Shown: positions 1 to 64,000, numbered from the stretch's first letter. The stretch is DNA of 64,000 nucleotides from an uncultured bacterium (GCA_964631125.1 CAZVYN010000002.1:1309-65308), one strand, 5' to 3'. Made by a program: numbers and translations. The notes: generated from the sequence alone by a model not told the origin.

Positions 1-15
1 GAAATCGGTCGCCAT
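1..15 (-). CDS. 5-prime end of a leftward gene that runs off the window (MATDF...); product unknown
   Basis: Reverse complement of 1..30 reads aGAGGAGacgcgATGGCGACCGATTTC, giving an SD-like GAGGAG 5 nt before an ATG at 15..13. Only 5 codons are visible. Confidence 0.3.
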
Positions 16-201
16 CGCGTCTCCTCTGATCCTCGAGATGAACACTCGTTCGCTCCGCCGCCGGGTCACCCCGTCCACGACGGCTCGAGCGCGGGAGAGT
101 CTGCCACGACCATCCTCACGACGCGAGCGCGCAGGACGGGTATCATCCGGCCAAGTACGCGGCGGTAGAACTCAGGGACGTTCACAACCCAAGGGAGAGT
201 C

Positions 202-372
202 ATGGCAACCAAGCTCGAGAAGCCGTTGAAGCGAGAACTGCAGCTCGGTGAAGAGACCTATATCATCCAGATCGCGCCGGAAGGGCTGAAGATCACGATC
301 AAAGGGAAGCGCAAGGGACAGGAGATCGCCTGGAAGGACATCATCCGCAGCGACGGCGGTTCCGGCGCCTGA
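202..372 (+). CDS. Small hypothetical protein (56 aa)
   Basis: This frame is below the ORF-track size cutoff. ATG at 202 is preceded by AAGGGAGAG and the stop is TGA 370..372. Third codon positions are G/C-biased. Translation: MATKLEKPLKRELQLGEETYIIQIAPEGLKITIKGKRKGQEIAWKDIIRSDGGSGA. Confidence 0.55.
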   Translation: MATKLEKPLKRELQLGEETYIIQIAPEGLKITIKGKRKGQEIAWKDIIRSDGGSGA

Positions 373-387
373 CGGCGCCGCTCAGGA

Positions 388-410
388 GCGCGCGGAGCTT
401 CTCCGCGCGC
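388..410 (+). terminator. Possible terminator or stabilising hairpin after the small ORF
   Basis: Perfect 10-bp GC stem GCGCGCGGAG / CTCCGCGCGC with a 3-nt loop, 16 nt after the stop codon. No U-tract follows. Confidence 0.3.
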
Positions 411-489
411 CAACAACTCCCGCGCCTGAGGGACGGCCCCCGTCGAGCATCGACGAGAGCGAGCTTTCGCGGATCGCTATGCTGCGAAG

Positions 490-1467
490 ATGAACGCTGC
501 GACGATGAACGATGCGAAGCAACTCGCCCAGAGCGCCAGGACCTGGCGCGCCGACCAGATGCCCCCGCAGTCAGGGCGAACGGTCGTAGTCACGGGCGGG
601 AACAGCGGCTTGGGCTTCGAAACGGTCAAGGTGTTCGCACGGAAGGGCGCGCGCACCGTCCTCGCCTGTCGGGATCTGCCGCGCGGCCGTGACGCGCGAG
701 AGCGGATCTGGGCGGAGACGCCCGACGCGCCGATCGAGGTGATCCGCCTGGATGTCGCAAGCCTCGGCTCGATCCAGCAGTTCGTCGACGAGTTCCGCGC
801 GAAGCACGATCGACTGGACTGTCTGGTCAACAACGCCGGCGTGATGGCGACGCCGCGTCGCGCGACCGCTGACGGTTTCGAGTTGCAGTTCGGCACGAAT
901 CACCTCGGACACTTCGCCCTCACCGGCTTGCTCCTGGATTCGCTCCTCGCCGTCCCACAGAGCCGCGTCGTGACCGTCTCCAGCGCGGTCGAGCGATTCG
1001 GCGCGATCCGCTTCGCCGACCTGCACGGAGAACGGTCGTACGACCGCTGGGCTGCTTACGGACAGAGCAAGCTCGCGAATCTCCTCTTCGCCTACGAGCT
1101 GCAGCGCAAGCTCACTTTGATCCACTCGACGACACTCAGTGTCGCGGCGCATCCGGGATTCGCGGCCACCGGGCTGCGCGCCGACCTGATGCAGCACGAA
1201 CGATCCTGGCTCCACCGCACGATGGGGAACATCTTCGAGAGCTGGTCGCAGTCCGCGTCGATGGGTGCGTTGCCTCAGCTCTATGCAGCGACGGCGCCCG
1301 GCGTGCGCGGCGGCGAGTACTACGGGCCGAACGGTTTCCTGGAGAGGGCCGGCTTCCCCCAGCGGCTTCGTTCGTCGGGTCGATCGTACGATCCGGAACT
1401 CGCCCAGCGACTCTGGGACGTCTCGGCCGACCTGACGAGCGTGAGGTACAAGGCGTTGGCGAGCTAA
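490..1467 (+). CDS. Short-chain dehydrogenase/reductase (SDR) family oxidoreductase
   Basis: The N-terminus has the cofactor motif VVVTGGNSGLGFE. NNAGVM and the catalytic YGQSKLAN (YxxxK) motifs are present. Length is 325 aa. Confidence 0.9.
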   Translation: MNAATMNDAKQLAQSARTWRADQMPPQSGRTVVVTGGNSGLGFETVKVFARKGARTVLACRDLPRGRDARERIWAETPDAPIEVIRLDVASLGSIQQFVDEFRAKHDRLDCLVNNAGVMATPRRATADGFELQFGTNHLGHFALTGLLLDSLLAVPQSRVVTVSSAVERFGAIRFADLHGERSYDRWAAYGQSKLANLLFAYELQRKLTLIHSTTLSVAAHPGFAATGLRADLMQHERSWLHRTMGNIFESWSQSASMGALPQLYAATAPGVRGGEYYGPNGFLERAGFPQRLRSSGRSYDPELAQRLWDVSADLTSVRYKALAS

Positions 1468-1571
1468 TCCGGCGACGTTCGACAGGGTGGACGCGCTCGC
1501 GCCTCGGTGCGAAGATCCTGCGTCTCGTTGGCCGATACAGGGAAGTAGGCCCGAGCGGACGAAGGAGCCCG

Positions 1572-3920
1572 ATGGCGAACCTGATCGCTCGTTACACGCA
1601 CTGGCTGCACACGCGCTGGCCGGCCGGCACTGTCGAACGTCTCCCGATCGTCGGGCTCGACGGAGAGACCTCCGTCCCCGGCGTCCGCATCGTCGGCGAC
1701 CTGACCGGCATCCCTCTCCTCAAATTCTCCGCCGACACCGGCGCGCGGGCCGTGGCGGCGATCCTGCGGGAGGCGAACTTCCGAGCAACTCCGCGCACAG
1801 CGTCGAGCGCGCTCCACGGTCCGGTCCGCGAGAACGAACTCCTCGACCTGGCGATCATCGGCGGCGGCGTCTCTGGTCTCTCGGCGGCGCTCGAGGCGCA
1901 GCGCGCGGGACTACGTTTCGTCGTCTTCGAGGCGACCCAGGCCTTCTCGACCATCGCGAACTTCCCGAAGCGCAAGCCGATCTACACCTACCCGACCGAG
2001 ATGACGCCGGCGGGGCAACTCCACGTCAGCGCGCCGTTCAAGGAAGAGCTGATCGACGAACTCGAAGCGCAGCGCATCGCGGCGGGGATCGAGTTGGAGT
2101 CGGCGCGCATCGTCCGCTTGGAACGCAAAGGGGACGAGATCCACTTGGTCCGCGAGGCGGGCGGGATCATCCGCGCGCGGCGCGTGATCGTCGCGATCGG
2201 ACGCACCGGGAACTACCGCAAGCTCGGCTGTCCGGGCGAAGAACTCGACAAGGTCTACAACCGGCTCTACGACCCGAAGGAGCACACGGGGAAAAACGTT
2301 CTCGTGGTGGGAGGGGGCGACTCCGCGTTGGAGGCGGCCATCGCGCTCGTCATCACCGGCGCGCATGTCACCCTGAGTTACCGGAAGAAGGAGTTCTCTC
2401 GCCCGAAGCCGGAGAACCTGCAGAAAATCGAAGCGCTGGTGAAGAACCCTGCGAGCGAGATGGCGGTGCAGACACCGACGTCGGATCGCGTCACCACCGC
2501 CGCCTGGTCGGAGATGCGCGGGGATCTCCCGGCGGGGTCGCTGCGCCTGCGGATGTCGACCGCGGTCAAGTCGATCACGCCGGGTTCCGTCACCCTTCGG
2601 GATCTGGAGAACCGCGACGCGAGCGGCGGCGACACCCGCGGACGCGAGACAACGCTCCCCAACGACGTGGTGCTCGCCATGATCGGCCGCGAAGCGCCGC
2701 TCGAGTTCTTCCGCCGCAGCGGCATCGCCATCCGCGGCGAGATGCGGCCGCGCACCTGGGCGCTGCTCTCTTGCTTCGTCGCGCTCATCACGCTGGTCTA
2801 CGTCTGGAAGTCGTGGTGGATCGGCCACACGGACATCTTCGCCATCGGCCGGGATTGGGGCTTGGGCCGCGAGACATTCCTCGGCGCCTTCACCAACGCC
2901 ACGAAGGGTCCCAGCTTCTGGTTCACCACCGTCTATTCGGCCTGCATCGTGGCCTTCGGCATCGCGCGCATCCGTCGCCGCAAGACGCCCTACGTGCGCG
3001 TGCAGACCCTGACGCTGATAGCGATCCAGCTCGTGCCGCTCTTCCTGTTGCCCGAGATCCTGCTGCCGTGGATGGATGCGAACGGCTGGCTGCCGACGGC
3101 GATCGCCGACAACTTGTTCCCGAGAGTCGGCGAGACCCGGGAGTACTGGCGCTCCCTCGGTTTCATCCTGGCGTGGCCGCTTTTCCTCGTGAACCTGGCG
3201 AGCCCACAGCCGATGTTCTGGTGGCTCGTGATCGGCCTGGTGCAGACCTTCGTTCTGATTCCGTTCCTGGTCTGGAAATACGGCAAGGGCGCCTACTGCG
3301 GTTGGATCTGCTCCTGCGGCGCGCTGGCTGAGACGATGGGCGACACGCATCGACAGAAGATGTGGCACGGCGCCGGGCCGAATCGCTGGAACATGCTGGG
3401 CCAGGGTGTGCTGGTCGCCGCGTTCGTGCTGACGGGGATCAACATGCTGAGTTGGGTCCCGAGCCTGCACGGCGCGTTGCACCCGTTCGTGGGATGGATG
3501 CACACGAGCTACAAGGCGGTCGTGGACATTGCGCTCGGCGGCGCCATCGGCACCGGACTCTACTTCTGGTTCTCCGGCCGCGTCTGGTGTCGCTTCGCCT
3601 GCCCACTGGCGGCGCTCATGCACATCTACGCGCGCTTCTCCAGCTTTCGCATCTTCGCCGAGAAGTCGAAGTGCATCTCCTGCAACGTCTGCACTTCGGT
3701 CTGTCATCAGGGGATCGACGTGATGAACTTCGCCAACAAGGGACTCCCCATGGAGGACCCCGAGTGCGTGCGCTGTTCCGCCTGCGTGCAGAGCTGCCCG
3801 ACTGGCACGCTCAGCTTCGGCCGCATCGGCCCGGGCGGCGAGCCGATCTACGACTCGCTCGCCGCCTCACCCGTGCAGATGCAGGAGAAGACGCAGAAGC
3901 GTTCGACCTTCGCGGCGTAA
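1572..3920 (+). CDS. Fusion of an FAD/NAD(P)-dependent pyridine nucleotide-disulfide oxidoreductase-like domain with a membrane polyferredoxin (NapH/MauN-like 4Fe-4S) domain
   Basis: AAGGAG lies before the ATG. There are two dinucleotide-binding motifs (IIGGGVSGLSAALEA, VVGGGDSALEAA). Hydrophobic helices follow, then Cys clusters CGWICSCG, CRFACP, CISCNVCTSVC and CVRCSACVQSCP. Confidence 0.85.
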   Translation: MANLIARYTHWLHTRWPAGTVERLPIVGLDGETSVPGVRIVGDLTGIPLLKFSADTGARAVAAILREANFRATPRTASSALHGPVRENELLDLAIIGGGVSGLSAALEAQRAGLRFVVFEATQAFSTIANFPKRKPIYTYPTEMTPAGQLHVSAPFKEELIDELEAQRIAAGIELESARIVRLERKGDEIHLVREAGGIIRARRVIVAIGRTGNYRKLGCPGEELDKVYNRLYDPKEHTGKNVLVVGGGDSALEAAIALVITGAHVTLSYRKKEFSRPKPENLQKIEALVKNPASEMAVQTPTSDRVTTAAWSEMRGDLPAGSLRLRMSTAVKSITPGSVTLRDLENRDASGGDTRGRETTLPNDVVLAMIGREAPLEFFRRSGIAIRGEMRPRTWALLSCFVALITLVYVWKSWWIGHTDIFAIGRDWGLGRETFLGAFTNATKGPSFWFTTVYSACIVAFGIARIRRRKTPYVRVQTLTLIAIQLVPLFLLPEILLPWMDANGWLPTAIADNLFPRVGETREYWRSLGFILAWPLFLVNLASPQPMFWWLVIGLVQTFVLIPFLVWKYGKGAYCGWICSCGALAETMGDTHRQKMWHGAGPNRWNMLGQGVLVAAFVLTGINMLSWVPSLHGALHPFVGWMHTSYKAVVDIALGGAIGTGLYFWFSGRVWCRFACPLAALMHIYARFSSFRIFAEKSKCISCNVCTSVCHQGIDVMNFANKGLPMEDPECVRCSACVQSCPTGTLSFGRIGPGGEPIYDSLAASPVQMQEKTQKRSTFAA

Positions 3921-3978
3921 TGCGACTCGCGCCCCGCGAGGCGCCTCCTACCGAATCACGACGACACTTCCGCCGGGT

Positions 3979-5370
3979 CTAATCCGCGCGGATCAGATAG
4001 GCAAGATGCAGCGGCTCCGGCTCGGCCACGTTCCGCCGCATGAATCCCTCCACCAGCGGCCGCAACTCCGGATCGGCGTCCGCCACGCACAACCAGCCGG
4101 GGAGGTTGCGCATGATCCGCGGCGTGAAGTTCGGCCCGCAGCCGATCGTGGTGAAGAAGACGCCGTGTCCCCAGTGGAACGAGCGGGTCAAGGTTCGGGC
4201 GAAACGCGCCAGGTCCTCCTCGGTGAAGACGACCCCACCTTCGACCAACCGCGGGAGCGGTTCGATCGCATAGTAGGCGTGCGAGATGTCGTCGCAGATG
4301 ACCGCGGCCTCGCCCGGTTGGCGCGCGTGAATGCCGCGTTCGGTCATCGGCGGCTCGTAGTCCCACAGGTAGAAGTCGCCCTCCCTCCGTTCCAGACGAC
4401 GTTGGAAGAAACGCGCGAGTCGCTCCGCGCGATCTGCGTAGCCGGGATCGTCGGTCAGTCGGTGGGCGGCCCAGAAGTTCAGCGCCATCACGTTCTGTCG
4501 GTTGTACGGCTCCGGCAACCGCTCGCGTTCACGCTCTTCGTCTTCTGAGACGTAGTGCCCCTCGTCCTCCCGCGGACCTTCGCGGTAGACCGGCTCGAAA
4601 TACTCGAGTGATTCCAGGCAAGCCCAGAGCATCCGTCGACGCGCCTCGGGCGTCGCGCCTGCGATGACGATGGCCTCTCGCGTGTCGTCCAGGGAGTCGG
4701 CCTCGGCTTCGCGCAGCAACAGGAGGAGCTGGAAGATCGGCTCGAGGATCATCCCCGAGTGCACGAGGAAGACCGCACGACGCGGGATGTTGCCGTAGAC
4801 CGACGCGCCCCAGGCGGGCGCGATCTTGCCCCTGAAGTTCGCGAGCTGGCGCCGATCGTCGCGCGCATCGAGGACATGGTTGGCGAATCGCCAGAGTCGA
4901 TCGAGGTAGCGCGGATCGCGAGTCGTCTCGTACATCTCGACCAATGCCATCATGTCGCGACTGCGACGCCAGGCCAGACTCCCGTCTTCATTGGTCAGCC
5001 CGTCGATCATCCAGCGGTCCCAGACCGAGTCGGGATAGAGCCTTTCGAACTGCGCGACCGTACCGTAGTCGGCGGCGGCCGGTCCCAGCGTGTCCGGGTA
5101 CGACTCGACGAAGGAATAGATCGCCGAACGCAAGGTTGGCTCGGTGATGGTGTCGAGCTCGAGGGTCGAGCCGTCCGGAAGGAGCAGGGGCGCAGCGACC
5201 GCGGCCGGGGCGGCCGGAGCAGACAGTCCGATCACGCAGAGCGCGGACCAGGTCAGAGAGCGAATCCTCGGAGACAACCCCATGGGTTGTGGAATGAAGA
5301 ACTGTGCTCCGCGGCGCCAACGCTCCCGCTGCAACTCGCTGTCCCTGCTCACGGCGCGTGGTTTCTTCAT
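3979..5370 (-). CDS. Secreted hypothetical protein, last gene of the GH57 operon (function unknown)
   Basis: The long ORF is trimmed to the ATG at 5370, 14 nt after the stop of the upstream gene. An alternative ATG is at 5283. A signal-like segment LTWSALCVIGLSAPAAPAAVA is present. No diagnostic motif was recognised. Confidence 0.6.
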   Translation of the reverse strand: MKKPRAVSRDSELQRERWRRGAQFFIPQPMGLSPRIRSLTWSALCVIGLSAPAAPAAVAAPLLLPDGSTLELDTITEPTLRSAIYSFVESYPDTLGPAAADYGTVAQFERLYPDSVWDRWMIDGLTNEDGSLAWRRSRDMMALVEMYETTRDPRYLDRLWRFANHVLDARDDRRQLANFRGKIAPAWGASVYGNIPRRAVFLVHSGMILEPIFQLLLLLREAEADSLDDTREAIVIAGATPEARRRMLWACLESLEYFEPVYREGPREDEGHYVSEDEERERERLPEPYNRQNVMALNFWAAHRLTDDPGYADRAERLARFFQRRLERREGDFYLWDYEPPMTERGIHARQPGEAAVICDDISHAYYAIEPLPRLVEGGVVFTEEDLARFARTLTRSFHWGHGVFFTTIGCGPNFTPRIMRNLPGWLCVADADPELRPLVEGFMRRNVAEPEPLHLAYLIRAD

Positions 5371-5386
5371 TCCATAACCTGTCGGT

Positions 5387-7045
5387 CTAGCCGGCGAGAG
5401 TCGGGTCGGCGAACGAGAGTCCGTCCAACGTGGGAAAGATCGGGCGACTCTCCTCGAGCGCCGCGAGGGCGACCGGATCGATCGCGCCAGCATCGAGCTG
5501 ATCGCAGAGCGAGCCGCAAGCGGCGAGGTGCGTCTCGATGCTCGCGCGGGCGTAGTCGGCGGCCGTGCCGGCCTTGACCAGGAACGGCCAATCGGAAGCC
5601 TGGGCGAGCAGGAGTTCACGCCCGGCTTGCGCGAGCGCGCGCTCGCTCGACGATCGACGTTCGGCCGACGACGTTCTCGCCATCCGTGTCGCGGCGGCGA
5701 CCACGCGCAGCCCGACCGACGCAACGCGCGCCAGCATCCAATCGTTCTCGGGGGCGCACCAAGTTGCGCCGTAGCCCCCTTCTCCCCACGAACTGAACGA
5801 GGGCTGCGCGCAGGCCGCTCGGCGCGTCTCGGCGAGAGCCGTTCCCGCAGCGGAGACGCTCACGGCATCCGAATGCGTCGACTCTCGCAGTAGCGTCTCC
5901 AAGAAGACCGGCCCCTCGTGCCACCAGTGTCCGAAGAGTTCCGCGTCGAACGGCGCGGTCAGGAATCTCGGGGACGTGTCACACGCGCGTCGACGCAGGA
6001 ACTCGCGCGCGTGTGCGCGGGCCTGAGCGGCGCCCTGGGCGGGGCGATACAGTTCCTTCTCGCGCGCCTCGCCGGTCACGCGGTGGTACTTCAGTCCGAG
6101 CGGCGAACGACGGCCCGCATGGAGGTACGGCTCGAGGTAGGAGAGCTCGAGATCCCAACCGGCGTCGTGATGGAAGTCGCGGTACTCGGCATGGCCCGGG
6201 AATCCTTCGCCGCGCGACCAGATCTCGCGCGAGGCGGCTGGATCGCGCGCCAAGACCAGGAGCCCTTCCGGCGTCAAAATCGGCGCATTCATTCCGCGGG
6301 GAGGACGCGGCGTCGCGTGCTCCAGTCCGTGCGCTTCCACGACCGTGTAGCCGATGTCGTTCTCACGCAGCAGCCGGTCGATCCCCGGGACGTAGCCGCA
6401 CTCCGCGAGCCACATCCCGCGCGGCGAACTTCCGAAGAGCCGACGATGCTCCGCCACCGCCACTTCGACCTGCACGCGACGCAGCGACTCCGGCCCCACG
6501 AGATAGGGCAGGAACGCATGAGTGGCGTTCGAGGTGATCGGCTCGATGATTCCAGCCGACGCCAGATCACGCCACGCGCCCAGGAGGTCGCCGCGCAGAC
6601 GATCGACGTAGAACGAACGCGTGGCGAGGAACGTCTCCTCATGCCAACGCGCGAGCGCGTGCCACTCCGGCATCCAGACCGTGCGAAAGAGCTCTCTTCC
6701 GGCCAGCTCGATCCGCTCATCCAGATACGCAACGAAGCGCTGCTGTAGCGTGGGATCTCCCAGCATCGCCGCCAGCGTGGGACTGATCGAAAGCGTCAGG
6801 CTGACCGGCGCCCGTTCGTCCGCGAGGCGCTGACAGAGAGCGGTCAGCGGCAAATAGCTCTCGGCGATCGCCTCGAACAGCCACTCCTCCTCGAGGAAGC
6901 GCGCATGCTCGAGGTGCCGCACATACGGCAGGTGCGCGTGCAGGACCAGCACGAGCGTCGTCCGCGCGGCCTCCTTCGCGGACTTCCGCGCAACCCCGGC
7001 CCCTGCGGTGCGCCCAGGGATGCGCGCCGCGGTCCTGACGCTCAC
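5387..7045 (-). CDS. Glycoside hydrolase family 57 protein, 1,4-alpha-glucan branching enzyme type (DUF1957-containing)
   Basis: The N-terminus LVLVLHAHLPYVRH...FLEEEWLFEAIAESYLPL is typical of GH57 branching enzymes. The GTG start overlaps the upstream stop (GTGA). Confidence 0.85.
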   Translation of the reverse strand: MSVRTAARIPGRTAGAGVARKSAKEAARTTLVLVLHAHLPYVRHLEHARFLEEEWLFEAIAESYLPLTALCQRLADERAPVSLTLSISPTLAAMLGDPTLQQRFVAYLDERIELAGRELFRTVWMPEWHALARWHEETFLATRSFYVDRLRGDLLGAWRDLASAGIIEPITSNATHAFLPYLVGPESLRRVQVEVAVAEHRRLFGSSPRGMWLAECGYVPGIDRLLRENDIGYTVVEAHGLEHATPRPPRGMNAPILTPEGLLVLARDPAASREIWSRGEGFPGHAEYRDFHHDAGWDLELSYLEPYLHAGRRSPLGLKYHRVTGEAREKELYRPAQGAAQARAHAREFLRRRACDTSPRFLTAPFDAELFGHWWHEGPVFLETLLRESTHSDAVSVSAAGTALAETRRAACAQPSFSSWGEGGYGATWCAPENDWMLARVASVGLRVVAAATRMARTSSAERRSSSERALAQAGRELLLAQASDWPFLVKAGTAADYARASIETHLAACGSLCDQLDAGAIDPVALAALEESRPIFPTLDGLSFADPTLAG

Positions 7046-9348
7046 TCGTCCGGCTGCATATCATCGGTCACTCCGCTGGCCGGGGTCGGCGGGCGATCGA
7101 AGCGCTGGGTCTGCGTCGCGCGCCGCACAGTCGGTGTGATCTCCCGCGTGGAGATCCCATCGTGCGAGACCGCGATCACGGGAACCGAATACTCGCCGTC
7201 GGGCAGCGCGAAGCGCAGGGTGAACGTGCCGTCCGGTCGCAACTGGACCGGCCGACCTTGCACCGTGAGCGACGCGTCCGGCTCGGTGGCGCCGTAGACC
7301 ACCAACTCCGTATTGAGCACGAAGCGGAAGTACCGCGCCGGCTCTCCGCGTTGAAATCGTTCTCCGCGCGGCGACGAGGGCCGGTCCCCCGCTGGGCCGA
7401 TCTCGCGCTGGCCGGGCTCTGTCCCTGCGGGCGACTCCCAACCTCCGCGCGGCGAAGTGGCGCGGTCCGAAGGGCCGGTCTCGCGCGAAGGAAATGTACG
7501 CGCCGCCGCACGCGGCTCCGGCCACTCATCGCGCGCCCGTTGGACATCTTCCTCCGAGTCGCCATCCCACTCGCTACGCAGATGACGCGGCTCCGACCCG
7601 CGTCCGACGGTGGGGGCCGACAGTGCTTGTTGGGTTTCGGCCGGCACGTCGGATTCGGACGCGGGCTGCTCGCTCGCGGTGTCCGGAGGGGTCGTGACGA
7701 GATTGCTCGTCACCAACGGGAAGAACGTTCCCGCGGGCGTCAGCAAGCCGAGATCAACCCGATACGAACGATTCGCGATTCCCGCATGGATGTACCAACT
7801 CACCGCCGTCTGATCGATCTCGAGATCGAAGAATCCGGCCGGCTGCGCCGAGGCCTCGTCGGTCGAGGGGATGCTGTGCACGCGCAGGATCGCGCGGCTG
7901 CCGTCGAGATCGTCGCCGAGTTGCTCCCGCACCGTCTCGAAGGTCGGCTCCGTGATCTCCCAGAAGGCATAGAGCCAGTAAGGATCGCGCGCCACCACCA
8001 CGCACCGGTCGATTCCGGCCCGCTCCGGGACCTCTTCCGGCTGGCGCGACGGGCTCAGTTGGTTGCGCAGATCGGGTCGTCCTTCGTCACTCCGTTCGAA
8101 ACCGCGGTCACGCCGACCCCGGCGCGAACGTCCCCATTCATTCTGCGGCCGCCCCGACTCCGGTCCTGCGCCGCTGCGTGGATCTCGATCACGTGGATCA
8201 CGCTCGCGCGGATCTCGATCACGCGGATCTGGCGCGTGCGGCACGTAGCCCGAGCCGCGACGCGCCTCGCCGCTCTGCCGCAGGTCTTGCCGAACGCGCT
8301 CCGAGCGTTCGTAACGGAACCGCAGTTCGCGGTCCTCGCGCCGTTCATTCGGCGGACCGCCCCGATCGTCTCGCGGACGATTCTGCGGCGGATTCTGGTT
8401 CCGGTTCTGTTGCTGATTCTGATGGCGCGGATCGGGCGGTCGGTTGTCACGGCCGCGCGGATCGGGCCCGCGGTCCTGGCCGCGATCGGGCCCGCGGTCG
8501 GGTCGGTCCTGCGGTCGATCGCCGCGCGGACCCGGTCGGCCGCCGCGGTCCGGACGTCCATATCGATCTTGGCCATAGTTGCCGCGACGCCCATCGTTGC
8601 GCGCGTTCGGGTCGTGGCCTCCGCGATCCCCTTGCGGATTTCGCTGCTGCACGCCGCCCGGTCGACCGAAGCGACCACCCTGGTTCCCACGCCCACCGCC
8701 ACGTCCGAGTGGATTCAGCGCACTCGGATCGGCCAGGAACCGTCCGTAGTTCGGATCACGGCCGAGCGCGGTCGAATTCCACGGATCGATCTCCTCATCG
8801 TCACCGGCGCCCCGCGTCGGCTGATTTCCGCGGCCCTGTTGGTCGCGACTCTGCTGGTCGCGAGGCTGATGGTCCCGTCGACCGCGGTACCGATCCTGGT
8901 CCGGCCGATCTCCGCGCGGGAGCTCGTTGCTCGTCGGCTGCGCATCGGAGACCACACGCGGTTGGGCTTCGAAATCGCCTCGCGGCTGCGCATCCGGATC
9001 GCGAGGCGCCGGCGCGGGAGGCGGCGACGCGGGAGGCGGCGGAGTCGCGGCCGCCTGCACGCGAGTCGGCGCCACCGCGAGCGGCGGCGATTCGGAACGC
9101 GGCGTTTCGGCCTGCGTCGATTCAGACGGCGCAGCGCGACGGCGCGTCGGGCGCGCGGTCTCCTGGGCGGTCGCGGGCGCCGGCTCTGCGCTCGGTTTCG
9201 TTCGCGTGCGCGCGCTGGCGGCCTGCGACTTCTGCAGCGCCTGGAACAGTTGGTCCTTGGTCATCGCGCTTCGATTGGGAATCTGTAGCGCACGCGCCAG
9301 GTCGAGCAGCTCGACGCGGCTCTTCTCTCTCAGCTCATCACTCCGCAT
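7042..9348 (-). CDS. Rho_N-domain plus DUF4912-domain protein with a roughly 400-aa low-complexity linker
   Basis: The N-terminus SRVELLDLARALQIPNRSAMTKDQLFQAL is a Rho termination factor N-terminal-type helix bundle. A long R/D/P/G/Q-rich region follows. The C-terminal part begins DRCVVVARDPYWLYAFWEI (DUF4912-like). Confidence 0.8.
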   Translation of the reverse strand: MRSDELREKSRVELLDLARALQIPNRSAMTKDQLFQALQKSQAASARTRTKPSAEPAPATAQETARPTRRRAAPSESTQAETPRSESPPLAVAPTRVQAAATPPPPASPPPAPAPRDPDAQPRGDFEAQPRVVSDAQPTSNELPRGDRPDQDRYRGRRDHQPRDQQSRDQQGRGNQPTRGAGDDEEIDPWNSTALGRDPNYGRFLADPSALNPLGRGGGRGNQGGRFGRPGGVQQRNPQGDRGGHDPNARNDGRRGNYGQDRYGRPDRGGRPGPRGDRPQDRPDRGPDRGQDRGPDPRGRDNRPPDPRHQNQQQNRNQNPPQNRPRDDRGGPPNERREDRELRFRYERSERVRQDLRQSGEARRGSGYVPHAPDPRDRDPRERDPRDRDPRSGAGPESGRPQNEWGRSRRGRRDRGFERSDEGRPDLRNQLSPSRQPEEVPERAGIDRCVVVARDPYWLYAFWEITEPTFETVREQLGDDLDGSRAILRVHSIPSTDEASAQPAGFFDLEIDQTAVSWYIHAGIANRSYRVDLGLLTPAGTFFPLVTSNLVTTPPDTASEQPASESDVPAETQQALSAPTVGRGSEPRHLRSEWDGDSEEDVQRARDEWPEPRAAARTFPSRETGPSDRATSPRGGWESPAGTEPGQREIGPAGDRPSSPRGERFQRGEPARYFRFVLNTELVVYGATEPDASLTVQGRPVQLRPDGTFTLRFALPDGEYSVPVIAVSHDGISTREITPTVRRATQTQRFDRPPTPASGVTDDMQPDE

Positions 9349-9381
9349 GTTTCGATGGGTCTCCGGTCGGTCGTATCAATT

Positions 9382-11826
9382 TCAAAGGCGCGCGCTCCGG
9401 CGGAGTTCGTCTCCGCGGATGGCGTCGAGATCCAGATTCGCAACGTCGGCCAAGCGTTGCACCGTCTCACTCGTCGGCTCGTTCTCGGGCAGTTCGAGCC
9501 CGAGGTCATAGGCCCGTTCTTCGATTCGCGTGCGATGGATGGGGATTCCCAGCACGCCGGCTTCGTTCCACGACGAGAGCGCTTCCGCCAAGAGGAGGTC
9601 GCGTTCCTCACGAGGCGCGACCGCCGCGGCGACGATGCCTCGCTCGATCCGCGTCGCCAGATGACGACCGACTCCCTCCCACGGCAGCCGGAGCCGCCGC
9701 CTTCGTCCGCGCCGCGCCAGCCGCCGCGCGCGACGCCACCACTCTTCCGGAATCGCCGTGAATGTCTCGGGCTCTCTCGCCAAGACTTCCGCCAACGCCT
9801 CCACTTCCCAACCTCGAATCGTCTGCTCGATGGCGCGTGCGAGCGGCGAACGCCCCGCCGGCAACTCCGGCCAGGCGGAATCCTCCACCTGGTGCATTCG
9901 CTCCAACCAATCGCGCGCCGCCACGAGTTGCTGCGCGCGCAGGCGCCGTCCCAACTCGCGGCGAAGATCGGAGGGCAACGCCTCGAGCACCTGCCGAAGC
10001 GAGTAGGTCAGCTCGATCTCGTCGGCGTGCAGGACGATCTCCCGCCCGCCTTCACCCCGCTGCAGCCGCCAGGTCGCTTCCCAGTGCGATTCGCTCGCCA
10101 GATCGGTCAGGGCGAGCCTCCCGCTGGCGCGCTCACCGTCGCGGTGCGTCTCGCCTGCGATGGCATACCCGTGCACCACTCTCGGCAGCGTGCGTGCGAG
10201 GAACGCCGCCTCGACCGCCGCCTGCGCCGCCACGTGCGGGGCCGTCAGTCGTCGACGGACCACGCTCTGATAGATCTTCTCGCCGTCGCGCCACCGCGGG
10301 ACGTTCGAGCGCGCTTCCCGCAGATGCTCGAGCAACATCGGCTCGAGCGCCGATCGAGTGTAGGGCTGCGCCAGCTCGCACGCTCGCGCGGCGTACGCGA
10401 GATTCTGGCGAACTTCCAGGCCGGAGACATCCGAGAAAAACCAGGCGCAGCTCGTGTTCATGAGCATGGCGTGATGCGTCGCCTCGAGCAGCGACCAGAC
10501 CCTCCTCCGCTCGGCCGGCTGCAAGGGGCGCGCCGCGTGCCGCTCCAGGAACGCGCCGCGCGCCGCGGTCGCCTTCGCTTCAGCCGCGGCGTCATGCTCG
10601 TTTCGCGGCGCGAGGAGCACCTCGATGTAGCCGTCGCGCGCCGCCCAGGGATCCCGCAGCAACTCGGCGCACTCCGCTTCGAATGTCCGCTGGATCTCGT
10701 CGCGGATGGTGTCCAACCCTACGCGCAGCGGCGTCCGCCAGGCCTGGCTCCAGCCCGGCTCCGAGGTGGTGGTGCATCCGCAGTGACGGACCCAGCGCCC
10801 GACGCCGTGCGCGCACGACCAGGCGGTGCCTTCACCGTCGCCGTAGTTGAGCTCCACCTCGCGGACCGGCGGATGCTCGGCCAGCTCCTCGCCGTAATTG
10901 GTGAGCTTCAGCCGGCGGCTCGGCGCTTCGCGCGTCGCGAAGTAGGCCAGGCACATGTCGCCGTACCGCTCGTGGTGTCCGTAGATCTCGCCATCGGTCG
11001 CCAGATGGACGAGGCCGCCGCGCACCTGCCGTCCCGCTTGTTGCAGCCGCCCGGCCAAATCCTCGGCGCTGCGCAGCAGATGGTTGAACGAGACCGCCAC
11101 CGAGAGAGACCCGTCATAGAAGAAGACATCGACATGTGGTCGATCGGGGCCGCCCCGATCGACTCCACCCTCGTCTCTTCCGGACTGCCCAGCGTCCTCC
11201 GGCAAGTAGCACCGATACGCAAACCCCGTCTCCACCGGATGCTGCGGCTGCACCTCGCGCCAATCCGCATCCCCCGACCGACGCACCCGCTTCGCCTGAT
11301 GCGGCGCCAGCACGATGAACCGGACCCCTTCCTCGATCAGCGCACGCAACGTGGCCGCGTCGATCGCGGTCTCCGGCAGCCAGAGCCCCTCGCTCTTCCG
11401 CCCGAACCGCGCCTCGAAGTCGCGCAGGCCCCATCGGATCTGCGTGCGCCGGTCGCGCTCGCTCGTCAGCGGCAGGATGGTGTGGTTGTACGACTGGGCG
11501 AAGGCGTTGCCGTGTCCCCCGTGCGCATCGACGCTGCGGCGATCGGCCTCCAGGATGCGGTCGTAGACCGTCGGCGCCCGATGCGCCAGATCGCGGAGCA
11601 AGGTCGGTCCGAAGTCGAACGAGAGATGCTCGTAGCCATTCACGATCGCGGCGATTCGTCCTTGGGCGCCGAGGACGCGGCTCCACCCGTTCGCGCGGTA
11701 ACACTCGTCGGTGATCCGCTCATTCCAATCGTGATACGGACGAGCGCCTCTCTGGCGCGGGATCTCTCCCGTCCAAGGGTTCTCTCGAGGCGGCTGGTAG
11801 AAGTGTCCGTGGAGGACGACGCGCAT
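9382..11826 (-). CDS. Glycoside hydrolase family 57 protein with C-terminal DUF3536-like extension (alpha-amylase/glucanotransferase type)
   Basis: The N-terminus MRVVLHGHFYQPPRENPWTGEIPRQ is a GH57 signature. Length is 814 aa. It is the first gene of a four-gene minus-strand operon. Confidence 0.85.
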   Translation of the reverse strand: MRVVLHGHFYQPPRENPWTGEIPRQRGARPYHDWNERITDECYRANGWSRVLGAQGRIAAIVNGYEHLSFDFGPTLLRDLAHRAPTVYDRILEADRRSVDAHGGHGNAFAQSYNHTILPLTSERDRRTQIRWGLRDFEARFGRKSEGLWLPETAIDAATLRALIEEGVRFIVLAPHQAKRVRRSGDADWREVQPQHPVETGFAYRCYLPEDAGQSGRDEGGVDRGGPDRPHVDVFFYDGSLSVAVSFNHLLRSAEDLAGRLQQAGRQVRGGLVHLATDGEIYGHHERYGDMCLAYFATREAPSRRLKLTNYGEELAEHPPVREVELNYGDGEGTAWSCAHGVGRWVRHCGCTTTSEPGWSQAWRTPLRVGLDTIRDEIQRTFEAECAELLRDPWAARDGYIEVLLAPRNEHDAAAEAKATAARGAFLERHAARPLQPAERRRVWSLLEATHHAMLMNTSCAWFFSDVSGLEVRQNLAYAARACELAQPYTRSALEPMLLEHLREARSNVPRWRDGEKIYQSVVRRRLTAPHVAAQAAVEAAFLARTLPRVVHGYAIAGETHRDGERASGRLALTDLASESHWEATWRLQRGEGGREIVLHADEIELTYSLRQVLEALPSDLRRELGRRLRAQQLVAARDWLERMHQVEDSAWPELPAGRSPLARAIEQTIRGWEVEALAEVLAREPETFTAIPEEWWRRARRLARRGRRRRLRLPWEGVGRHLATRIERGIVAAAVAPREERDLLLAEALSSWNEAGVLGIPIHRTRIEERAYDLGLELPENEPTSETVQRLADVANLDLDAIRGDELRRSARL

Positions 11827-12163
11827 CGCGTGGTCTCGTGTATGAGCCGCTCTCCCTCTTCCATGGGGACTGTCGCGGCAGTCGAACGAACTGGATCCGG
11901 GCTTGTGTCTTTCGCAGTCGTTGCTGTTGGCGCCGCAGCGCGCGTCATCGGCGGGTTCAGGGCGTCTGCGGCGCGATCCGCGCCCGCGCGACCCTGCAGG
12001 TCGTGCGCCCTATCTCATCAACCGTCGAGCTCCGGACACGCTTCTGTTCGGCAGGAGACGCCGTACTCAGAACGGCCTCGACACGGATTCAAGCACGCTT
12101 TCGAAGCGGGCGTCAACCGTCCGCTCCCAGCATCGTTGACACCCTGGCGGCGACGCACGGAGA

Positions 12164-13555
12164 ATGCCGCCCATGGGATTCGGGCCACCCGCCGTTCGCA
12201 CACTCCTATCTCTCGGTGTTCTCGCCTCGCTCGGTCTAGCCGTTCACGGCTGCCAGTCCGACGGCGGCACTCGCCCCGGGCTCCGCTTTACCTGCACCGT
12301 CCAGCCGACCGAGGGGAACACGTCGACCGAGTTCCTCTTCCAGACGCAGGGAATCGGCGCCGACGACCCTGAATCACTGGTCGAGATGCGCTGGGATTGG
12401 GAAGGCGACGGCGTCTGGGACACCGAGTTCGGTCCCGCGAAAGACGCTCGCCACGCCTACACCTCCACCGGGACCGAGACCGTCACGGTCGAGGCGCGCG
12501 TGATCGGCGGCCTCACCGGGCGGGCGTCCGCACAGGTCACGGTCACCCAGGCCGGCTGGTGGGATGGCTTCAACGCGCCGCCGCTGGGCAAGGGGATGGA
12601 CGGGATCGTCTTCGCCTTCACCGAGTTCAACGAGGAACTCGTGGCGGCCGGCGCGTTCACCCAAGCGGGCGGCGTCGCCGCCGCGGGCATCGCGCAATGG
12701 GACGGGCAGGCCTGGCGCGCGCTCGGCTCCGGGATGGACGACATCGTCCTCTGTCTCACCCAGTTCGAAGGACAGCTCATCGCCGGAGGCGAGTTCACGC
12801 GCGCCGGCGGCGCGACCGCCTCCAAGATCGCGCGCTGGGACGGGAATGTCTGGCAGCCGATGGGCCAGGGGTTCGATGACCCGGTCTGGTCCTTCACCGT
12901 ATTCAACGGCGCGCTCATCGCCGGCGGCCCCTTCCGCAACTCGGGGAGCGAGCAGGTCAACGGCGTCGCGAGGTGGGACGGCTCGCAGTGGCGTTCGCTC
13001 GGCGCCGATTTCGACAACGACGTCTATGCGGTGCAAGCCTTCAACGGATCGCTCTACGTCGGCGGCCTCCTCTACGGGCCGCCGCGTCCGCTCGGCGAAC
13101 GCAGCCTCGCGCGCTACGACGGCACGCAGTGGCATTCGGTGCCCCCGGGCGTGAACAACACCGTGACCGCGCTCACCGTCCACGACGGCGCACTGATCTT
13201 GGGCGGCTTCTTCACCATGCTCACCACCGAAGAGACGGTGAATCGCATTGCGCGCTACGACGGGACGATCTACTCGCCGCTCGGCGAAGGAATGCCGCGC
13301 GAGATCAACGCCCTCGGCGTCTTCGGCGGAGACCTCGTGGCGATCGGGCCGTTCACTTCGGCCGGCGCCACCCCCGTCAACCACATCGCGCGCTGGCGCA
13401 ACGGACAGTGGTCGGCCTTCGGCCAAGGCTTCGGCGGCATCACCGACGTGAATCCCTGGTGGATGCTCGAACACCAAGGACGCCTCTTCGTCGGAGGACG
13501 GTTCCTCACCGCGGGCGGTCAGCCCTCCAACTACATCGCGCGGTGGGAGGACTGA
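12164..13555 (+). CDS. Lipoprotein with a PKD-like domain and beta-propeller repeats
   Basis: Signal and lipobox are LGLAVHGC. A PKD-like segment EMRWDWEGDGVWDTEFG is present. Six or more repeats of the form IARWDGxxWxxLGxG...GGxF are visible. Confidence 0.8.
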   Translation: MPPMGFGPPAVRTLLSLGVLASLGLAVHGCQSDGGTRPGLRFTCTVQPTEGNTSTEFLFQTQGIGADDPESLVEMRWDWEGDGVWDTEFGPAKDARHAYTSTGTETVTVEARVIGGLTGRASAQVTVTQAGWWDGFNAPPLGKGMDGIVFAFTEFNEELVAAGAFTQAGGVAAAGIAQWDGQAWRALGSGMDDIVLCLTQFEGQLIAGGEFTRAGGATASKIARWDGNVWQPMGQGFDDPVWSFTVFNGALIAGGPFRNSGSEQVNGVARWDGSQWRSLGADFDNDVYAVQAFNGSLYVGGLLYGPPRPLGERSLARYDGTQWHSVPPGVNNTVTALTVHDGALILGGFFTMLTTEETVNRIARYDGTIYSPLGEGMPREINALGVFGGDLVAIGPFTSAGATPVNHIARWRNGQWSAFGQGFGGITDVNPWWMLEHQGRLFVGGRFLTAGGQPSNYIARWED

Positions 13556-14208
13556 TGGCGGGCCGGCGTGGGCGGTCGAGTTTCGGACTGTCGGTCTGCG
13601 CCGGCGCGGCGTTGCTGGCTTTCGCGCCTTGCGTCGCTTCGGCGGGGCAGGTCTCGCTTTCGGTCGGAGGCGGAGGCTTCTTTCCGTCGAACAGTTTGGT
13701 CAGCGAGCTACGGCCTGATGGGTTGGTTCGGTTGAAGTCAGCGTCGGGGGTTGCCGGGACGGTTCAATTGACTGGGTGGCTTGGGCGGCGCCTGGGCTTG
13801 GAGGCCCAGGCGCTATATATCTCCGCTCCGCTCGAGCTCGAGGCCGACATCGACGGCCAGGATCCGATCGCCTTCGAGGACGACGGGACGCATCTCGTGG
13901 GCGGACTCCATCTCCTCTTCGCATTCTATCGTCCCCCGCTCGAACCGACCGCGCTCTACGCCAGCGTCGGCGTGACGTTTGTGCAGCGCGGCGGACCGTT
14001 CTTCGACGAGCCGCCGCTCGACGAGGAGCCGACGTCGATCGGATGGGCGCTGGGACTGGGAGCGCGGCGCGGCATCGCGCGCGGACTCTACCTGCGGCTG
14101 GACGCGCGCGATTTCGTCACCAACTATGCCCCCAACGACGAGTACGGAGAACGGCAGCAACACGACCTGGTGGCCACCGTTGGACTCGAGTGGCTGCTGC
14201 GCCGCTAA
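13555..14208 (+). CDS. Outer-membrane beta-barrel protein (OmpW/porin-like)
   Basis: The ATG overlaps the previous stop (ATGA at 13553..13557). The signal peptide is LLAFAPCVASAGQ. The sequence shows alternating beta-strand patterning and an aromatic-rich C-terminus (GLEWLLRR). Confidence 0.65.
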   Translation: MAGRRGRSSFGLSVCAGAALLAFAPCVASAGQVSLSVGGGGFFPSNSLVSELRPDGLVRLKSASGVAGTVQLTGWLGRRLGLEAQALYISAPLELEADIDGQDPIAFEDDGTHLVGGLHLLFAFYRPPLEPTALYASVGVTFVQRGGPFFDEPPLDEEPTSIGWALGLGARRGIARGLYLRLDARDFVTNYAPNDEYGERQQHDLVATVGLEWLLRR

Positions 14209-14231
14209 CCGCGCCGCCCGGTAGGTCGCGT

Positions 14232-16289
14232 TCAGTCCCGCTTCGTTTCCTTCACGCGCCAGGTCTGGCCGTCGCGCACCATCGTGATCCTGAGATCGAA
14301 CGAACTGCTCTCACCGGTGGACGAGAGTGAAAAGGTGACGCGCCGCCTCGCCTCGACGGTGCCGTTCTCGTCGCGAAACGAAATCGTGCCGCTCGGCGCG
14401 ACGCGGATCTTCTCGGCGCGATCGAAGAGTCGAGTGAACACGCTGCGATCCTCGGCCGGCAGCGCGCCGCGGTAGAGGTCGCTCCCGAGCGCCATCAGGT
14501 CCTCCGCCGCCACGGCGCGATCGAAGCGCGCCAACAGCTCGTTCACCTGGTCGGTCGGATTGCTCGAGCCCTCGACGGTGACGGTGACCGAGGCGTCCGC
14601 CGCGGCGCCGTTCCCCTCGCGCACCTGCACGCGGGCGCGCTGGCGTCCGGTCGCGTCGTAGCGATGGGCGACGGTCGGTTCGGTCCCGAACTCGGTGTCC
14701 CAAACGCCGTCGCTCTCGAAGTCCCAGCGGTAGAGGAGCGCGGACGCCGAACCGAAGGCATCGGTGGAGCGCGAGGCGTCGAACGCGAATTCGGTCCCGC
14801 TCGGGCCGCTCGTCGGCCGCGCCGTTGCGAGAGCGCGCGGCCCCTCCGGCGTCGGCGGCGTCCCCGTCGTCCTGGTAGTTGTCACCGGCGCCGCATCCAA
14901 CACGCGCACCTGTCGCTGCGCGCTGTGGAGATTCCCCGCGGCGTCTCTCACCTGGACCGCGACGGTCCGCAATCCGATGGACGAGAACGAGTGCTGGTAG
15001 CTCGCGAGCTCCACCCAAGGCGTGTCCCAGTTCCCATCCCCCTCGAAGTCCCAACGAAAGCGCAGCTCGCTGGCCAGTCCATCCGGATCACGAGAGGCGC
15101 CCGCATCGAGCCGCGCGGTCGCGTCGATCTCCACGGTGGCGGGCGCATCGAGCGTGGCCACCGGCGCGAGTCCCTCCCTTTGACCGCCATCCCCTGGCGC
15201 GCGATCGGCCTGGGGATCGGCGACGGCCTCACGCGGCGTGGACGGCGTCCGCTCGATCGGCGTGTCGTCTTGCGTGAGCAGGAGCACGAGCAGGCTGAGC
15301 CCGAGCACACTCGCGCCGCCGGCCAGGGCGAGCAGCAAGCCGCGACGACGGGGTTGGACCGGCTTCCCCGACCGCGCGGCTGGGCTGGGACGGCGACGAG
15401 CGGCGGCGCTCGCGCCGGCCCCAGTGCCGGCATTCGCGTCGAGTCCCTCGAGCGCGGCGACGAACTCATCCATGGAGGCAAACCGATCCTCGGGCGACTT
15501 CGCCGCCGCCCGCAGCAGCGCATCGCAGAGCGCGCGTGGCGCATCGGGCCTGGCCTCGGCCGGGTCTGGCGGCGGTGTGTACCTGTGTTGGAAGAGCAGC
15601 TCCGCCGGATTCGGCGAGTCGAACGCGGGCCGCCCGGCCAGCATCTCGTAGCCGATCATCGCGAGGGCGTATTGGTCGCTCCGTCCATCGGCCGACGCGG
15701 CGCTCTCGGCCTGCTCCGGCGCCATGTACCGGGGCGAGCCGAAGTGGGAGAAGGTCTTCGTCAGTCCGGTCAGGCTGGAGTCGAGGATCTTGGCGATCCC
15801 GAAGTCGGTCAGCATCATCCGCCCACTGTGCGGATCGATCAGGATGTTCTCCGGCTTCACGTCCCGGTGGACGACCCCGGAACGGTGCGCGTGGGCGAGC
15901 GCCGATCCGATCTCTCGCAGCGCGCGGATCACGCTCTGGACCGGCAATTGCTTCGCTTCGGTCATCCGCATGCGGAGCGTCGGCCCGTCGACGAAGGCCA
16001 TCAGATAGAAACTGAGGCCGCCTTCGGTCAGAACGTCGAGGATCGGAACGATGTTGGGGTGGTCCAGGCGGCTCTGGGTCCGCGCCTCGCGGGCGAACCG
16101 CTCGAGCACCTCCGGCTCCTCGGCCAGATGCGGTTGCAGCACCTTGATGGCGATCGGGCGGTCCAGCGAGGTCTGTCGGGCAAGGAAGACGACCCCCATG
16201 CCGCCCCGGCCGAGCTCGCGGTCGATCTCGCAACGCCCCTCCAAGAGGCGCTGGAGGTGCTCCTTCAAGTCGCCAGAGGAGAGGTACAC
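14232..16289 (-). CDS. Ser/Thr protein kinase with transmembrane segment, two PKD-like domains and a C-terminal NTF2-like region
   Basis: Kinase motifs present: LGRGGMGVVFLA, AIKVL, HRDVKPENILI, DFGIAK, SPRYMAPE. Later segments RFRWDFEGDGNWD and LYRWDFESDGVWD are PKD-like. Confidence 0.9.
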   Translation of the reverse strand: MYLSSGDLKEHLQRLLEGRCEIDRELGRGGMGVVFLARQTSLDRPIAIKVLQPHLAEEPEVLERFAREARTQSRLDHPNIVPILDVLTEGGLSFYLMAFVDGPTLRMRMTEAKQLPVQSVIRALREIGSALAHAHRSGVVHRDVKPENILIDPHSGRMMLTDFGIAKILDSSLTGLTKTFSHFGSPRYMAPEQAESAASADGRSDQYALAMIGYEMLAGRPAFDSPNPAELLFQHRYTPPPDPAEARPDAPRALCDALLRAAAKSPEDRFASMDEFVAALEGLDANAGTGAGASAAARRRPSPAARSGKPVQPRRRGLLLALAGGASVLGLSLLVLLLTQDDTPIERTPSTPREAVADPQADRAPGDGGQREGLAPVATLDAPATVEIDATARLDAGASRDPDGLASELRFRWDFEGDGNWDTPWVELASYQHSFSSIGLRTVAVQVRDAAGNLHSAQRQVRVLDAAPVTTTRTTGTPPTPEGPRALATARPTSGPSGTEFAFDASRSTDAFGSASALLYRWDFESDGVWDTEFGTEPTVAHRYDATGRQRARVQVREGNGAAADASVTVTVEGSSNPTDQVNELLARFDRAVAAEDLMALGSDLYRGALPAEDRSVFTRLFDRAEKIRVAPSGTISFRDENGTVEARRRVTFSLSSTGESSSFDLRITMVRDGQTWRVKETKRD

Positions 16290-16524
16290 GGCTCGGGAGG
16301 GGACTCGACGTTCGGACAGAGGGGGAACACGGTAACCATGCGCGCCAGACTACGGTGCGTCCGGGGGACGGTCAAACGGCGGCGGCGGTGGGGCGGCGTC
16401 CGGGGGATCCAGACTGGGCTTGGCGGCGTCTCGGGTCGTATACTTGTCGCGCCCGATCGGGCCGACGGTTTCAGTCGCCGCCCGTCACAGCCGAAGCGCC
16501 AACAGCCGTAGAGGGGTATCACCC

Positions 16525-18039
16525 ATGTCTCATTTCGTGCGCCCAGTCGGTCCCTGCGCAGTCCTCCGCAGCTTCGCGCCCGCACTCGCGCTCGCACTCG
16601 CAGCGACGATCGGAGGGTCGAGCCAGGCGGACGCTCTCGGGACCACGCGAGTCGCCTCCGGCTTGAAGTATCCGGTCCATGTGGCGGCCCCGGGCGGCGA
16701 CACTCGACTCTTCATCGTCGAGCAGAACGGCGAGATCAAGCTCCTCAAGAACGGCGCGATCCTGCCGCTGCCGTTCCTCGACATGGACTTCTTGGTGCCG
16801 AACGTCTCGGGCGGCGACGAGCGCGGCCTGCTCAGCATGGCGTTCCATCCCAACTACGCATCCAATCGCTACTTCTATGTCTATTACGTGAATCAGTCGC
16901 AGCAAGGCGTGGTCGCGCGATTCCGGACGCTGGCGAACAACCCCGATCTGTGTGATGTGAACACTCGCTACGAGATCCTGCAGATTCCGCATGAATTCCC
17001 GAATCATTACGGCGGGTATGTGGCGTTCGGGCCTGACGGCTATCTGTACATCTCATCGGGCGACGGCGGGGGCGTCGGCGATCCGAGCAATCGCGCCCAG
17101 GATCTGACCGACTTCCGCGGTAAGATCCTCCGCATCGACATCGACGGCGGCGACCCCTACGCGATCCCGCCCACCAACCCTTTCGTCGGAGTGCCGGGCG
17201 CGGCCGAGGAGATCTTTGCCTACGGCCTGCGGAATCCCTGGCGCATCAGCTTCGACTCCGCCACCGGCGACATGTGGATCGGCGACGTTGGACAGGCGAC
17301 CAAGGAAGAGATCGACCGCATCCCGGCCGGGACGAGCGGTCAGAACTTCGGCTGGCGTTTGATGGAAGGGAGCGGTTGCTACAACCCGCCGATCAATTGC
17401 CCCACCGGCGGACTCACCTTTCCCGTCTGGGAATACGAGCACGGCGACAACGGATTCTCGGTCACCGGCGGCTTCGTCTATCGCGGTTTCCAGCATCCCG
17501 AGGTGTTCGGACACTACTTCTTTGCCGACTATGTCACCGCGCGGATCTGGAGTTTCAAGTATGTCGGCGGACAGGTCACGGAGTTGTTCGAGCGGACGGC
17601 CGAGTTGGATCCGCCGGGAGCGCTCGCGATCGGATTGATCTCTTCCTTCGGGCAAGGCCCCGACGGCGAGTTGTACATCATCGACCGGGACAGTTCGACG
17701 CAAGGCGAGGTGTACAAAATGGTGGAGTCGACCACCGATGCGCCCGGCTTCGATCCGCCCTCCTTGGTCTTCTTGGCGCCTTCGTACCCCAATCCGTTCC
17801 GGACCGATCTGCGCATTCCCGTCACTCTCATGCGCGAAGGCTCGCTCTCGCTCGACGTGCTCGATCTCTCGGGCCGCCGGATCCAGCGGGTCGCCACCGG
17901 CCAGTGGGCGCCGGGGACCCACCTGTTCGGCTGGGACGGGAAAGACGCCTCGGGCCAGCCGTCCGCGGCCGGCAGCTACGTCTTGCGGGTCTTGGTTGAT
18001 GGCCAGCAGCAGTCGCACTCGGTGCGACTGCTCCGCTAG
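16525..18039 (+). CDS. PQQ-dependent sugar dehydrogenase-like beta-propeller (sorbosone/aldose dehydrogenase family) with FlgD-Ig/T9SS-like C-terminal domain
   Basis: The internal ATG at 16525 gives the signal peptide FAPALALALAATIGGSSQADA. The motifs LFIVEQNGEIKLL and ERGLLSMAFHPNY are present. The C-terminus reads YPNPF...LDVLDLSGRRI...GSYVLRV. Confidence 0.8.
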   Translation: MSHFVRPVGPCAVLRSFAPALALALAATIGGSSQADALGTTRVASGLKYPVHVAAPGGDTRLFIVEQNGEIKLLKNGAILPLPFLDMDFLVPNVSGGDERGLLSMAFHPNYASNRYFYVYYVNQSQQGVVARFRTLANNPDLCDVNTRYEILQIPHEFPNHYGGYVAFGPDGYLYISSGDGGGVGDPSNRAQDLTDFRGKILRIDIDGGDPYAIPPTNPFVGVPGAAEEIFAYGLRNPWRISFDSATGDMWIGDVGQATKEEIDRIPAGTSGQNFGWRLMEGSGCYNPPINCPTGGLTFPVWEYEHGDNGFSVTGGFVYRGFQHPEVFGHYFFADYVTARIWSFKYVGGQVTELFERTAELDPPGALAIGLISSFGQGPDGELYIIDRDSSTQGEVYKMVESTTDAPGFDPPSLVFLAPSYPNPFRTDLRIPVTLMREGSLSLDVLDLSGRRIQRVATGQWAPGTHLFGWDGKDASGQPSAAGSYVLRVLVDGQQQSHSVRLLR

Positions 18040-18094
18040 TCCAACCGGGCGCCGGCCTTCCGGAACTGCACGATCTCAGCGAAAGGGGTCCGCC

Positions 18095-19891
18095 ATTCGC
18101 CGATCACACTCCGCGGCGGGGCTCCCGCTCGCCCTCGTTTCGGCGTCTCTCCTCGGCTTCGCCGGAGTCTCCTTTGCGCCAGCCGCGGCGCTCCCAATCG
18201 TGATGGACGGCGTCTTCGACGACTGGGGCGCGGCCGCGCCGTTGGCCGCCGATCCGAGCGGCGACGGCTCGTCCTTCGACTTCGGGCGGATCTGGGCCGC
18301 GGACGACGCGCGGTTCCTCTACCTGCGGATCGAGGTCGGGCCGGTCAGTAGTTTCGACGAGAACAACGCGCTGGTGCTCTATCTCGACACCGACGCGAAC
18401 GCCGCCACCGGCCTCGCGATCGGTGGACTCGGCGCGGAGTTGGAGTGGAAGCTCGGCGTGCGCAACGGCGTCTATCGCCGCGGCGCCTCGACTGCGACCG
18501 TCTACCACGACGACATCCGCTTCCGCGCCTTCCCCACCGTGACCGCGACCGAGTTCGAACTCTGCTTCGGCCGCGACACGCTCCCCAATGGAACCCAGCC
18601 GCTCTTCTTCGGCCCGACCGTCCGCTTCTTCCTGCGCGACACGGCGGCGGGCGGCGATCAGATCCCGAACGCGCCGCAGGTGTTGAGCTACACGATGGAT
18701 CAGGGCGCCGCGCCCACCACCACAGCCTTGGGATTCGCGCGTGAAGAGGCGACCGACCTCAGAGTCGCCACGCACAACGTGCTCGGCGATGGGCTCTGGG
18801 GCGGCGCCGAGCAGCCGCGCTTTCGGCGTCTCTACCAAGCCGCCGCGCCCGACATCTTCGCGCTGCAGGAGATCTACGACCACACCCCGGCGCAGACGCA
18901 GGCGCTCATCCAGACGTGGCTCCCGGGGACCTGGTACTCCGCCGACGTCAACGACTGCCAGACGATCTCTCGCTACCCGATCGAGGCGAGCTGGGCGATC
19001 GACAACAACCTCGCCTCGCTTCTCGACACGACCGTTCCGCTCGGTCGGAAGCTCCTCTTGGTCAATGCACATCTCCCTTGCTGCGCCAACGAGGCGCAGC
19101 GGCAGCAGGAGATCGATCGCATCCTCCGGTTCCTCCGCGACGCGATGCACGAGCCGGGCGGGGTGCTGGATGTCCCCGCGGGCACTGTGATCGCGGTGAC
19201 TGGCGATCTCAATCTCGTCGGCGAGGGAAAACAGCTCACGTCGCTCATCACCGGTGACGTCGTCGACGAGTCGACCTACGGCGCCGACTTCGCGCCCGAC
19301 TGGGACGGCACGGCGATGACCGATCTGATCTCGCGCCAAACCGAGAAGCGCACCAGTTACACCTGGCGCAGCGATGCCAGCTCCTTCTGGCCGGGAAGGC
19401 TCGACTTCCTGATCTACGCCGACTCGGTGCTGGAGACGGGCAATCACTTCTTGGTCTTCACGGAGGAGATGTCAGCCGCGGCGCTGACGGCGAACGGGCT
19501 GCAACTGAACGACTCGGACGCGAGCGACCATCTGTTGCAGGTGCGTGATCTTCGGCCGCGCGGCGCGGTCGAGGCTCCGACGCCCGATGCGGGGTCGCTT
19601 GAGTTTCGGGTCTTGCCGAACCCGCTGGTGAGTTCGGCTCGGTTGATGCTGAGCGCGCCGGTGCGCGGGCAGGTCGAACTCGAGCTGTTCGATGTGCGCG
19701 GCAGACGCGTGCTCGTCGAGACCCGCGAGTTGTTGGAGGCGACGAGTGAGATCGCTTTGGAACTCGGGTCGACGGCGGAGAGGCAGCCGGGGGTGTATTG
19801 GTTGCGGGTGACGAGTTCAGCGGGTGCAGTTGGCGCGGCGGCGAAGAGAACAGCGGGGACGGTGGCGGTGACGCTCTTGCCCCAGCGATAG
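18095..19891 (+). CDS. Endonuclease/exonuclease/phosphatase (EEP) family secreted protein with FlgD-Ig-like C-terminal domain; start codon unresolved
   Basis: EEP blocks present: RVATHNVLGD, DIFALQEI, LLLVNAHLPCC, AVTGDLNLV, SDHLLQV. A signal peptide AAGLPLALVSASLLGFAGVSFAPAAA is encoded. No ATG/GTG/TTG lies between 18040 and 18198. ATT at 18095 follows AAAGGGG. Confidence 0.75.
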   Translation: MRRSHSAAGLPLALVSASLLGFAGVSFAPAAALPIVMDGVFDDWGAAAPLAADPSGDGSSFDFGRIWAADDARFLYLRIEVGPVSSFDENNALVLYLDTDANAATGLAIGGLGAELEWKLGVRNGVYRRGASTATVYHDDIRFRAFPTVTATEFELCFGRDTLPNGTQPLFFGPTVRFFLRDTAAGGDQIPNAPQVLSYTMDQGAAPTTTALGFAREEATDLRVATHNVLGDGLWGGAEQPRFRRLYQAAAPDIFALQEIYDHTPAQTQALIQTWLPGTWYSADVNDCQTISRYPIEASWAIDNNLASLLDTTVPLGRKLLLVNAHLPCCANEAQRQQEIDRILRFLRDAMHEPGGVLDVPAGTVIAVTGDLNLVGEGKQLTSLITGDVVDESTYGADFAPDWDGTAMTDLISRQTEKRTSYTWRSDASSFWPGRLDFLIYADSVLETGNHFLVFTEEMSAAALTANGLQLNDSDASDHLLQVRDLRPRGAVEAPTPDAGSLEFRVLPNPLVSSARLMLSAPVRGQVELELFDVRGRRVLVETRELLEATSEIALELGSTAERQPGVYWLRVTSSAGAVGAAAKRTAGTVAVTLLPQR

Positions 19892-19946
19892 TGTGAAGGG
19901 GCGCGTCGGGTAGTAAGGAGTCGCGCGGCGTGCTCGCCGCACGACT

Positions 19947-22064
19947 TCACCTGAGCGCAATGACCCCGATCGGCTGCGGAATCAACTCCGGCGTCAGTTC
20001 GCGCATCGAGATGACGGCCGCATCCGGGAACTCGATTTCGACCAAACGGCGGATGAACGGCCGCACTTCGGGTTCGGTCAACACCACCGGCTTCGCCGCA
20101 GTGGGCGGCCGATCGCCGAGTTGGTTGCGGATGGCGGCCAGGATCTCCATCTGCATGTCGGGCGGGATGTCGATGTACTTGCCGGTCGAGGTGTGGCGGA
20201 TCGAGTCGGCCACGGTCTGTTGGATCTCGGGATCGATCTGATAGACGATCAACCGCCCGTCGCGCCGCGCGTACTTGAAGCAGATCTGCCGCGCCAGACT
20301 GCTCCGCACCAACTCGGTCAGCGCGATCGGATCACTCTCGATCCTCCCCCACTCGCTCATCGCCTCGAGGATCCCCTTCAGGTCGCGGATCGAGATCCCT
20401 TCGCGGACCAGGCGGCGCAACACCTCGGCGAGTTGATGCAGGCTGATCAGCTTCGGCACTACTTCTTCGACCAACTTCGGGTAGGCCTGGGCCAGATGTT
20501 CGAGCATCGTCTGCGTCTCTTGCAGCCCGAGGAACTCGTGCAGGTAGCGCTTGAGGAATCCCGCCATGTGCAGCACGAGCACCTCGGCCGGATCGACCAC
20601 CTGCATGCCGGCTTGCCGCGCGAGATCGGCCGACTCTTCGGGGATCCACGCCGCCGGCTGACCCGTCGCGGGATTCGTCGTCTCTTCCGCCGGAATCTGG
20701 AAGAGCGCGAGATTCTCGGCCGGCTCAGCCACGAGCACCTTCCCCGGCTCGATCCGCCCATGGTGGATCGGCGTCCCGCTCAGCAAGATCGTGAACGTGT
20801 TCTCCTGATGCGGCAGATTCCCGCGGATCTTGAGCGGCGGCACCAACACGCCGAGCTCATAGTAGAGAGAGTCGCGCAGCTCGGGGATCAGGCGTTGGAG
20901 CGTCTTCCCTCCGTCGCCGTTGCGATCGATCAGCTTGGTCAGGCTCTCGCTCACCTCGACCAGCACCGGCACGGCCAAGCTCAGTCCCGGCTCCTGCCGC
21001 GCCGCATCCTGCGCCTCGTCGGCCGCCCGCTCGCCCTCTTCGCGCTCCATCCGCTTCGTGCGCATGAGACCGAACGAGATCGCGCCGCCGATCAGGCCCA
21101 GCAGGAGGAACTGGACCATCGGCATCCCCGGGACCAGTCCGAGGAGACCCAAGAGCACCGCCACCACCGCGAGCGCCTTCGGCTGCGCGAGCATCTGCGC
21201 GCCGATGTCCCTGCCGACGTTGCTCTCGACGTCGTCAGTCGCGACGCGCGTGACGATGAAGCCGGCCGCCAAGGTGATCGCGACGGCGGGGATCTGGCTG
21301 ACCAGCCCGTCGCCGATGGTGAGCAGCGTGTAGAGCTGGAGCGCCTCGAGCGGCTCCATTCCCTTCATCATCACGCCGATCGCGAGCCCACCGACGATGT
21401 TGATCAAGAGGACGATGATCGTGAAGATCGCGTCGCCCTTCACAAATTTCATGGCGCCGTCCATCGCGCCGTGGAACTGCGACTCGCGCGCCAAGTCGGC
21501 CCGTTTCGCCTTGGCCTGATCCTGCGTGATCGAGCCCGAACGCAGATCGCCGTCGATGCTCATCTGCTTGCCCGGCATCGCGTCGAGCGTGAACCGCGCG
21601 CCGACTTCGGCCACCCGCTCCGCGCCCTTCGTCACCACCACGAAGAGGAACGTCGTGATGATGAGGAAGAGGATGAACCCGACGACTGGATTGCCCTTCG
21701 CCACCGTGTTGCCGAACGCCTCGACCACCTGGCCCGCGTGCGCATCGGCCAGGATCAATCGCGCGGTCGAGATGCAGAGCGACGCGCGGAAGAGCGTCGT
21801 CAACAGGAGGATCGCCGGAAACGCCGCCAGCCGCGTCGGATCCTGCGTGTAGACCGCGACGAACAAGATCGTGATCGAGATCGAGATGTTCAGCGCCAAC
21901 AAGATATCGAGCAGGAACGGCGGCAGCGGAATGATGATCAGCCCGAGCGCGAGGATCAGGAACCCCGCCAGCAACATGTCGCTGTACTTCGCGACCAGCG
22001 CGGTCAGATTCCCGCTCTTGATGTCGGCGATCATGTTGTCGATCCGTGACATGGGGGTCTCCAT
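19947..22064 (-). CDS. sctV: Type III secretion export-gate protein, FHIPEP family (SctV/FlhA); sequence details favour the injectisome SctV type
   Basis: FHIPEP blocks present: FPAILLLTTLFRASLCISTARLIL, GARFTLDAMPGKQMSIDGDL, RESQFHGAMDGAMKFVKGDAI, LTIGDGLVSQIPA, AGFIVTRV. The C-terminal segment reads GLQETQTMLEHL. An alternative ATG at 22052 has GGAGA 6 nt upstream. Confidence 0.85.
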   Translation of the reverse strand: METPMSRIDNMIADIKSGNLTALVAKYSDMLLAGFLILALGLIIIPLPPFLLDILLALNISISITILFVAVYTQDPTRLAAFPAILLLTTLFRASLCISTARLILADAHAGQVVEAFGNTVAKGNPVVGFILFLIITTFLFVVVTKGAERVAEVGARFTLDAMPGKQMSIDGDLRSGSITQDQAKAKRADLARESQFHGAMDGAMKFVKGDAIFTIIVLLINIVGGLAIGVMMKGMEPLEALQLYTLLTIGDGLVSQIPAVAITLAAGFIVTRVATDDVESNVGRDIGAQMLAQPKALAVVAVLLGLLGLVPGMPMVQFLLLGLIGGAISFGLMRTKRMEREEGERAADEAQDAARQEPGLSLAVPVLVEVSESLTKLIDRNGDGGKTLQRLIPELRDSLYYELGVLVPPLKIRGNLPHQENTFTILLSGTPIHHGRIEPGKVLVAEPAENLALFQIPAEETTNPATGQPAAWIPEESADLARQAGMQVVDPAEVLVLHMAGFLKRYLHEFLGLQETQTMLEHLAQAYPKLVEEVVPKLISLHQLAEVLRRLVREGISIRDLKGILEAMSEWGRIESDPIALTELVRSSLARQICFKYARRDGRLIVYQIDPEIQQTVADSIRHTSTGKYIDIPPDMQMEILAAIRNQLGDRPPTAAKPVVLTEPEVRPFIRRLVEIEFPDAAVISMRELTPELIPQPIGVIALR

Positions 22065-22239
22065 CTAACCACGCGCGTCGCGCGCGCGGTGGGTCGCGCT
22101 GGCCCCATCGCTCGGCGCCGCAGCATCCTACAGCACGCACGCCAGCGCCCCGAGACCGGGGTCCGGTCCCGGGCGCGAATGCTGCTGTCGGTGTTATCGG
22201 TGAGTCGGCGCCAAGAGTTGCGCGGTCGGCCGCCCGGCC

Positions 22240-23739
22240 CTACTCCAGCGGCATGATCCAGATGTCGCCGATGTTGGCTTCACTCGCCGCGTAAACCAAC
22301 TGTTGGCCATCGGGCGACCAGGCAGGAACCGCCTCCGAACCAATGTCGAACGTGAGCTGCGTAGGTTCGCCACCGACCGCGGATATCATCCAGAGGTCGA
22401 ACGCACCGGCCCGTCTCGAGCTGAACGCGATTCGGGTCCCATCGGGCGACCAAGCCGGGCCGAAGTTGTCGGCTGGATCCGTGGTGACCTGAGTCCGCGC
22501 GCCTCCGCTCGATGGCATCGTCCAGATGTCGTAGTTTCCAGACTCCCGCGAGGTGTAGGCGATCGTGCTTCCGTCCGGCGACCAATCCATCACCCAGAGG
22601 TTCCAGCCGGCTTCGAGGAGCAGGGTCGGCGTCCCGCCCGTTGACGACACCACGTACATCTCACATCGAATGGGTACTTGGCCGAACTCGGTGAGTCGGA
22701 GGGCATACGCGATCTTCGTCCCGTCCGGCGACCAGGCAAGGGCGGTAACCGCCGTCGGCCGACCGTGACTCGCGATCACAACTGGGGCGGCGCCCACCCT
22801 CGGCTCCATCACCGAGAGTTCGCGGCTCGTGAAGGCGCCGTCCGGGCGCCGAGAGATGAACGCGAGCCGTTTGCCGTCCGAGGACCACTTCGGATGTTCC
22901 GCCCCCTCTTCGAGATTGGTTAGCCGTGATAGACCTTCCCCATCCGACCCGATGAGATAGATCTGTGGGCGTCTGTCTGCGGCCCAATCGGCGCTGAACA
23001 AGATCTCGGTCCCATCGGGGGACCAGTGCGGGTAACCAGCGCCCGGCGGCCGTGAGCTGGTGGTCAGGCGGAGTCGGGTGCGAGTTGTAGTACTCACGAC
23101 GTTGGATAACGTGGACTCGAGCGGCGTGTCGTCTATGGCGCGGATGGCGAAGAAGTACGTGAGCCCGGGCTCGAGTCCGGTCACAGTGAAGGACTCCTCG
23201 GCGCCCGCTGATTGCGGCTGGGGCACGCTGTCTACTCGCGACGCGGAGCCCCAGTTCTCATCCGTGATGGCCTCGAGGGAGTGCCGGAGGTCGTAGGCCG
23301 ACGCTGTACCGATCGACCCATCGCGCCCGGTCGCGGTCCACCTCAGGCTCACGCTGCTGCGGGTTTCCGTCACGATCTCCAAGTCGCCGATCGCTGCGGG
23401 CGGAGAGTCTCCGAGGACCGTGGCGGCAATGACGTTCGAGAGCTCGGACCAGTTCTGCGATTCATCCGCGGTCTTCAAGGCGAAGTACCGGAGTCCTGGA
23501 GCGAGCGCCTCCATGCTGAAGCTCTCGGGCTGTCCGGCCCGCTTCGGGGTCGGTGGCGATGGAACGATCGTCGCCGAGTCCCAACCGGCTTCGACGATCA
23601 CGCGATCCGCGAAGCGCAGATCGTAGATTGCCGCCTGGCCGTTGCTCCCGTCGTCGCCTGGCGCGGTCCAGGTCAGGGTGACCTCGTCGCTGGTGTTCTT
23701 CGCGAGGCGAAGGCTCTCGATGGCGGCGGGTGGTGTCAC
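22240..23739 (-). CDS. TolB-like protein: two fibronectin-III-like domains plus PD40/WD40-like beta-propeller repeats (mature part; see in-frame TAG upstream)
   Basis: Repeated WSPDGxxIAF/Y motifs (PD40) are present. The N-terminal half has FN3-like TLTWTAPGDDG and SLRWTATGRDG segments. The track start is a GTG at 23739. Confidence 0.8.
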   Translation of the reverse strand: MTPPAAIESLRLAKNTSDEVTLTWTAPGDDGSNGQAAIYDLRFADRVIVEAGWDSATIVPSPPTPKRAGQPESFSMEALAPGLRYFALKTADESQNWSELSNVIAATVLGDSPPAAIGDLEIVTETRSSVSLRWTATGRDGSIGTASAYDLRHSLEAITDENWGSASRVDSVPQPQSAGAEESFTVTGLEPGLTYFFAIRAIDDTPLESTLSNVVSTTTRTRLRLTTSSRPPGAGYPHWSPDGTEILFSADWAADRRPQIYLIGSDGEGLSRLTNLEEGAEHPKWSSDGKRLAFISRRPDGAFTSRELSVMEPRVGAAPVVIASHGRPTAVTALAWSPDGTKIAYALRLTEFGQVPIRCEMYVVSSTGGTPTLLLEAGWNLWVMDWSPDGSTIAYTSRESGNYDIWTMPSSGGARTQVTTDPADNFGPAWSPDGTRIAFSSRRAGAFDLWMISAVGGEPTQLTFDIGSEAVPAWSPDGQQLVYAASEANIGDIWIMPLE

Positions 23740-23757
23740 GTCCGGCGGCGTGGGCTA

Positions 23758-23829
23758 GATGTCGTCGTCGGAGCAGGCGGTGAGGAGGCCGAGGAGAGTC
23801 ATGAGAGTCGCCAAAGTCGACAACCGCAT
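23758..23829 (-). other. Lipoprotein signal-peptide coding segment in frame with 22240..23739 but separated from it by TAG (23755..23757)
   Basis: GGAGG lies 7 nt before the ATG at 23829. The translation MRLSTLATLMTLLGLLTACSDDDI is followed by TAG. The same frame then continues PTPPDVTPPAAIESL into the TolB-like ORF. Confidence 0.7.
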
Positions 23830-23964
23830 CGAGGGACCTCCTACTGCCGGAAAGGAGCGCGAGCAAGCTGAGGAACAGGGGAAAGCACGCGATCACCGCG
23901 AGTGGTCTGCACGCAGTGTCTGTGCTTCCCCCACCAAGACGGTCAGACCCGTTGGCCGCCAGCG

Positions 23965-24095
23965 TCAATCACAAGTTGAACAGTACTGCTCGTAGAGCAG
24001 GCAGTCCTCCTTGTTGTGGGCGATCACGCCTTGGGCAACGTAGGTACCTAGCTCGACCTGGAAGTTGTAGACGAGAGTCGGCTCAACAGCTCGCC
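23965..24095 (-). CDS. Hint C-terminal block in the -1 frame, continuing the previous ORF, plus a 15-aa Cys-containing tail
   Basis: Translation is AVEPTLVYNFQVELGTYVAQGVIAHNKEDCLLYEQYCSTCD then stop (TGA 23965..23967). It matches the terminal intein/Hint pattern VY[ND]-x-x-VE...[FY]-x-A-x-G-[IV]-x-x-HN. Confidence 0.6.
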
Positions 24096-24560
24096 GGACG
24101 GAATGACGCGGATCTTCTCGTTCACTACCACGAATTCCTCGACTGCAAAGGGACGAAACACTTTGACGACACGCGAAGATTTCATGCTCCCGTCGCCTTC
24201 ATCGTACGAAAGCACTTCGTCGCCCGCACGGATCGCTTCGACCGGCTTCGTGCTGCCGTCGGCGAGCGTGATCAAGGTTCCGGGCAGCAAGCAGTCACAG
24301 TGTGGCGCGCTTGGATTGCAGTTGCAGCAGGTGAAAATGCCCTCGCCACCATTACATTCAACTCCTGTCCACACACACTTCCACTTCCGATTCCCCGACG
24401 AGCACGAACCCGTCCATTCGATGTGCGCAACGCAGTCCGGATCGTTGCTGATGCACCACCCGGCAGTTACCTGATCGCACCTCGGACACGCGACCCCAGC
24501 GTCCAGCGGGACGGTCCAAGCAATGCAGACCGTCAGGATGGTAAGTGCGAGTTTGAACAT
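24048..24560 (-). CDS. Secreted Cys-rich protein with Hint (Hedgehog/intein) N-terminal block
   Basis: GGAAGGAAAGGGA precedes the ATG. The signal peptide is MFKLALTILTVCIAWTVPLDAG. The next roughly 65 aa contain 11 Cys. CLLPGTLITLADGSTKPVEAIRAGDEVLSYD then matches Hint block A. Confidence 0.75.
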   Translation of the reverse strand: MFKLALTILTVCIAWTVPLDAGVACPRCDQVTAGWCISNDPDCVAHIEWTGSCSSGNRKWKCVWTGVECNGGEGIFTCCNCNPSAPHCDCLLPGTLITLADGSTKPVEAIRAGDEVLSYDEGDGSMKSSRVVKVFRPFAVEEFVVVNEKIRVIPSGELLSRLSSTTSRSS

Positions 24561-25223
24561 GTTTCATCCCTTTCCTTCCCAGCTCACTAGAGCGGCGACC
24601 TCGACTTCAGGGATCGTTGGCCTGTCGGCGCGGGACGTCGGTCGATGTCCGCGGAGGTGCTTGTGCTCGGACCGCGCAGACCGCACAAGGCGATTGCCCC
24701 TCGAGTCGAGACCGAGGAATCGCGCCCTCAGAGATCGGTCACGGCGTCGCGTGTGGTTGGCCCCACCCGTCGCGAAACGGCCCTCACCACACCTTGGCGA
24801 CGAATGCAAATGCACACACCGTCTCCGAGTCGCGCGACCGCCAGCATGGGTCCGATCCGAGATCGAGCGAAGTTGGCGGCGCAGTCACGTTCGCCCCCCC
24901 CCCTAACATGTTGTCAATGGTTTCTTTCAGGTTGGGTGAGACACGGCGCGTTCTACAAGCACCGATGCCCCGGTGCACATCGTCCACGGCGAGCGAAACA
25001 CGCTGACACCGCTCTGCGGAGCCCGACGCGTCTGTGAACGAGTCGTGAGTCGCGCACGCGGAGGGCATCGCACGCCAATGCGCATTCGTCGACTCGCTTT
25101 GGCCTAGGTAGCGGACTTCACCCTGGTCGGGTCCCCCGACGATTTCACTGTTAGATCCCCCCTCCTGAATCGATTCCTGCGCGACGGCGACGCCCGCCGC
25201 CCCCTGACAGGAGGAGTCCCGCC

Positions 25224-28200
25224 ATGCGCACGTCCCTCGTTTCCCGCGCCTTCCTCGGCCTACTGGCAGTCGGCCTACTGGCAGTCGGTCTGCTGACGAG
25301 CCCCGCCTGGTCGCAGGGGTATGTCGAAGGCGAGGTGCTCGTGCGCTTCCGGCGCGGCGCGGACCGGCCCGCGCAGGAGCGTGCGGCCGCGCGGGTGCAG
25401 GGCGAGATCGTGAAACGGGATCCCGGGCTCGACTACGCGAAGCTCGAGCTCCTCGCCGGCACGACGGTCGAGGAGGCGGTCGCGCGGCTCGACGACGACC
25501 CCGCCGTCGTCTGGGCCGAGCCGAACTACCTGCGCGAGGCGCTCGACTGCTCGAACTCGCCGCAGGACCCTTACCTGCGCGACAACACCAGCGCGGTTGC
25601 GACGCGCGGCCAGTGGGGCGTGTTCCAGACCGGCGTCTACTCGCTCTGGCGTCACTTGGCGCCGACCGACACGGTCGTACGCATCGGGGTCATCGACTCT
25701 GGGATCAACAACTACGCCTCGCCGCATCCTTCGATCGCGCCCAACGTCCTGAACGGAGCGAACGATGGCTTCGACTTCGTGCAGACCGATACCGACCCCA
25801 CCGATCAGGGTCCGTGGAAAGGACACGGGACCGCGGTGGCCGGCGTCCTCGCGGCGGCCGCGGACAACCACGGGATCGTGGGGATCGCGCCCTGCGCGGA
25901 GTTGATCATCGTGCGCGCGCTCGACTGCAACCTCGAAGGTTGCCAGGGGAACGTGGAGCGCACCGCGAATGCGATCAAGTTCGCGGCCGACAAGAACTGC
26001 GACGTCATCAACCTGAGCCTCGGCGGCCTCCAGTACTCGAAGCTCGAGCGCGACGCCGTCCTCTACGCGATCGGGAAGGGCTCGATCGTCGTCGCGGCGT
26101 CGGGGAACGACACCGCCGACTCGCTCCGCTTTCCTGCGCGCTTCCCCGAGGTGATCGCGGTCGACGGCACGTCGTTCGCCACGCCGTTCGTGGCCGGGGT
26201 CTGCGGGCTCCTGCGCGCGCGCTTCCCCGAGATGAAGGCGCACGACGAAGCCTGGCTGCGCGCGCGGACGGTGGCGACTCCACAGCCGAACAAGGACGGC
26301 CACGGTCGCGTGGACTTCCCGCGGCTCGAGGACGCGAGCGACGTCGCCGTCTACGGCGCGACGTATCACAAGAACCACTTCTGGGAGTGGCTCGGCGAGG
26401 ACGTGACGCATGAGGCCTCCGACGACGACCCGGCGGACGACGACGGTGTGCCGAACAGCGTGGCCGACGGCGGGAACGACGGCGTGTTCCCCCGCTCGTT
26501 CAGCGAGCTGCCGTTCCTGCCCTACCACCTCAGCGGAGCAGAGTCGTTGAAGGTGCTCGTCTCGACGAGCCGCCACGACGGCCCGCGGTATGGCCCGGAA
26601 GCGATCAAGCGTCTCTACCTGGACGCCTGGTTCGATTGGGGCAGCGACGGCTCGTTCCACTTCGCGTACGACCGCGAGGTCGTGGGATACGCGATGAACC
26701 CGCAGGAGTGGGAAGGAGACTCCATGGAGGTCCGCCCGACGATCCTGCCGTTGGACGAGCACATCTTGGGGAACCCGCTCACCGTACGGACGCGCCTGCG
26801 CTACGGTAGCGACGATCCGGTGACCACCCCGGAGGGGTTCTCGGACCACGGGGAGGTCGAGGACACGCGGTTCATCAACTTCGTCGAAGAGTTCGACATG
26901 GAGCTGCGCGAGTTCTCGCCGCCGCCGCCCTACATGATGATGGGGGGCTGGGGGATCGTGGGCGATCCTCAGCCGCTCTGGAGCCACCACGGAACGTGGG
27001 AATTCGCGTCGTCGCCGCACCCGATCAGTCCCGCCTGCGACTTCGATCCCTCGCCGCCGAACCCCATGATCTCGCCGGTGATGGACTGGACGGAGTACTC
27101 GAGGGCGTTCGTGAAGTTCGACTACTGCCACGTGATCTTCCCGTGCCCGGGCGGCGGTGGCCCGGACCTCTGTCGCTTCGAGCTTCGGATCGGCGCCGCG
27201 CTCGCTTTCTCGACCCCGATCCCGGGCGGCTCCGGCACGATGTCCTTCGACTTCACCTCGTTCGTGGGTGTCCCCGGCGTCACCGCGCACGTGGTGATGG
27301 AGACGGACAAGCCCGGCGTCTTGTACGTGGACGACGTCCGGATCTGGGCGTACGACAACTCGAAGCCCGTCGCGCTGACCGATCTCGTCGCGTCGCGCCA
27401 GCCGGGCGGGAATGCGGTGCGCCTGCGGTGGAGCGATCCGAACGAGAACACGGCGCCGATCCCGCCCGGGGCGAATCCGCGTGCGAGCACCTACATGGTG
27501 CGCTTCGCGAAGGACCCGATCGCGACGCTGTCGGACTGGGATCTCGCGTCGCGCCTCCTGCGGAGGGACGCGCCCGGCGGATTCCCGGCGCCCGTGCCCG
27601 GCGCGGTGGACGCGTCGTTCGATGTCCCCTCCGCGCACCAGACCTATCACGTTGCCGTCCGCACCGGCGACGAGGTGACGAACCTCTCTCCGCTCAGCGG
27701 CAATACGCAGGAGTCGACGATCCCGGACCTGGCGCTCTCCGTGGTCGGCGGGCCGGACCAGGCGGTGTCGCCTGGACAGACGGTGATGCTCGAGTTCGCG
27801 CTCGCGAACGACGGCAGTGTGAAGGAGTCGATCCGCATCGACGCGACCGACACGCAGCTCTGGGTCGACGGATTCCAAGACATGGGACAGGTCTCCTCCC
27901 CGACGTGGCGCCTGCTCGACTATGGGACCTCCGAGGTACTGCAGGTCTGGGTGGGAGCCCCGCTTGGTAGCGGCGGCTCCACGGACACCGTCACCGTCGT
28001 CGCGACCGCGCTCTCCTCCGAGGGGACGGTGACCGACTCGGACCAGGTTGTCCTCACCGTCAGCGGTACGAGCTCTGTCGCACAGAACGGGCTCCCGTCG
28101 AAGGCGAGTCTGCGGCTCGTCGGCAACAACCCGAGCCGGGGCGCCGTCGTCATGCGCGCCGCCCTCCCGCGCGCCGGCGAAGTGACCGTCGACGTCTACA

Positions 28201-28376
28201 ACGCGGTCGGCGCGCGCGTGCGATCCGTCGCGCACCGGAGGTTCGCGGCGGGGCTGCACGACCTCACCTGGGACGGCGACGACGACGACGGACGCGAGGC
28301 GCCGTCGGGGGTCTACGCGGCGCGCCTCCGGGTCGGCAACGAACAGCGCGCCATCCGGATCGTGCGCGTGCGGTGA
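25224..28376 (+). CDS. Subtilisin-like (S8) serine peptidase with I9-like propeptide, about 650-aa extension and FlgD-Ig-like C-terminal domain
   Basis: GGAGGAG precedes the ATG and a signal peptide is present. The propeptide reads EVLVRFRRG...VVWAEPNY. The triad and oxyanion motifs are VIDSGI (Asp), HGTAVAGV (His), ASGND (Asn) and GTSFATPFVAG (Ser). The C-terminus reads GVYAARLRVG...IVRVR. Confidence 0.85.
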   Translation: MRTSLVSRAFLGLLAVGLLAVGLLTSPAWSQGYVEGEVLVRFRRGADRPAQERAAARVQGEIVKRDPGLDYAKLELLAGTTVEEAVARLDDDPAVVWAEPNYLREALDCSNSPQDPYLRDNTSAVATRGQWGVFQTGVYSLWRHLAPTDTVVRIGVIDSGINNYASPHPSIAPNVLNGANDGFDFVQTDTDPTDQGPWKGHGTAVAGVLAAAADNHGIVGIAPCAELIIVRALDCNLEGCQGNVERTANAIKFAADKNCDVINLSLGGLQYSKLERDAVLYAIGKGSIVVAASGNDTADSLRFPARFPEVIAVDGTSFATPFVAGVCGLLRARFPEMKAHDEAWLRARTVATPQPNKDGHGRVDFPRLEDASDVAVYGATYHKNHFWEWLGEDVTHEASDDDPADDDGVPNSVADGGNDGVFPRSFSELPFLPYHLSGAESLKVLVSTSRHDGPRYGPEAIKRLYLDAWFDWGSDGSFHFAYDREVVGYAMNPQEWEGDSMEVRPTILPLDEHILGNPLTVRTRLRYGSDDPVTTPEGFSDHGEVEDTRFINFVEEFDMELREFSPPPPYMMMGGWGIVGDPQPLWSHHGTWEFASSPHPISPACDFDPSPPNPMISPVMDWTEYSRAFVKFDYCHVIFPCPGGGGPDLCRFELRIGAALAFSTPIPGGSGTMSFDFTSFVGVPGVTAHVVMETDKPGVLYVDDVRIWAYDNSKPVALTDLVASRQPGGNAVRLRWSDPNENTAPIPPGANPRASTYMVRFAKDPIATLSDWDLASRLLRRDAPGGFPAPVPGAVDASFDVPSAHQTYHVAVRTGDEVTNLSPLSGNTQESTIPDLALSVVGGPDQAVSPGQTVMLEFALANDGSVKESIRIDATDTQLWVDGFQDMGQVSSPTWRLLDYGTSEVLQVWVGAPLGSGGSTDTVTVVATALSSEGTVTDSDQVVLTVSGTSSVAQNGLPSKASLRLVGNNPSRGAVVMRAALPRAGEVTVDVYNAVGARVRSVAHRRFAAGLHDLTWDGDDDDGREAPSGVYAARLRVGNEQRAIRIVRVR

Positions 28377-28389
28377 CGGCGGGGAGCGA

Positions 28390-29015
28390 TACGGCGCCAA
28401 GAGTTGCGCGGTCGGCCGTCCGGCGACATCGTCCAGAGATCGAAGCTCCCACCGCGTTCGGAGTGAAACGCGATCTTCGTTCCGTCCGGTGACCAGGCAA
28501 GGGCGTTCACTGTCGGTCGACCGTGACTCGCGATCACAACCGGCGCGGCGCCCACCCTCGGTTCCATCACCGAGAGTTCGCGGAGCGTGAAGGCGGCGTC
28601 CGCTCCGATCAAGTAGATCTGTGGGCGACTGTCCGGCTGCCAGTCAGCGCTGAACAACACCTCGGACCCGTCGGGCGACCAGTGCGGATAGATCGCACCA
28701 CCGAGGCGTGAGCTGGTGGTCAGGCGGAGTCGGGTGCGAGTTGAAGTACTCACGACGTTGGATAGCGTGGATTCGAGCGGCGTGTCGTCTATGGCGCGGA
28801 TGGCGAAGAAGTACGTGAGCCCAGGCTCGAGTCCGGTCGCGGTAAACGCCTCCTCGGCGCCTGCTGAATCTGGCGCGGGAACGCTGTCTACTCGAGTCGC
28901 GGAGTCCCAGTTCGCGTCGGAGATGGTCACGAAGGAATGCCGGAGGTCGTAGGCTGAGGCTGTGCCGATCGACCCATCGCGCCCGGTCGCGGTCCACCTC
29001 AGGCTCACGCTGCTG
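28390..29015 (-). pseudogene. Decayed, internally deleted second copy of the TolB-like gene at 22240..23739
   Basis: The translation shares long identical runs with the intact copy (SLRWTATGRDGSIGTASAYDLRHS, GLEPGLTYFFAIRAIDDTPLESTLSNVVST, RELSVMEPRVGAAPVVIASHGRPT). Whole propeller blades are missing. The 3-prime flank CGGCGCCAAGAGTTGCGCGGTCGGCCG is also shared with 22207..22233. Confidence 0.8.
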
Positions 29016-29112
29016 CGGGCCTCGGGCTTTGGATCGAGACGAGTCGGGGTGAGGGAGGCACGAACTCGTCTCGGTCCGGGTCAGGGCCGCGACCGCGCTT
29101 TCGCGCGATCAG

Positions 29113-30393
29113 TTACGCCTTCGTGTTGCGGACGATGCCCATCGAGGCATCGTGGAGCGACTTGAAGATGGACGTGAAGAGGCTGAACATCTGTGAGCGG
29201 CGCTCGAGCATCTGCTGGAGTTGCGTTTGCATGAGTTGGAGGTTCGACTTCTGGCTGTCGGAGCCGCCGCTGGCGCTGTTCGGGCTTCCCGGGACGCCAC
29301 CGCCGGACACGGCGCCGCCGATGACGCCGCCCAACTGCGAGCCGAGCATCCCGCCGATCGGGCCGCCGAAGGCCGCGCCCGCGACGCCGGCAACCGCGCT
29401 GGCCGCTCCGCCGATCGCGCCGGCGATCGAACCGAAGATCCCGCCGCTCTTCTTCTTCTCGCCCGCGCCGTTGGCGCCGTTCGCGCCGTTCGCGCCGTTC
29501 TGCTTCGACATCTCGGCCTCGATCTTCTTCATCTGATCCTCGATCTGCTTGTCGAGGTGATCAGCGAGCTTCGCCATGAGGAGCAGGAGCTTGTCCTCGA
29601 GCGACGCGCCGCTGGAGAGGATGCTGGAGGTATCGTTCGCCGCGGACGCGCCGTTCGTTCCGTTCGTTCCGTTCGTTCCGTTGGCCGGAGCGCTCCGGCT
29701 TCCCGGGACACCACCGCCGAACAACTGCTCGATGATGTTCTGGATGGTCTGGGTCGCGGCCGGGCTCGGCTGCCACGGCGTCAGAGCGGCGCCGAGCGAC
29801 GGGAAGTTCGGGGCGTTCACGTAGATCCCAGGGTTGACCGTCTGCTGAGTCGGGAAGTGCAACCGCAAGGTCGCGTTGCCGTCGACGCGGCCGTCGCGAC
29901 GGTCCCGCCAGATGTCGCCCAGGCTCCCGTAGGTCCGTCCCTGATAGAGCCACTGCTGGTTCTTCAACTGGATGGGGCGAGAGAACGAGCCAGCGTACTG
30001 CCGACCGGTGATGCGACCGCGGCATTGGAAGGGGCCGAGCTTGAAGCCGTACTGCTGACCGACCTGCGCGCGACGTCCGACGGCCTGATGCACGGCGTAG
30101 GTGTTCGAGTAGTTGGCGAGATGCGGACCGGCGAAGCCACAACGCGTGACGTGGGCGGAGCGAGCGCAGGCCGCGCCGCGGTTGAGCGAATCGAACTGGC
30201 TGGTCGGCAGACCGCTCTGCAGGTCGACCAAGTTGCGAAGGGCGCCGGCGACGTTGCCGCCGCGAATGTCGACGAGCGCGCCAACGGCGTCGCCGAATGC
30301 ATCGGGAAGGCCAAGGCGGTCGAGCTGACGGTTGATCTGGGATCCCTGCGACGCGTTGGCAGCGAGGTGCGAGGGGCTGATGACGTTCGACAT
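29113..30393 (-). CDS. Gly/Asn-rich hypothetical protein (426 aa) with a glycine-zipper segment flanked by amphipathic helices; harpin/T3SS-translocator-like or glycine-zipper toxin-like
   Basis: The ATG at 30393 follows GAAGGAAAC. No Sec signal peptide is present (MSNVISPSHLAANASQGSQ). NGT x3 and ANG x3 micro-repeats occur. A GxxxG-rich stretch reads GGIFGSIAGAIGGAASAVAGVAGAAFGGPIGGMLGSQLGGVIGG. The C-terminus reads LQLMQTQLQQMLERRSQMFSLFTSIFKSLHDASMGIVRN. Confidence 0.7.
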   Translation of the reverse strand: MSNVISPSHLAANASQGSQINRQLDRLGLPDAFGDAVGALVDIRGGNVAGALRNLVDLQSGLPTSQFDSLNRGAACARSAHVTRCGFAGPHLANYSNTYAVHQAVGRRAQVGQQYGFKLGPFQCRGRITGRQYAGSFSRPIQLKNQQWLYQGRTYGSLGDIWRDRRDGRVDGNATLRLHFPTQQTVNPGIYVNAPNFPSLGAALTPWQPSPAATQTIQNIIEQLFGGGVPGSRSAPANGTNGTNGTNGASAANDTSSILSSGASLEDKLLLLMAKLADHLDKQIEDQMKKIEAEMSKQNGANGANGANGAGEKKKSGGIFGSIAGAIGGAASAVAGVAGAAFGGPIGGMLGSQLGGVIGGAVSGGGVPGSPNSASGGSDSQKSNLQLMQTQLQQMLERRSQMFSLFTSIFKSLHDASMGIVRNTKA

Positions 30394-30599
30394 GGTTCTG
30401 TTTCCTTCTGTGGTCCCCGCCATCTGATGGCGGGTCGCTCGAGTCGGTCGAGTGGCCGTTGTGGCCGTTGTGGCCGGGACGCACCTCTTATCTGGGGTCC
30501 GCGTGGCGTGGTTGCGGGGAAAGATGGGCGCGGGGGCGAACCCGGGCCTTCGCAGCTCGGTTAAGTCGCAGCTCAGCCAACTCGCGCTCCGCCAACTCG

Positions 30600-30653
30600 C
30601 TTGTGAAAAGATGCGCAACTATTGCCGGCAATAGTTGCGCATCTTTTCACAAG
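30600..30653. repeat. Palindromic element copy 1 (perfect 27+27 nt)
   Basis: CTTGTGAAAAGATGCGCAACTATTGCC | GGCAATAGTTGCGCATCTTTTCACAAG. It lies in the divergent intergenic region between 29113..30393 (-) and 30892..31407 (+). Confidence 0.9.
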
Positions 30654-30806
30654 CCCCCGTCAGTGCCGGCCCGCTGTCGCTCCCGACCCGTCCAAGTCCG
30701 CCCGATAGGGGCCTCGACATCGTGCTAATACGCTGTGGCGTAGTCAATTACGGGCGACATCAGAACCGGCTCTCTCTCTCTCGTGTCTCTCGTCCGAACT
30801 TCCCGG

Positions 30807-30820
30807 TTGACGTCGCATCA
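30807..30820 (+). promoter_or_regulatory. Weak CRP/FNR-family-like site upstream of the cytochrome c/nos cluster
   Basis: TTGACgtcgCATCA is an imperfect match to TTGAT-N4-ATCAA. TATAAG at 30841..30846 would place the site centre near -40 of a putative start site. The match is poor on the right half. Confidence 0.2.
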
Positions 30821-30891
30821 CTTAACGGACATCTTCATGCTATAAGCGTTTGAGTGACGCACTCTTCGTACCGAGGGAGGGGGAGGTAGAC

Positions 30892-31407
30892 ATGAGAGGG
30901 ATCGGTTGGATCGTCGGCCTGGGACTCTGCGGCGCGCTCGTCGCGCTCCCGGCCTGCAACGGGGACAGCGGGTCATCGGCGCGGACGGACTCGTCTCGCG
31001 GCGCAGCGACCCCGGCATCGGGCAGTGCAAGCCCACCCGCGGCGACACCCGCCACGACTTCGGCGACGACGCCCGCGGCTTCGTCCGCCCCACCTTCGCT
31101 CGAGGGAACGACGAGTTCGGACCGCGCTCAGGCGGAGCAGCTGTTCATGGCCCGGTGCGCCGCGTGTCACGGCAAGGACGGGCGCGGGGACGGACCGGGC
31201 TCACTCGGTCTCGATCCCAAGCCGCAGAACTACACCGATCCCACCTGGCAGACGACCGTGACCAACGAAGAGATCGAGAAGGCCATCGTCTACGGCGGCG
31301 CCGCGGTCGGGAAGAGCCCGCAGATGGTGTCCAACCCGGATCTCCAGGCGAAGCCGGGCGTCGTGACGGCGCTCCGGATGAAGATCCGCAAGTTCGGACA
31401 GCAGTGA
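30892..31407 (+). CDS. Lipoprotein-type monohaem cytochrome c, likely electron donor to NosZ
   Basis: GGGAGGGGGAGG precedes the ATG. The signal and lipobox are LVALPACNG. An Ala/Thr/Pro/Ser-rich linker follows. The haem motif is CAACHG with a downstream Met (SPQMV). It sits immediately upstream of nosZ. Confidence 0.85.
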   Translation: MRGIGWIVGLGLCGALVALPACNGDSGSSARTDSSRGAATPASGSASPPAATPATTSATTPAASSAPPSLEGTTSSDRAQAEQLFMARCAACHGKDGRGDGPGSLGLDPKPQNYTDPTWQTTVTNEEIEKAIVYGGAAVGKSPQMVSNPDLQAKPGVVTALRMKIRKFGQQ

Positions 31408-31431
31408 AACAGCAGTGAAACAGCAGTGAAC
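31399..31431. repeat. 11-bp tandem repeat x3 (CAGCAGTGAAA) spanning the cytochrome c stop codon
   Basis: The units are at 31399, 31410 and 31421. Each carries TGA, and the 11-nt period puts the three TGAs in all three frames. Confidence 0.9.
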
Positions 31432-31502
31432 CAAGCAGACGAGTCGATCTGTCCGTGAACCGGCCGGGGCGCAACGGCGCATCCCGATGAAGGAGCCGAG
31501 AG

Positions 31503-33470
31503 ATGTCCAGGAATCGAATCTTCATGACCGCCGCAGCGTTCGTCCTCTTCGGATTCATTGGTCTCGCGTTCCTCTCCATCTCATGCAGCGGACCGAAGTC
31601 CGGCGGCGGGATGTCGCAGGACTTGAACGCGTTGATGCAAGCGCGCGGCCTGACCGAAGCGGATGTTTCCGCCGCCCTCAAGACCTACACGCCGACTGGC
31701 GGCAGAGACGAGTTCCTGCTTTTCGCCTCCGGCGGACACGGAGGGAACCTGATCGTCATCGGGGTTCCGAGCATGCGGATTCTCAAGTACGTCGGGGTCT
31801 TCACGCCGGAGCCGTGGCAGGGATACGGCTTCGACGCCGAGACCCGAGGCGTGCTCGACGGCGGCAATCCCGAAGGCGTGGAGCTCTCGTGGGGCGACAT
31901 GCACCATCCCGCGATGAGCGAGACCAACGGCGACTATGACGGCGAGTACATCTTCGTCAACGACAAGGCGAACGCCCGCATGGCCGTCGTCGACCTGAAG
32001 GACTTCATGACGAAGCAGATCGTTTCCAGCGAGCTGATCCACTCGGATCACGGCGGATCGTTCGTCACGCCCAACACCGAGTACCTCATCGAGACCTCTC
32101 AACTCGCCGCCCCGCTCGGCGGCGGCTACGCCCCGCTCTCGGAGTTCAACGAGAAGTACCGGGGAGCGCAGATCTTCTGGAAGTTCGATCGCGCGAAGGG
32201 GCGTCTCATTCCGGAGGAGTCGTGGGCCGTCGAGTTGCCTCCGTACATGCAGGACCTGGCCGACGCCGGGAAGCTCGCCAGCGACGGTTGGATCTTCTGC
32301 AATTCGGTCAACACGGAGCGGGCCACCGGCGGCCTGTTGGAAGGCAAGCCCCCGCTGGAGTCGGGCGCCTCGCAGAACGACATGGACTACCTGCACGTCT
32401 TCAACTGGAAGCGCGCCGAAGAGGTCGTCCGCGCCGGCAAGACCAAGACGATCGCGGGCATGCGGGTCATCACCCTGGAGACCGCCATCGCGGAGAAGCT
32501 GCTCCACTTCGTCCCTGAACCGAAGAGCCCGCACGGGGTCGACATCGCGCCCAACGGCACGGACATCGTCGTCTCCGGCAAGTTGGACACGCATTGCACC
32601 GTCTACGACTTCAACAAGATCAAGTCGCTGATCGAGCAGGGGCGCTTCGAGGGGGTCGACCCCTACGGAGTCCCGATCCTGCCGTTCCGTGAGGCGATCC
32701 GCGGCCAGGTCGAGATCGGATTGGGTCCGCTCCATAGCCAGTTCGACGATCGCGGCAACGTCTACACGTCGCTCTTCATCGAGTCGAAAGTGGCCCGGTG
32801 GTCGCTCGCCGACTTGAAGCTCCTGGAGAAAGCCTCCGTTCACTACAACATCGGTCATCTCGCCGCGACCGAGGGCGACGCCCTGCATCCCCAAGGGAAG
32901 TACCTCGTCGTGATGAACAAGTGGGCGATCGACCGGTTCAACCCGGTCGGGCCGCTGCTCCCGCAGAACTTCCAACTCGTGGACATCTCCGGGCCTGAGA
33001 TGAAGGTGATCTACGACCTTCCGATTCCACTCGGTGAACCGCATTACGCGCAGATCATCCGAGCGGAAAAGATCAAGACGATCGAAATGTACACGCCGGT
33101 CGGAACCAACCCCATCACGGGACAGCTCGACCCGTCGGCGATCGACTCCGAGGCGAAGTCGAGGATCGAACGCAGGGGCAAGGACGTTCACGTCTACATG
33201 ACGCTCGTGCGGAGTCACATCCGGCCGGACATCATCGAGGTGAACAAGGGAGACACGGTGCACCTGCACGTGACCAGCCTCGAACAGGCGCTCGACGCGA
33301 CCCACGGACTGGCCGTCGATCGGTACAACATCAACCTGAGCGTCGAACCGGGGCGAACCTGCAACGTCAGCTTCGTGGCCGACCGAGCCGGCGTCTATCC
33401 GTACTACTGCACCGAATTCTGCTCGGCGCTGCACCTCGAGATGGCCGGCTACCTGCTGGTCAAGGGCTGA
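31503..33470 (+). CDS. nosZ: Nitrous oxide reductase, Sec-dependent (clade II / atypical) type
   Basis: The N-terminus MSRNRIFMTAAAFVLFGFIGLAFLSISCSG has no twin-arginine motif. Propeller blocks such as DGEYIFVNDKANARMAVVDL are present. The C-terminal CuA site reads HGLAV...YYCTEFCSALHLEM. Confidence 0.95.
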   Translation: MSRNRIFMTAAAFVLFGFIGLAFLSISCSGPKSGGGMSQDLNALMQARGLTEADVSAALKTYTPTGGRDEFLLFASGGHGGNLIVIGVPSMRILKYVGVFTPEPWQGYGFDAETRGVLDGGNPEGVELSWGDMHHPAMSETNGDYDGEYIFVNDKANARMAVVDLKDFMTKQIVSSELIHSDHGGSFVTPNTEYLIETSQLAAPLGGGYAPLSEFNEKYRGAQIFWKFDRAKGRLIPEESWAVELPPYMQDLADAGKLASDGWIFCNSVNTERATGGLLEGKPPLESGASQNDMDYLHVFNWKRAEEVVRAGKTKTIAGMRVITLETAIAEKLLHFVPEPKSPHGVDIAPNGTDIVVSGKLDTHCTVYDFNKIKSLIEQGRFEGVDPYGVPILPFREAIRGQVEIGLGPLHSQFDDRGNVYTSLFIESKVARWSLADLKLLEKASVHYNIGHLAATEGDALHPQGKYLVVMNKWAIDRFNPVGPLLPQNFQLVDISGPEMKVIYDLPIPLGEPHYAQIIRAEKIKTIEMYTPVGTNPITGQLDPSAIDSEAKSRIERRGKDVHVYMTLVRSHIRPDIIEVNKGDTVHLHVTSLEQALDATHGLAVDRYNINLSVEPGRTCNVSFVADRAGVYPYYCTEFCSALHLEMAGYLLVKG

Positions 33471-33477
33471 GGTCGAG

Positions 33478-34896
33478 GTGCGTCTCGTCACCCTCGGTTC
33501 GCGCGCCGCGATCGCAGTCACTGCGGTCGCGCTGGCGACGTTCGCGCTGGCGAACTGCGCGACGTCGATCCGCGCCGAGCTGGTGATGGAGGGCGGCGCC
33601 ACCGCGACCGAAGGCCTCGCCCGCGCGATCGCGCGATCTGCCGCGGCGGACTGGCCGCAGCCATTGTGGCGTGAGCCGGTCCGCCCGAGAGGCGGCGCCG
33701 TCGTGCCGGCAGGCGGCGCCCTCCAGGCGGCGCTGGAGGCGGCGCGGGCGGGCGACGTCCTCCTGCTGGCGCCGGGCGATCACCCGGGGCCGATTCGGAT
33801 CGACCGGTCGTTGACGCTGTGGGGGCCGCCTGACGCGGTCATCCGCTCAGCGGGCGTCGGACACACGATCGAAGTCCGCGCCGACCGCGTCGAGTTGCTC
33901 GGATTCTCCGTCAGCGGGAGCGGACGACGCTTCGAACAGACCGATGCGGCGGTGAGTGTGCAGGGGAACGACTGTCGGGTCGAAGGCCTGCGGATCCGCG
34001 ATGCGCTCTTCGGCGTCACGGTCGACGCCTCGAGGCGAGTGGTCATTCGAGGGAACGACATCCAGGGGCTGGGAGGTATCGACCTGGGCCTGCGCGGCGA
34101 CGCGATCCGTTTCTGGGAGGTGCGCGGCTCGGAAATCAGCGGGAATCGGATCACCGAGAGTCGCGACGTCGTCGTCTGGTACTCCCCCGGCAACCGGGTG
34201 GTCGACAACTGGTGCGAGTTCGGACGTTACGGAGCCCATCTGATGTACAGCCACAGCAACGAAGTATCGGGGAATACCTATCTCGGGAATCTGGTCGGGA
34301 TCTTCGTCATGTACAGTGACTCGGTCGTGGTGGCTCGAAATCGCGCGGCCTTCTCCGATCCGGTGGGCGGCCTCGGGATCGGGATCAAGGAATCGGGCCA
34401 ACTCTCCGTCCGGGACAACATACTCCTTCGCAATCAAGTCGGGATCTACCTCGATACATCACCGCTCCAGCGGACCCACCGCAACGAGTTCACGGGCAAC
34501 CGTCTCCTCTCGTGCGACACCGGCGTCGCTTTCCATCGCAGCGAGGCCCGGAGTCTCTTCTCGGCGAACGAATGGCGAGGATGCAGCGTGGCCGTGCGGG
34601 TGGAGGGGCGCGGGAACGCGCTCGGGGTCGACTGGGTCGGCAACTACTTCGACGACTACGCCGGCTACGATCTCGACCTAGATGGGGTGGGCGACATTCC
34701 GTACGAACTCGTGGACCTCTCGAACCAGTTGGTCGGCGCGAGAGAGGAGTTGCGCTTCCTCCGCGGCACATTGGCCCTCGGCTTGCTCGACCTCGCGGGA
34801 CAGGTCTTCCCGCTGCTGCGTCCCACGCCGTTGCTGCGCGACCCGCGCCCGCGGTTCGCTCCAGCGCCACCGGGAGTCCCGACCCATGCGCGTTGA
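33478..34896 (+). CDS. nosD: NosD, periplasmic right-handed beta-helix copper-maturation protein
   Basis: GTG start after GAGG. A signal peptide is present. Repetitive parallel beta-helix turns are visible (VEGLRIRD, VVIRGNDIQG, ISGNRITES, VVDNW, VSGNTYLGN, VRDNILLRN). It lies directly after nosZ and before the ABC ATPase. Confidence 0.85.
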   Translation: MRLVTLGSRAAIAVTAVALATFALANCATSIRAELVMEGGATATEGLARAIARSAAADWPQPLWREPVRPRGGAVVPAGGALQAALEAARAGDVLLLAPGDHPGPIRIDRSLTLWGPPDAVIRSAGVGHTIEVRADRVELLGFSVSGSGRRFEQTDAAVSVQGNDCRVEGLRIRDALFGVTVDASRRVVIRGNDIQGLGGIDLGLRGDAIRFWEVRGSEISGNRITESRDVVVWYSPGNRVVDNWCEFGRYGAHLMYSHSNEVSGNTYLGNLVGIFVMYSDSVVVARNRAAFSDPVGGLGIGIKESGQLSVRDNILLRNQVGIYLDTSPLQRTHRNEFTGNRLLSCDTGVAFHRSEARSLFSANEWRGCSVAVRVEGRGNALGVDWVGNYFDDYAGYDLDLDGVGDIPYELVDLSNQLVGAREELRFLRGTLALGLLDLAGQVFPLLRPTPLLRDPRPRFAPAPPGVPTHAR

Positions 34897-35809
34897 ACTG
34901 CATTCGGTCACCCGTCGATTCGGTCGGCTCACCGCGCTCGATCGGTTGAGCCTCGAGCTCCCCTCCGGCTCGAAGGTTGCGCTGATCGGCCCGAACGGAT
35001 CGGGCAAGTCCACCCTCTCGCGCATCCTGGCCGGGATGCTCTCGTGCGAAGGCGAGGTGCGCATCGACGGCTTCTCGCCGTCGACCGACCGGCGCGCGCT
35101 GGCGCAGAGGCTCGTCTACGTCGCCCAGTCGGCGCCGCAGCTCGGGGCGACGGTCGGGGAAGTCGTCCAGGCGATCGCCTCGGTGCGGAGACTGGAGCGC
35201 GCGCAAATCGCCGAGATCGCGGCGCGGCTCGACTTCGACCTCAGTCAGGTCGCATCGAAGCCGGTTCGCGCGCTCTCGGGCGGCATGAAACAGAAACTGC
35301 TGCTCTCGCTGGCGTTCGCGGCCGACGTGGGTCTGATCCTGCTCGACGAGCCGACCGCGAGCCTCGACGCGCCGAGTCGAACGGCCTTCTATCGCCTGGT
35401 GGCCGAGCGTTCTCGCCACGCCACCCTCATCCTCTGCTCCCATCGACTCGAGGAGGTGCGTCACCTCGTCGATCACGTCGTCGCGCTCGAGGACGGCAAG
35501 CTCGCCTGGCAGGGCCCGCTCTCCGAGTACCTCCGACATGCGTCGCACTCGCTGCTCGAAGTGCGCGTGCACGGAAGCGAAACGTTCGAGTGGCTGCGAG
35601 CGCGTGGGTTCCATACCGGCGGGAGCGGCGATTGGGCGCGAGTGGTCGAGCACGCCGATCTCCTCCCGCTCTTGCGCGAGCTGATGATCGGACTCGACGG
35701 ACGGATCGACGCCGTCAACGTGCGAGATCTCGAGGCGATCGCGGCGGGTGGGGCGACCGTGAACCGGACGACCGAGTCGTCGGCGTCTCCACGTGGAGGA
35801 GCCCGATGA
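34886..35809 (+). CDS. nosF: NosF, ABC transporter ATP-binding protein
   Basis: The internal ATG at 34886 overlaps the nosD end by 11 nt. Walker A is GPNGSGKST, the signature is LSGGMKQK, and Walker B is LILLDEPT. Confidence 0.85.
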   Translation: MRVELHSVTRRFGRLTALDRLSLELPSGSKVALIGPNGSGKSTLSRILAGMLSCEGEVRIDGFSPSTDRRALAQRLVYVAQSAPQLGATVGEVVQAIASVRRLERAQIAEIAARLDFDLSQVASKPVRALSGGMKQKLLLSLAFAADVGLILLDEPTASLDAPSRTAFYRLVAERSRHATLILCSHRLEEVRHLVDHVVALEDGKLAWQGPLSEYLRHASHSLLEVRVHGSETFEWLRARGFHTGGSGDWARVVEHADLLPLLRELMIGLDGRIDAVNVRDLEAIAAGGATVNRTTESSASPRGGAR

Positions 35810-36282
35810 CCAGCCGACGTGGCGCGCGGATCGCGATCACTCTCTTGGCGCTCGGCGGGGCCGTCGCGCTCCTTGCGCTCTTGATCGCCAGGTCCGAGAC
35901 GCTCCCCTCGGGAGTGCGGCCGGTGGTCTGGGACCGAACCTCCTGCGCGGAATGTCGCATGGCGGTGAGCGAACGGGCCTTCGCCGCGCAGCTCCAGATC
36001 GACGACGGTCGCGTCCTCGACTTCGACGACCCGGGTTGTCTATTCCTCTATCTGGAGAGCGCCGAGGCGAGCCCTCACGCGCTCTACTTCCACCACGTTC
36101 GAGAGGATCGCTGGCTGAAGGCCCCGGACGTCGCGTTCGTGACGGCGCGTCCATCCCCGATGGCGTTCGAATTCGGCGCCGTCGATCTCGGGACTGACGG
36201 CGCGTTCGGAATGGACGCGGCGCGCGCAAGGGCGCTCAGCCGCGTGGGAAACGAGCGCGGGAAGGGAGCGCGAGAACCATGA
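35806..36282 (+). CDS. nosL: NosL-like copper chaperone (membrane anchored)
   Basis: ATGA overlap with nosF. An N-terminal TM anchor is present. The NosL-type motif is CAECRMAVSERAFAAQLQIDDGRVLDFDDPGC. Confidence 0.7.
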   Translation: MTSRRGARIAITLLALGGAVALLALLIARSETLPSGVRPVVWDRTSCAECRMAVSERAFAAQLQIDDGRVLDFDDPGCLFLYLESAEASPHALYFHHVREDRWLKAPDVAFVTARPSPMAFEFGAVDLGTDGAFGMDAARARALSRVGNERGKGAREP

Positions 36283-37112
36283 ATGATCAGACCCGGGCGG
36301 CGGCGCGGCTCGACTTCGCGGAGGTGCTCCGCTCGCGCTGGTTGGTCTTCTGTGTGGGACTCTATTCGCTCCTCGCAGTGATCTTCATCTTCGTGGGGCT
36401 CCGCGAGTCCAGCGTCGTCGGTTTCACCGGAACGGGGCGCGTCTTGCTCTCCGTCTGCCACGGCCTCACCATCCTCCTGCCGCTCTTGGCCCTGACGGCC
36501 ACGGGGCAGGTGATCAATCGCGCCAGGGATGATGGGACGCTGGAGTTGCTCTTCGGACACCCGTTCTCTCGCGGCGACTACTTCCTGGCGCTGACGTTGG
36601 TTCGGACCACCGTCTTGCTCGCACCGTTGGTCGTCCTGGTGCTGCTCATCGCCCTGGCGGGCCGCGCCTGGCTGGGGAGCGAGCCGCCGTGGGAGTTCCT
36701 GGGCAGGAGTCTCTTGGCCAGCGCCGCGTTGATCTGGGCCTTCACCGGGATCGGCCTCTTCGTCTCGGTCCTCGTCCGGCATCCGGCGCGCGCTGTCATG
36801 ACGCTTCTCGCCATCTGGGTGGCGACCGTCGCGTTCCTCGACTTCGCGCTGATCGGAGTCATGCTCCAGTGGCGCCTGGAACCGCGGACGATCTTCTTCC
36901 TCGCCGCCCTCAATCCGGTCGAGGGGGCGCGCCTCGCGCTCCTCGTCGCGGCGGAACCTTCCCTCTCGGTCTTGGGACCGGTGGGGTTCTATCTTGCGCA
37001 CCGCCTGGGCGCCAATTGGGTGACGATCGTGGGGATCGCGTGGCCCCTCCTCGTCGGGACTCTCTCCTGGGCCGCCGCGCGCCACAACTTCGTGCACGGG
37101 GACCTGATCTGA
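36279..37112 (+). CDS. nosY: NosY, ABC-2 type permease
   Basis: ATGA overlap with nosL. There are six hydrophobic segments. The segment DDGTLELLFGHPFSRGDYF is typical of NosY/ABC-2 permeases. Confidence 0.75.
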   Translation: MNDQTRAAARLDFAEVLRSRWLVFCVGLYSLLAVIFIFVGLRESSVVGFTGTGRVLLSVCHGLTILLPLLALTATGQVINRARDDGTLELLFGHPFSRGDYFLALTLVRTTVLLAPLVVLVLLIALAGRAWLGSEPPWEFLGRSLLASAALIWAFTGIGLFVSVLVRHPARAVMTLLAIWVATVAFLDFALIGVMLQWRLEPRTIFFLAALNPVEGARLALLVAAEPSLSVLGPVGFYLAHRLGANWVTIVGIAWPLLVGTLSWAAARHNFVHGDLI

Positions 37113-37138
37113 CCCGGGCCGGGCGAAATGAGGACCAG

Positions 37139-37771
37139 ATGGCGCATCGTCTCGCGAGATTCTATGCAGCGCTCGGACACGGGCTGAACGGGAGATCCAG
37201 GCTGCTCCTGGCCTCCCTCGTCCTCCCGCTCGCGGCCAGCTTCCTCTTCCCGCTGTGGCGCATCGAGATGGAGGCCCCGCAATATCCGCGGGGGCTGCAA
37301 CTCGATATCTATGCCCACCGTCTCGACGGCGGAAACAACGGACACGACATCACCGAGATCAACAATCTCAACCACTACATCGGCATGCACCCGCTGGAGG
37401 AAAGCCGCATCCCCGAACTCGGGTGGATTCCCTTCGCATTCGGGCTCCTGGGACTCCTCGTGCTCAGGGTCGCGGCCGTCGGAACCGTTCGAGATCTGAT
37501 AGATCTCAGCGTGCTGTTGATCTACATCACGGGATTCTTCTTCGCCCGCTTCGTCCTGATGCTCTACAGCTATGGTCACGATCTCGATCCTACGGCCGCC
37601 GTCACCGTCGCGCCGTTCATGCCCGTGATCGTCGGGACCAAGCAGATCGCCAACTTCACCACCCATTCCTACCCTCACGTGGGCACGCTGCTCGTCGGCC
37701 TGTTCGCGCTGGGCGTCCTCCTCATCACGGCGCGACGAATCATGGTCGACGGAAGACAGGTGCGCATCTGA
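37139..37771 (+). CDS. Integral membrane protein of unknown function appended to the nos cluster
   Basis: The internal ATG at 37139 follows GAGGA. Four predicted TM helices are visible, with a loop reading MEAPQYPRGLQLDIYAHRLDGGNNGHDITEINNLNHYIGMHP. No family was recognised. Confidence 0.65.
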   Translation: MAHRLARFYAALGHGLNGRSRLLLASLVLPLAASFLFPLWRIEMEAPQYPRGLQLDIYAHRLDGGNNGHDITEINNLNHYIGMHPLEESRIPELGWIPFAFGLLGLLVLRVAAVGTVRDLIDLSVLLIYITGFFFARFVLMLYSYGHDLDPTAAVTVAPFMPVIVGTKQIANFTTHSYPHVGTLLVGLFALGVLLITARRIMVDGRQVRI

Positions 37772-37806
37772 AACAGCCCGAGGTGGCCCGAGGACGATTG
37801 GGGACG

Positions 37807-38226
37807 ATGGTCAGCACGACCACGCGGTACGGGCTGAGCATCGTCGGCTACCTCGTCAATCACTCGGATCGCTGGTCGCCCGTGAAAGCGATCGCGGATG
37901 GGACCGGCGTGCCGGTGAACTACCTCTCGAAGATCCTCAGCCGCTTGGCGAGGGAAGGACTGGTCGATTCGGCCAAAGGATGGGGTGGCGGGTTTCGGAT
38001 CCGCGCCGATGTCCTCGATCGCCCGATTCTGGACATTATCGTCATGTTGGAAGGACGGGCCGCCGGAGGATCGCCGCCGTGCATCTTCGGCCTCGCCCAG
38101 TGTGACGCCGAGATGCCCTGCCCGCTGCATGATCAGTGGAAAGAGGTCCGCGAGGGGTATGATCGGATGATGAGGGACACGACGATCGCGTCGCTCCGCC
38201 TCCCGGAGAATCGACGACTCGGCTAA
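37807..38226 (+). CDS. Rrf2 family transcriptional regulator (NsrR/IscR-like, probable Fe-S cluster ligands)
   Basis: The winged-helix segment reads TRYGLSIVGYLV...VKAIADGTGVPVNYLSKILSRLAREGLV. The ligand pattern is C-x6-C-x5-C-x2-H (CIFGLAQCDAEMPCPLH). Confidence 0.85.
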   Translation: MVSTTTRYGLSIVGYLVNHSDRWSPVKAIADGTGVPVNYLSKILSRLAREGLVDSAKGWGGGFRIRADVLDRPILDIIVMLEGRAAGGSPPCIFGLAQCDAEMPCPLHDQWKEVREGYDRMMRDTTIASLRLPENRRLG

Positions 38227-38240
38227 CGGAGCAGCGCAGC

Positions 38241-39767
38241 ATGCTACCTCTCATCATCCAAGGCGGTATGGGCATCGGCGTTTCCAATTGGCGGCTGGCC
38301 AACGCCGTCTCGCGGACCGGCCAGCTCGGCGTCATCTCGGGCGCGTGTCTCGATTCGGTCTTCGTGCGACGGCTACAGGATGGCGACCCGGGCGGCCACA
38401 TGCGCCGCGCCATGGAGCAGTTCCCGATTCAGCGCATCGCCGACGAAACGCTGCGGCGATTCTTTCGCGCGGACGGACGGGAGCCGGGCGAGCCGTACAA
38501 GCTGCTTCCGCTCGGGCGTCAAGCGATGCCGATCGCGCGGCAAGAGCTCACCATGTTGGCCGGATTCGTCGAAGTGTTCCTGGCGCGGGAAGGTCACGCC
38601 AATCCGGTCGGCATGAATCTCCTCGCCAAGATCCAGCTCCCCACGCTCCCGACTCTCTATGGCGCGATGCTCGCCAGCGTCGGGTACGTGCTGATGGGCG
38701 CCGGCATTCCGCGTGAGATCCCGGGCGTGCTCGATCAACTCGCGCAGCATCAACCGGCCCGATTCCGCTTCGATCTGGAAGGGCCTCCGGCGGGGACGGT
38801 CGAGTATCTCGAGTTCGACCCGCGCGTGCATTGGGCGACGACGACCACGCCGACCACGCCCCCGCCCCTCCTGCGCCCGAAGTTCTTACCGATCGTCGCG
38901 AGCAACTCTCTGGCGACCATGCTCGCCCGCAAAGCCAACGGTCGGGTGGATGGATTCGTGATCGAAGCGCCCACCGCAGGTGGCCACAACGCTCCCCCTC
39001 GCGGCGAGGCCCAGTTCAACGAGAGGGGCGAGCCGATCTACGGGGAGCGTGACGAGGTCGATCTCGTGAAGATGAAGGAGTTGGGCTTGCCGTTCTGGTT
39101 GGCGGGAGGCGCCGGTCACCCCGGTCGCCTCATCGAGGCGCAGGAGGCTGGCGCTGCCGGGATCCAAGTCGGCACGCTCTTCGCGTTCTGCGAAGAATCG
39201 GGCTTCGACCCCGCGCTCAAGCACTCGGTCCTCGACTCGGCCGCCCGCGACGAAGTGACGGTGCTCACCGACGCTCTCGCGTCCCCCACCGGCTATCCCT
39301 TCAAGGTCGTCGATTGGCCGGAGAATCTCGAACCGGACGCCCCGCGGGAACGGGTCTGCGATCTCGGATACTTGCGCATCGCGTATTCGCGAGAGGACGG
39401 AGCGGTCGGCTACCGCTGCCCGGCCGAGCCCGAAGCGGCCTACGTGGAGAAGGGCGGATCGATCGAGGAGACGGTCGGCCGTCGCTGTCTCTGCAACGCG
39501 CTCTTCTCCGCCGTCGGCCTCCCGCAGGTCCGAGCGGGGATCGTCGAGCCGCCGATCGTGACGAGCGGCGACGATCTCGCGAACATCAGCGCCTTCCTGC
39601 GCGGCCGCACGAGCTACGCAGCCGCCGATGTCGTCGCGTATCTCTTGGCGGCGCCTCCTGCGACTGTTGCACCCGCTGCACCCGCTGCACCCGCTGCGCT
39701 TGCTGCGCCTGCCGGGCCTGGCGCACCCGCCGCCCGCGCGGCTCGGGATCCTCTCGACAGTTTGTGA
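38241..39767 (+). CDS. Nitronate monooxygenase / 2-nitropropane dioxygenase-like FMN TIM-barrel protein with Ala/Pro-rich tail
   Basis: The N-terminus reads LPLIIQGGMGIGVSNWRLANAVSRTGQLGVISG. The later segment GFVIEAPTAGGHN is present. The C-terminus is PATVAPAAPAAPAALAAPAGPGAPAARAA. Confidence 0.75.
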   Translation: MLPLIIQGGMGIGVSNWRLANAVSRTGQLGVISGACLDSVFVRRLQDGDPGGHMRRAMEQFPIQRIADETLRRFFRADGREPGEPYKLLPLGRQAMPIARQELTMLAGFVEVFLAREGHANPVGMNLLAKIQLPTLPTLYGAMLASVGYVLMGAGIPREIPGVLDQLAQHQPARFRFDLEGPPAGTVEYLEFDPRVHWATTTTPTTPPPLLRPKFLPIVASNSLATMLARKANGRVDGFVIEAPTAGGHNAPPRGEAQFNERGEPIYGERDEVDLVKMKELGLPFWLAGGAGHPGRLIEAQEAGAAGIQVGTLFAFCEESGFDPALKHSVLDSAARDEVTVLTDALASPTGYPFKVVDWPENLEPDAPRERVCDLGYLRIAYSREDGAVGYRCPAEPEAAYVEKGGSIEETVGRRCLCNALFSAVGLPQVRAGIVEPPIVTSGDDLANISAFLRGRTSYAAADVVAYLLAAPPATVAPAAPAAPAALAAPAGPGAPAARAARDPLDSL

Positions 39768-39812
39768 AAAAGGTGCGACTCGCCGCGCGGCTAGTCGCAC
39801 CTTTTTTCACAA
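39762..39812. repeat. Palindromic element copy 2, positioned as an intrinsic terminator
   Basis: TTGTGAAAAAGGTGCGACT cgccgcgcggct AGTCGCACCTTTTTTCACAA. The element overlaps the TGA stop codon (39765..39767) of the upstream gene. The stem is followed by T6. Confidence 0.85.
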
Positions 39813-39952
39813 GCACACCCAGACCAAACGGCGATGGCCAGCATCGCGTCGCGGGCGAGGCGACGGCTGCCGACGGCGTCGGGTGGAGGATCTCGACCCG
39901 AGCCTGTGCGCTTTTCGCCCCTCGCCGTGTTGCCTCCTATGAAGGAGGACAC

Positions 39953-40612
39953 ATGCACCATCGATTCATCGCGTTCCATCGCTTGGTTCCCGCGCTGAAC
40001 CCCACCCGGCTCGTCTGTTGGGTCGGGGCCGTGGTCGGAGCCGGCGTCGGGGTCGTCTTCGGAGCGGGCGCCGCGTCCGCGCAGTTCAGCATCTCTCGAT
40101 TCACGGTCGACGGAGGCGGCGGGGCCGGTTCGTCGGGCGGGTTCTACGCCCTCAGCGGAACGATCGGTCAGCCGGACGCGGGCCGCCTGTCGGGCGCGAA
40201 CTTCACACTGAACGGCGGCTTCTGGATGGGCGGCGGCGGCGTTGTCTCCGGCGTCGAAGACGGCGAAGACGGCGAAGACACCGCCAGCGACGGTGAAGGG
40301 GACGGAGACGTCGCGAGCCCGACCTCCCTTCCGCTCACGTTCCGGGTCTATCCACCCAGCCCCAATCCCGTCACGGCGCAGATGGCGCTCGCCTTCGATC
40401 TGCCTACGCCGAGTTCCGTGCGCGCCGTGCTCTACGACGCATCCGGACGCCTCGTGCGGGTTCTCGCCGACGGGGCCCTCCCGGCCGGCAAGCACCAACG
40501 GAATTGGAATCGCAGCGACCAGGCCGGCGCTCGCGTCCCGGCCGGGATCTATTTCCTCCGGCTCGACGCCGGAACGGATCGAGATCAACGAAAGATCGTC
40601 GTTCTCGACTAG
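39953..40612 (+). CDS. Small secreted protein with FlgD-Ig/T9SS-like C-terminal domain
   Basis: GAAGGAGGA precedes the ATG. A signal-like segment is VVGAGVGVVFGAGAASAQ, followed by an acidic linker. The C-terminus reads YPPSPNPV...AVLYDASGRLV...GIYFLRLDAG...KIVVLD. Confidence 0.75.
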   Translation: MHHRFIAFHRLVPALNPTRLVCWVGAVVGAGVGVVFGAGAASAQFSISRFTVDGGGGAGSSGGFYALSGTIGQPDAGRLSGANFTLNGGFWMGGGGVVSGVEDGEDGEDTASDGEGDGDVASPTSLPLTFRVYPPSPNPVTAQMALAFDLPTPSSVRAVLYDASGRLVRVLADGALPAGKHQRNWNRSDQAGARVPAGIYFLRLDAGTDRDQRKIVVLD

Positions 40613-40706
40613 TCCCACCCGCCCGAAAACCGCGGGCTCGAGCACCCCTCGAGCCCGCGAGAGGAACTTCGGCCCGAGCCTCGGGCCGAGATAGGAGAAC
40701 TTCGTC

Positions 40707-42734
40707 ATGAAGACATCGCGTTGGCGCAACCGACTCTCGTCGTTCGCGCGCGCGCTCGTCGCCCTCGGACTCTGCGTGGGCTCGGCGCACGCCTTCGTCC
40801 CCGCCGAGGAGCAAGCCGCTCTGGAGATCCCGCTTCCGTACCAGCGAGAGACTCTGGTCTACGGAGCTGCGGCCACGTCGACGGCCGACCCCGAGGTCCG
40901 CGCGTCGATCGAACGCCAGCTCGGCGGGCTGTGGTCGGTGCATTCGTGGAACCGCCACGCGCGGAGTCCGCACTATGTCATCGGATCGGGCGCCGACGTG
41001 GCGCCGGCGCTCTTCGACCGATCCGACGCCGAGTCGGCCGCGCTCGCCGTGCTCAGCTCGAATGCGAGTGCGCTCCGACTCGATCCGCAACAACTCCGGC
41101 TCGACCAAGTAGTCGAGGCCGAGGACAAGTCGTCGGCGCACTTTCAACAGACCTACGAGGGATTGGACGTTGTCGGCGGCCGCGCGCACGCGACGTTCAT
41201 GAACACGGGCCGCGTCTTCGTCATGGGCTCCGACTTCTACCCGATCGAGAACTTGGAGGTCACGCCGGCCATTTCGAACGCCGACGCCGAGCGACTCGCC
41301 ATCGACGCTCTGCCGCACGCGGAGCGATCGGTCTCCTCGAAAGCGGGCGAAGAAACAGGCCTCTTCGTTCTCCCCTATCCGACGTCGGCCGACACGTTCG
41401 ATCCGCGGCTGGTCTGGAAGGTGACGGTCGAGACCGACGGTCGGAGCGGCGTCTTCCACACGTACCTCGATGCCGCTTCGGGCGAGATCCTCTGGCGCTA
41501 CAACGGCGTGCACTACGCGTTCTACGAAGGCGGAGTCGAGGCCAGAGTCCAGCACACGACGTGGTGCAACGCCGAGACGAACCAGGCGCTGAAGTACGCA
41601 GAGGTGACGATTCCGGGTCTCGGGACGACGACCTCGAACGGGAACGGCAACTGGTCGATCGAAGGGGCGGACGTCGGCTTTCGCGAGGCAAACACTCAGT
41701 TCCGCGGCCCTTTCGTCGACGTCAACCGCGCCACCGGCGGGCCGGACGCATTCATCCTCGACTTTGTCCTCCCGGGCTTCCCGACTGCTCTGAGTTGGAG
41801 TGACGCGAACTCGCGCCAGGACGAACGAGACGTTTTCGACGCAGTGGCCGACCTTCACGACTTCTTCGAGTCGATCGATCCAGGCTTCGGCTTCGCCAAC
41901 AGCCGCGTCAACGCCAACGTCGGAGTCTCGGGAGAGTGCAACGCGTTCTGGAACGGCAGCAGCATCAACTTCTACAACGCGAGCGCGAACGGCTGCGGCG
42001 GCGGCGGATGCGCGAACACCGGCGAGATCCAGAGCGTGATCCACCACGAGTACGGGCATGGCGTGCAGGATCATGTCGTCGGAGGGAGCGGGAACGAGGG
42101 GATCCACGAGGGGAACGCGGACATCCTCGCGAACTTCATGACCGACGAATCGATCATCGGCCGTGGGTTCTGTCTGAACAACTGCTCGGGCGGAATTCGC
42201 AACTCGAGCAACAGCTTCCAGTACCCGGAAGACCTGACGGGCGGAGTCCACGCCGACGGTCGGATCATCGCCGGCGTGCTGTGGAACGCGCGCCAGAATC
42301 TCGTGAGTTCCTTGGGCGCCGCGGCCGGCAAGGAACAGGCGGCGATCCTCTGGCACTGGGGCCGCAAGCTCGAGCAGCCGGGTAACCAGCCTGATCAGTG
42401 TCTCTCCATGTTCATCGCCGACGATGACAATGGCGACATCTTCGACGGTACGCCTCACTTCGACGCGATCTGCGCAGCAGTGACCGCACATGACACCGAC
42501 GGCGACGCGTTCGATTGCCCCGAGGCCGGCTCGATCTGGGTCGACTTCGACTACGTCGGTACGGAGAGCGGCACGCAAGCGCGTCCCTACAACTCACTCT
42601 TCCAAGCGCACACCGCCGCTCCGATCGACTACGTCATGAAGGTCCGAGATGGGACGTCGCCCGAGACCGGGACGCTGTCGAAACGCGGCGTGATCCGCGC
42701 CATCGGCGGAGTAGTGAAAGTCGGCGCGCAGTAG
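40707..42734 (+). CDS. Secreted zinc metalloprotease, thermolysin/fungalysin clan (M4/M36-like)
   Basis: The signal peptide is LVALGLCVGSAHA. A propeptide-like N-terminal region is present. The zinc site is VIHHEYGHGV with the downstream third-ligand block HEGNADILANF. Confidence 0.8.
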   Translation: MKTSRWRNRLSSFARALVALGLCVGSAHAFVPAEEQAALEIPLPYQRETLVYGAAATSTADPEVRASIERQLGGLWSVHSWNRHARSPHYVIGSGADVAPALFDRSDAESAALAVLSSNASALRLDPQQLRLDQVVEAEDKSSAHFQQTYEGLDVVGGRAHATFMNTGRVFVMGSDFYPIENLEVTPAISNADAERLAIDALPHAERSVSSKAGEETGLFVLPYPTSADTFDPRLVWKVTVETDGRSGVFHTYLDAASGEILWRYNGVHYAFYEGGVEARVQHTTWCNAETNQALKYAEVTIPGLGTTTSNGNGNWSIEGADVGFREANTQFRGPFVDVNRATGGPDAFILDFVLPGFPTALSWSDANSRQDERDVFDAVADLHDFFESIDPGFGFANSRVNANVGVSGECNAFWNGSSINFYNASANGCGGGGCANTGEIQSVIHHEYGHGVQDHVVGGSGNEGIHEGNADILANFMTDESIIGRGFCLNNCSGGIRNSSNSFQYPEDLTGGVHADGRIIAGVLWNARQNLVSSLGAAAGKEQAAILWHWGRKLEQPGNQPDQCLSMFIADDDNGDIFDGTPHFDAICAAVTAHDTDGDAFDCPEAGSIWVDFDYVGTESGTQARPYNSLFQAHTAAPIDYVMKVRDGTSPETGTLSKRGVIRAIGGVVKVGAQ

Positions 42735-42806
42735 TTCCCGAGACCCCACCCACTCACGAATCGAAGCTCGGCCCTCGCGTAGGGCCAGGATGAGGAGAAC
42801 TCTGTC

Positions 42807-44243
42807 ATGAGTATGTCAATTGGCCGCTTCTTCGCCCGATTGCTCGGGTTGTGCTTGATCCTTGGCGCTGTCTCCGCCTCCGCACAGACGCCGCTGGGCA
42901 CGGAGTTCAGCTACCAAGGAAGTCTCGAATTGTCCGGCGCTCCGGTCACCGGGACCGCCGACTTCCAGATCAAACTCTTCGGCGCCGTCACCGGCGGCAG
43001 TCAGGTCGGTTCGACGCAGGCCTTGAACGGCGTGGCGGTCGGCGCCGGCGTCTTCACCGTCTCGTTGGACTTCGGCGTGAGCGCGTTCACCGGCGACAAG
43101 CGCTGGCTGGAGATCGCGGTGCGGAGTCCCGCGGGTAGCGGCTCGTTCGTCACGCTGACTCCGCGGCAGCCGCTGACCGCGGCGCCGTATGCCTTGAAGA
43201 CGCGCGGCGTCGACGGATTCTCCCTCGATGCTTCCGACGGAACACCGACGGACGCCCTCATCGTCGACGCAGCCGGCAAGGTCGGCATCGGCACGGCGTC
43301 GCCCGCGACGACGGTCCACCTTCGGAGCGCTGAGCCGGTCATGCTCCTGCAGGACACGGACGCGCCGGCGAACCAATCGGGATACGTCGGATTCTGGAAC
43401 AGCGCTTCCGCTGAGACCGGATGGGTCGGTTTCGGCACGCCCGGAAGTCCACACTTCTCGGTGTTGAACGCCCGCAGCGGCGGCAACATCGAACTCGTTC
43501 CCGGCAGCGGCGGCAACCTGAGAGTGTTCCCCCAGACGGAGGTGTTCACGGTCACATCGAGCGGCAACGTGGGAATCGGCACGATCAATCCCGCCATGCC
43601 GCTCCAGGTCCGTCGCGAGGAACCTGTCTTGATTCTCCAAGATTCCGGTCCGGTCTCCACTCAGTCCGGCTACCTCGGTTTCTGGAACAGCAACTCGAGC
43701 GAAACGGCCTGGGCCGGTTTCGGCACGCCCGGCAGTCCGCACTTCACGGTCCGCAACGCGCGTGCGGGAGGAAGCATCGTGCTCTCCCCGGGCGCGGGCG
43801 GCGTCGTGAGCGTCCCGGTGCTCGAGATCACCGGCGCCGACTTGGCGGAGCGATTCCCCAGTTCGGACGAAGTCGAGCCGGGCATGGTGGTCGCGCTCGA
43901 TCCGAACAACCGCGGCCAGATCTGCCTCGCGCGAGGCGCCTACAACCGCCGCGTCGCGGGCGTCGTCAGCGGGGCGAACGACTTCGCCGCCGGCGCGGTC
44001 CTCGGCAACTTGCCCGGACACGAAGACGCCCCGGCGATCGCGCTCTCGGGCCGCGTCTACGTTCGCTGCGATGCGGCTCAGGGCGCGATCGAGATCGGAG
44101 ACCTGCTGACGACCTCCGACACCGCGGGCTATGCGATGAAGGCCGAAGACCGCGAGCGTGCGCACGGCGCGATCATCGGCAAGGCGATGGAGAACCTCTC
44201 CGAAGGCCGCGGACTCATCCTCGTCCTGGTGAATCTGCAGTAG
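42807..44243 (+). CDS. Secreted tail-fibre-like repeat protein
   Basis: The signal peptide is LILGAVSASAQ. Two tandem repeats of about 95 aa (43275..43562 and 43563..43836) each read VGIGT...GY[VL]GFWNS...GFGTPGSPHF. A conserved C-terminal module reads GADLAERF...AGVVSG...GRVYVRCD...GDLLTTSDTAGYAMKA. Confidence 0.7.
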   Translation: MSMSIGRFFARLLGLCLILGAVSASAQTPLGTEFSYQGSLELSGAPVTGTADFQIKLFGAVTGGSQVGSTQALNGVAVGAGVFTVSLDFGVSAFTGDKRWLEIAVRSPAGSGSFVTLTPRQPLTAAPYALKTRGVDGFSLDASDGTPTDALIVDAAGKVGIGTASPATTVHLRSAEPVMLLQDTDAPANQSGYVGFWNSASAETGWVGFGTPGSPHFSVLNARSGGNIELVPGSGGNLRVFPQTEVFTVTSSGNVGIGTINPAMPLQVRREEPVLILQDSGPVSTQSGYLGFWNSNSSETAWAGFGTPGSPHFTVRNARAGGSIVLSPGAGGVVSVPVLEITGADLAERFPSSDEVEPGMVVALDPNNRGQICLARGAYNRRVAGVVSGANDFAAGAVLGNLPGHEDAPAIALSGRVYVRCDAAQGAIEIGDLLTTSDTAGYAMKAEDRERAHGAIIGKAMENLSEGRGLILVLVNLQ

Positions 44244-44288
44244 CGGGTCGGTTCGGCGAATGCGCAGGCGGCGGGCGCGAACTGCCGC

Positions 44289-44999
44289 CTACGCCCCCGC
44301 CTCCAACCGCCGCGCCATCGGGAAGAGCAGGTTGTTCTCCGCGTGGATGTGCTGGTGCGTGTCCGCCTCCAGTCGCGCCATCGCCTCGTAGAACGCGTGG
44401 TAGGTCGGACACCCGTCGCTCGGCACGACGAACCCGGCGGTCGCGGATCGCAACTCGGCGAGGATCTCACCCACTCTCTCGTGCTCGAACTCCATCATCT
44501 CGATCGGCCCCTGCACCGGCGGCCGACCCGGGAGCGGACCTCCGCGACTCGCCAACTCCAGGATCCAAGGGAAGAGCACTTGCTCCTCCTTCAGCAGATG
44601 CGGCTCGAGATCGGCGCGCAGTTCCCCGCAGGCGACGACGACCGCCGCGAGTTCGGGATGTCGCTCGCCATGCGCCTTCTGCACCTTCGTGGCCAGCTCG
44701 GTCAGGCGCGGAAGCTCGGCCTTCAGATACGCGTGGTGGGTCTCGAGGATGTAGCGGATCAACTCGACCGGCCCGGTCGGCAACGCCGCGGGAGCCGCCG
44801 CCGAGTTGGCGTCGGTATTCGCGTCGGAGGCCGCCAGTTCGTCGATCACCGCCGCGAGCGGGATCGCACCCGCTTCGCAAGCCTGCGCCAGCGTCTTCTT
44901 GCCCTGGCAGCAGTAGTCGATGGCGCGCTGTTCGAAGACGCGCGCGCGCGCCGGCCGTTCGAGCACGAGTTGGCCGACCGGACTGTTCTCGTAGTTCAT
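44289..44999 (-). CDS. ric: Repair-of-iron-centres (RIC) di-iron hemerythrin-like protein (YtfE/ScdA family)
   Basis: The N-terminal ScdA_N-like segment reads RVFEQRAIDYCCQGKKTLAQAC. Hemerythrin-type His/Glu blocks are present (ILETHHAYLKAELP, KEEQVLFP, HIHAENNLLFP). Confidence 0.85.
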   Translation of the reverse strand: MNYENSPVGQLVLERPARARVFEQRAIDYCCQGKKTLAQACEAGAIPLAAVIDELAASDANTDANSAAAPAALPTGPVELIRYILETHHAYLKAELPRLTELATKVQKAHGERHPELAAVVVACGELRADLEPHLLKEEQVLFPWILELASRGGPLPGRPPVQGPIEMMEFEHERVGEILAELRSATAGFVVPSDGCPTYHAFYEAMARLEADTHQHIHAENNLLFPMARRLEAGA

Positions 45000-46273
45000 G
45001 ACTCACCTCCTGTGGATGACGAGACGGACCGAGCCGGGAGCGACTTCGCTCTCTTGGCCAGCTTCCGTTCGAACTGCCTGCGAAAGACGGTGCGGAGCGC
45101 GGCGTGCTTCAGATCCTGCAGCGGGTAGTGACGTGAGCTGAGCGCGCGGCACTCCTCTGGGAGCAGCACCAGACTGACGTGGACGTTGGGGGCGATGCCG
45201 ATCGGGAGCCGATGCTCCATGCACGCTTCGTAGAGTCGGCGGAAGACAGGCACGAGCTCCTCGGTCTCGGGCGGCTCTCGTTTCGCCAGATCGGTCCCGA
45301 CGAGCGGACGGAAGACGCAGACCGTCGGAACCGCGCCGGCCTCGGTGATCCAATCGATGGCGCGGATCGTGGACTCCGCCGGCTCCAGCCCCGCGATGAT
45401 CTCTCCGTTCGTGACCCAGGGCTCGTCGCGCGGCCCCTTGTCCCGAAGCGCGGCGCAATACCGGATCGCATCCAGGTAGTGATCGAGCCCGTACTCCGCG
45501 TCTTTCCCCGGGCAGATCTCCCGGAACAGTTCGCGATCGTAGATCTCGAAGCAGAACGACACGCGGTTCACGCCGATCGCGCGCAGATGGTCGTATCGCT
45601 TCAGGTCGCGGTGCGGCGGAGTCTGCACCCCGACCAAGAGCCCCAGCTCCTGCTTGATCCGCACGATGAACGGCTCGAGGATGTCGAGATAGGTGTCGCC
45701 TTCGTAGTGTCCCGTGTTGAAGTCGACGTAGGTGATCCCCGACTCGTCCCGCGCCGCGCGCACCACCTCCATCACCTCGTCCAGCGACTTGTCGTCTGCA
45801 TCATCGATGCCGAGGTTCAGGCCGACGGAGCAGAACTGGCAGTTCACCTTGATCGGCTTCGCGGTCCAGTACTCGCAGACCTTCGCCTGATAGATGCCGA
45901 GGTACGTGCCCTGCAGCGTGCCGATCCGCGTCATCGGCTTGCCGCTGGTGGTTCTCCGGTCGTACCAGCCGGGACGCGGCGAGAGTTCGACCGTCGTCAC
46001 GTCTTCATCGAAGTGACGCAGGAGATAGCGACCTTCGCGCCGGTGCAGCGAGTAGGGAGAGCGCTCGACGAAGTGTTCGACGACGGGAGCGTTGGTCCAG
46101 AGACCGCCCGGCAGGATCATCTCGAGACCGCTGCCCAAGCCGGCTCGCGTCCGCACGATCTTGCGTCCGCCGTCTTCTTCGACATGGCACGTCTCGTCCA
46201 ACCGGACGCCTTTGCAGAACAGGTCGAGCTTCAAGAGCGCGGAATTCGAGCGGAGATCGTGGATCGAGATCAT
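44996..46273 (-). CDS. Radical-SAM-like Fe-S TIM-barrel protein with non-canonical Cys spacing
   Basis: The Cys triad is VCEYWTAKPIKVNCQFCSVG (C-x11-C-x2-C). The context is beta/alpha-barrel-like (ITYVDFNTGHYEGD, NRVSFCFE). The stop overlaps the ric start (ATGA). Confidence 0.55.
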   Translation of the reverse strand: MISIHDLRSNSALLKLDLFCKGVRLDETCHVEEDGGRKIVRTRAGLGSGLEMILPGGLWTNAPVVEHFVERSPYSLHRREGRYLLRHFDEDVTTVELSPRPGWYDRRTTSGKPMTRIGTLQGTYLGIYQAKVCEYWTAKPIKVNCQFCSVGLNLGIDDADDKSLDEVMEVVRAARDESGITYVDFNTGHYEGDTYLDILEPFIVRIKQELGLLVGVQTPPHRDLKRYDHLRAIGVNRVSFCFEIYDRELFREICPGKDAEYGLDHYLDAIRYCAALRDKGPRDEPWVTNGEIIAGLEPAESTIRAIDWITEAGAVPTVCVFRPLVGTDLAKREPPETEELVPVFRRLYEACMEHRLPIGIAPNVHVSLVLLPEECRALSSRHYPLQDLKHAALRTVFRRQFERKLAKRAKSLPARSVSSSTGGES

Positions 46274-46440
46274 GGGGCGGATCCTCTGGAACGAGACAAG
46301 TCTCCCAGAGCGAGCGGTGATCCGCGATGTCGATTCTCGACTATAAAATTGTACAGAAGCGTGGTGATTAGACGGTCACGACGTGCGGATTAGCTCCGAG
46401 ATTCGCTCAGCGCTTCACGCAGCGAGCGGCGCGAGACGCG

Positions 46441-46461
46441 CAACGGGCAACGGGCAACGGG
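46441..46461. repeat. 7-bp tandem repeat (CAACGGG) x3 abutting palindromic element copy 3
   Basis: The sequence reads CAACGGGCAACGGGCAACGGG directly. Confidence 0.85.
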
Positions 46462-46462
46462 G

Positions 46463-46516
46463 CTTGTGAAAAATGGTGCGACTGTTGCCGGCAATAGTCG
46501 CACCATTTTTCACAAG
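46463..46516. repeat. Palindromic element copy 3
   Basis: CTTGTGAAAAATGGTGCGACTGTTGCC | GGCAATAGTCGCACCATTTTTCACAAG, with one G-T mismatch near the centre. It lies in the divergent intergenic region between 44996..46273 (-) and ettA (+). Confidence 0.9.
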
Positions 46517-46922
46517 CTTCGACCCACCCGTATCTCTCCGATTCCGCTACGAACGTCGCCGACCGCGACGCGCCGCCATCACTCCCGCGAGCCCGAGCCC
46601 TAGCCCGAGCCCTAGGCAGATCAGACTCGACGGCCGAACGTGCGATCGTTGGCCGCAACGAACGCGGCGTCGCCCCAGTTCGCGGGGTCTTGGCTCCCCT
46701 CGAAGGGGTCGTTGACGTCGGCCCAGCTCGCCGCCAAGCCGATGTGCGGCGCGAAGAAGGACCCGAAGACGAGAACGGCGGCGACACGGACGAGGCTCGC
46801 ACGCGTATCGCCGACGAATCTCGACCGCGACTAGAGCCCCCGAACCGCGTAGAATGCCGCGCTCCCGGCGAGGCGGCCGGAACTCCCAAACACCAGCAGA
46901 TTCCAGCGGAGCGGAGGCGTTC

Positions 46923-48602
46923 GTGGCGCAGCAGTTCATCTACACGATGAAGGGTCTGGGGAAGGTGCATCCCCCGGACAAGGTCGTCCTGCGGGACATC
47001 TGGCTCTCCTTCTATCCGGGGGCCAAGATCGGCGTGCTCGGGCACAACGGCGCGGGCAAGTCCTCGCTTCTTCGCATCATGGCCGGGCTGGACCCCGATC
47101 ACATCGGCGAGGCGACGCCCGCTCCCGGCATCCGGGTGGGATTTCTGCCGCAGGAGCCGGTGCTGAACGCGGAGAAGGATGTGAAGGGGAATGTCGAAGA
47201 GGGGCTGCAGGAGATCCGCGATCTGCTGACGCGCTTCGAGACGATCTCGAACAAGTTCTCAGAGCCGATGGACGGCGATGAAATGGAGAAGCTGCTCGCC
47301 GAGCAAGCCGACGTGCAGGAGAAGATCGAGGCGGTCGACGGCTGGGATCTCGACCGCAAGATCGAGATCGCCATGGACGCCCTGCGCTGTCCGCCGGGCG
47401 ATTGGGCGGTGACGAATCTCTCCGGCGGCGAGCGACGTCGCATCGCGCTCTGCAAGATCCTCCTCCAGCAGCCGGACATGCTGTTGCTCGACGAACCGAC
47501 CAACCACTTGGACGCCGAATCAGTGGCGTGGCTCGAGCATCATCTGGAGCAGTTCCCGGGAACGATCGTCGCGGTGACCCACGATCGATACTTCTTGGAC
47601 AACGCGGCCGGCTGGATCTTGGAGTTGGACCGAGGACACGGCATCCCCTGGGAAGGCAACTACTCGTCTTGGCTGAGCCAGAAGTCGGAACGGCTGCGGC
47701 GCGAAGAGAAGACCGAGTCGAAGCGGCAGCGCACACTGGCGCGCGAGTTGGAGTGGGTGCGCCTCAGTCCGAAGGCGCGGCAGGCCAAGTCGAAGGCGCG
47801 TCTGCAGGCGTACGAGGAACTCCTCCAGCAGGATCAGGAGAAGCGACAGGAAGTCGCCGAGATCGTGATTCCGCCGGGACCGCGGCTCGGCGATGTCGTC
47901 GTGCAGGCGAAGGGCGTGAAGAAGGCGTTCGGCGACAAGCTGCTCTTCGATGACCTGAACTTCAATCTGCCGCGCGGCGGCATCGTCGGCGTGATCGGCC
48001 CCAACGGCGCCGGCAAGACGACGCTCTTCCGCATGATCCTCGGACAGGAGAAAGCGGACGGCGGCGAACTCGTCGTGGGCGACACAGTGGTGCCCGCTTA
48101 TGTCGACCAGTCGCGCGACGCGCTCGCGGGCGACAAGTCGATCTGGGAAGAGATCTCCGGCGGCGAGGACAAGATCGTGGTCGGCAAGCGCGAGATCAGC
48201 TCACGCGCCTACGTCTCCAACTTCGGCTTCAAGGGACAGGACCAGCAGCTCGCGGTCGGCGGCCTCTCCGGCGGCGAGCGCAACCGCGTGCACCTGGCCA
48301 AGCTCTTGAGGGCGGGCGGGAACATGCTCTTGCTCGACGAGCCGACCAACGACTTAGACGTCGACACGCTCCGCGCGCTCGAAGAGGCCCTGCTCGACTT
48401 CGCCGGCTGCGCCGTCGTGATTTCCCATGATCGCTGGTTTCTCGACCGGATCGCGACGCACATCCTCTCCTTCGAGGGAGACAGCCAGGTCGTCTGGTTC
48501 GAGGGGAACTACAAGGACTACGAACTCGACAAGCGTCGCCGCCTCGGCTCCGAAGCCGACACGCCGCATCGCTTGAAATACAGGAAGCTCGTGCGGAGCT
48601 AA
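46923..48602 (+). CDS. ettA: Energy-dependent translational throttle protein EttA (ABC-F ATPase)
   Basis: The GTG at 46923 gives (M)[54 protein letters not shown], collinear with the EttA N-terminus as I recall it. Two ABC cassettes are present ([16 protein letters not shown]). Confidence 0.95.
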
Positions 48603-48713
48603 GTCAACGGCCCGCGGCGCCCGCGGGCCGTTTCCGCCCTGCACCCGCGGGCGCCAACTCCTCTCGAAACGAGTTGGCGCCCGCGCCACATTCTCCGCTC
48701 ACTCCTCCAGCAC

Positions 48714-51230
48714 TCACTCCTCCAGAACCCACTCCTCCGCCGGCGTCCGCAAGTTGTACGACGAAGACATCACCGCCCCGTACGCCCCCGCATTCTCGAT
48801 CAGCATCACGTCGCCAGGATGCGTCTCCGGCAACAGCCGATCCCGCCCCAGGACATCGCTCGATTCGCAGATCGGACCGACCACATGCCAGTAGCCGGAA
48901 GGCGCCTCGTCGAGCCGCGTCAGATTGTGGATCGTGTGCCACGCGCCGTAGAGCGCCGGGCGCAGCAGCGAGTTCATCCCGGTCGCCAGCCCCACGAACC
49001 CGACACCGGCCTTGCGACGCACCTGGGTCACGGGCGCAATGAGCACCCCCGCTTCGCTCACCAAGAACCTCCCCGGCTCCATCCGCAGCTCTAGCCCGAC
49101 CGCCGCGCGACGCAGCGACGCGAGGCTTGCGTTCAACGTCCGCAGATCGAGCGGCGGTTCACCGGGCCGCTCCGGCACGCCGAGTCCTCCTCCGAGATCG
49201 ATCCAGCGAAGATCACTCAGGTGAGCGCGCAGTAGGTACAGCGCCTCGCCGACCCCGGCCCAACACTCCGGATCCATCACGCCACTTCCGACATGGGCGT
49301 GCAGTCCGGTGATCCGCACGTCGTGAGACGCGAAGAACGCGGCGAGGCCCGCCACCTCGTCGGGCAGCAGTCCGAACTTCGCGTGCGCGCCGGCGGTCTT
49401 CACCTTCTCGTGGTGCCCGCGGCCCAGACCCGGGTCGATCCGCAGCGCGAGTTCACGACCGCGAAAGAGCTCCGGCGCCTCGCGGATGAGCTGCGGCCCG
49501 TCGATCGTCACGTTCGCGCCCGCCGCGAAGGCCGCTGCGTATTCCTCGAGTGGACAGAAGTTCGGCGTGAAGAGGACGGCGACGCTCGCGCCGAAGAGAT
49601 CCCGCACGCGCGCGATTTCCGCCGCCGAAACGCACTCGAAGCCGAGCCCGCTCGCACGAATCGTCGCGAGCACACGCGGATGCACGTTGGCCTTCATCGC
49701 GTAGAAGATCTGGTCGATGTTGGTCAGCTCGCTGCGTAGGGACGCGACCCGATGCCGGATCGTGGCGAGGTCGTAGACGTAGCGCGGGCGGCCGTCCGCC
49801 ATGAGACTCAGCAGTTCGGCGCGACGCGTGCGCCACCAGACCGCGCCCCCGCGTCCACCCTCAACCTCACCCTCATCTTCGCCCTTCCCCTGCTGGGCTC
49901 GGGCATCGAACGCTCGCCGCCCCGAGAGCATCTCCCACGTTGGCCCCAGCCGGTCTTCCTGCCCTTGCGCCGAGAACAGCGCCGCGTGCAGTCGCTCGAC
50001 CAACACGGCCGCGTCGTCCTCATCGACGACGAACGAGAAGTTCAGGTCGTCGGTCGACTGCGTCACGAGGTGCACCGGCCGTTCACCGAAGGCCGAGAGC
50101 GCTGAGCCGAGCTGTGCGAGCGCGGTGCGAAGCCGTCGCCCGACGATGGAGATCACAGCGCACGGATGTCTCACCTCGACCTGTCCCAGCGAACCGAGCC
50201 GCTCCACGAGCGCCGCGAACGATCGCCCATCGACTCCGCCCGGAAGTTTGTCGAGCGTGACGCTGACCGACGCCTCGGAGGTCGCGACGAGATCGATCGA
50301 GACCCCTTCTTCCTGGAAGCAAGCAAACGCGCGCGCGAGGAAGCCGGGGGCCTCCCAGATCGAGAGGGTCGAGAGCGTGAGCAACGTCACGTCGCGACGG
50401 CAGGTCACGGCCGTGAGACGCGGGCGATCGTCATCGAGCGGCGTCACGCGCGTGCCGTCGGCCTGCGGATCGAGGGTCGAGCGCACCTCGAGCGGAATGC
50501 CCTCGCCGGTCAAGGGCGCCAAACAGCGCGGATGGAGCACCTTGGCGCCCATCGCCGCCAGTTCCTGCGCCTCTCGGTAGTCGAGACGCCGGATCAGTCG
50601 AGCGGATGGGATGACGCGCGGATCCGCGGTGAACATACCGGGCACGTCGGTCCAGATCTCCAGCCGTTCAGCGCCGAGCAACGCAGCGAGCAACGCCGCC
50701 GAAGTGTCGCTCCCTCCGCGTCCCAACAGACAGGTCTCGCCCGTGCGCGTGCGCGCGAGGAATCCCTGGGTGAGCGCGACTTCCGCCCCCTCGAGCAGCG
50801 GCTCGATCCGGCCCGGATCGTGTGTGATCGGAACCTGCGCCTCGAGGAACGCGCGCTCCTCCGGTTCGTTCGGACGCGGCTCGCTGCGCAGCAACTCGAG
50901 CGCGTCGAGCCACCGAGCTTCGAGCTCATGTCGACGCAGCGCGACGACCCCGATTCGCGTCGACGCCATCTCCCCGAAGCTCGAGGCACGCGCGATGACC
51001 CTCGGTGTCGCCTCTTCGGTGAGGCGGATTCCCTCCAGTCGCCGGGTCAACTCTCGGAAGAGCTCTTCGACTGGCGCCCACTCCTCGGGCGACGCAGAGA
51101 GCTCGCGCGCCAATCGCTCGTGGGTCTCGCGGATCCAGCCGAGCGCGGTCGAGTCTCCCGCCGCGCGCGCCTCGTACACCGCCTGGAGCAGCCGATCGGT
51201 CACGCCAGCCAGCGCCGAGACGACGATCAA
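48714..51230 (-). CDS. Bifunctional aspartokinase / diaminopimelate decarboxylase (main reading frame; N-terminus is in another frame)
   Basis: The aspartokinase body reads VVSALAGVTDRLL...LGRGGSDTSAA, followed by ACT-like regions. A PLP decarboxylase follows (FYAMKANVHPRVL, HAHVGSG, GPICESSD). Confidence 0.85.
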   Translation of the reverse strand: MIVVSALAGVTDRLLQAVYEARAAGDSTALGWIRETHERLARELSASPEEWAPVEELFRELTRRLEGIRLTEEATPRVIARASSFGEMASTRIGVVALRRHELEARWLDALELLRSEPRPNEPEERAFLEAQVPITHDPGRIEPLLEGAEVALTQGFLARTRTGETCLLGRGGSDTSAALLAALLGAERLEIWTDVPGMFTADPRVIPSARLIRRLDYREAQELAAMGAKVLHPRCLAPLTGEGIPLEVRSTLDPQADGTRVTPLDDDRPRLTAVTCRRDVTLLTLSTLSIWEAPGFLARAFACFQEEGVSIDLVATSEASVSVTLDKLPGGVDGRSFAALVERLGSLGQVEVRHPCAVISIVGRRLRTALAQLGSALSAFGERPVHLVTQSTDDLNFSFVVDEDDAAVLVERLHAALFSAQGQEDRLGPTWEMLSGRRAFDARAQQGKGEDEGEVEGGRGGAVWWRTRRAELLSLMADGRPRYVYDLATIRHRVASLRSELTNIDQIFYAMKANVHPRVLATIRASGLGFECVSAAEIARVRDLFGASVAVLFTPNFCPLEEYAAAFAAGANVTIDGPQLIREAPELFRGRELALRIDPGLGRGHHEKVKTAGAHAKFGLLPDEVAGLAAFFASHDVRITGLHAHVGSGVMDPECWAGVGEALYLLRAHLSDLRWIDLGGGLGVPERPGEPPLDLRTLNASLASLRRAAVGLELRMEPGRFLVSEAGVLIAPVTQVRRKAGVGFVGLATGMNSLLRPALYGAWHTIHNLTRLDEAPSGYWHVVGPICESSDVLGRDRLLPETHPGDVMLIENAGAYGAVMSSSYNLRTPAEEWVLEE

Positions 51231-51355
51231 GACGCGAGGCGGGGCCCGTTCTCACTCTGACGGATCGGGTGCACGCGCTCTGCGATCACCCGCCAACGCT
51301 CGGCCGACACGACCGACGTGCCGCCGAATTTCAGGACGACCCATGGACTCGACAT
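51227..51355 (-). CDS. lysC: Aspartokinase N-terminal segment, frame-shifted relative to 48714..51230
   Basis: GGAGAG precedes the ATG at 51355. MSSPWVVLKFGGTSVVSAERWRVIAERV is the kinase N-terminal nucleotide-binding motif. The frame closes at 51227, and the downstream frame is open from 51251. Confidence 0.75.
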   Translation of the reverse strand: MSSPWVVLKFGGTSVVSAERWRVIAERVHPIRQSENGPRLAS

Positions 51356-51470
51356 CCGCTCTCCAGCGTCGGCGGATTCTACGGCGTGCGGACCGCGTCC
51401 GCCGGCCCGAACAGGTCGTCGAACAGGTGCTGAAGCGTGTTCGACGACCGAAAGAGAGGTTCCATTCCCC

Positions 51471-52691
51471 TCAACGAATGACGGTGATCGGACGCGTGTG
51501 CCTGGTCCCGTCTTGCGCAGCAAACGAGAGGAAGTACCGGCCGGCCGCGAGCGACCGCGGAATGTCGACCGCGCCGCCCGCGCTGGTCAGTCCGACGATC
51601 TCGCGTCCCCCCGCGTTCAGGACGCGGACGTTCGAAACCGACGAAGCGTTCTGCGCCAGCTCGACGATGCGAACGCTCTGGCCGCGCACCGGATTCGGGA
51701 AGACGACGAAGAGATCGTCGCGCTGACCGATCGGAGTCGCGACATCGGCCGGATCGAGGAACGAGTACTTCCACATGTCGCTTCTCAACCCGCTGTTCAG
51801 CAGGCCACCGGTGAAATACAGCGTCTCGTCGATGATGAACGTGCCCGGGGCCCAACGCGCCTCGCCGGGATGCGGCGTCAGTTGGGTCCAACTATCGAGC
51901 ACACCGTCATACTCCCACATCTCGCCCGTGGGGAACTGATCGTGCGACTCGTCTTCGCCGCTGAGGACGTAGCCTTTCCCGCCGCGCGAGAACTGCGTGC
52001 CCGCGACGCGTCCCTCGGACGGGAGATCGTCCATGCGGGTCCAGGTGTTGGTGTCGCGGTTGTAGCGGTAGACATCCTTGTAGATGCCGGCGCCGTGACC
52101 GAAACAGACGTACGGCGTGTTTCCGATATTGAAGTAGTAAGGATGATGGCGGTTGGGCCCCGGCAGATCGGGCCGTTGCACCCAGATGTTGGTGGCGATG
52201 TCGTACTCCCACCAGTCCTTGAGATTGCCGGTCTGGGCGCCGCCGCAACCGACGAAGATCTTCCCGTCATCGGTGATGACGAAGGCGGGATGCGTGCGAC
52301 CCAGCGCGGGGAGCGGCGCTAGCTGTGTCCAGAGCGCGGTCTGCGGGTTGTACTCCCACAGGTCGGCCAAGAAGACCGAGCCCGATCCGAAGCCGAGATA
52401 GCCTTTGCCCCCCCACTGACCACCGTAGGAATAGGTGCGGTCAGGTCCCGGGAAATCAGGCAGAACGGTCCAGCTATCGGCGACCGGGTCGTAGCGGAAG
52501 AAGTCGTCCGAGATAGAGGACCCGCCGGTGGTGGAGCCGGTGACCAGATACCCGAATCCGTCCAGGGCGAAAGTCACCGGATGGTGGCGACCGACGCCCG
52601 GGAAGCTCGCTACTTGCTCCCAAGTTTGAGCGGAAGAGACGGTCGCGGAGACGAAGCAGAGGGTCAAGGCGGCGATGTTTCTCAAGTGCAT
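51471..52691 (-). CDS. Secreted Kelch/galactose-oxidase-like beta-propeller protein with FlgD-Ig-like C-terminal domain
   Basis: The signal peptide is LTLCFVSATVSSAQ. Repeated blades have W-x-x-[LM/R] and GG motifs (DSWTVLPDFPG, ALWTQLAPLP, NIWVQRPDLPG, NTWTRMDDLP, DSWTQLTPHPG). The C-terminus reads FPNPV...GRYFLSF...ITVIR. Confidence 0.8.
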   Translation of the reverse strand: MHLRNIAALTLCFVSATVSSAQTWEQVASFPGVGRHHPVTFALDGFGYLVTGSTTGGSSISDDFFRYDPVADSWTVLPDFPGPDRTYSYGGQWGGKGYLGFGSGSVFLADLWEYNPQTALWTQLAPLPALGRTHPAFVITDDGKIFVGCGGAQTGNLKDWWEYDIATNIWVQRPDLPGPNRHHPYYFNIGNTPYVCFGHGAGIYKDVYRYNRDTNTWTRMDDLPSEGRVAGTQFSRGGKGYVLSGEDESHDQFPTGEMWEYDGVLDSWTQLTPHPGEARWAPGTFIIDETLYFTGGLLNSGLRSDMWKYSFLDPADVATPIGQRDDLFVVFPNPVRGQSVRIVELAQNASSVSNVRVLNAGGREIVGLTSAGGAVDIPRSLAAGRYFLSFAAQDGTRHTRPITVIR

Positions 52692-52769
52692 ACGGGTGGC
52701 GTCCCTTCTCGAGATGCGGGGGGCGTGGAGGCGAGGGTCTCGACGAATCCGGTGGGCCTGGACTGAGCA

Positions 52770-53354
52770 TCAGGATATCCGACGGGACCCCGAACTCGCG
52801 ACCCACTCTCGCTCCAGCAGTCCGTAGAAGGCGGTGTCCGAGATCTCGTCGTTGACGATCCACCGCTCCCGCAGGAGCCCCTCCCGCTGGAATCCGAGTC
52901 GCTCCAGCGCGCGGCAGGACGCCGCATTGCGCGAATCGGCGTCCGCTTCGAGCCGATGGAGTCTCAGCGGTCCGAAGGCGAAATCGACGACGGCGACGAG
53001 CGCCTCGTTCATGTAGCCGCATCCCCAGTAGGCGCGGCCCAAGATGTAGCCGATCTCCGCGCGGCGATTGCCGGGATCGATCCCCATGAGGGTGCAAGTG
53101 CCCAAGATCTGGCCGTCCTCGATCCGCTCGACGCCCCATTGCAGCAGGTCGCGCCGCGCGAACCCTTCGTGGATCCGTCCGATCAGTCGATCCACCTGCG
53201 CTAGATCGTTGTGCGGCGGGCTGCTCCAGTACCGCATGACCTGCGGATCGGAAAAGACGTCGAAGAGCGCGGTGCGATCGGAGTCCTCGATGCGGCGCAA
53301 CCGGAGCCGCGGCGAAGTCAGCGTAGGGAACTCCTCCCAGTCGATCACGACCAC
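52770..53354 (-). CDS. GNAT family N-acetyltransferase (RimJ/RimL-like)
   Basis: Motifs present: LRLRRIEDSDRTALFDVFSDPQVMRYW, IGYILGRAYWGCGYMNEALVAVVDFAF, NAASCRALERLGFQREGLLRE. The start was chosen at GTG 53354 or 53348 after GGAGG. The longer track ORF would overlap the divergent gene. Confidence 0.75.
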   Translation of the reverse strand: MVVIDWEEFPTLTSPRLRLRRIEDSDRTALFDVFSDPQVMRYWSSPPHNDLAQVDRLIGRIHEGFARRDLLQWGVERIEDGQILGTCTLMGIDPGNRRAEIGYILGRAYWGCGYMNEALVAVVDFAFGPLRLHRLEADADSRNAASCRALERLGFQREGLLRERWIVNDEISDTAFYGLLEREWVASSGSRRIS

Positions 53355-53580
53355 CTCCGGAATCGGCGCCCGAACCCGAGAAAAATAGGAGTGTCGCCTG
53401 ATCGGAGAATCGGTGCTAGGGTTCCGCGGTCTGGCTGGCTGAATGAGAGTCTGATCTGGTCCATAGTGCCCACGCTCGTTCTCTTCACTCGCCTTCGGGC
53501 CCACACGGTGGCCCCTTTCCTCTTGGACCCGGAAAGCAAAAAGAATGGGTCCCCTAGATCCCCACAGGAGGGAACGCACG

Positions 53581-53910
53581 ATGGGTACGAAACTGTACGT
53601 TGGCAACTTGACCTTCGATACGAACGACTCTGATCTCGAGGAATTGTTCGCCTCGCAGGGTGCCGTTCGGAGTGCTCAGGTCGTCATGGACCGGGACAGC
53701 GGACGCAGCAAGGGCTTTGGGTTCGTCGAGATGGGCACCGATGGAGAGGCGCAGAACGCCATCTCCGCCCTGAACGGCCGTGACTTCAAGGGCCGCGCTC
53801 TCACCGTGAACGAGGCTCGCCCCCGCGAAGATCGCGGACCTGGCGGCCCGAGCCGTGGCGGTCCTCCGCGCGGCGGCAGCGGTGGCGGCGGCGGAGCGCG
53901 TCGCTACTAG
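53581..53910 (+). CDS. RRM-type RNA-binding protein with Gly/Arg-rich tail
   Basis: RNP-2 is KLYVGNL and RNP-1 is KGFGFVEM. The C-terminus is RGGPPRGGSGGGGGARRY. Confidence 0.9.
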   Translation: MGTKLYVGNLTFDTNDSDLEELFASQGAVRSAQVVMDRDSGRSKGFGFVEMGTDGEAQNAISALNGRDFKGRALTVNEARPREDRGPGGPSRGGPPRGGSGGGGGARRY

Positions 53911-53941
53911 TTCGCTGGTTCGCTGGTTCGCTGGTTCGCTG
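53911..53941. repeat. 8-bp tandem repeat (TTCGCTGG) x about 4 immediately after the stop codon
   Basis: The sequence reads TTCGCTGGTTCGCTGGTTCGCTGGTTCGCTG directly. Confidence 0.85.
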
Positions 53942-53997
53942 TTGAAAGACTCTCGTCAGCGGCTCGCGCAAGCGGGTTGAAAGACGGGTTTGAAGAA

Positions 53998-54036
53998 GAG
54001 GGGAAGCGTTCACGCGCTTCCCCTCGATTCTTTTTT
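53998..54036 (+). terminator. Rho-independent terminator of the RNA-binding protein gene
   Basis: 11-bp stem GAGGGGAAGCG / CGCTTCCCCTC with a 6-nt loop, followed by GATTCTTTTTT. Confidence 0.75.
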
Positions 54037-54060
54037 GGGCGTGGGCGCCCCGGCGCGGCT

Positions 54061-54492
54061 TTACTGCCGGTCGCGCACGAAGCGCTGGCGGAGCAGAGTG
54101 TCGAGCGCGAACTTGCCCGGACCGTTCAACAAGATCAGAAGTGCGATCGCGAGGTAGAGCGAGGCCAGCTCCCACGATCCGCCCCTCCCGACGAACGGCT
54201 GCCCTTTCGCCATGTGCTGCGCCACCGCGCCGATCATGGTGCAGGCGACGCCCAACGCGGCGAGCGGGGCCAAGAGTCCGACGATGAGCGCGAATCCGCC
54301 GAAGACCTCGGAGAAGGCGGCCAGCGCCTGGAGGAAGGGCGGCGCCCAGGCACCCTCGCCCATCCAACTGAACGGCGTCTGGATCTTGCCCCATCCATGG
54401 AAGATCAATCCGGCCCCCGCGATGACGCGAAGGAAGAGCAGCGCCGAGCCGAGCCGAGTCGAACTCTCGGGCGGAAGGAAGAACGAACGCAC
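54061..54492 (-). CDS. DoxX family membrane protein
   Basis: The protein has four hydrophobic segments. The motif LLFLRVIAGAGLIFHGWGK and FSEVFGGFALIVGLL are present. Length is 143 aa with a GTG start. Confidence 0.8.
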   Translation of the reverse strand: MRSFFLPPESSTRLGSALLFLRVIAGAGLIFHGWGKIQTPFSWMGEGAWAPPFLQALAAFSEVFGGFALIVGLLAPLAALGVACTMIGAVAQHMAKGQPFVGRGGSWELASLYLAIALLILLNGPGKFALDTLLRQRFVRDRQ

Positions 54493-54526
54493 GTGACCTC
54501 CTGGAGTGAGCGCCGCGTGAGCGCGG

Positions 54527-56755
54527 CTAGTCGATCAACACGACCGAACGGGACACTGTTCCCTTCGCTGTCCGACCACTCACGAAGTAGACGCCGGCCG
54601 CGACGCGGCGTCCATGTTGATCGCGCCGGTCCCAGTCGACCGATCCCGTCGCGGCGACCAAGGTGCGAACATGTCGTCCGTCGAGCGCGTGGATCTCGAT
54701 CTCGACCTCGGCCTGCGCGGGCTGCAGCGTGAACCGAACCGACCCGCGCGCAGGGTTGGGTTGCGCCACCAGTCCGACGGATCGATCGCTCGGTGGAACA
54801 TCGGGCGCATCCGACACGCTGACACACTGCGTCGCGAAGCTCCGGACCTCGTCGGAATCGAAAGCTCCGTAGAGCGCCTCGGACGAGTGTTCGATCGCGC
54901 GCCCCACGTCATCCGTTCGCAACGTCGCCAAGAGCGCGCCGACGTCAGGTCGTGAGAAATCGTAGACCCAGACTCGCCCGCTCGGGCTTCCGTCCAGTTC
55001 CCCACCGGATACGAAGGTCACCACCTCGGCCACCGTCACGTCGTAGGCTGACAACGGGGTGCGTGTCTCGCGCAGGAGCACGGGCGCCATCGGATCGGCC
55101 AAGGCGACGAGTGCGATGCTCCCCTGCCCCGAGAGGTCGGCCAAGCACGCGATGTAGGCGATGCCGTTGGATATCTCCACGCCCCGAGCCGGTCGCGCCA
55201 GCGACAGCGATCCGAGCAAGACAGGACTCTCCGGATCGCTCACGTCGACCAACTGCACGAACCCAACCGTCTCGCCACCGACGACGCACGCGAGCGCGTC
55301 GTCCTCGCTCGCCACCTCGACGCGGTACGCCTTGCCGGACATCGGCGTGCTCGAGGCCGTGCTGAGCGATGTCGGGATCGCGACGTCGAGGACCTGCAGA
55401 CCAAAGTCACCGTCGGCCACCAGCAGATGATCCCCGAGGAGCGCGCCGCCGTAGGCCGTACCCGGCGTGTCGAGGGCGGCCACCGACTGCGGCGCGGCGG
55501 GATTGGAGACATCGATCACGCGACACCCGGAGGCGCCGTCGCAGATAAAGGCGTACGGCGGCGCCAGAGTGACATCGTGGGCGAACGAAGGAGTATCGAT
55601 GCCGCCGAGGCTGGAGGGCGCCAGCGGATCGGCCAGGTCGAAGATGCGAAGCCCCGCATTCCCGTCCGCGACATAGAGGCGATCGTCGACCACCGCGAGT
55701 CCGCGAGCGGCGCCGGTCGTCGTCGCTACGCCGAGTTCTTCCGGCAAGTCCGGCGCGCCGAGGTCCAGCACGTCGAGAACGCCGGCGGCGCCGTCTTGGA
55801 GCACGTAGCCGAACGCGCCGCTGTGCGCGATGTCCGCGACGTAGCCGCCGGTCTCCAGAAACCCGTCGAGCGCGGGCGGCGACAACGCGGCCAACGCGGT
55901 CAACGCGACCGTCGCGCCGCATCCGTTGAGCAGGTGATCGGCCGTCAGATCGAGCGCCGCGCCGTCGCAATACCCGAAGCCGAGCGAAACGGGCGCCATC
56001 GGATCGGAGATGTCGAAGTAGTCCACGATCGAACTTCCGCCCGCGGCCAGGACCACGCCGTTGGTCTCGATCCCGATGCCGAACGAAGTCGTCGTGTAAT
56101 CGCTCAGAGGGAATCGCAACAGCTCGGTCGGTTGAGACGGCGTGCTCACATCGACGACGGCGATGAAGAGCGGCCCCTTCACTTCAGACGTGCAGGCGAG
56201 GAAGATCGAGTCTCCGACGCGCGTCAGTCCGCGCGGAAAGGCGCCGACCAACGGCAGGAACGAGATCGGGCTCGGCGCCGAAGGGTCGGTCACGTCGTAG
56301 AGCCAGAGCTGCGCCCCGACCAAGACGTAGAGCCGATTCCCCGCCGCCAAGAGGCCGCCACAGGCCGGCGCCAGGACACTCGCGCTCGAGATCGGTGCGT
56401 ACGGATCGGAGACGTCGTAGATCCGGAAGAAGTCGCCGTCGCAAACGTACAACCGCTCGTCGAGCAGATCGGCGGAGCGAGCCCAACCGGGCGTGTCGAC
56501 CAGCGCGGAGACCGCAGGTTCGTACGGGTCGGCCAGGTCGAGGACCGCGAACCCGGCGGCGCCGAGCGCGATCACGCCGCGCGGTCCCTCGACCGCGAGC
56601 TGCACCCCGCCCGGCGGACTGCCGAGCGTGGCGATGCGGTGGAGCGTGTCCCGATAGTCGATGCACTCCGCGCCGGCCGGAGAGACCTCACCCGAGAGCG
56701 GGAAGAGAGCGAGCGAGAGCAGCGCGAGCGCGCGACGGCCGCGGACCGGAACCAT
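54527..56755 (-). CDS. Secreted LVIVD-repeat beta-propeller protein with FlgD-Ig-like C-terminal domain
   Basis: The internal ATG at 56755 follows AGGAG. The signal peptide is ALALLSLALFPLSG. There are many repeats of the type LYVADGNAGLRIFDLADPLAP / GLQVLDVAIP. The C-terminus reads QPNPA...IEIHALDGRHV...GVYFVSG...VVLID. Confidence 0.8.
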   Translation of the reverse strand: MVPVRGRRALALLSLALFPLSGEVSPAGAECIDYRDTLHRIATLGSPPGGVQLAVEGPRGVIALGAAGFAVLDLADPYEPAVSALVDTPGWARSADLLDERLYVCDGDFFRIYDVSDPYAPISSASVLAPACGGLLAAGNRLYVLVGAQLWLYDVTDPSAPSPISFLPLVGAFPRGLTRVGDSIFLACTSEVKGPLFIAVVDVSTPSQPTELLRFPLSDYTTTSFGIGIETNGVVLAAGGSSIVDYFDISDPMAPVSLGFGYCDGAALDLTADHLLNGCGATVALTALAALSPPALDGFLETGGYVADIAHSGAFGYVLQDGAAGVLDVLDLGAPDLPEELGVATTTGAARGLAVVDDRLYVADGNAGLRIFDLADPLAPSSLGGIDTPSFAHDVTLAPPYAFICDGASGCRVIDVSNPAAPQSVAALDTPGTAYGGALLGDHLLVADGDFGLQVLDVAIPTSLSTASSTPMSGKAYRVEVASEDDALACVVGGETVGFVQLVDVSDPESPVLLGSLSLARPARGVEISNGIAYIACLADLSGQGSIALVALADPMAPVLLRETRTPLSAYDVTVAEVVTFVSGGELDGSPSGRVWVYDFSRPDVGALLATLRTDDVGRAIEHSSEALYGAFDSDEVRSFATQCVSVSDAPDVPPSDRSVGLVAQPNPARGSVRFTLQPAQAEVEIEIHALDGRHVRTLVAATGSVDWDRRDQHGRRVAAGVYFVSGRTAKGTVSRSVVLID

Positions 56756-56857
56756 GGATGGGACTCCTACGATGTGATCGCGCCAGACTCGCGTGCCATC
56801 GATGGTGCGATGGATCCGCCCCGTCCTGCAAGCGCCAGAGGTTGTATCCTCCCGGCC

Positions 56858-57658
56858 ATGGGGCCATCCGATGAGAGCTGGGAGCTGTACGGTTCGCTCG
56901 CGCCCCTCTACGACGCCTTCTACCGCACGATGGATTACCGCGGACAAGCGGACCTTTACGCGCGGCTCCATCGCGAACTCTCGCCGGTCGGCGGACGGCG
57001 CCTCCTCGACCTCTGCTGCGGCACCGGTCGTCACGCCGCGCGGCTGAGCGAACGGGGCTATCGCGCGGTCGGCTACGACCAGAGCCGCGCGATGCTGCGG
57101 GCGGCCGCCCGCCGGTTGGCGGCGGTGGTGCGCGGAGATCATCGGAAGATCGCGCTGCGGGGTCCGTTCGATCTGGTGACCTGCGTCGGCCACTCGCTCT
57201 TGCAGGTGCAGACACCCGTTTCGTTGCGGGAGACCCTCGCGCAGATCTTCGCGCTGCTCGCGCCGGGCGGCGTCTTCCTCTGCGACATGATCGACCGGCG
57301 CGCCGGTCTCGACTCACGCGAGCACGAGAACTTCGACGAAGAACTCGGGCTCCGCTACGGCATCCAATGGCTCTGGGACGGTTCGAGCGAATCGATCACC
57401 ACCGTCGTGCGGATGGGAATCCACCAGGGCGGCGAGGAGATGCAAGCCGAGGATCGGCACCGGCTACTCGCGCTCGAGGTCTCGCAACTCGTACGGGAAC
57501 TCGAGACCGTCGGCTTCGATGTGCACACCTATGAAGACGACGTGATCGAAGACGACGCCGAGTCCGACGCCGAGTCCGACGCCCAGTCCGACCCCGCGCC
57601 CGTCCCGCTCGATCCCGACTCCCGCCACGCCCTGCTCGCCTGCGTCCGGCCCGCCTGA
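56858..57658 (+). CDS. Class I SAM-dependent methyltransferase with acidic C-terminal repeats
   Basis: Motif I is RLLDLCCGTGRH at the expected distance from the start. The tail is EDDVIEDDAESDAESDAQSD. Confidence 0.8.
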   Translation: MGPSDESWELYGSLAPLYDAFYRTMDYRGQADLYARLHRELSPVGGRRLLDLCCGTGRHAARLSERGYRAVGYDQSRAMLRAAARRLAAVVRGDHRKIALRGPFDLVTCVGHSLLQVQTPVSLRETLAQIFALLAPGGVFLCDMIDRRAGLDSREHENFDEELGLRYGIQWLWDGSSESITTVVRMGIHQGGEEMQAEDRHRLLALEVSQLVRELETVGFDVHTYEDDVIEDDAESDAESDAQSDPAPVPLDPDSRHALLACVRPA

Positions 57659-57739
57659 GCACCACCGCTTGACGTGCTCGACAACTCGGCGCATCGTCGT
57701 CGCGCGTCGAATGGTCCCCAACCGCCTCTGAAGGCCCCC

Positions 57740-59052
57740 GTGCCGCGCTCTACCACCCGCTCGTTCTCCCCTCTTTTCGCCTTTGTCCTCACCCTCGTCC
57801 TTGCCGCGGTGATCTGCTTCGCCCCGGGGTGCAGCGACGACGACGACAAGGATCCTGACCCCACGCCGGTCGGCGCCTTCCACCCGACGGAAGACGCCGA
57901 GATCGAAGGGACGATGGACGTCACCTCCGTCCTGATCCCCGCCGGTGTGACGATCACCGTGAGCGACGACCTCGACCTGCACTGCACGGGTCCGGTGGAG
58001 ATCGCCGGAGAGATCGTCGGCGAGTGCGTCGAGATCGCGATCGAGAGCGATGAGGCCATGTCGATCACCGGTGAGATCCGCAATGCCTGCGCGACCGACA
58101 CGACGCTCCGTTCGATCCGACTCGTCTGCGACGGAGAGCTCACGTTGGTCGACGGCGAGATCCGGTCGGCGGGCGATCTCGAGATCTCGAACGATCCGAG
58201 CAAGGCGCCTGCTGCGTCGACGGAGTCTGCGTACTCACGGACGCAAAGACCTGTGCGATCGCGCTCGGCGACTACCTCGGCAACGGATCCGACTGCGTGC
58301 CGGATCCGTGTGAAGGAGGTGAGGGCGCCTGTTGTATCGAGGTGCGCACCTGCATCGTCACGACTGAAGTCGCGTGCCTCGACGAGCGCGGAACCTATTT
58401 CGGCGACGGGTCGACTTGCGAGCCGGAGAATCCGTGCGCGGGCTTCGGCGGCGCCTGCTGTCTGCCGGAAGAGGGGTGCACGTTGGGTTTCGAGAATGAC
58501 TGCGCGCTGCTCCAAGGCAGCTATCAAGGCGACGGAACCTCGTGCGAACCGGACCCGTGTCCGTCGACGCCCGGCGCGTGTTGCAGCTGGCTCGACGGCT
58601 GTGTCATGACGACCCCCGAGGCCTGCTTCGGAGAGTTCGGGGGAGTCGGGAGCCTCTGTGTTGATTGCCCGGATATCTTTATCGAAGGGTTCTGGGACTG
58701 CGTTTTCGACGTCCTACAGGATCAGAATCCGCCGCACGATCCGTTCGTCGGCGGGCGGAACATCCATTCGTTCTCGCTCTCGGGGACGGGGAACGCGCTC
58801 GGCGCCACCGGCTCCGCGCCGTTCGTCCACGGGAAGGGAACGATCTCGCAGTTGGGCGCCTTCGTGCTCGAAGGTGCGGGGACGGTGGCCGGACGACCGA
58901 ACGTCAACGTACGGTTCAGCGGCACGATCTCCGCGCGCGCGCCGGGGGCCGGTTGGGTGCTCGAGGGGGAGTATCGGTTCGGCAACACCACGGCGCCGTT
59001 CCAACTGCCCGGCGGCCCGATCACCTACTCGGTTCAGGCGACGAGGAAGTAG
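57740..59052 (+). CDS. Lipoprotein with four Cys-rich GACC repeats; reading frame changes by -1 near 58200
   Basis: The GTG at 57740 after GAAGG gives a signal and lipobox reading FAFVLTLVLAAVICFAPGC. Frame 2 is sensible to ...DLEISNDPS. From 58204, frame 1 reads GACCVDGVCVLTDAKTC...GDGSTCEPENPC and continues to the stop at 59052. Confidence 0.65.
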
Positions 59053-59090
59053 CGGCGGGAAGACATGCGCGCGACGCTAGACTCGCGCCC

Positions 59091-60275
59091 ATGCCTTCTC
59101 TCCTGAAAGGCGGGCGCGTGCCCGTCCGACTCTGGGCCCGCGTCGAGGACGTGGAGTCCGCTGCGTTGCAGCAGCTCCGCAACATGTCGAGCCTACCGTG
59201 GGTGGCGCATCACATCGCGGTCATGCCCGACGTACACCTGGGCAAAGGCGCCACGGTCGGATCGGTCGTCGCGATGCGCGGAGCGGTCTCGCCCGCGGCG
59301 GTCGGCGTCGACATCGGCTGCGGGATGGCGGCGGTTCGCACGTCGCTTCGCGCCGAGGACCTCCCGGCCAACCTGCGCGCGTTGCGCTCCGCGCTCGAAG
59401 ATGCGATTCCGCTCGGCTTCGAATCGCATCGCGATTCGGTGGAGAAGAAGCTGCCCGAACGGCTGCGTCGCGAGGTGCGGCGGCATCTGGAGAAATTCCG
59501 CGAGCTCTCCCCGGCCGTGAAGTCGCTGGAGTCGCGCGCGGTCCATCAGGTCGGCACGCTCGGCGGCGGGAATCACTTCCTCGAGCTCTGCCTCGATTCC
59601 GGCGGGCGCGTCTGGCTCCTCCTGCACTCCGGCAGTCGCAACATCGGGAAGAGCCTGGCCGAGCACCACATCGCGCAGGCGAAGAAGCTCGGGCACAACC
59701 AGGCGCTGGTCGACCGCGACCTGGCCGTCTTCCTCGCCGGCTCGCCGCAGATGGAGACCTACCGTCGCGACCTCTATTGGGCGCAAGAATACGCGCGGCT
59801 CAATCGCGCGGCGATGATGGCGCTCTATGAGGAGGTCATGCGCAGGTTCTTTCCGCAGATCTCCTTCGGCGAGCCGGTCTCGTGTCACCACAACTACGTC
59901 GCCGAAGAGACCCACTTCGGCGAACAACTGGTCGTGACGCGGAAAGGGGCAATTCGAGCGGGCCGCGGCGAGATGGGGATCATCCCGGGATCGATGGGCA
60001 CGAAGTCCTACATCGTGCGCGGCCTCGGGAATCCTGACTCCTTCGAGAGCGCGTCGCACGGCGCGGGCCGGCGCATGAGCCGCAATCAGGCGAAGCGCAC
60101 TTTCTCGCTGGAGGAGATGCGCCGCCAGACCGAAGGCGTCGAGTGTCGCAAGGATGCGGGCGTCCTCGACGAGATCCCCGGAGCGTACAAAGACATCGAC
60201 GAGGTGATGGCAAACCAGAAAGACTTGGTCGAGATCGTCGCCGAGCTCAAGCAGGTGATGTGCGTCAAGGGCTGA
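59091..60275 (+). CDS. rtcB: RNA-splicing ligase RtcB
   Basis: Motifs present: HIAVMPDVHLGKGATVGSV, VGVDIGCGM, GGGNHFLEL, HSGSRNIG, SHGAGR. Confidence 0.95.
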   Translation: MPSLLKGGRVPVRLWARVEDVESAALQQLRNMSSLPWVAHHIAVMPDVHLGKGATVGSVVAMRGAVSPAAVGVDIGCGMAAVRTSLRAEDLPANLRALRSALEDAIPLGFESHRDSVEKKLPERLRREVRRHLEKFRELSPAVKSLESRAVHQVGTLGGGNHFLELCLDSGGRVWLLLHSGSRNIGKSLAEHHIAQAKKLGHNQALVDRDLAVFLAGSPQMETYRRDLYWAQEYARLNRAAMMALYEEVMRRFFPQISFGEPVSCHHNYVAEETHFGEQLVVTRKGAIRAGRGEMGIIPGSMGTKSYIVRGLGNPDSFESASHGAGRRMSRNQAKRTFSLEEMRRQTEGVECRKDAGVLDEIPGAYKDIDEVMANQKDLVEIVAELKQVMCVKG

Positions 60276-60427
60276 CGCCGAAAGCCCTCGCTGGAAGAGA
60301 CGGCCGCGAAACGCGCGCCAGATCCGCCACTATTCTTTCGGGCCGGCTCCCGCGCTACGCTTTCCCGCACGATTCACGAGTTCGGGCCAACCGTCGTAGC
60401 GCACCCCTGCCCCCGAGGAGTCCCCGG

Positions 60428-61483
60428 ATGAAGCACGCAAAACTCTGTCACTGCCTGGTCGGCCTCGCGTCGATCGCCTCACTCGGGGCCGCACTCTCGG
60501 CCCCGCTCCCTGCTCGCGCGCTCGACCTCCCCTACTCGACCGTCTTCAGTGGTCCCAACGGCTCGCCGTGGCCCGCGCCGTGGTTCGACGGTGGGTTCCA
60601 TGTCACCGTGTGGGACTTGCAACAGAACCGTGGGCGGTTGAACGGTGACGCGACGCGGGTGGCGCGGATGATTCTGTCTGGGTACGCGGAGTTGGATGTC
60701 GAAGCGGAAGTGACGTTCGAGTTCGAGGACGTGCACAACCAGGGGATCGGCTTCTACGTGCGGCAGAACGGCGGCACGTTGCAGGAGTACCAGCCGCACG
60801 GGCAGGGGTACGCGATGTTCCTGAAGGGGAACTGGGCCTGGCCGGAGGATCTCGGACTCTGGTGGGAGGTCAACGGCGTCGAGACGCAGTTCGCGTGGGG
60901 GAACAATCCGATCGCGGGGGGACTGCAGAACGACACGCGGTATCGACTGCGCTTTCGCGTGACGCAGAGCGATCCGGCGACGACTTTGATCCAAGCGAAG
61001 GTGTGGCCAGAAGCGCTCGCGGAGCCCGGCCCGTGGACGATCGAAGCGTTCGACACGCGGCCGGAACTGCAAGGGACGCTCGGCAGCTTCGCGATCGACA
61101 TCTACAACTTCGCGGGCGCGCAGCCGATCTACATCGATGAGCTGAGTATCGTCCGCGTTCTCGAGCCGTCCTCGGCGCAAGACCCGGACGACTCCCCGAA
61201 CTCCCACGGGCCGCAACTCTCGCTTCCCTCCCCGCACCCCATCACGAGCAGCACGGAGCTCCGCTTCGCACTTCCGTCCCCAGCCACCGTCACCCTCCGC
61301 GTCTTCGACACATCGGGTCGACAGGTCGCGGCGCCGTTCTCCGAGTTCCTCGACGCCGGCGCCCATCGCCTCGCATGGACCCCGATGGACCGACGAGCAC
61401 AGTCGCTCGCCCCCGACGTCTCCTTCCTGCAGCTCCAGTCCGACGGCGCGGAAGTGAGTCGACGAATCGTCGTGGCGAGGTAG
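60428..61483 (+). CDS. Secreted concanavalin/LamG-like (DUF1080-like) protein with FlgD-Ig-like C-terminal domain
   Basis: The signal peptide is LASIASLGAALSAPLPARA. The body is a beta-sandwich-like region (YRLRFRVTQ...IQAKVWP...FAIDIYNF). The C-terminus reads SPHPI...LRVFDTSGRQV...RIVVAR. The family assignment is tentative. Confidence 0.65.
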   Translation: MKHAKLCHCLVGLASIASLGAALSAPLPARALDLPYSTVFSGPNGSPWPAPWFDGGFHVTVWDLQQNRGRLNGDATRVARMILSGYAELDVEAEVTFEFEDVHNQGIGFYVRQNGGTLQEYQPHGQGYAMFLKGNWAWPEDLGLWWEVNGVETQFAWGNNPIAGGLQNDTRYRLRFRVTQSDPATTLIQAKVWPEALAEPGPWTIEAFDTRPELQGTLGSFAIDIYNFAGAQPIYIDELSIVRVLEPSSAQDPDDSPNSHGPQLSLPSPHPITSSTELRFALPSPATVTLRVFDTSGRQVAAPFSEFLDAGAHRLAWTPMDRRAQSLAPDVSFLQLQSDGAEVSRRIVVAR

Positions 61484-61573
61484 TTGCTTCGGGTCTCACT
61501 GTTTGTGTCTGCTTCCTCGACGCGGTCGAGGCGAGCTTCGAGAGACTCTCTGCGATGCCCGCGGTGGGTGCGA

Positions 61574-61601
61574 CGCGCACTCGTTTCAAAACGAGTTCGC
61601 G
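61574..61601 (+). promoter_or_regulatory. Imperfect inverted repeat upstream of nrfH (candidate operator)
   Basis: CGCGCACTCGTTT ca AAACGAGTTCGCG pairs at 12 of 13 positions. It lies about 70-95 nt upstream of the nrfH start. Confidence 0.3.
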
Positions 61602-61668
61602 TTCCACGAGGAATCCCGACACAACTGTCTGATCAGATCGCGATTGCGCCGCGGGGCGAACGGCGTGA

Positions 61669-62127
61669 TTGTTTGCGGCAGTGAGATTCATCTTTCCGAT
61701 CATCGCGGCGGTTGTCGTGGGCGCCTCGATCGCCGCGGTCGGCTTCACGTTCGTCTTCGCGCATGGGACGTCGTATCTGTCGAACGATCCCGCCGCGTGC
61801 GCGAACTGTCACATCATGACGGAGCAATACGACGCATGGTCGCGAGGGAGCCACCACGCGGTCGCGGTCTGCAATGACTGTCACGCTCCGCACGACCTGA
61901 TCGGGAAGTACACGACGAAGGCGATCAACGGATGGAATCACTCGAAGGCGTTCACGACCGGTAACTTCGTCGAGCCGATCCAGATCACCGCGCGCAATCG
62001 CGCCATCACCGAACATGCCTGCCGATCATGTCACGCCGACTTGGTCCAGATGATCGACGCCAACCACCGTCCGGGAGGGGAACTCGCATGTCTCCGTTGT
62101 CACGCATCCGTCGGGCACATGCAATGA
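61669..62127 (+). CDS. nrfH: NrfH, membrane-anchored tetrahaem cytochrome c (NapC/NirT family) quinol dehydrogenase
   Basis: An N-terminal TM helix is present. The four haem motifs are CANCH, CNDCH, CRSCH and CLRCH. The start is TTG at 61669 or GTG at 61681. Confidence 0.9.
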   Translation: MFAAVRFIFPIIAAVVVGASIAAVGFTFVFAHGTSYLSNDPAACANCHIMTEQYDAWSRGSHHAVAVCNDCHAPHDLIGKYTTKAINGWNHSKAFTTGNFVEPIQITARNRAITEHACRSCHADLVQMIDANHRPGGELACLRCHASVGHMQ

Positions 62128-63485
62128 AAGGCGAGGGAGGCTGGGCGCGCTGGACGCTCTTGCTCGTGCTCGTCGCGGCCATCGCCGGGCTGCTCGCGAT
62201 GCTTCTCCTGGGCAACATCGCCGAACGCAAGCAAGAGGCGAAGAATCCGTTCTTCCGCGTGGTCGAACTGACCGATCAGACCGAGGACCCGGAGATCTGG
62301 GGGAAGAACTTCCCCTATCAGTACGACGGATACCGACGCACGGTCGACCAGACGCGCACGCGCTACGGCGGGAGCGAGGCGATCGCGCGGACTCCTTCGG
62401 ACGCAGACCCGAGATCGATCGTCGCGCAGTCGCGACTGGAAGAAGATCCCCGGCTGAAGCGGATGTGGGACGGCTACGCGTTCTCCGTCGACTTCCGCGA
62501 GGAGCGGGGCCATGCCTTCATGTTGGTCGATCAGGAGTTCACCGACCGGCAGCATGCCGCCAAACAACCGGGGGCCTGCTTGCACTGCCACGCTTCGGTC
62601 TATCTGGCCTACGAGAAGCTGGGCGACGGCGACATCACCGCCGGCTTCGAGAAGATGAACCAGATGCCGTACGCCGAGGCGCGCCAGCACGTCACGCATC
62701 CGGTCGCGTGTATCGACTGCCACGACCCCGAGACAATGCAGCTCCGCGTGACGCGACCCGGGTTCCTGGAGGGGATCCGGGCGCTCGAGGCGATGAAGGG
62801 AGTCGCCGACTACGATCCGAACACGATGGCCACGCGCCAGGAGATGCGCAGCTTCGTCTGCGGCCAGTGCCACGTGGAGTACTACTTCAAGGGTCCGGAG
62901 AAGCGGCTCACCTACCCATGGGCGAAGGGGCTGAAGATCGAGCAGGTGCTCGAGTACTACGACGAGGATGGGCACAAGGACTGGACGCACGCTCGGACAG
63001 GGGCCGACGTCCTGAAAGCGCAGCACCCGGAATTCGAGATGTGGAGTCAGGGCATCCACGCGCGGTCGGGCGTTGCGTGCGCCGACTGTCACATGCCGTA
63101 CCAGCGAGTCGGGGCGCTCAAGGTGAGCGACCACCACATTCGCAGCCCGCTGCTGAACGTGAACGCGGCGTGTCAGTCCTGCCACCACTTTCCGGAAGCC
63201 GAGATGCTCGCGCGCGCGGAGCAGATCCAGTCGCGCACCTTCGCGCTGCGTAATCGCGCGATGGATGCGCTCGTCGATCTGATCGACGACCTAGAGGAAG
63301 CTACCGTGGCGGGTCGGACGGATGAGGCGATCGGCGAGGCGCGGCGGCTGCAGCGGCAGGCGCAGTTCCGGCTCGACTACGTCGAGGCGGAGAACTCGAT
63401 GGGGTTTCATGCGCCGCAGGAGGCGGCAAGGATCTTGGCGGAGTCGATCGACTACTCGAGGCAGGGGCAGTTGATTTTGAAGTAA
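62124..63485 (+). CDS. nrfA: NrfA, pentahaem cytochrome c nitrite reductase (all five haem motifs CxxCH)
   Basis: ATGA overlap with nrfH. A TM/signal anchor is present. The haem motifs are CLHCH, CIDCH, CGQCH, CADCH and CQSCH. Length is 453 aa. Confidence 0.9.
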   Translation: MKGEGGWARWTLLLVLVAAIAGLLAMLLLGNIAERKQEAKNPFFRVVELTDQTEDPEIWGKNFPYQYDGYRRTVDQTRTRYGGSEAIARTPSDADPRSIVAQSRLEEDPRLKRMWDGYAFSVDFREERGHAFMLVDQEFTDRQHAAKQPGACLHCHASVYLAYEKLGDGDITAGFEKMNQMPYAEARQHVTHPVACIDCHDPETMQLRVTRPGFLEGIRALEAMKGVADYDPNTMATRQEMRSFVCGQCHVEYYFKGPEKRLTYPWAKGLKIEQVLEYYDEDGHKDWTHARTGADVLKAQHPEFEMWSQGIHARSGVACADCHMPYQRVGALKVSDHHIRSPLLNVNAACQSCHHFPEAEMLARAEQIQSRTFALRNRAMDALVDLIDDLEEATVAGRTDEAIGEARRLQRQAQFRLDYVEAENSMGFHAPQEAARILAESIDYSRQGQLILK

Positions 63486-63515
63486 CCCGCCGCGTTGCGC
63501 GGCGGGTTGCTTTCT
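63485..63515 (+). terminator. Probable intrinsic terminator after nrfA
   Basis: 10-bp stem ACCCGCCGCG / CGCGGCGGGT immediately after TAA, followed by TGCTTTCT (a weak U-tract). Confidence 0.55.
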
Positions 63516-63585
63516 GGCGACTCCGAGATGAACTCGAGGTTGCCTGGGTCTGTTGGGGTTCGAGTGGAAACGCTGTAAATGAGGT

Positions 63586-63608
63586 ACGCCGCGCGCAGCG
63601 CGCGGCGT
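63586..63608 (-). terminator. Hairpin immediately downstream of the thioredoxin-like gene
   Basis: Perfect 10-bp stem ACGCCGCGCG / CGCGCGGCGT with a 3-nt loop, 1 nt after the stop codon. The U-tract is weak. Confidence 0.45.
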
Positions 63609-63609
63609 G

Positions 63610-64000
63610 TCAGATTCCTCTGATCAGCGCGTTCCTGACGGAACGCGCTAATTCTTCTCCTCTACACGCCTCCCCCATCCCCGCCAACGATCCGTCTCGT
63701 CCCACCAGCACCGGATTCGGGATCCCCGTCACCATGTACGCGGCGACCAACGGACCCTTCCAGTCCTGCTGGTCGTACATGTGGCGCCACGGCATGCCGT
63801 TCTCTGCGATCCACGCGCGGTAGGCCTCGGGCGTCGTCTTGTCGGCGTAGTCGAGAGAGATGGACAGGACCTCGAAGCCCTCGGGGTGGAGCTGCTCATA
63901 GGCGGCCTGGAGCGCCGGCAACTCCGCGCGGCAGGGTCCGCACCAAGTGGCCCAGAAGTCGATCAAGAGGACCTTGCCTTTGTACTGATCGAGGGAGACC
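63610..64000 (-). CDS. TlpA/ResA-like thioredoxin-fold thiol-disulfide oxidoreductase (5-prime end beyond the window)
   Basis: The active site is FWATWCGPCRAELP. The frame stays open to position 64000 (…KGKVLLIDFWATWCGPC). Confidence 0.85.
   Translation of the reverse strand, partial: VSLDQYKGKVLLIDFWATWCGPCRAELPALQAAYEQLHPEGFEVLSISLDYADKTTPEAYRAWIAENGMPWRHMYDQQDWKGPLVAAYMVTGIPNPVLVGRDGSLAGMGEACRGEELARSVRNALIRGI

Follow-up and report, generated by a model that had tools for sequence, protein, structure and literature searches.

BIL and PT-HINT domains have been known since 2003, with type A BIL domains reportedly going back to Amitai et al. 2003 and Dassa et al. 2004. To our knowledge, what they do in nature other than releasing toxins is largely unsettled. 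In type A BILs, a thioester forms at the N-terminal junction and the C-terminus is cleaved by Asn cyclisation, yielding mostly cleaved products and some products that are ligated when the freed amine attacks the thioester (PMC4031507, PMC7664689). By definition, a PT-HINT domain has pretoxin domains on one side and a toxin on its C-terminal side (Zhang, Iyer, Aravind 2011; PMC3113570). Here, we analyzed a Hint-containing locus within a 64,000-nt stretch of DNA from an uncultured bacterium (hereafter, the window). Judged by its relatives, the locus is likely an inactivated copy of a gene for a small secreted Cys-rich/BIL protein, from which ~103 nt between blocks B and F are missing. Our verdict on the window copy is that of a predicted pseudogene from an undescribed BIL-containing family.

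Features of the window copy and its intact relatives

The Hint gene and its neighbors comprise the following features.

24048..24560, minus strand: ORF A, 170 aa (ORF list and translation)
24489..24560, minus strand: start codon and predicted Sec signal peptide, residues 1-24, MFKLALTILTVCIAWTVPLDAGVA (read from the sequence; aligns with relatives)
24294..24488, minus strand: Cys-rich N-module, residues 25-89, 65 aa, 11 Cys by hand count (alignment of 25 modules)
24084..24293, minus strand: N-terminal Hint/BIL part in frame A, from Cys90 (block A) to a degenerate block B (family HMM nodes 85-158)
24079..24083, minus strand: putative deletion junction, a single AGCCG (DNA alignment with L003/L001)
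24048..24078, minus strand: out-of-frame end of ORF A (…LSSTTSRSS) and stop codon at 24048-24050 (translation; overlaps the frame-B Hint part)
24013..24081, minus strand: C-terminal Hint/BIL part, blocks F and G, PTLVYNFQVELGTYVAQGVIAHN, in frame B (translation; family HMM nodes 190-216)
23965..24012, minus strand: conserved tail KEDCLLYEQYCSTCD, 15 aa, and stop codon at 23965-23967 (translation; conserved across relatives)
22240..23829, minus strand: lipoprotein gene MRLSTLATLMTLLGLLTAC..., two fn3 domains and a PD40/Tricorn-type beta-propeller (Pfam)
25224..28376, plus strand: S8 peptidase gene with FlgD_ig tail, divergent from the Hint gene

The ORF list and the translation bear out what an earlier note had read from this DNA: a 170-aa ORF with a signal peptide, 65 residues with 11 Cys and a block A starting from Cys, followed in another frame by a terminal Hint block ending in HN and a 15-aa tail. 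The hydrophobic N-termini of all full-length relatives align with window residues 1-24, and a ribosome-binding-like GGAAAGGGA is found upstream of the ORF A start. Block A is opened by Cys90 of ORF A and reads CLLPGTLITLADGSTKPVEAIRAGDEVLSYD; this residue, the N-terminal nucleophile in CLLPGTLITLADGSTKP, aligns with Cys1 of all relatives. Frame B reads ...AVEPTLVYNFQVELGTYVAQGVIAHN and continues into the tail, which carries a Cys at +4 plus a CxxC pair. The His-Asn is not part of the same polypeptide as Cys90, VIAHN being located in the other frame, downstream of the ORF A stop, and the +1 residue following it is Lys, both in the window and in all tail-bearing relatives. Block B reads IRVIPSGELL in the window versus I-R-L-T-E-N-H-P-L-L in relatives, placing I-P-S-G at the positions of Thr-x-x-His; the catalytic Thr and His are gone, and the absence of a TxxH block B recorded earlier holds. 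The four changed block-B codons amount to many substitutions, which look odd beside the otherwise well-kept sequence.

Pfam searches of the window ORF and the joined translation yielded sub-threshold Hint matches (16-19 bits versus cut-offs of 27-32; 14-19 bits across the four Hint models at block A), with Hint_2, Hint, Hom_end_hint and Vint models placed at residues 87-146, and Intein_splicing matched the C-terminal block weakly (12-13 bits, profile positions 125-155 of 155). The window copy thus covers the profile ends 2-39 and 125-155 alone and no full-length profile, and NCBIfam contributed one weak intein-related match. Pfam and NCBIfam remained non-decisive for the window copy until relatives turned up. 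An initial search with the joined translation as query identified six proteins of 225-238 aa (P0001-P0005 and P0008), which share a signal peptide, a Cys-rich module, a complete PT-HINT with T-E-N-H-P, the His-Asn and a tail KEDCxxYxQYP, and whose PT-HINT is ~34 residues longer than the Hint of the window. A further entry from Candidatus Eisenbacteria MAGs (P0006) is N-terminally short, and the underlying DNA holds a full 234-aa ORF, indicating that its database start was mis-called. The orthologue L003 is syntenic with the window and encodes at 7481-8185 an intact 234-aa protein, and the same fn3+PD40 gene comes after it. Searching 1.84 billion representatives with a profile extended the family to ~30 clusters of full-length small members (213-255 aa), alongside tens of thousands of generic PT-HINT matches in large proteins.

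Intact members match Pfam PT-HINT at 43-52 bits (cut-off 27.7; positions 4-136 of 137), and their PT-HINT/BIL domain spans 127-131 aa, typically ~128. In an AF2 model of P0001, the Hint part adopts a full BIL fold at pLDDT 85-94, with the BIL structures 6y75 and 2lwy as best fold matches (target TM 0.79-0.86). The family profile also matches 2lwy, the BIL structure of Aranko et al. 2013, at the sequence level (E 2.6e-14). Subtype A, to which the window copy belongs, conserves Cys1, T-[EQ]-[NTA]-H-P and a His-Asn followed by Lys; block B of subtype B reads T-x-x-Q-P. The tail of intact members measures 9-19 aa with a conserved KE[DN]C..[YF].Q[YF]. Together, the alignments show an ancestral layout of signal peptide, ~65-aa module, ~128-aa PT-HINT/A-type BIL and tail KEDCxxYxQYC..C. 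Against a profile derived from 29 intact relatives, ORF A occupies nodes 5-158 (162 bits) and frame B nodes 184-225 (54 bits), far beyond chance. Since both fit parts of one family profile, the two frames belong to one gene, as the earlier note had supposed; of the Hint-profile check it had proposed for the joined translation, the Pfam side stayed sub-threshold and the family profile matched both halves. No second copy of the gene was found in the window by tblastn with intact relatives.

The gene has a GC content of 57.4% versus 66.6% for the window. This dip, previously read as a lower-GC islet, is real, and it recurs in the orthologue (58.2% versus 67.0% in its surroundings) and, at smaller size, in other relatives; the dip thus characterizes the gene family rather than a local islet. 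A low-GC islet or horizontal transfer was rejected on these grounds and because searches around the window gene found neither repeats nor signs of mobile elements.

The Cys-rich N-module follows a family pattern derived from 25 modules, P-x-C-x-Q ... C ... C ... I-x-W-x-G-x-C ... R-x-W-[RK]-C-x-W ... C-x-C ... C-D. Modeled alone by AF2 with 22 aligned sequences, the window module yields three beta-strands at pLDDT 87.5 and pTM 0.70. It has no Pfam match, and a Foldseek comparison of the model with the PDB returned no significant fold match (best E 0.9); pleiotrophin and laterosporulin, considered as fold matches, were discarded as noise-level. A profile of the 25 modules alone, searched against a set of 5.8 billion proteins, returned nothing at E <= 0.01, known members included, because the module is too short for a database of this size. 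Among the relatives found, the module is always followed by a complete Hint, an association that rests on members identified via their Hint. The module thus represents a confidently predicted small domain without a Pfam or PDB relative. ORF A as such is intact and retains the signal peptide and this confidently modeled module, an observation that counts against full inactivation.

The Hint gene has an adjacent fn3+PD40 gene in the window as well as in L001-L004, L007, L014, L016, L093 and L094. In both the window and the Eisenbacteria orthologue locus, an fn3+PD40 gene comes next in the same orientation, the two being 45-47% identical. The arrangement varies: in L093 and in an 81-kb contig encoding P0008 the fn3+PD40 gene is located upstream of the Hint gene, L007 carries a tandem Hint-PD40-Hint-PD40-Hint followed by an IS630-like transposase, and a divergent Acidobacteriota member (L010) has two tandem Hint copies without an fn3+PD40 neighbor. 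In the limited library searched, we found no literature on a pairing of such BIL genes with fn3+PD40 lipoproteins. The divergent S8 peptidase gene noted earlier is indeed present; its suggested role as a maturation protease was rejected on synteny, as a tblastn search of 10 related loci with the S8 protein detected no S8 gene near other family members and matched solely an FlgD_ig-like C-terminal tag in L014. The conserved neighbor is instead the fn3+PD40 lipoprotein.

The probable deletion and its alternatives

DNA alignment of the window copy with the syntenic orthologue L003/L001 reveals one 103-nt gap (34 codons + 1; alignment columns 500-602). The missing stretch is bordered in the orthologue by an AGCCG direct repeat on both edges, and the window keeps one AGCCG; as the orthologue is just ~60% identical in DNA, the deletion size, its edges and the AGCCG microhomology are estimates drawn from a relative, not observations of the ancestor. 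Likewise, tblastn with five intact relatives returns two pieces in different frames, leaving 28-35 query residues between them unmatched (residues 153-184 in the case of L003), and family HMM nodes ~159-189 are absent from the window copy. The earlier note had placed a 1-nt frame change near 24085-24095. Its position was close to the actual junction at 24079-24083, and its size gives way to ~103 nt missing relative to the orthologue, so that correcting the frame alone restores no Hint. With 32-34 residues of the fold removed and the frame shifted, translation ends at 24048. The two Hint pieces of the window total 95 aa, versus the ~125-140 residues of a complete fold, and the ~95-aa minimal Hint proposed earlier is an artefact of the deletion, given that intact relatives have 127-131 aa including T-E-N-H-P.

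Two other ways of aligning the region were considered. A two-deletion alignment equating IPSGELL with W-V-x-A-G-E-L reaches 48% DNA identity versus 57% for the single deletion; it is the less supported of the two and is kept as a caveat. Block B, as aligned, is absent under either alignment. A reading of frame B upstream of the junction, with HSVRRAVE as homologue of FSIEKVEA, has ~39% DNA identity and was judged to reflect chance.

Mechanistically, the deletion would have arisen between short direct repeats, corresponding to the AGCCG of the orthologue. The Hint of the window copy would no longer fold or cut, and the cell would make at most a 146-aa secreted fragment consisting of the Cys-rich module and half a Hint. 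The lipoprotein gene, with its start at 23829, contains a TAG at codon 25 (23755-23757), which is shared by the window and four of the six contigs compared; L088 and L091 carry AAG (Lys) instead. Given the deletion in the one gene and the TAG in the other, both are damaged in the window strain, and the two-gene cassette of Hint gene and lipoprotein gene may be in decay in this lineage. The frame-B piece is free of stop codons and shares ~70% identity with the orthologue, implying that the break is recent or that the piece is still under some constraint; from this degree of conservation, the deletion is probably recent, not long-standing decay.

Whether the break exists in the organism at all bears on this reading, as the window stems from a metagenome-type assembly and the out-of-frame part shows conservation and a fully open frame, which would fit a gene that is intact in the cell and broken by a sequencing or assembly artefact. 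We consider this extremely unlikely. JGI, ENA and Logan assemblies, hence three pipelines and several samples, together yield 21 contigs with the exact 170-aa ORF; six of them, compared with the window over 2.9-6.5 kb, show 99.93-99.99% identity. The loss of ~103 nt is no homopolymer slip, and a 5-bp repeat would be too short to mislead a k-mer assembler. The identical ORF across 21 contigs rather indicates a real, fixed allele of one population, and its fixation in every contig seen argues that it is not strongly deleterious. The same fixation speaks for a truncated ORF that still works, as a secreted Cys-rich protein that has lost autoprocessing and carries the half-Hint as a C-terminal extension: the start, the ribosome-binding-like sequence, the signal peptide and all module cysteines are kept, the module alone is modeled at the confidence given above, and the mature truncated product contains 12 Cys as counted from the translation, an even number. 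We nevertheless regard a working truncated protein as unlikely, since no relative has such a layout as its intact form, a beta-fold reduced to an 80-aa fragment would probably not be stable, and the window strain has its partner gene knocked out too. Moreover, other lineages lose the gene through IS insertion or frameshift, the Hint gene being interrupted by an ISL3-like transposase in L014 and carrying a 1-nt frameshift in L016.

Both frames are open across the junction, and Cys1 and the His-Asn are present, as would be expected if programmed ribosomal frameshifting near 24080 produced a functional ~95-aa Hint. This is barely conceivable, given that the domain of relatives, at 128 aa, is already minimal and the 32-34 residues lost from it make up core strands, that block B lacks its Thr and His, and that two-frame use by design is seen in no relative, the observed splits being an IS insertion and a 1-nt error-like shift. 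In a plain reading of the sequence, neither a slippery site nor a downstream structure stood out. A polymorphic-toxin remnant, that is, a pretoxin-HINT protein that has lost its toxin domain, was raised in the earlier note, and decay is indeed what we propose for the window copy. Relatives match Pfam PT-HINT, and RHS/YD toxins, L012 and L020 among them, contain a Hint of the same type. The toxin part of this proposal is highly improbable: in ~30 intact clusters, what comes after the Hint is a conserved tail of 9-19 aa and not a variable toxin; RHS, filamentous or PAAR parts are missing from proteins composed of a Sec signal and a 65-aa module alone ahead of the Hint; and the downstream gene encodes a conserved lipoprotein of ~500-530 aa, not a small immunity-type protein. 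Intact members thus have neither a toxin domain nor an immunity-type gene. We read the window copy itself as a case of ordinary gene decay, and as a warning that the "minimal Hint" seen in raw sequence was a deletion artefact.

A possible processing route in intact members

Cysteines flanking the Hint of intact members co-vary. Of 33 complete members, 20 have a Cys at -2 as well as at +4 and the other 13 at neither position, with no mixed cases; this co-occurrence largely tracks one subfamily and may reflect few independent events. Outside Cys1, the number of Cys (N-module, tail and any extra Hint Cys) is even in 29/33 members, the exceptions being P0054, P0057, P0060 and P0084, with the Hint itself usually containing Cys1 alone; signal-peptide ends were set by eye for these counts, and the relatedness of members means that the counts overstate independence. 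Large Omnitrophota-type proteins with the same Hint at their end (P0110, P0143 and P0146) likewise combine a proximal upstream Cys with a tail Cys, hinting that the pairing has recurred independently. The -2/+4 co-occurrence and the parity suggest that both flanks may form part of one disulfide-bonded product.

In such a route, the N-module would fold with 4-5 disulfides after Sec export. The BIL domain would then form a thioester at Asp|Cys1 and be cleaved after the His-Asn by Asn cyclisation, thereby excising itself. N-module and tail would stay together as one mature product of ~80 aa, linked through a disulfide between Cys(-2) and Cys(+4) and/or joined by aminolysis-type ligation as in type A BILs, and this product would act with the adjacent fn3+PD40 lipoprotein. 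As a whole, this four-step reading of intact members (module folding, Hint self-excision, a joined ~80-aa product and a lipoprotein partner) is the one we prefer, but it is tentative, and we hold it with some reserve. More doubtful still is the specific view of the BIL-type Hint as a self-removing connecting peptide, with the joined product as a ligand or partner of the fn3+PD40 surface lipoprotein; if it were true, the window would hold a recently killed copy of such a signaling/adhesion cassette.

The main alternative for intact members is a Hedgehog-like release of the module alone. The earlier note had proposed such peptide release, which fairly describes a possible activity of intact relatives and is inapplicable to the window copy. 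The conserved His-Asn and the Cys-bearing tail argue for BIL-like excision at both junctions rather than for an N-terminal release only. The family offers a compact, testable case for how BILs act in nature, be it by release, by disulfide-tethered excision or by true ligation.

Comparison with known systems

Intact members resemble Hedgehog/Hog proteins in having a signal peptide, a small cargo ending at the Hint Cys (...HCD|C) and a Hint near the C-terminus, and a thioester at the cargo C-terminus is the expected first step in both. Hog domains are not known to have the terminal His-Asn, which the family conserves. Unlike Hedgehog proteins, the family has no sterol- or adduct-recognition region, only 9-19 aa follow its His-Asn, and the conserved Cys in this tail suggests that the C-flank is kept. 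Structure 1at0 is a distant fold match to the P0001 model (E 1.9e-5, rank 32). Given the missing adduct-recognition region and the retained His-Asn, the family does not belong to the Hedgehog/Hog context.

Class 1 mini-inteins and split inteins share the fold and blocks A, B, F and G with the family, and the break in the window copy falls between blocks B and F, the site of natural splits and of endonuclease insertions. Unlike class 1 inteins, the family has no +1 Cys/Ser/Thr, no conserved housekeeping host and no homing endonuclease, and the missing +1 nucleophile sets it apart from this class. A split intein was considered for the window copy and rejected, as the C-terminal piece has no start codon of its own and the two pieces together reach just the 95 aa given above.

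Pretoxin-HINT proteins are matched by the same Pfam model (PF07591), have a predicted autoproteolytic role and are exported, in common with the family, whereas the family lacks a toxin domain, an immunity gene and a long N-terminal trafficking region. With no toxin domain after the Hint, it falls outside the polymorphic-toxin context (PMC3113570).

The closest agreement is with type A BILs, as intact relatives have Cys1, T-x-x-H, the His-Asn and no +1 nucleophile (Lys instead) and are secreted, non-housekeeping hosts. The window copy differs from type A BILs in lacking block B and 32-34 core residues. The hosts differ as well: type A BILs are flanked by hypervariable regions of large surface proteins, whereas the family host has ~225 aa, of which the BIL makes up over half, and its flanks are conserved with co-varying Cys. 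A literature search in a limited library found no description of a small family of Cys-rich module, BIL and tail, an absence that is no proof of novelty. The Hint is of a known kind (PT-HINT/type A BIL), in a host family that would be undescribed as far as this search reached. What distinguishes the family among BIL-containing proteins is the combination of a BIL in a very small protein, two short conserved flanks, co-varying Cys on both sides and a conserved partner gene.

Partner gene and neighboring ORFs in the window

Downstream of the Hint gene, the gene for the fn3+PD40 lipoprotein (22240-23829, minus strand) carries a premature TAG at codon 25 (23755-23757, minus strand), because of which its automatic ORF call begins late, at GTG 23739. 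The same stop was identified in four of the six near-identical related contigs shown (L087, L089, L090, and L092), while L088 and L091 read AAG (Lys) at this codon. Other genes and ORFs of the window are:

19947-22064, minus strand: FlhA (FHIPEP, E 3e-227)
31503-33470, plus strand: NosZ-like protein (nos_propeller + cupredoxin)
28313-29008, minus strand: further PD40-repeat ORF
23916-24590, plus strand: 224-aa ORF, antisense to and overlapping the Hint gene
23462-23968, minus strand: 168-aa ORF, overlapping the start of the partner gene in another frame

No recurrence of FlhA, the NosZ-like gene, or the 28313-29008 ORF was found near other family members. The two overlapping ORFs were not counted as genes, their Arg/Pro/Gly-rich products being typical of spurious frames in GC-rich DNA.

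Cassette arrays, broken copies, and mis-called starts

In a Candidatus Eisenbacteria MAG (JADJQY010000001.1, L007, 8001-15384), Hint and PD40 genes form a tandem Hint-PD40-Hint-PD40-Hint array whose leaders are nearly identical; an IS630-like transposase (15519-16550) comes after it. Counting L001 and L002, this MAG harbors at least five Hint gene copies. Broken copies were observed elsewhere. At locus L014 (7986-10132), an ISL3-like transposase gene (8551-9819) interrupts a family member after ...HAPFTAQK; the C-terminal half of the Hint gene picks up at ~9857, with the PD40 gene next, at 10454. A Spirochaetaceae MAG (L016, 1996-2657) contains a member with a 1-nt frameshift after GDLVMG, so that this copy may be genuinely pseudogenized or the shift may stem from faulty assembly; the start of an fn3 gene follows at 2834. 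The PD40 partner gene is whole in L002 and in the syntenic orthologue L003; in L001 (10628-12109), on a contig of long-read style (tig...), it lies in three frame-shifted pieces. These breaks are probably indel errors, and frameshifts in such MAGs should therefore be read with caution.

The 136-aa protein P0006 (NCBI IT349_07570; L001/L003) begins at an internal Met (MADGSTK), yet the underlying DNA encodes 234 aa, including a signal peptide and the Cys-rich module, showing that the annotated start is wrong. P0007 seems to have been truncated in this way too.

Subtype B and Hint domains in other architectures

Subtype B, the second form within the family, comprising P0008, P0035, P0057, P0062, P0068, P0083, L010, and others, displays G-G-G|C-F at the N-terminal junction instead of C-D|C-L, and its block B reads T-x-x-Q-P, with Gln in place of His. 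Members lack Cys at -2 and +4 (positions before Cys1 and after His-Asn), and a Y-P-C-x-G-C tail is often present. L010 carries His-Arg where His-Asn is expected, a replacement that should preclude C-terminal cleavage.

Many matches of the family profile search contain 2-12 Hint stretches. In an Omnitrophota SAG (L011, 4567-6603), three consecutive Hint domains lie within a single protein, each beginning directly after the His-Asn-Lys of the preceding one. Very large surface proteins of 350-1,800 aa were also recovered (L008, L009, L013, and L015, from Omnitrophota and Planctomycetales MAGs, and P0110, P0143, and P0146). All of them terminate in the same Hint followed by a tail of only 8-15 aa, and several pair a Cys 2-4 residues upstream of Cys1 with a Cys 4-6 residues past His-Asn. 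As these large proteins end likewise, the architecture in which a Hint and a short tail close the protein extends beyond the small family.
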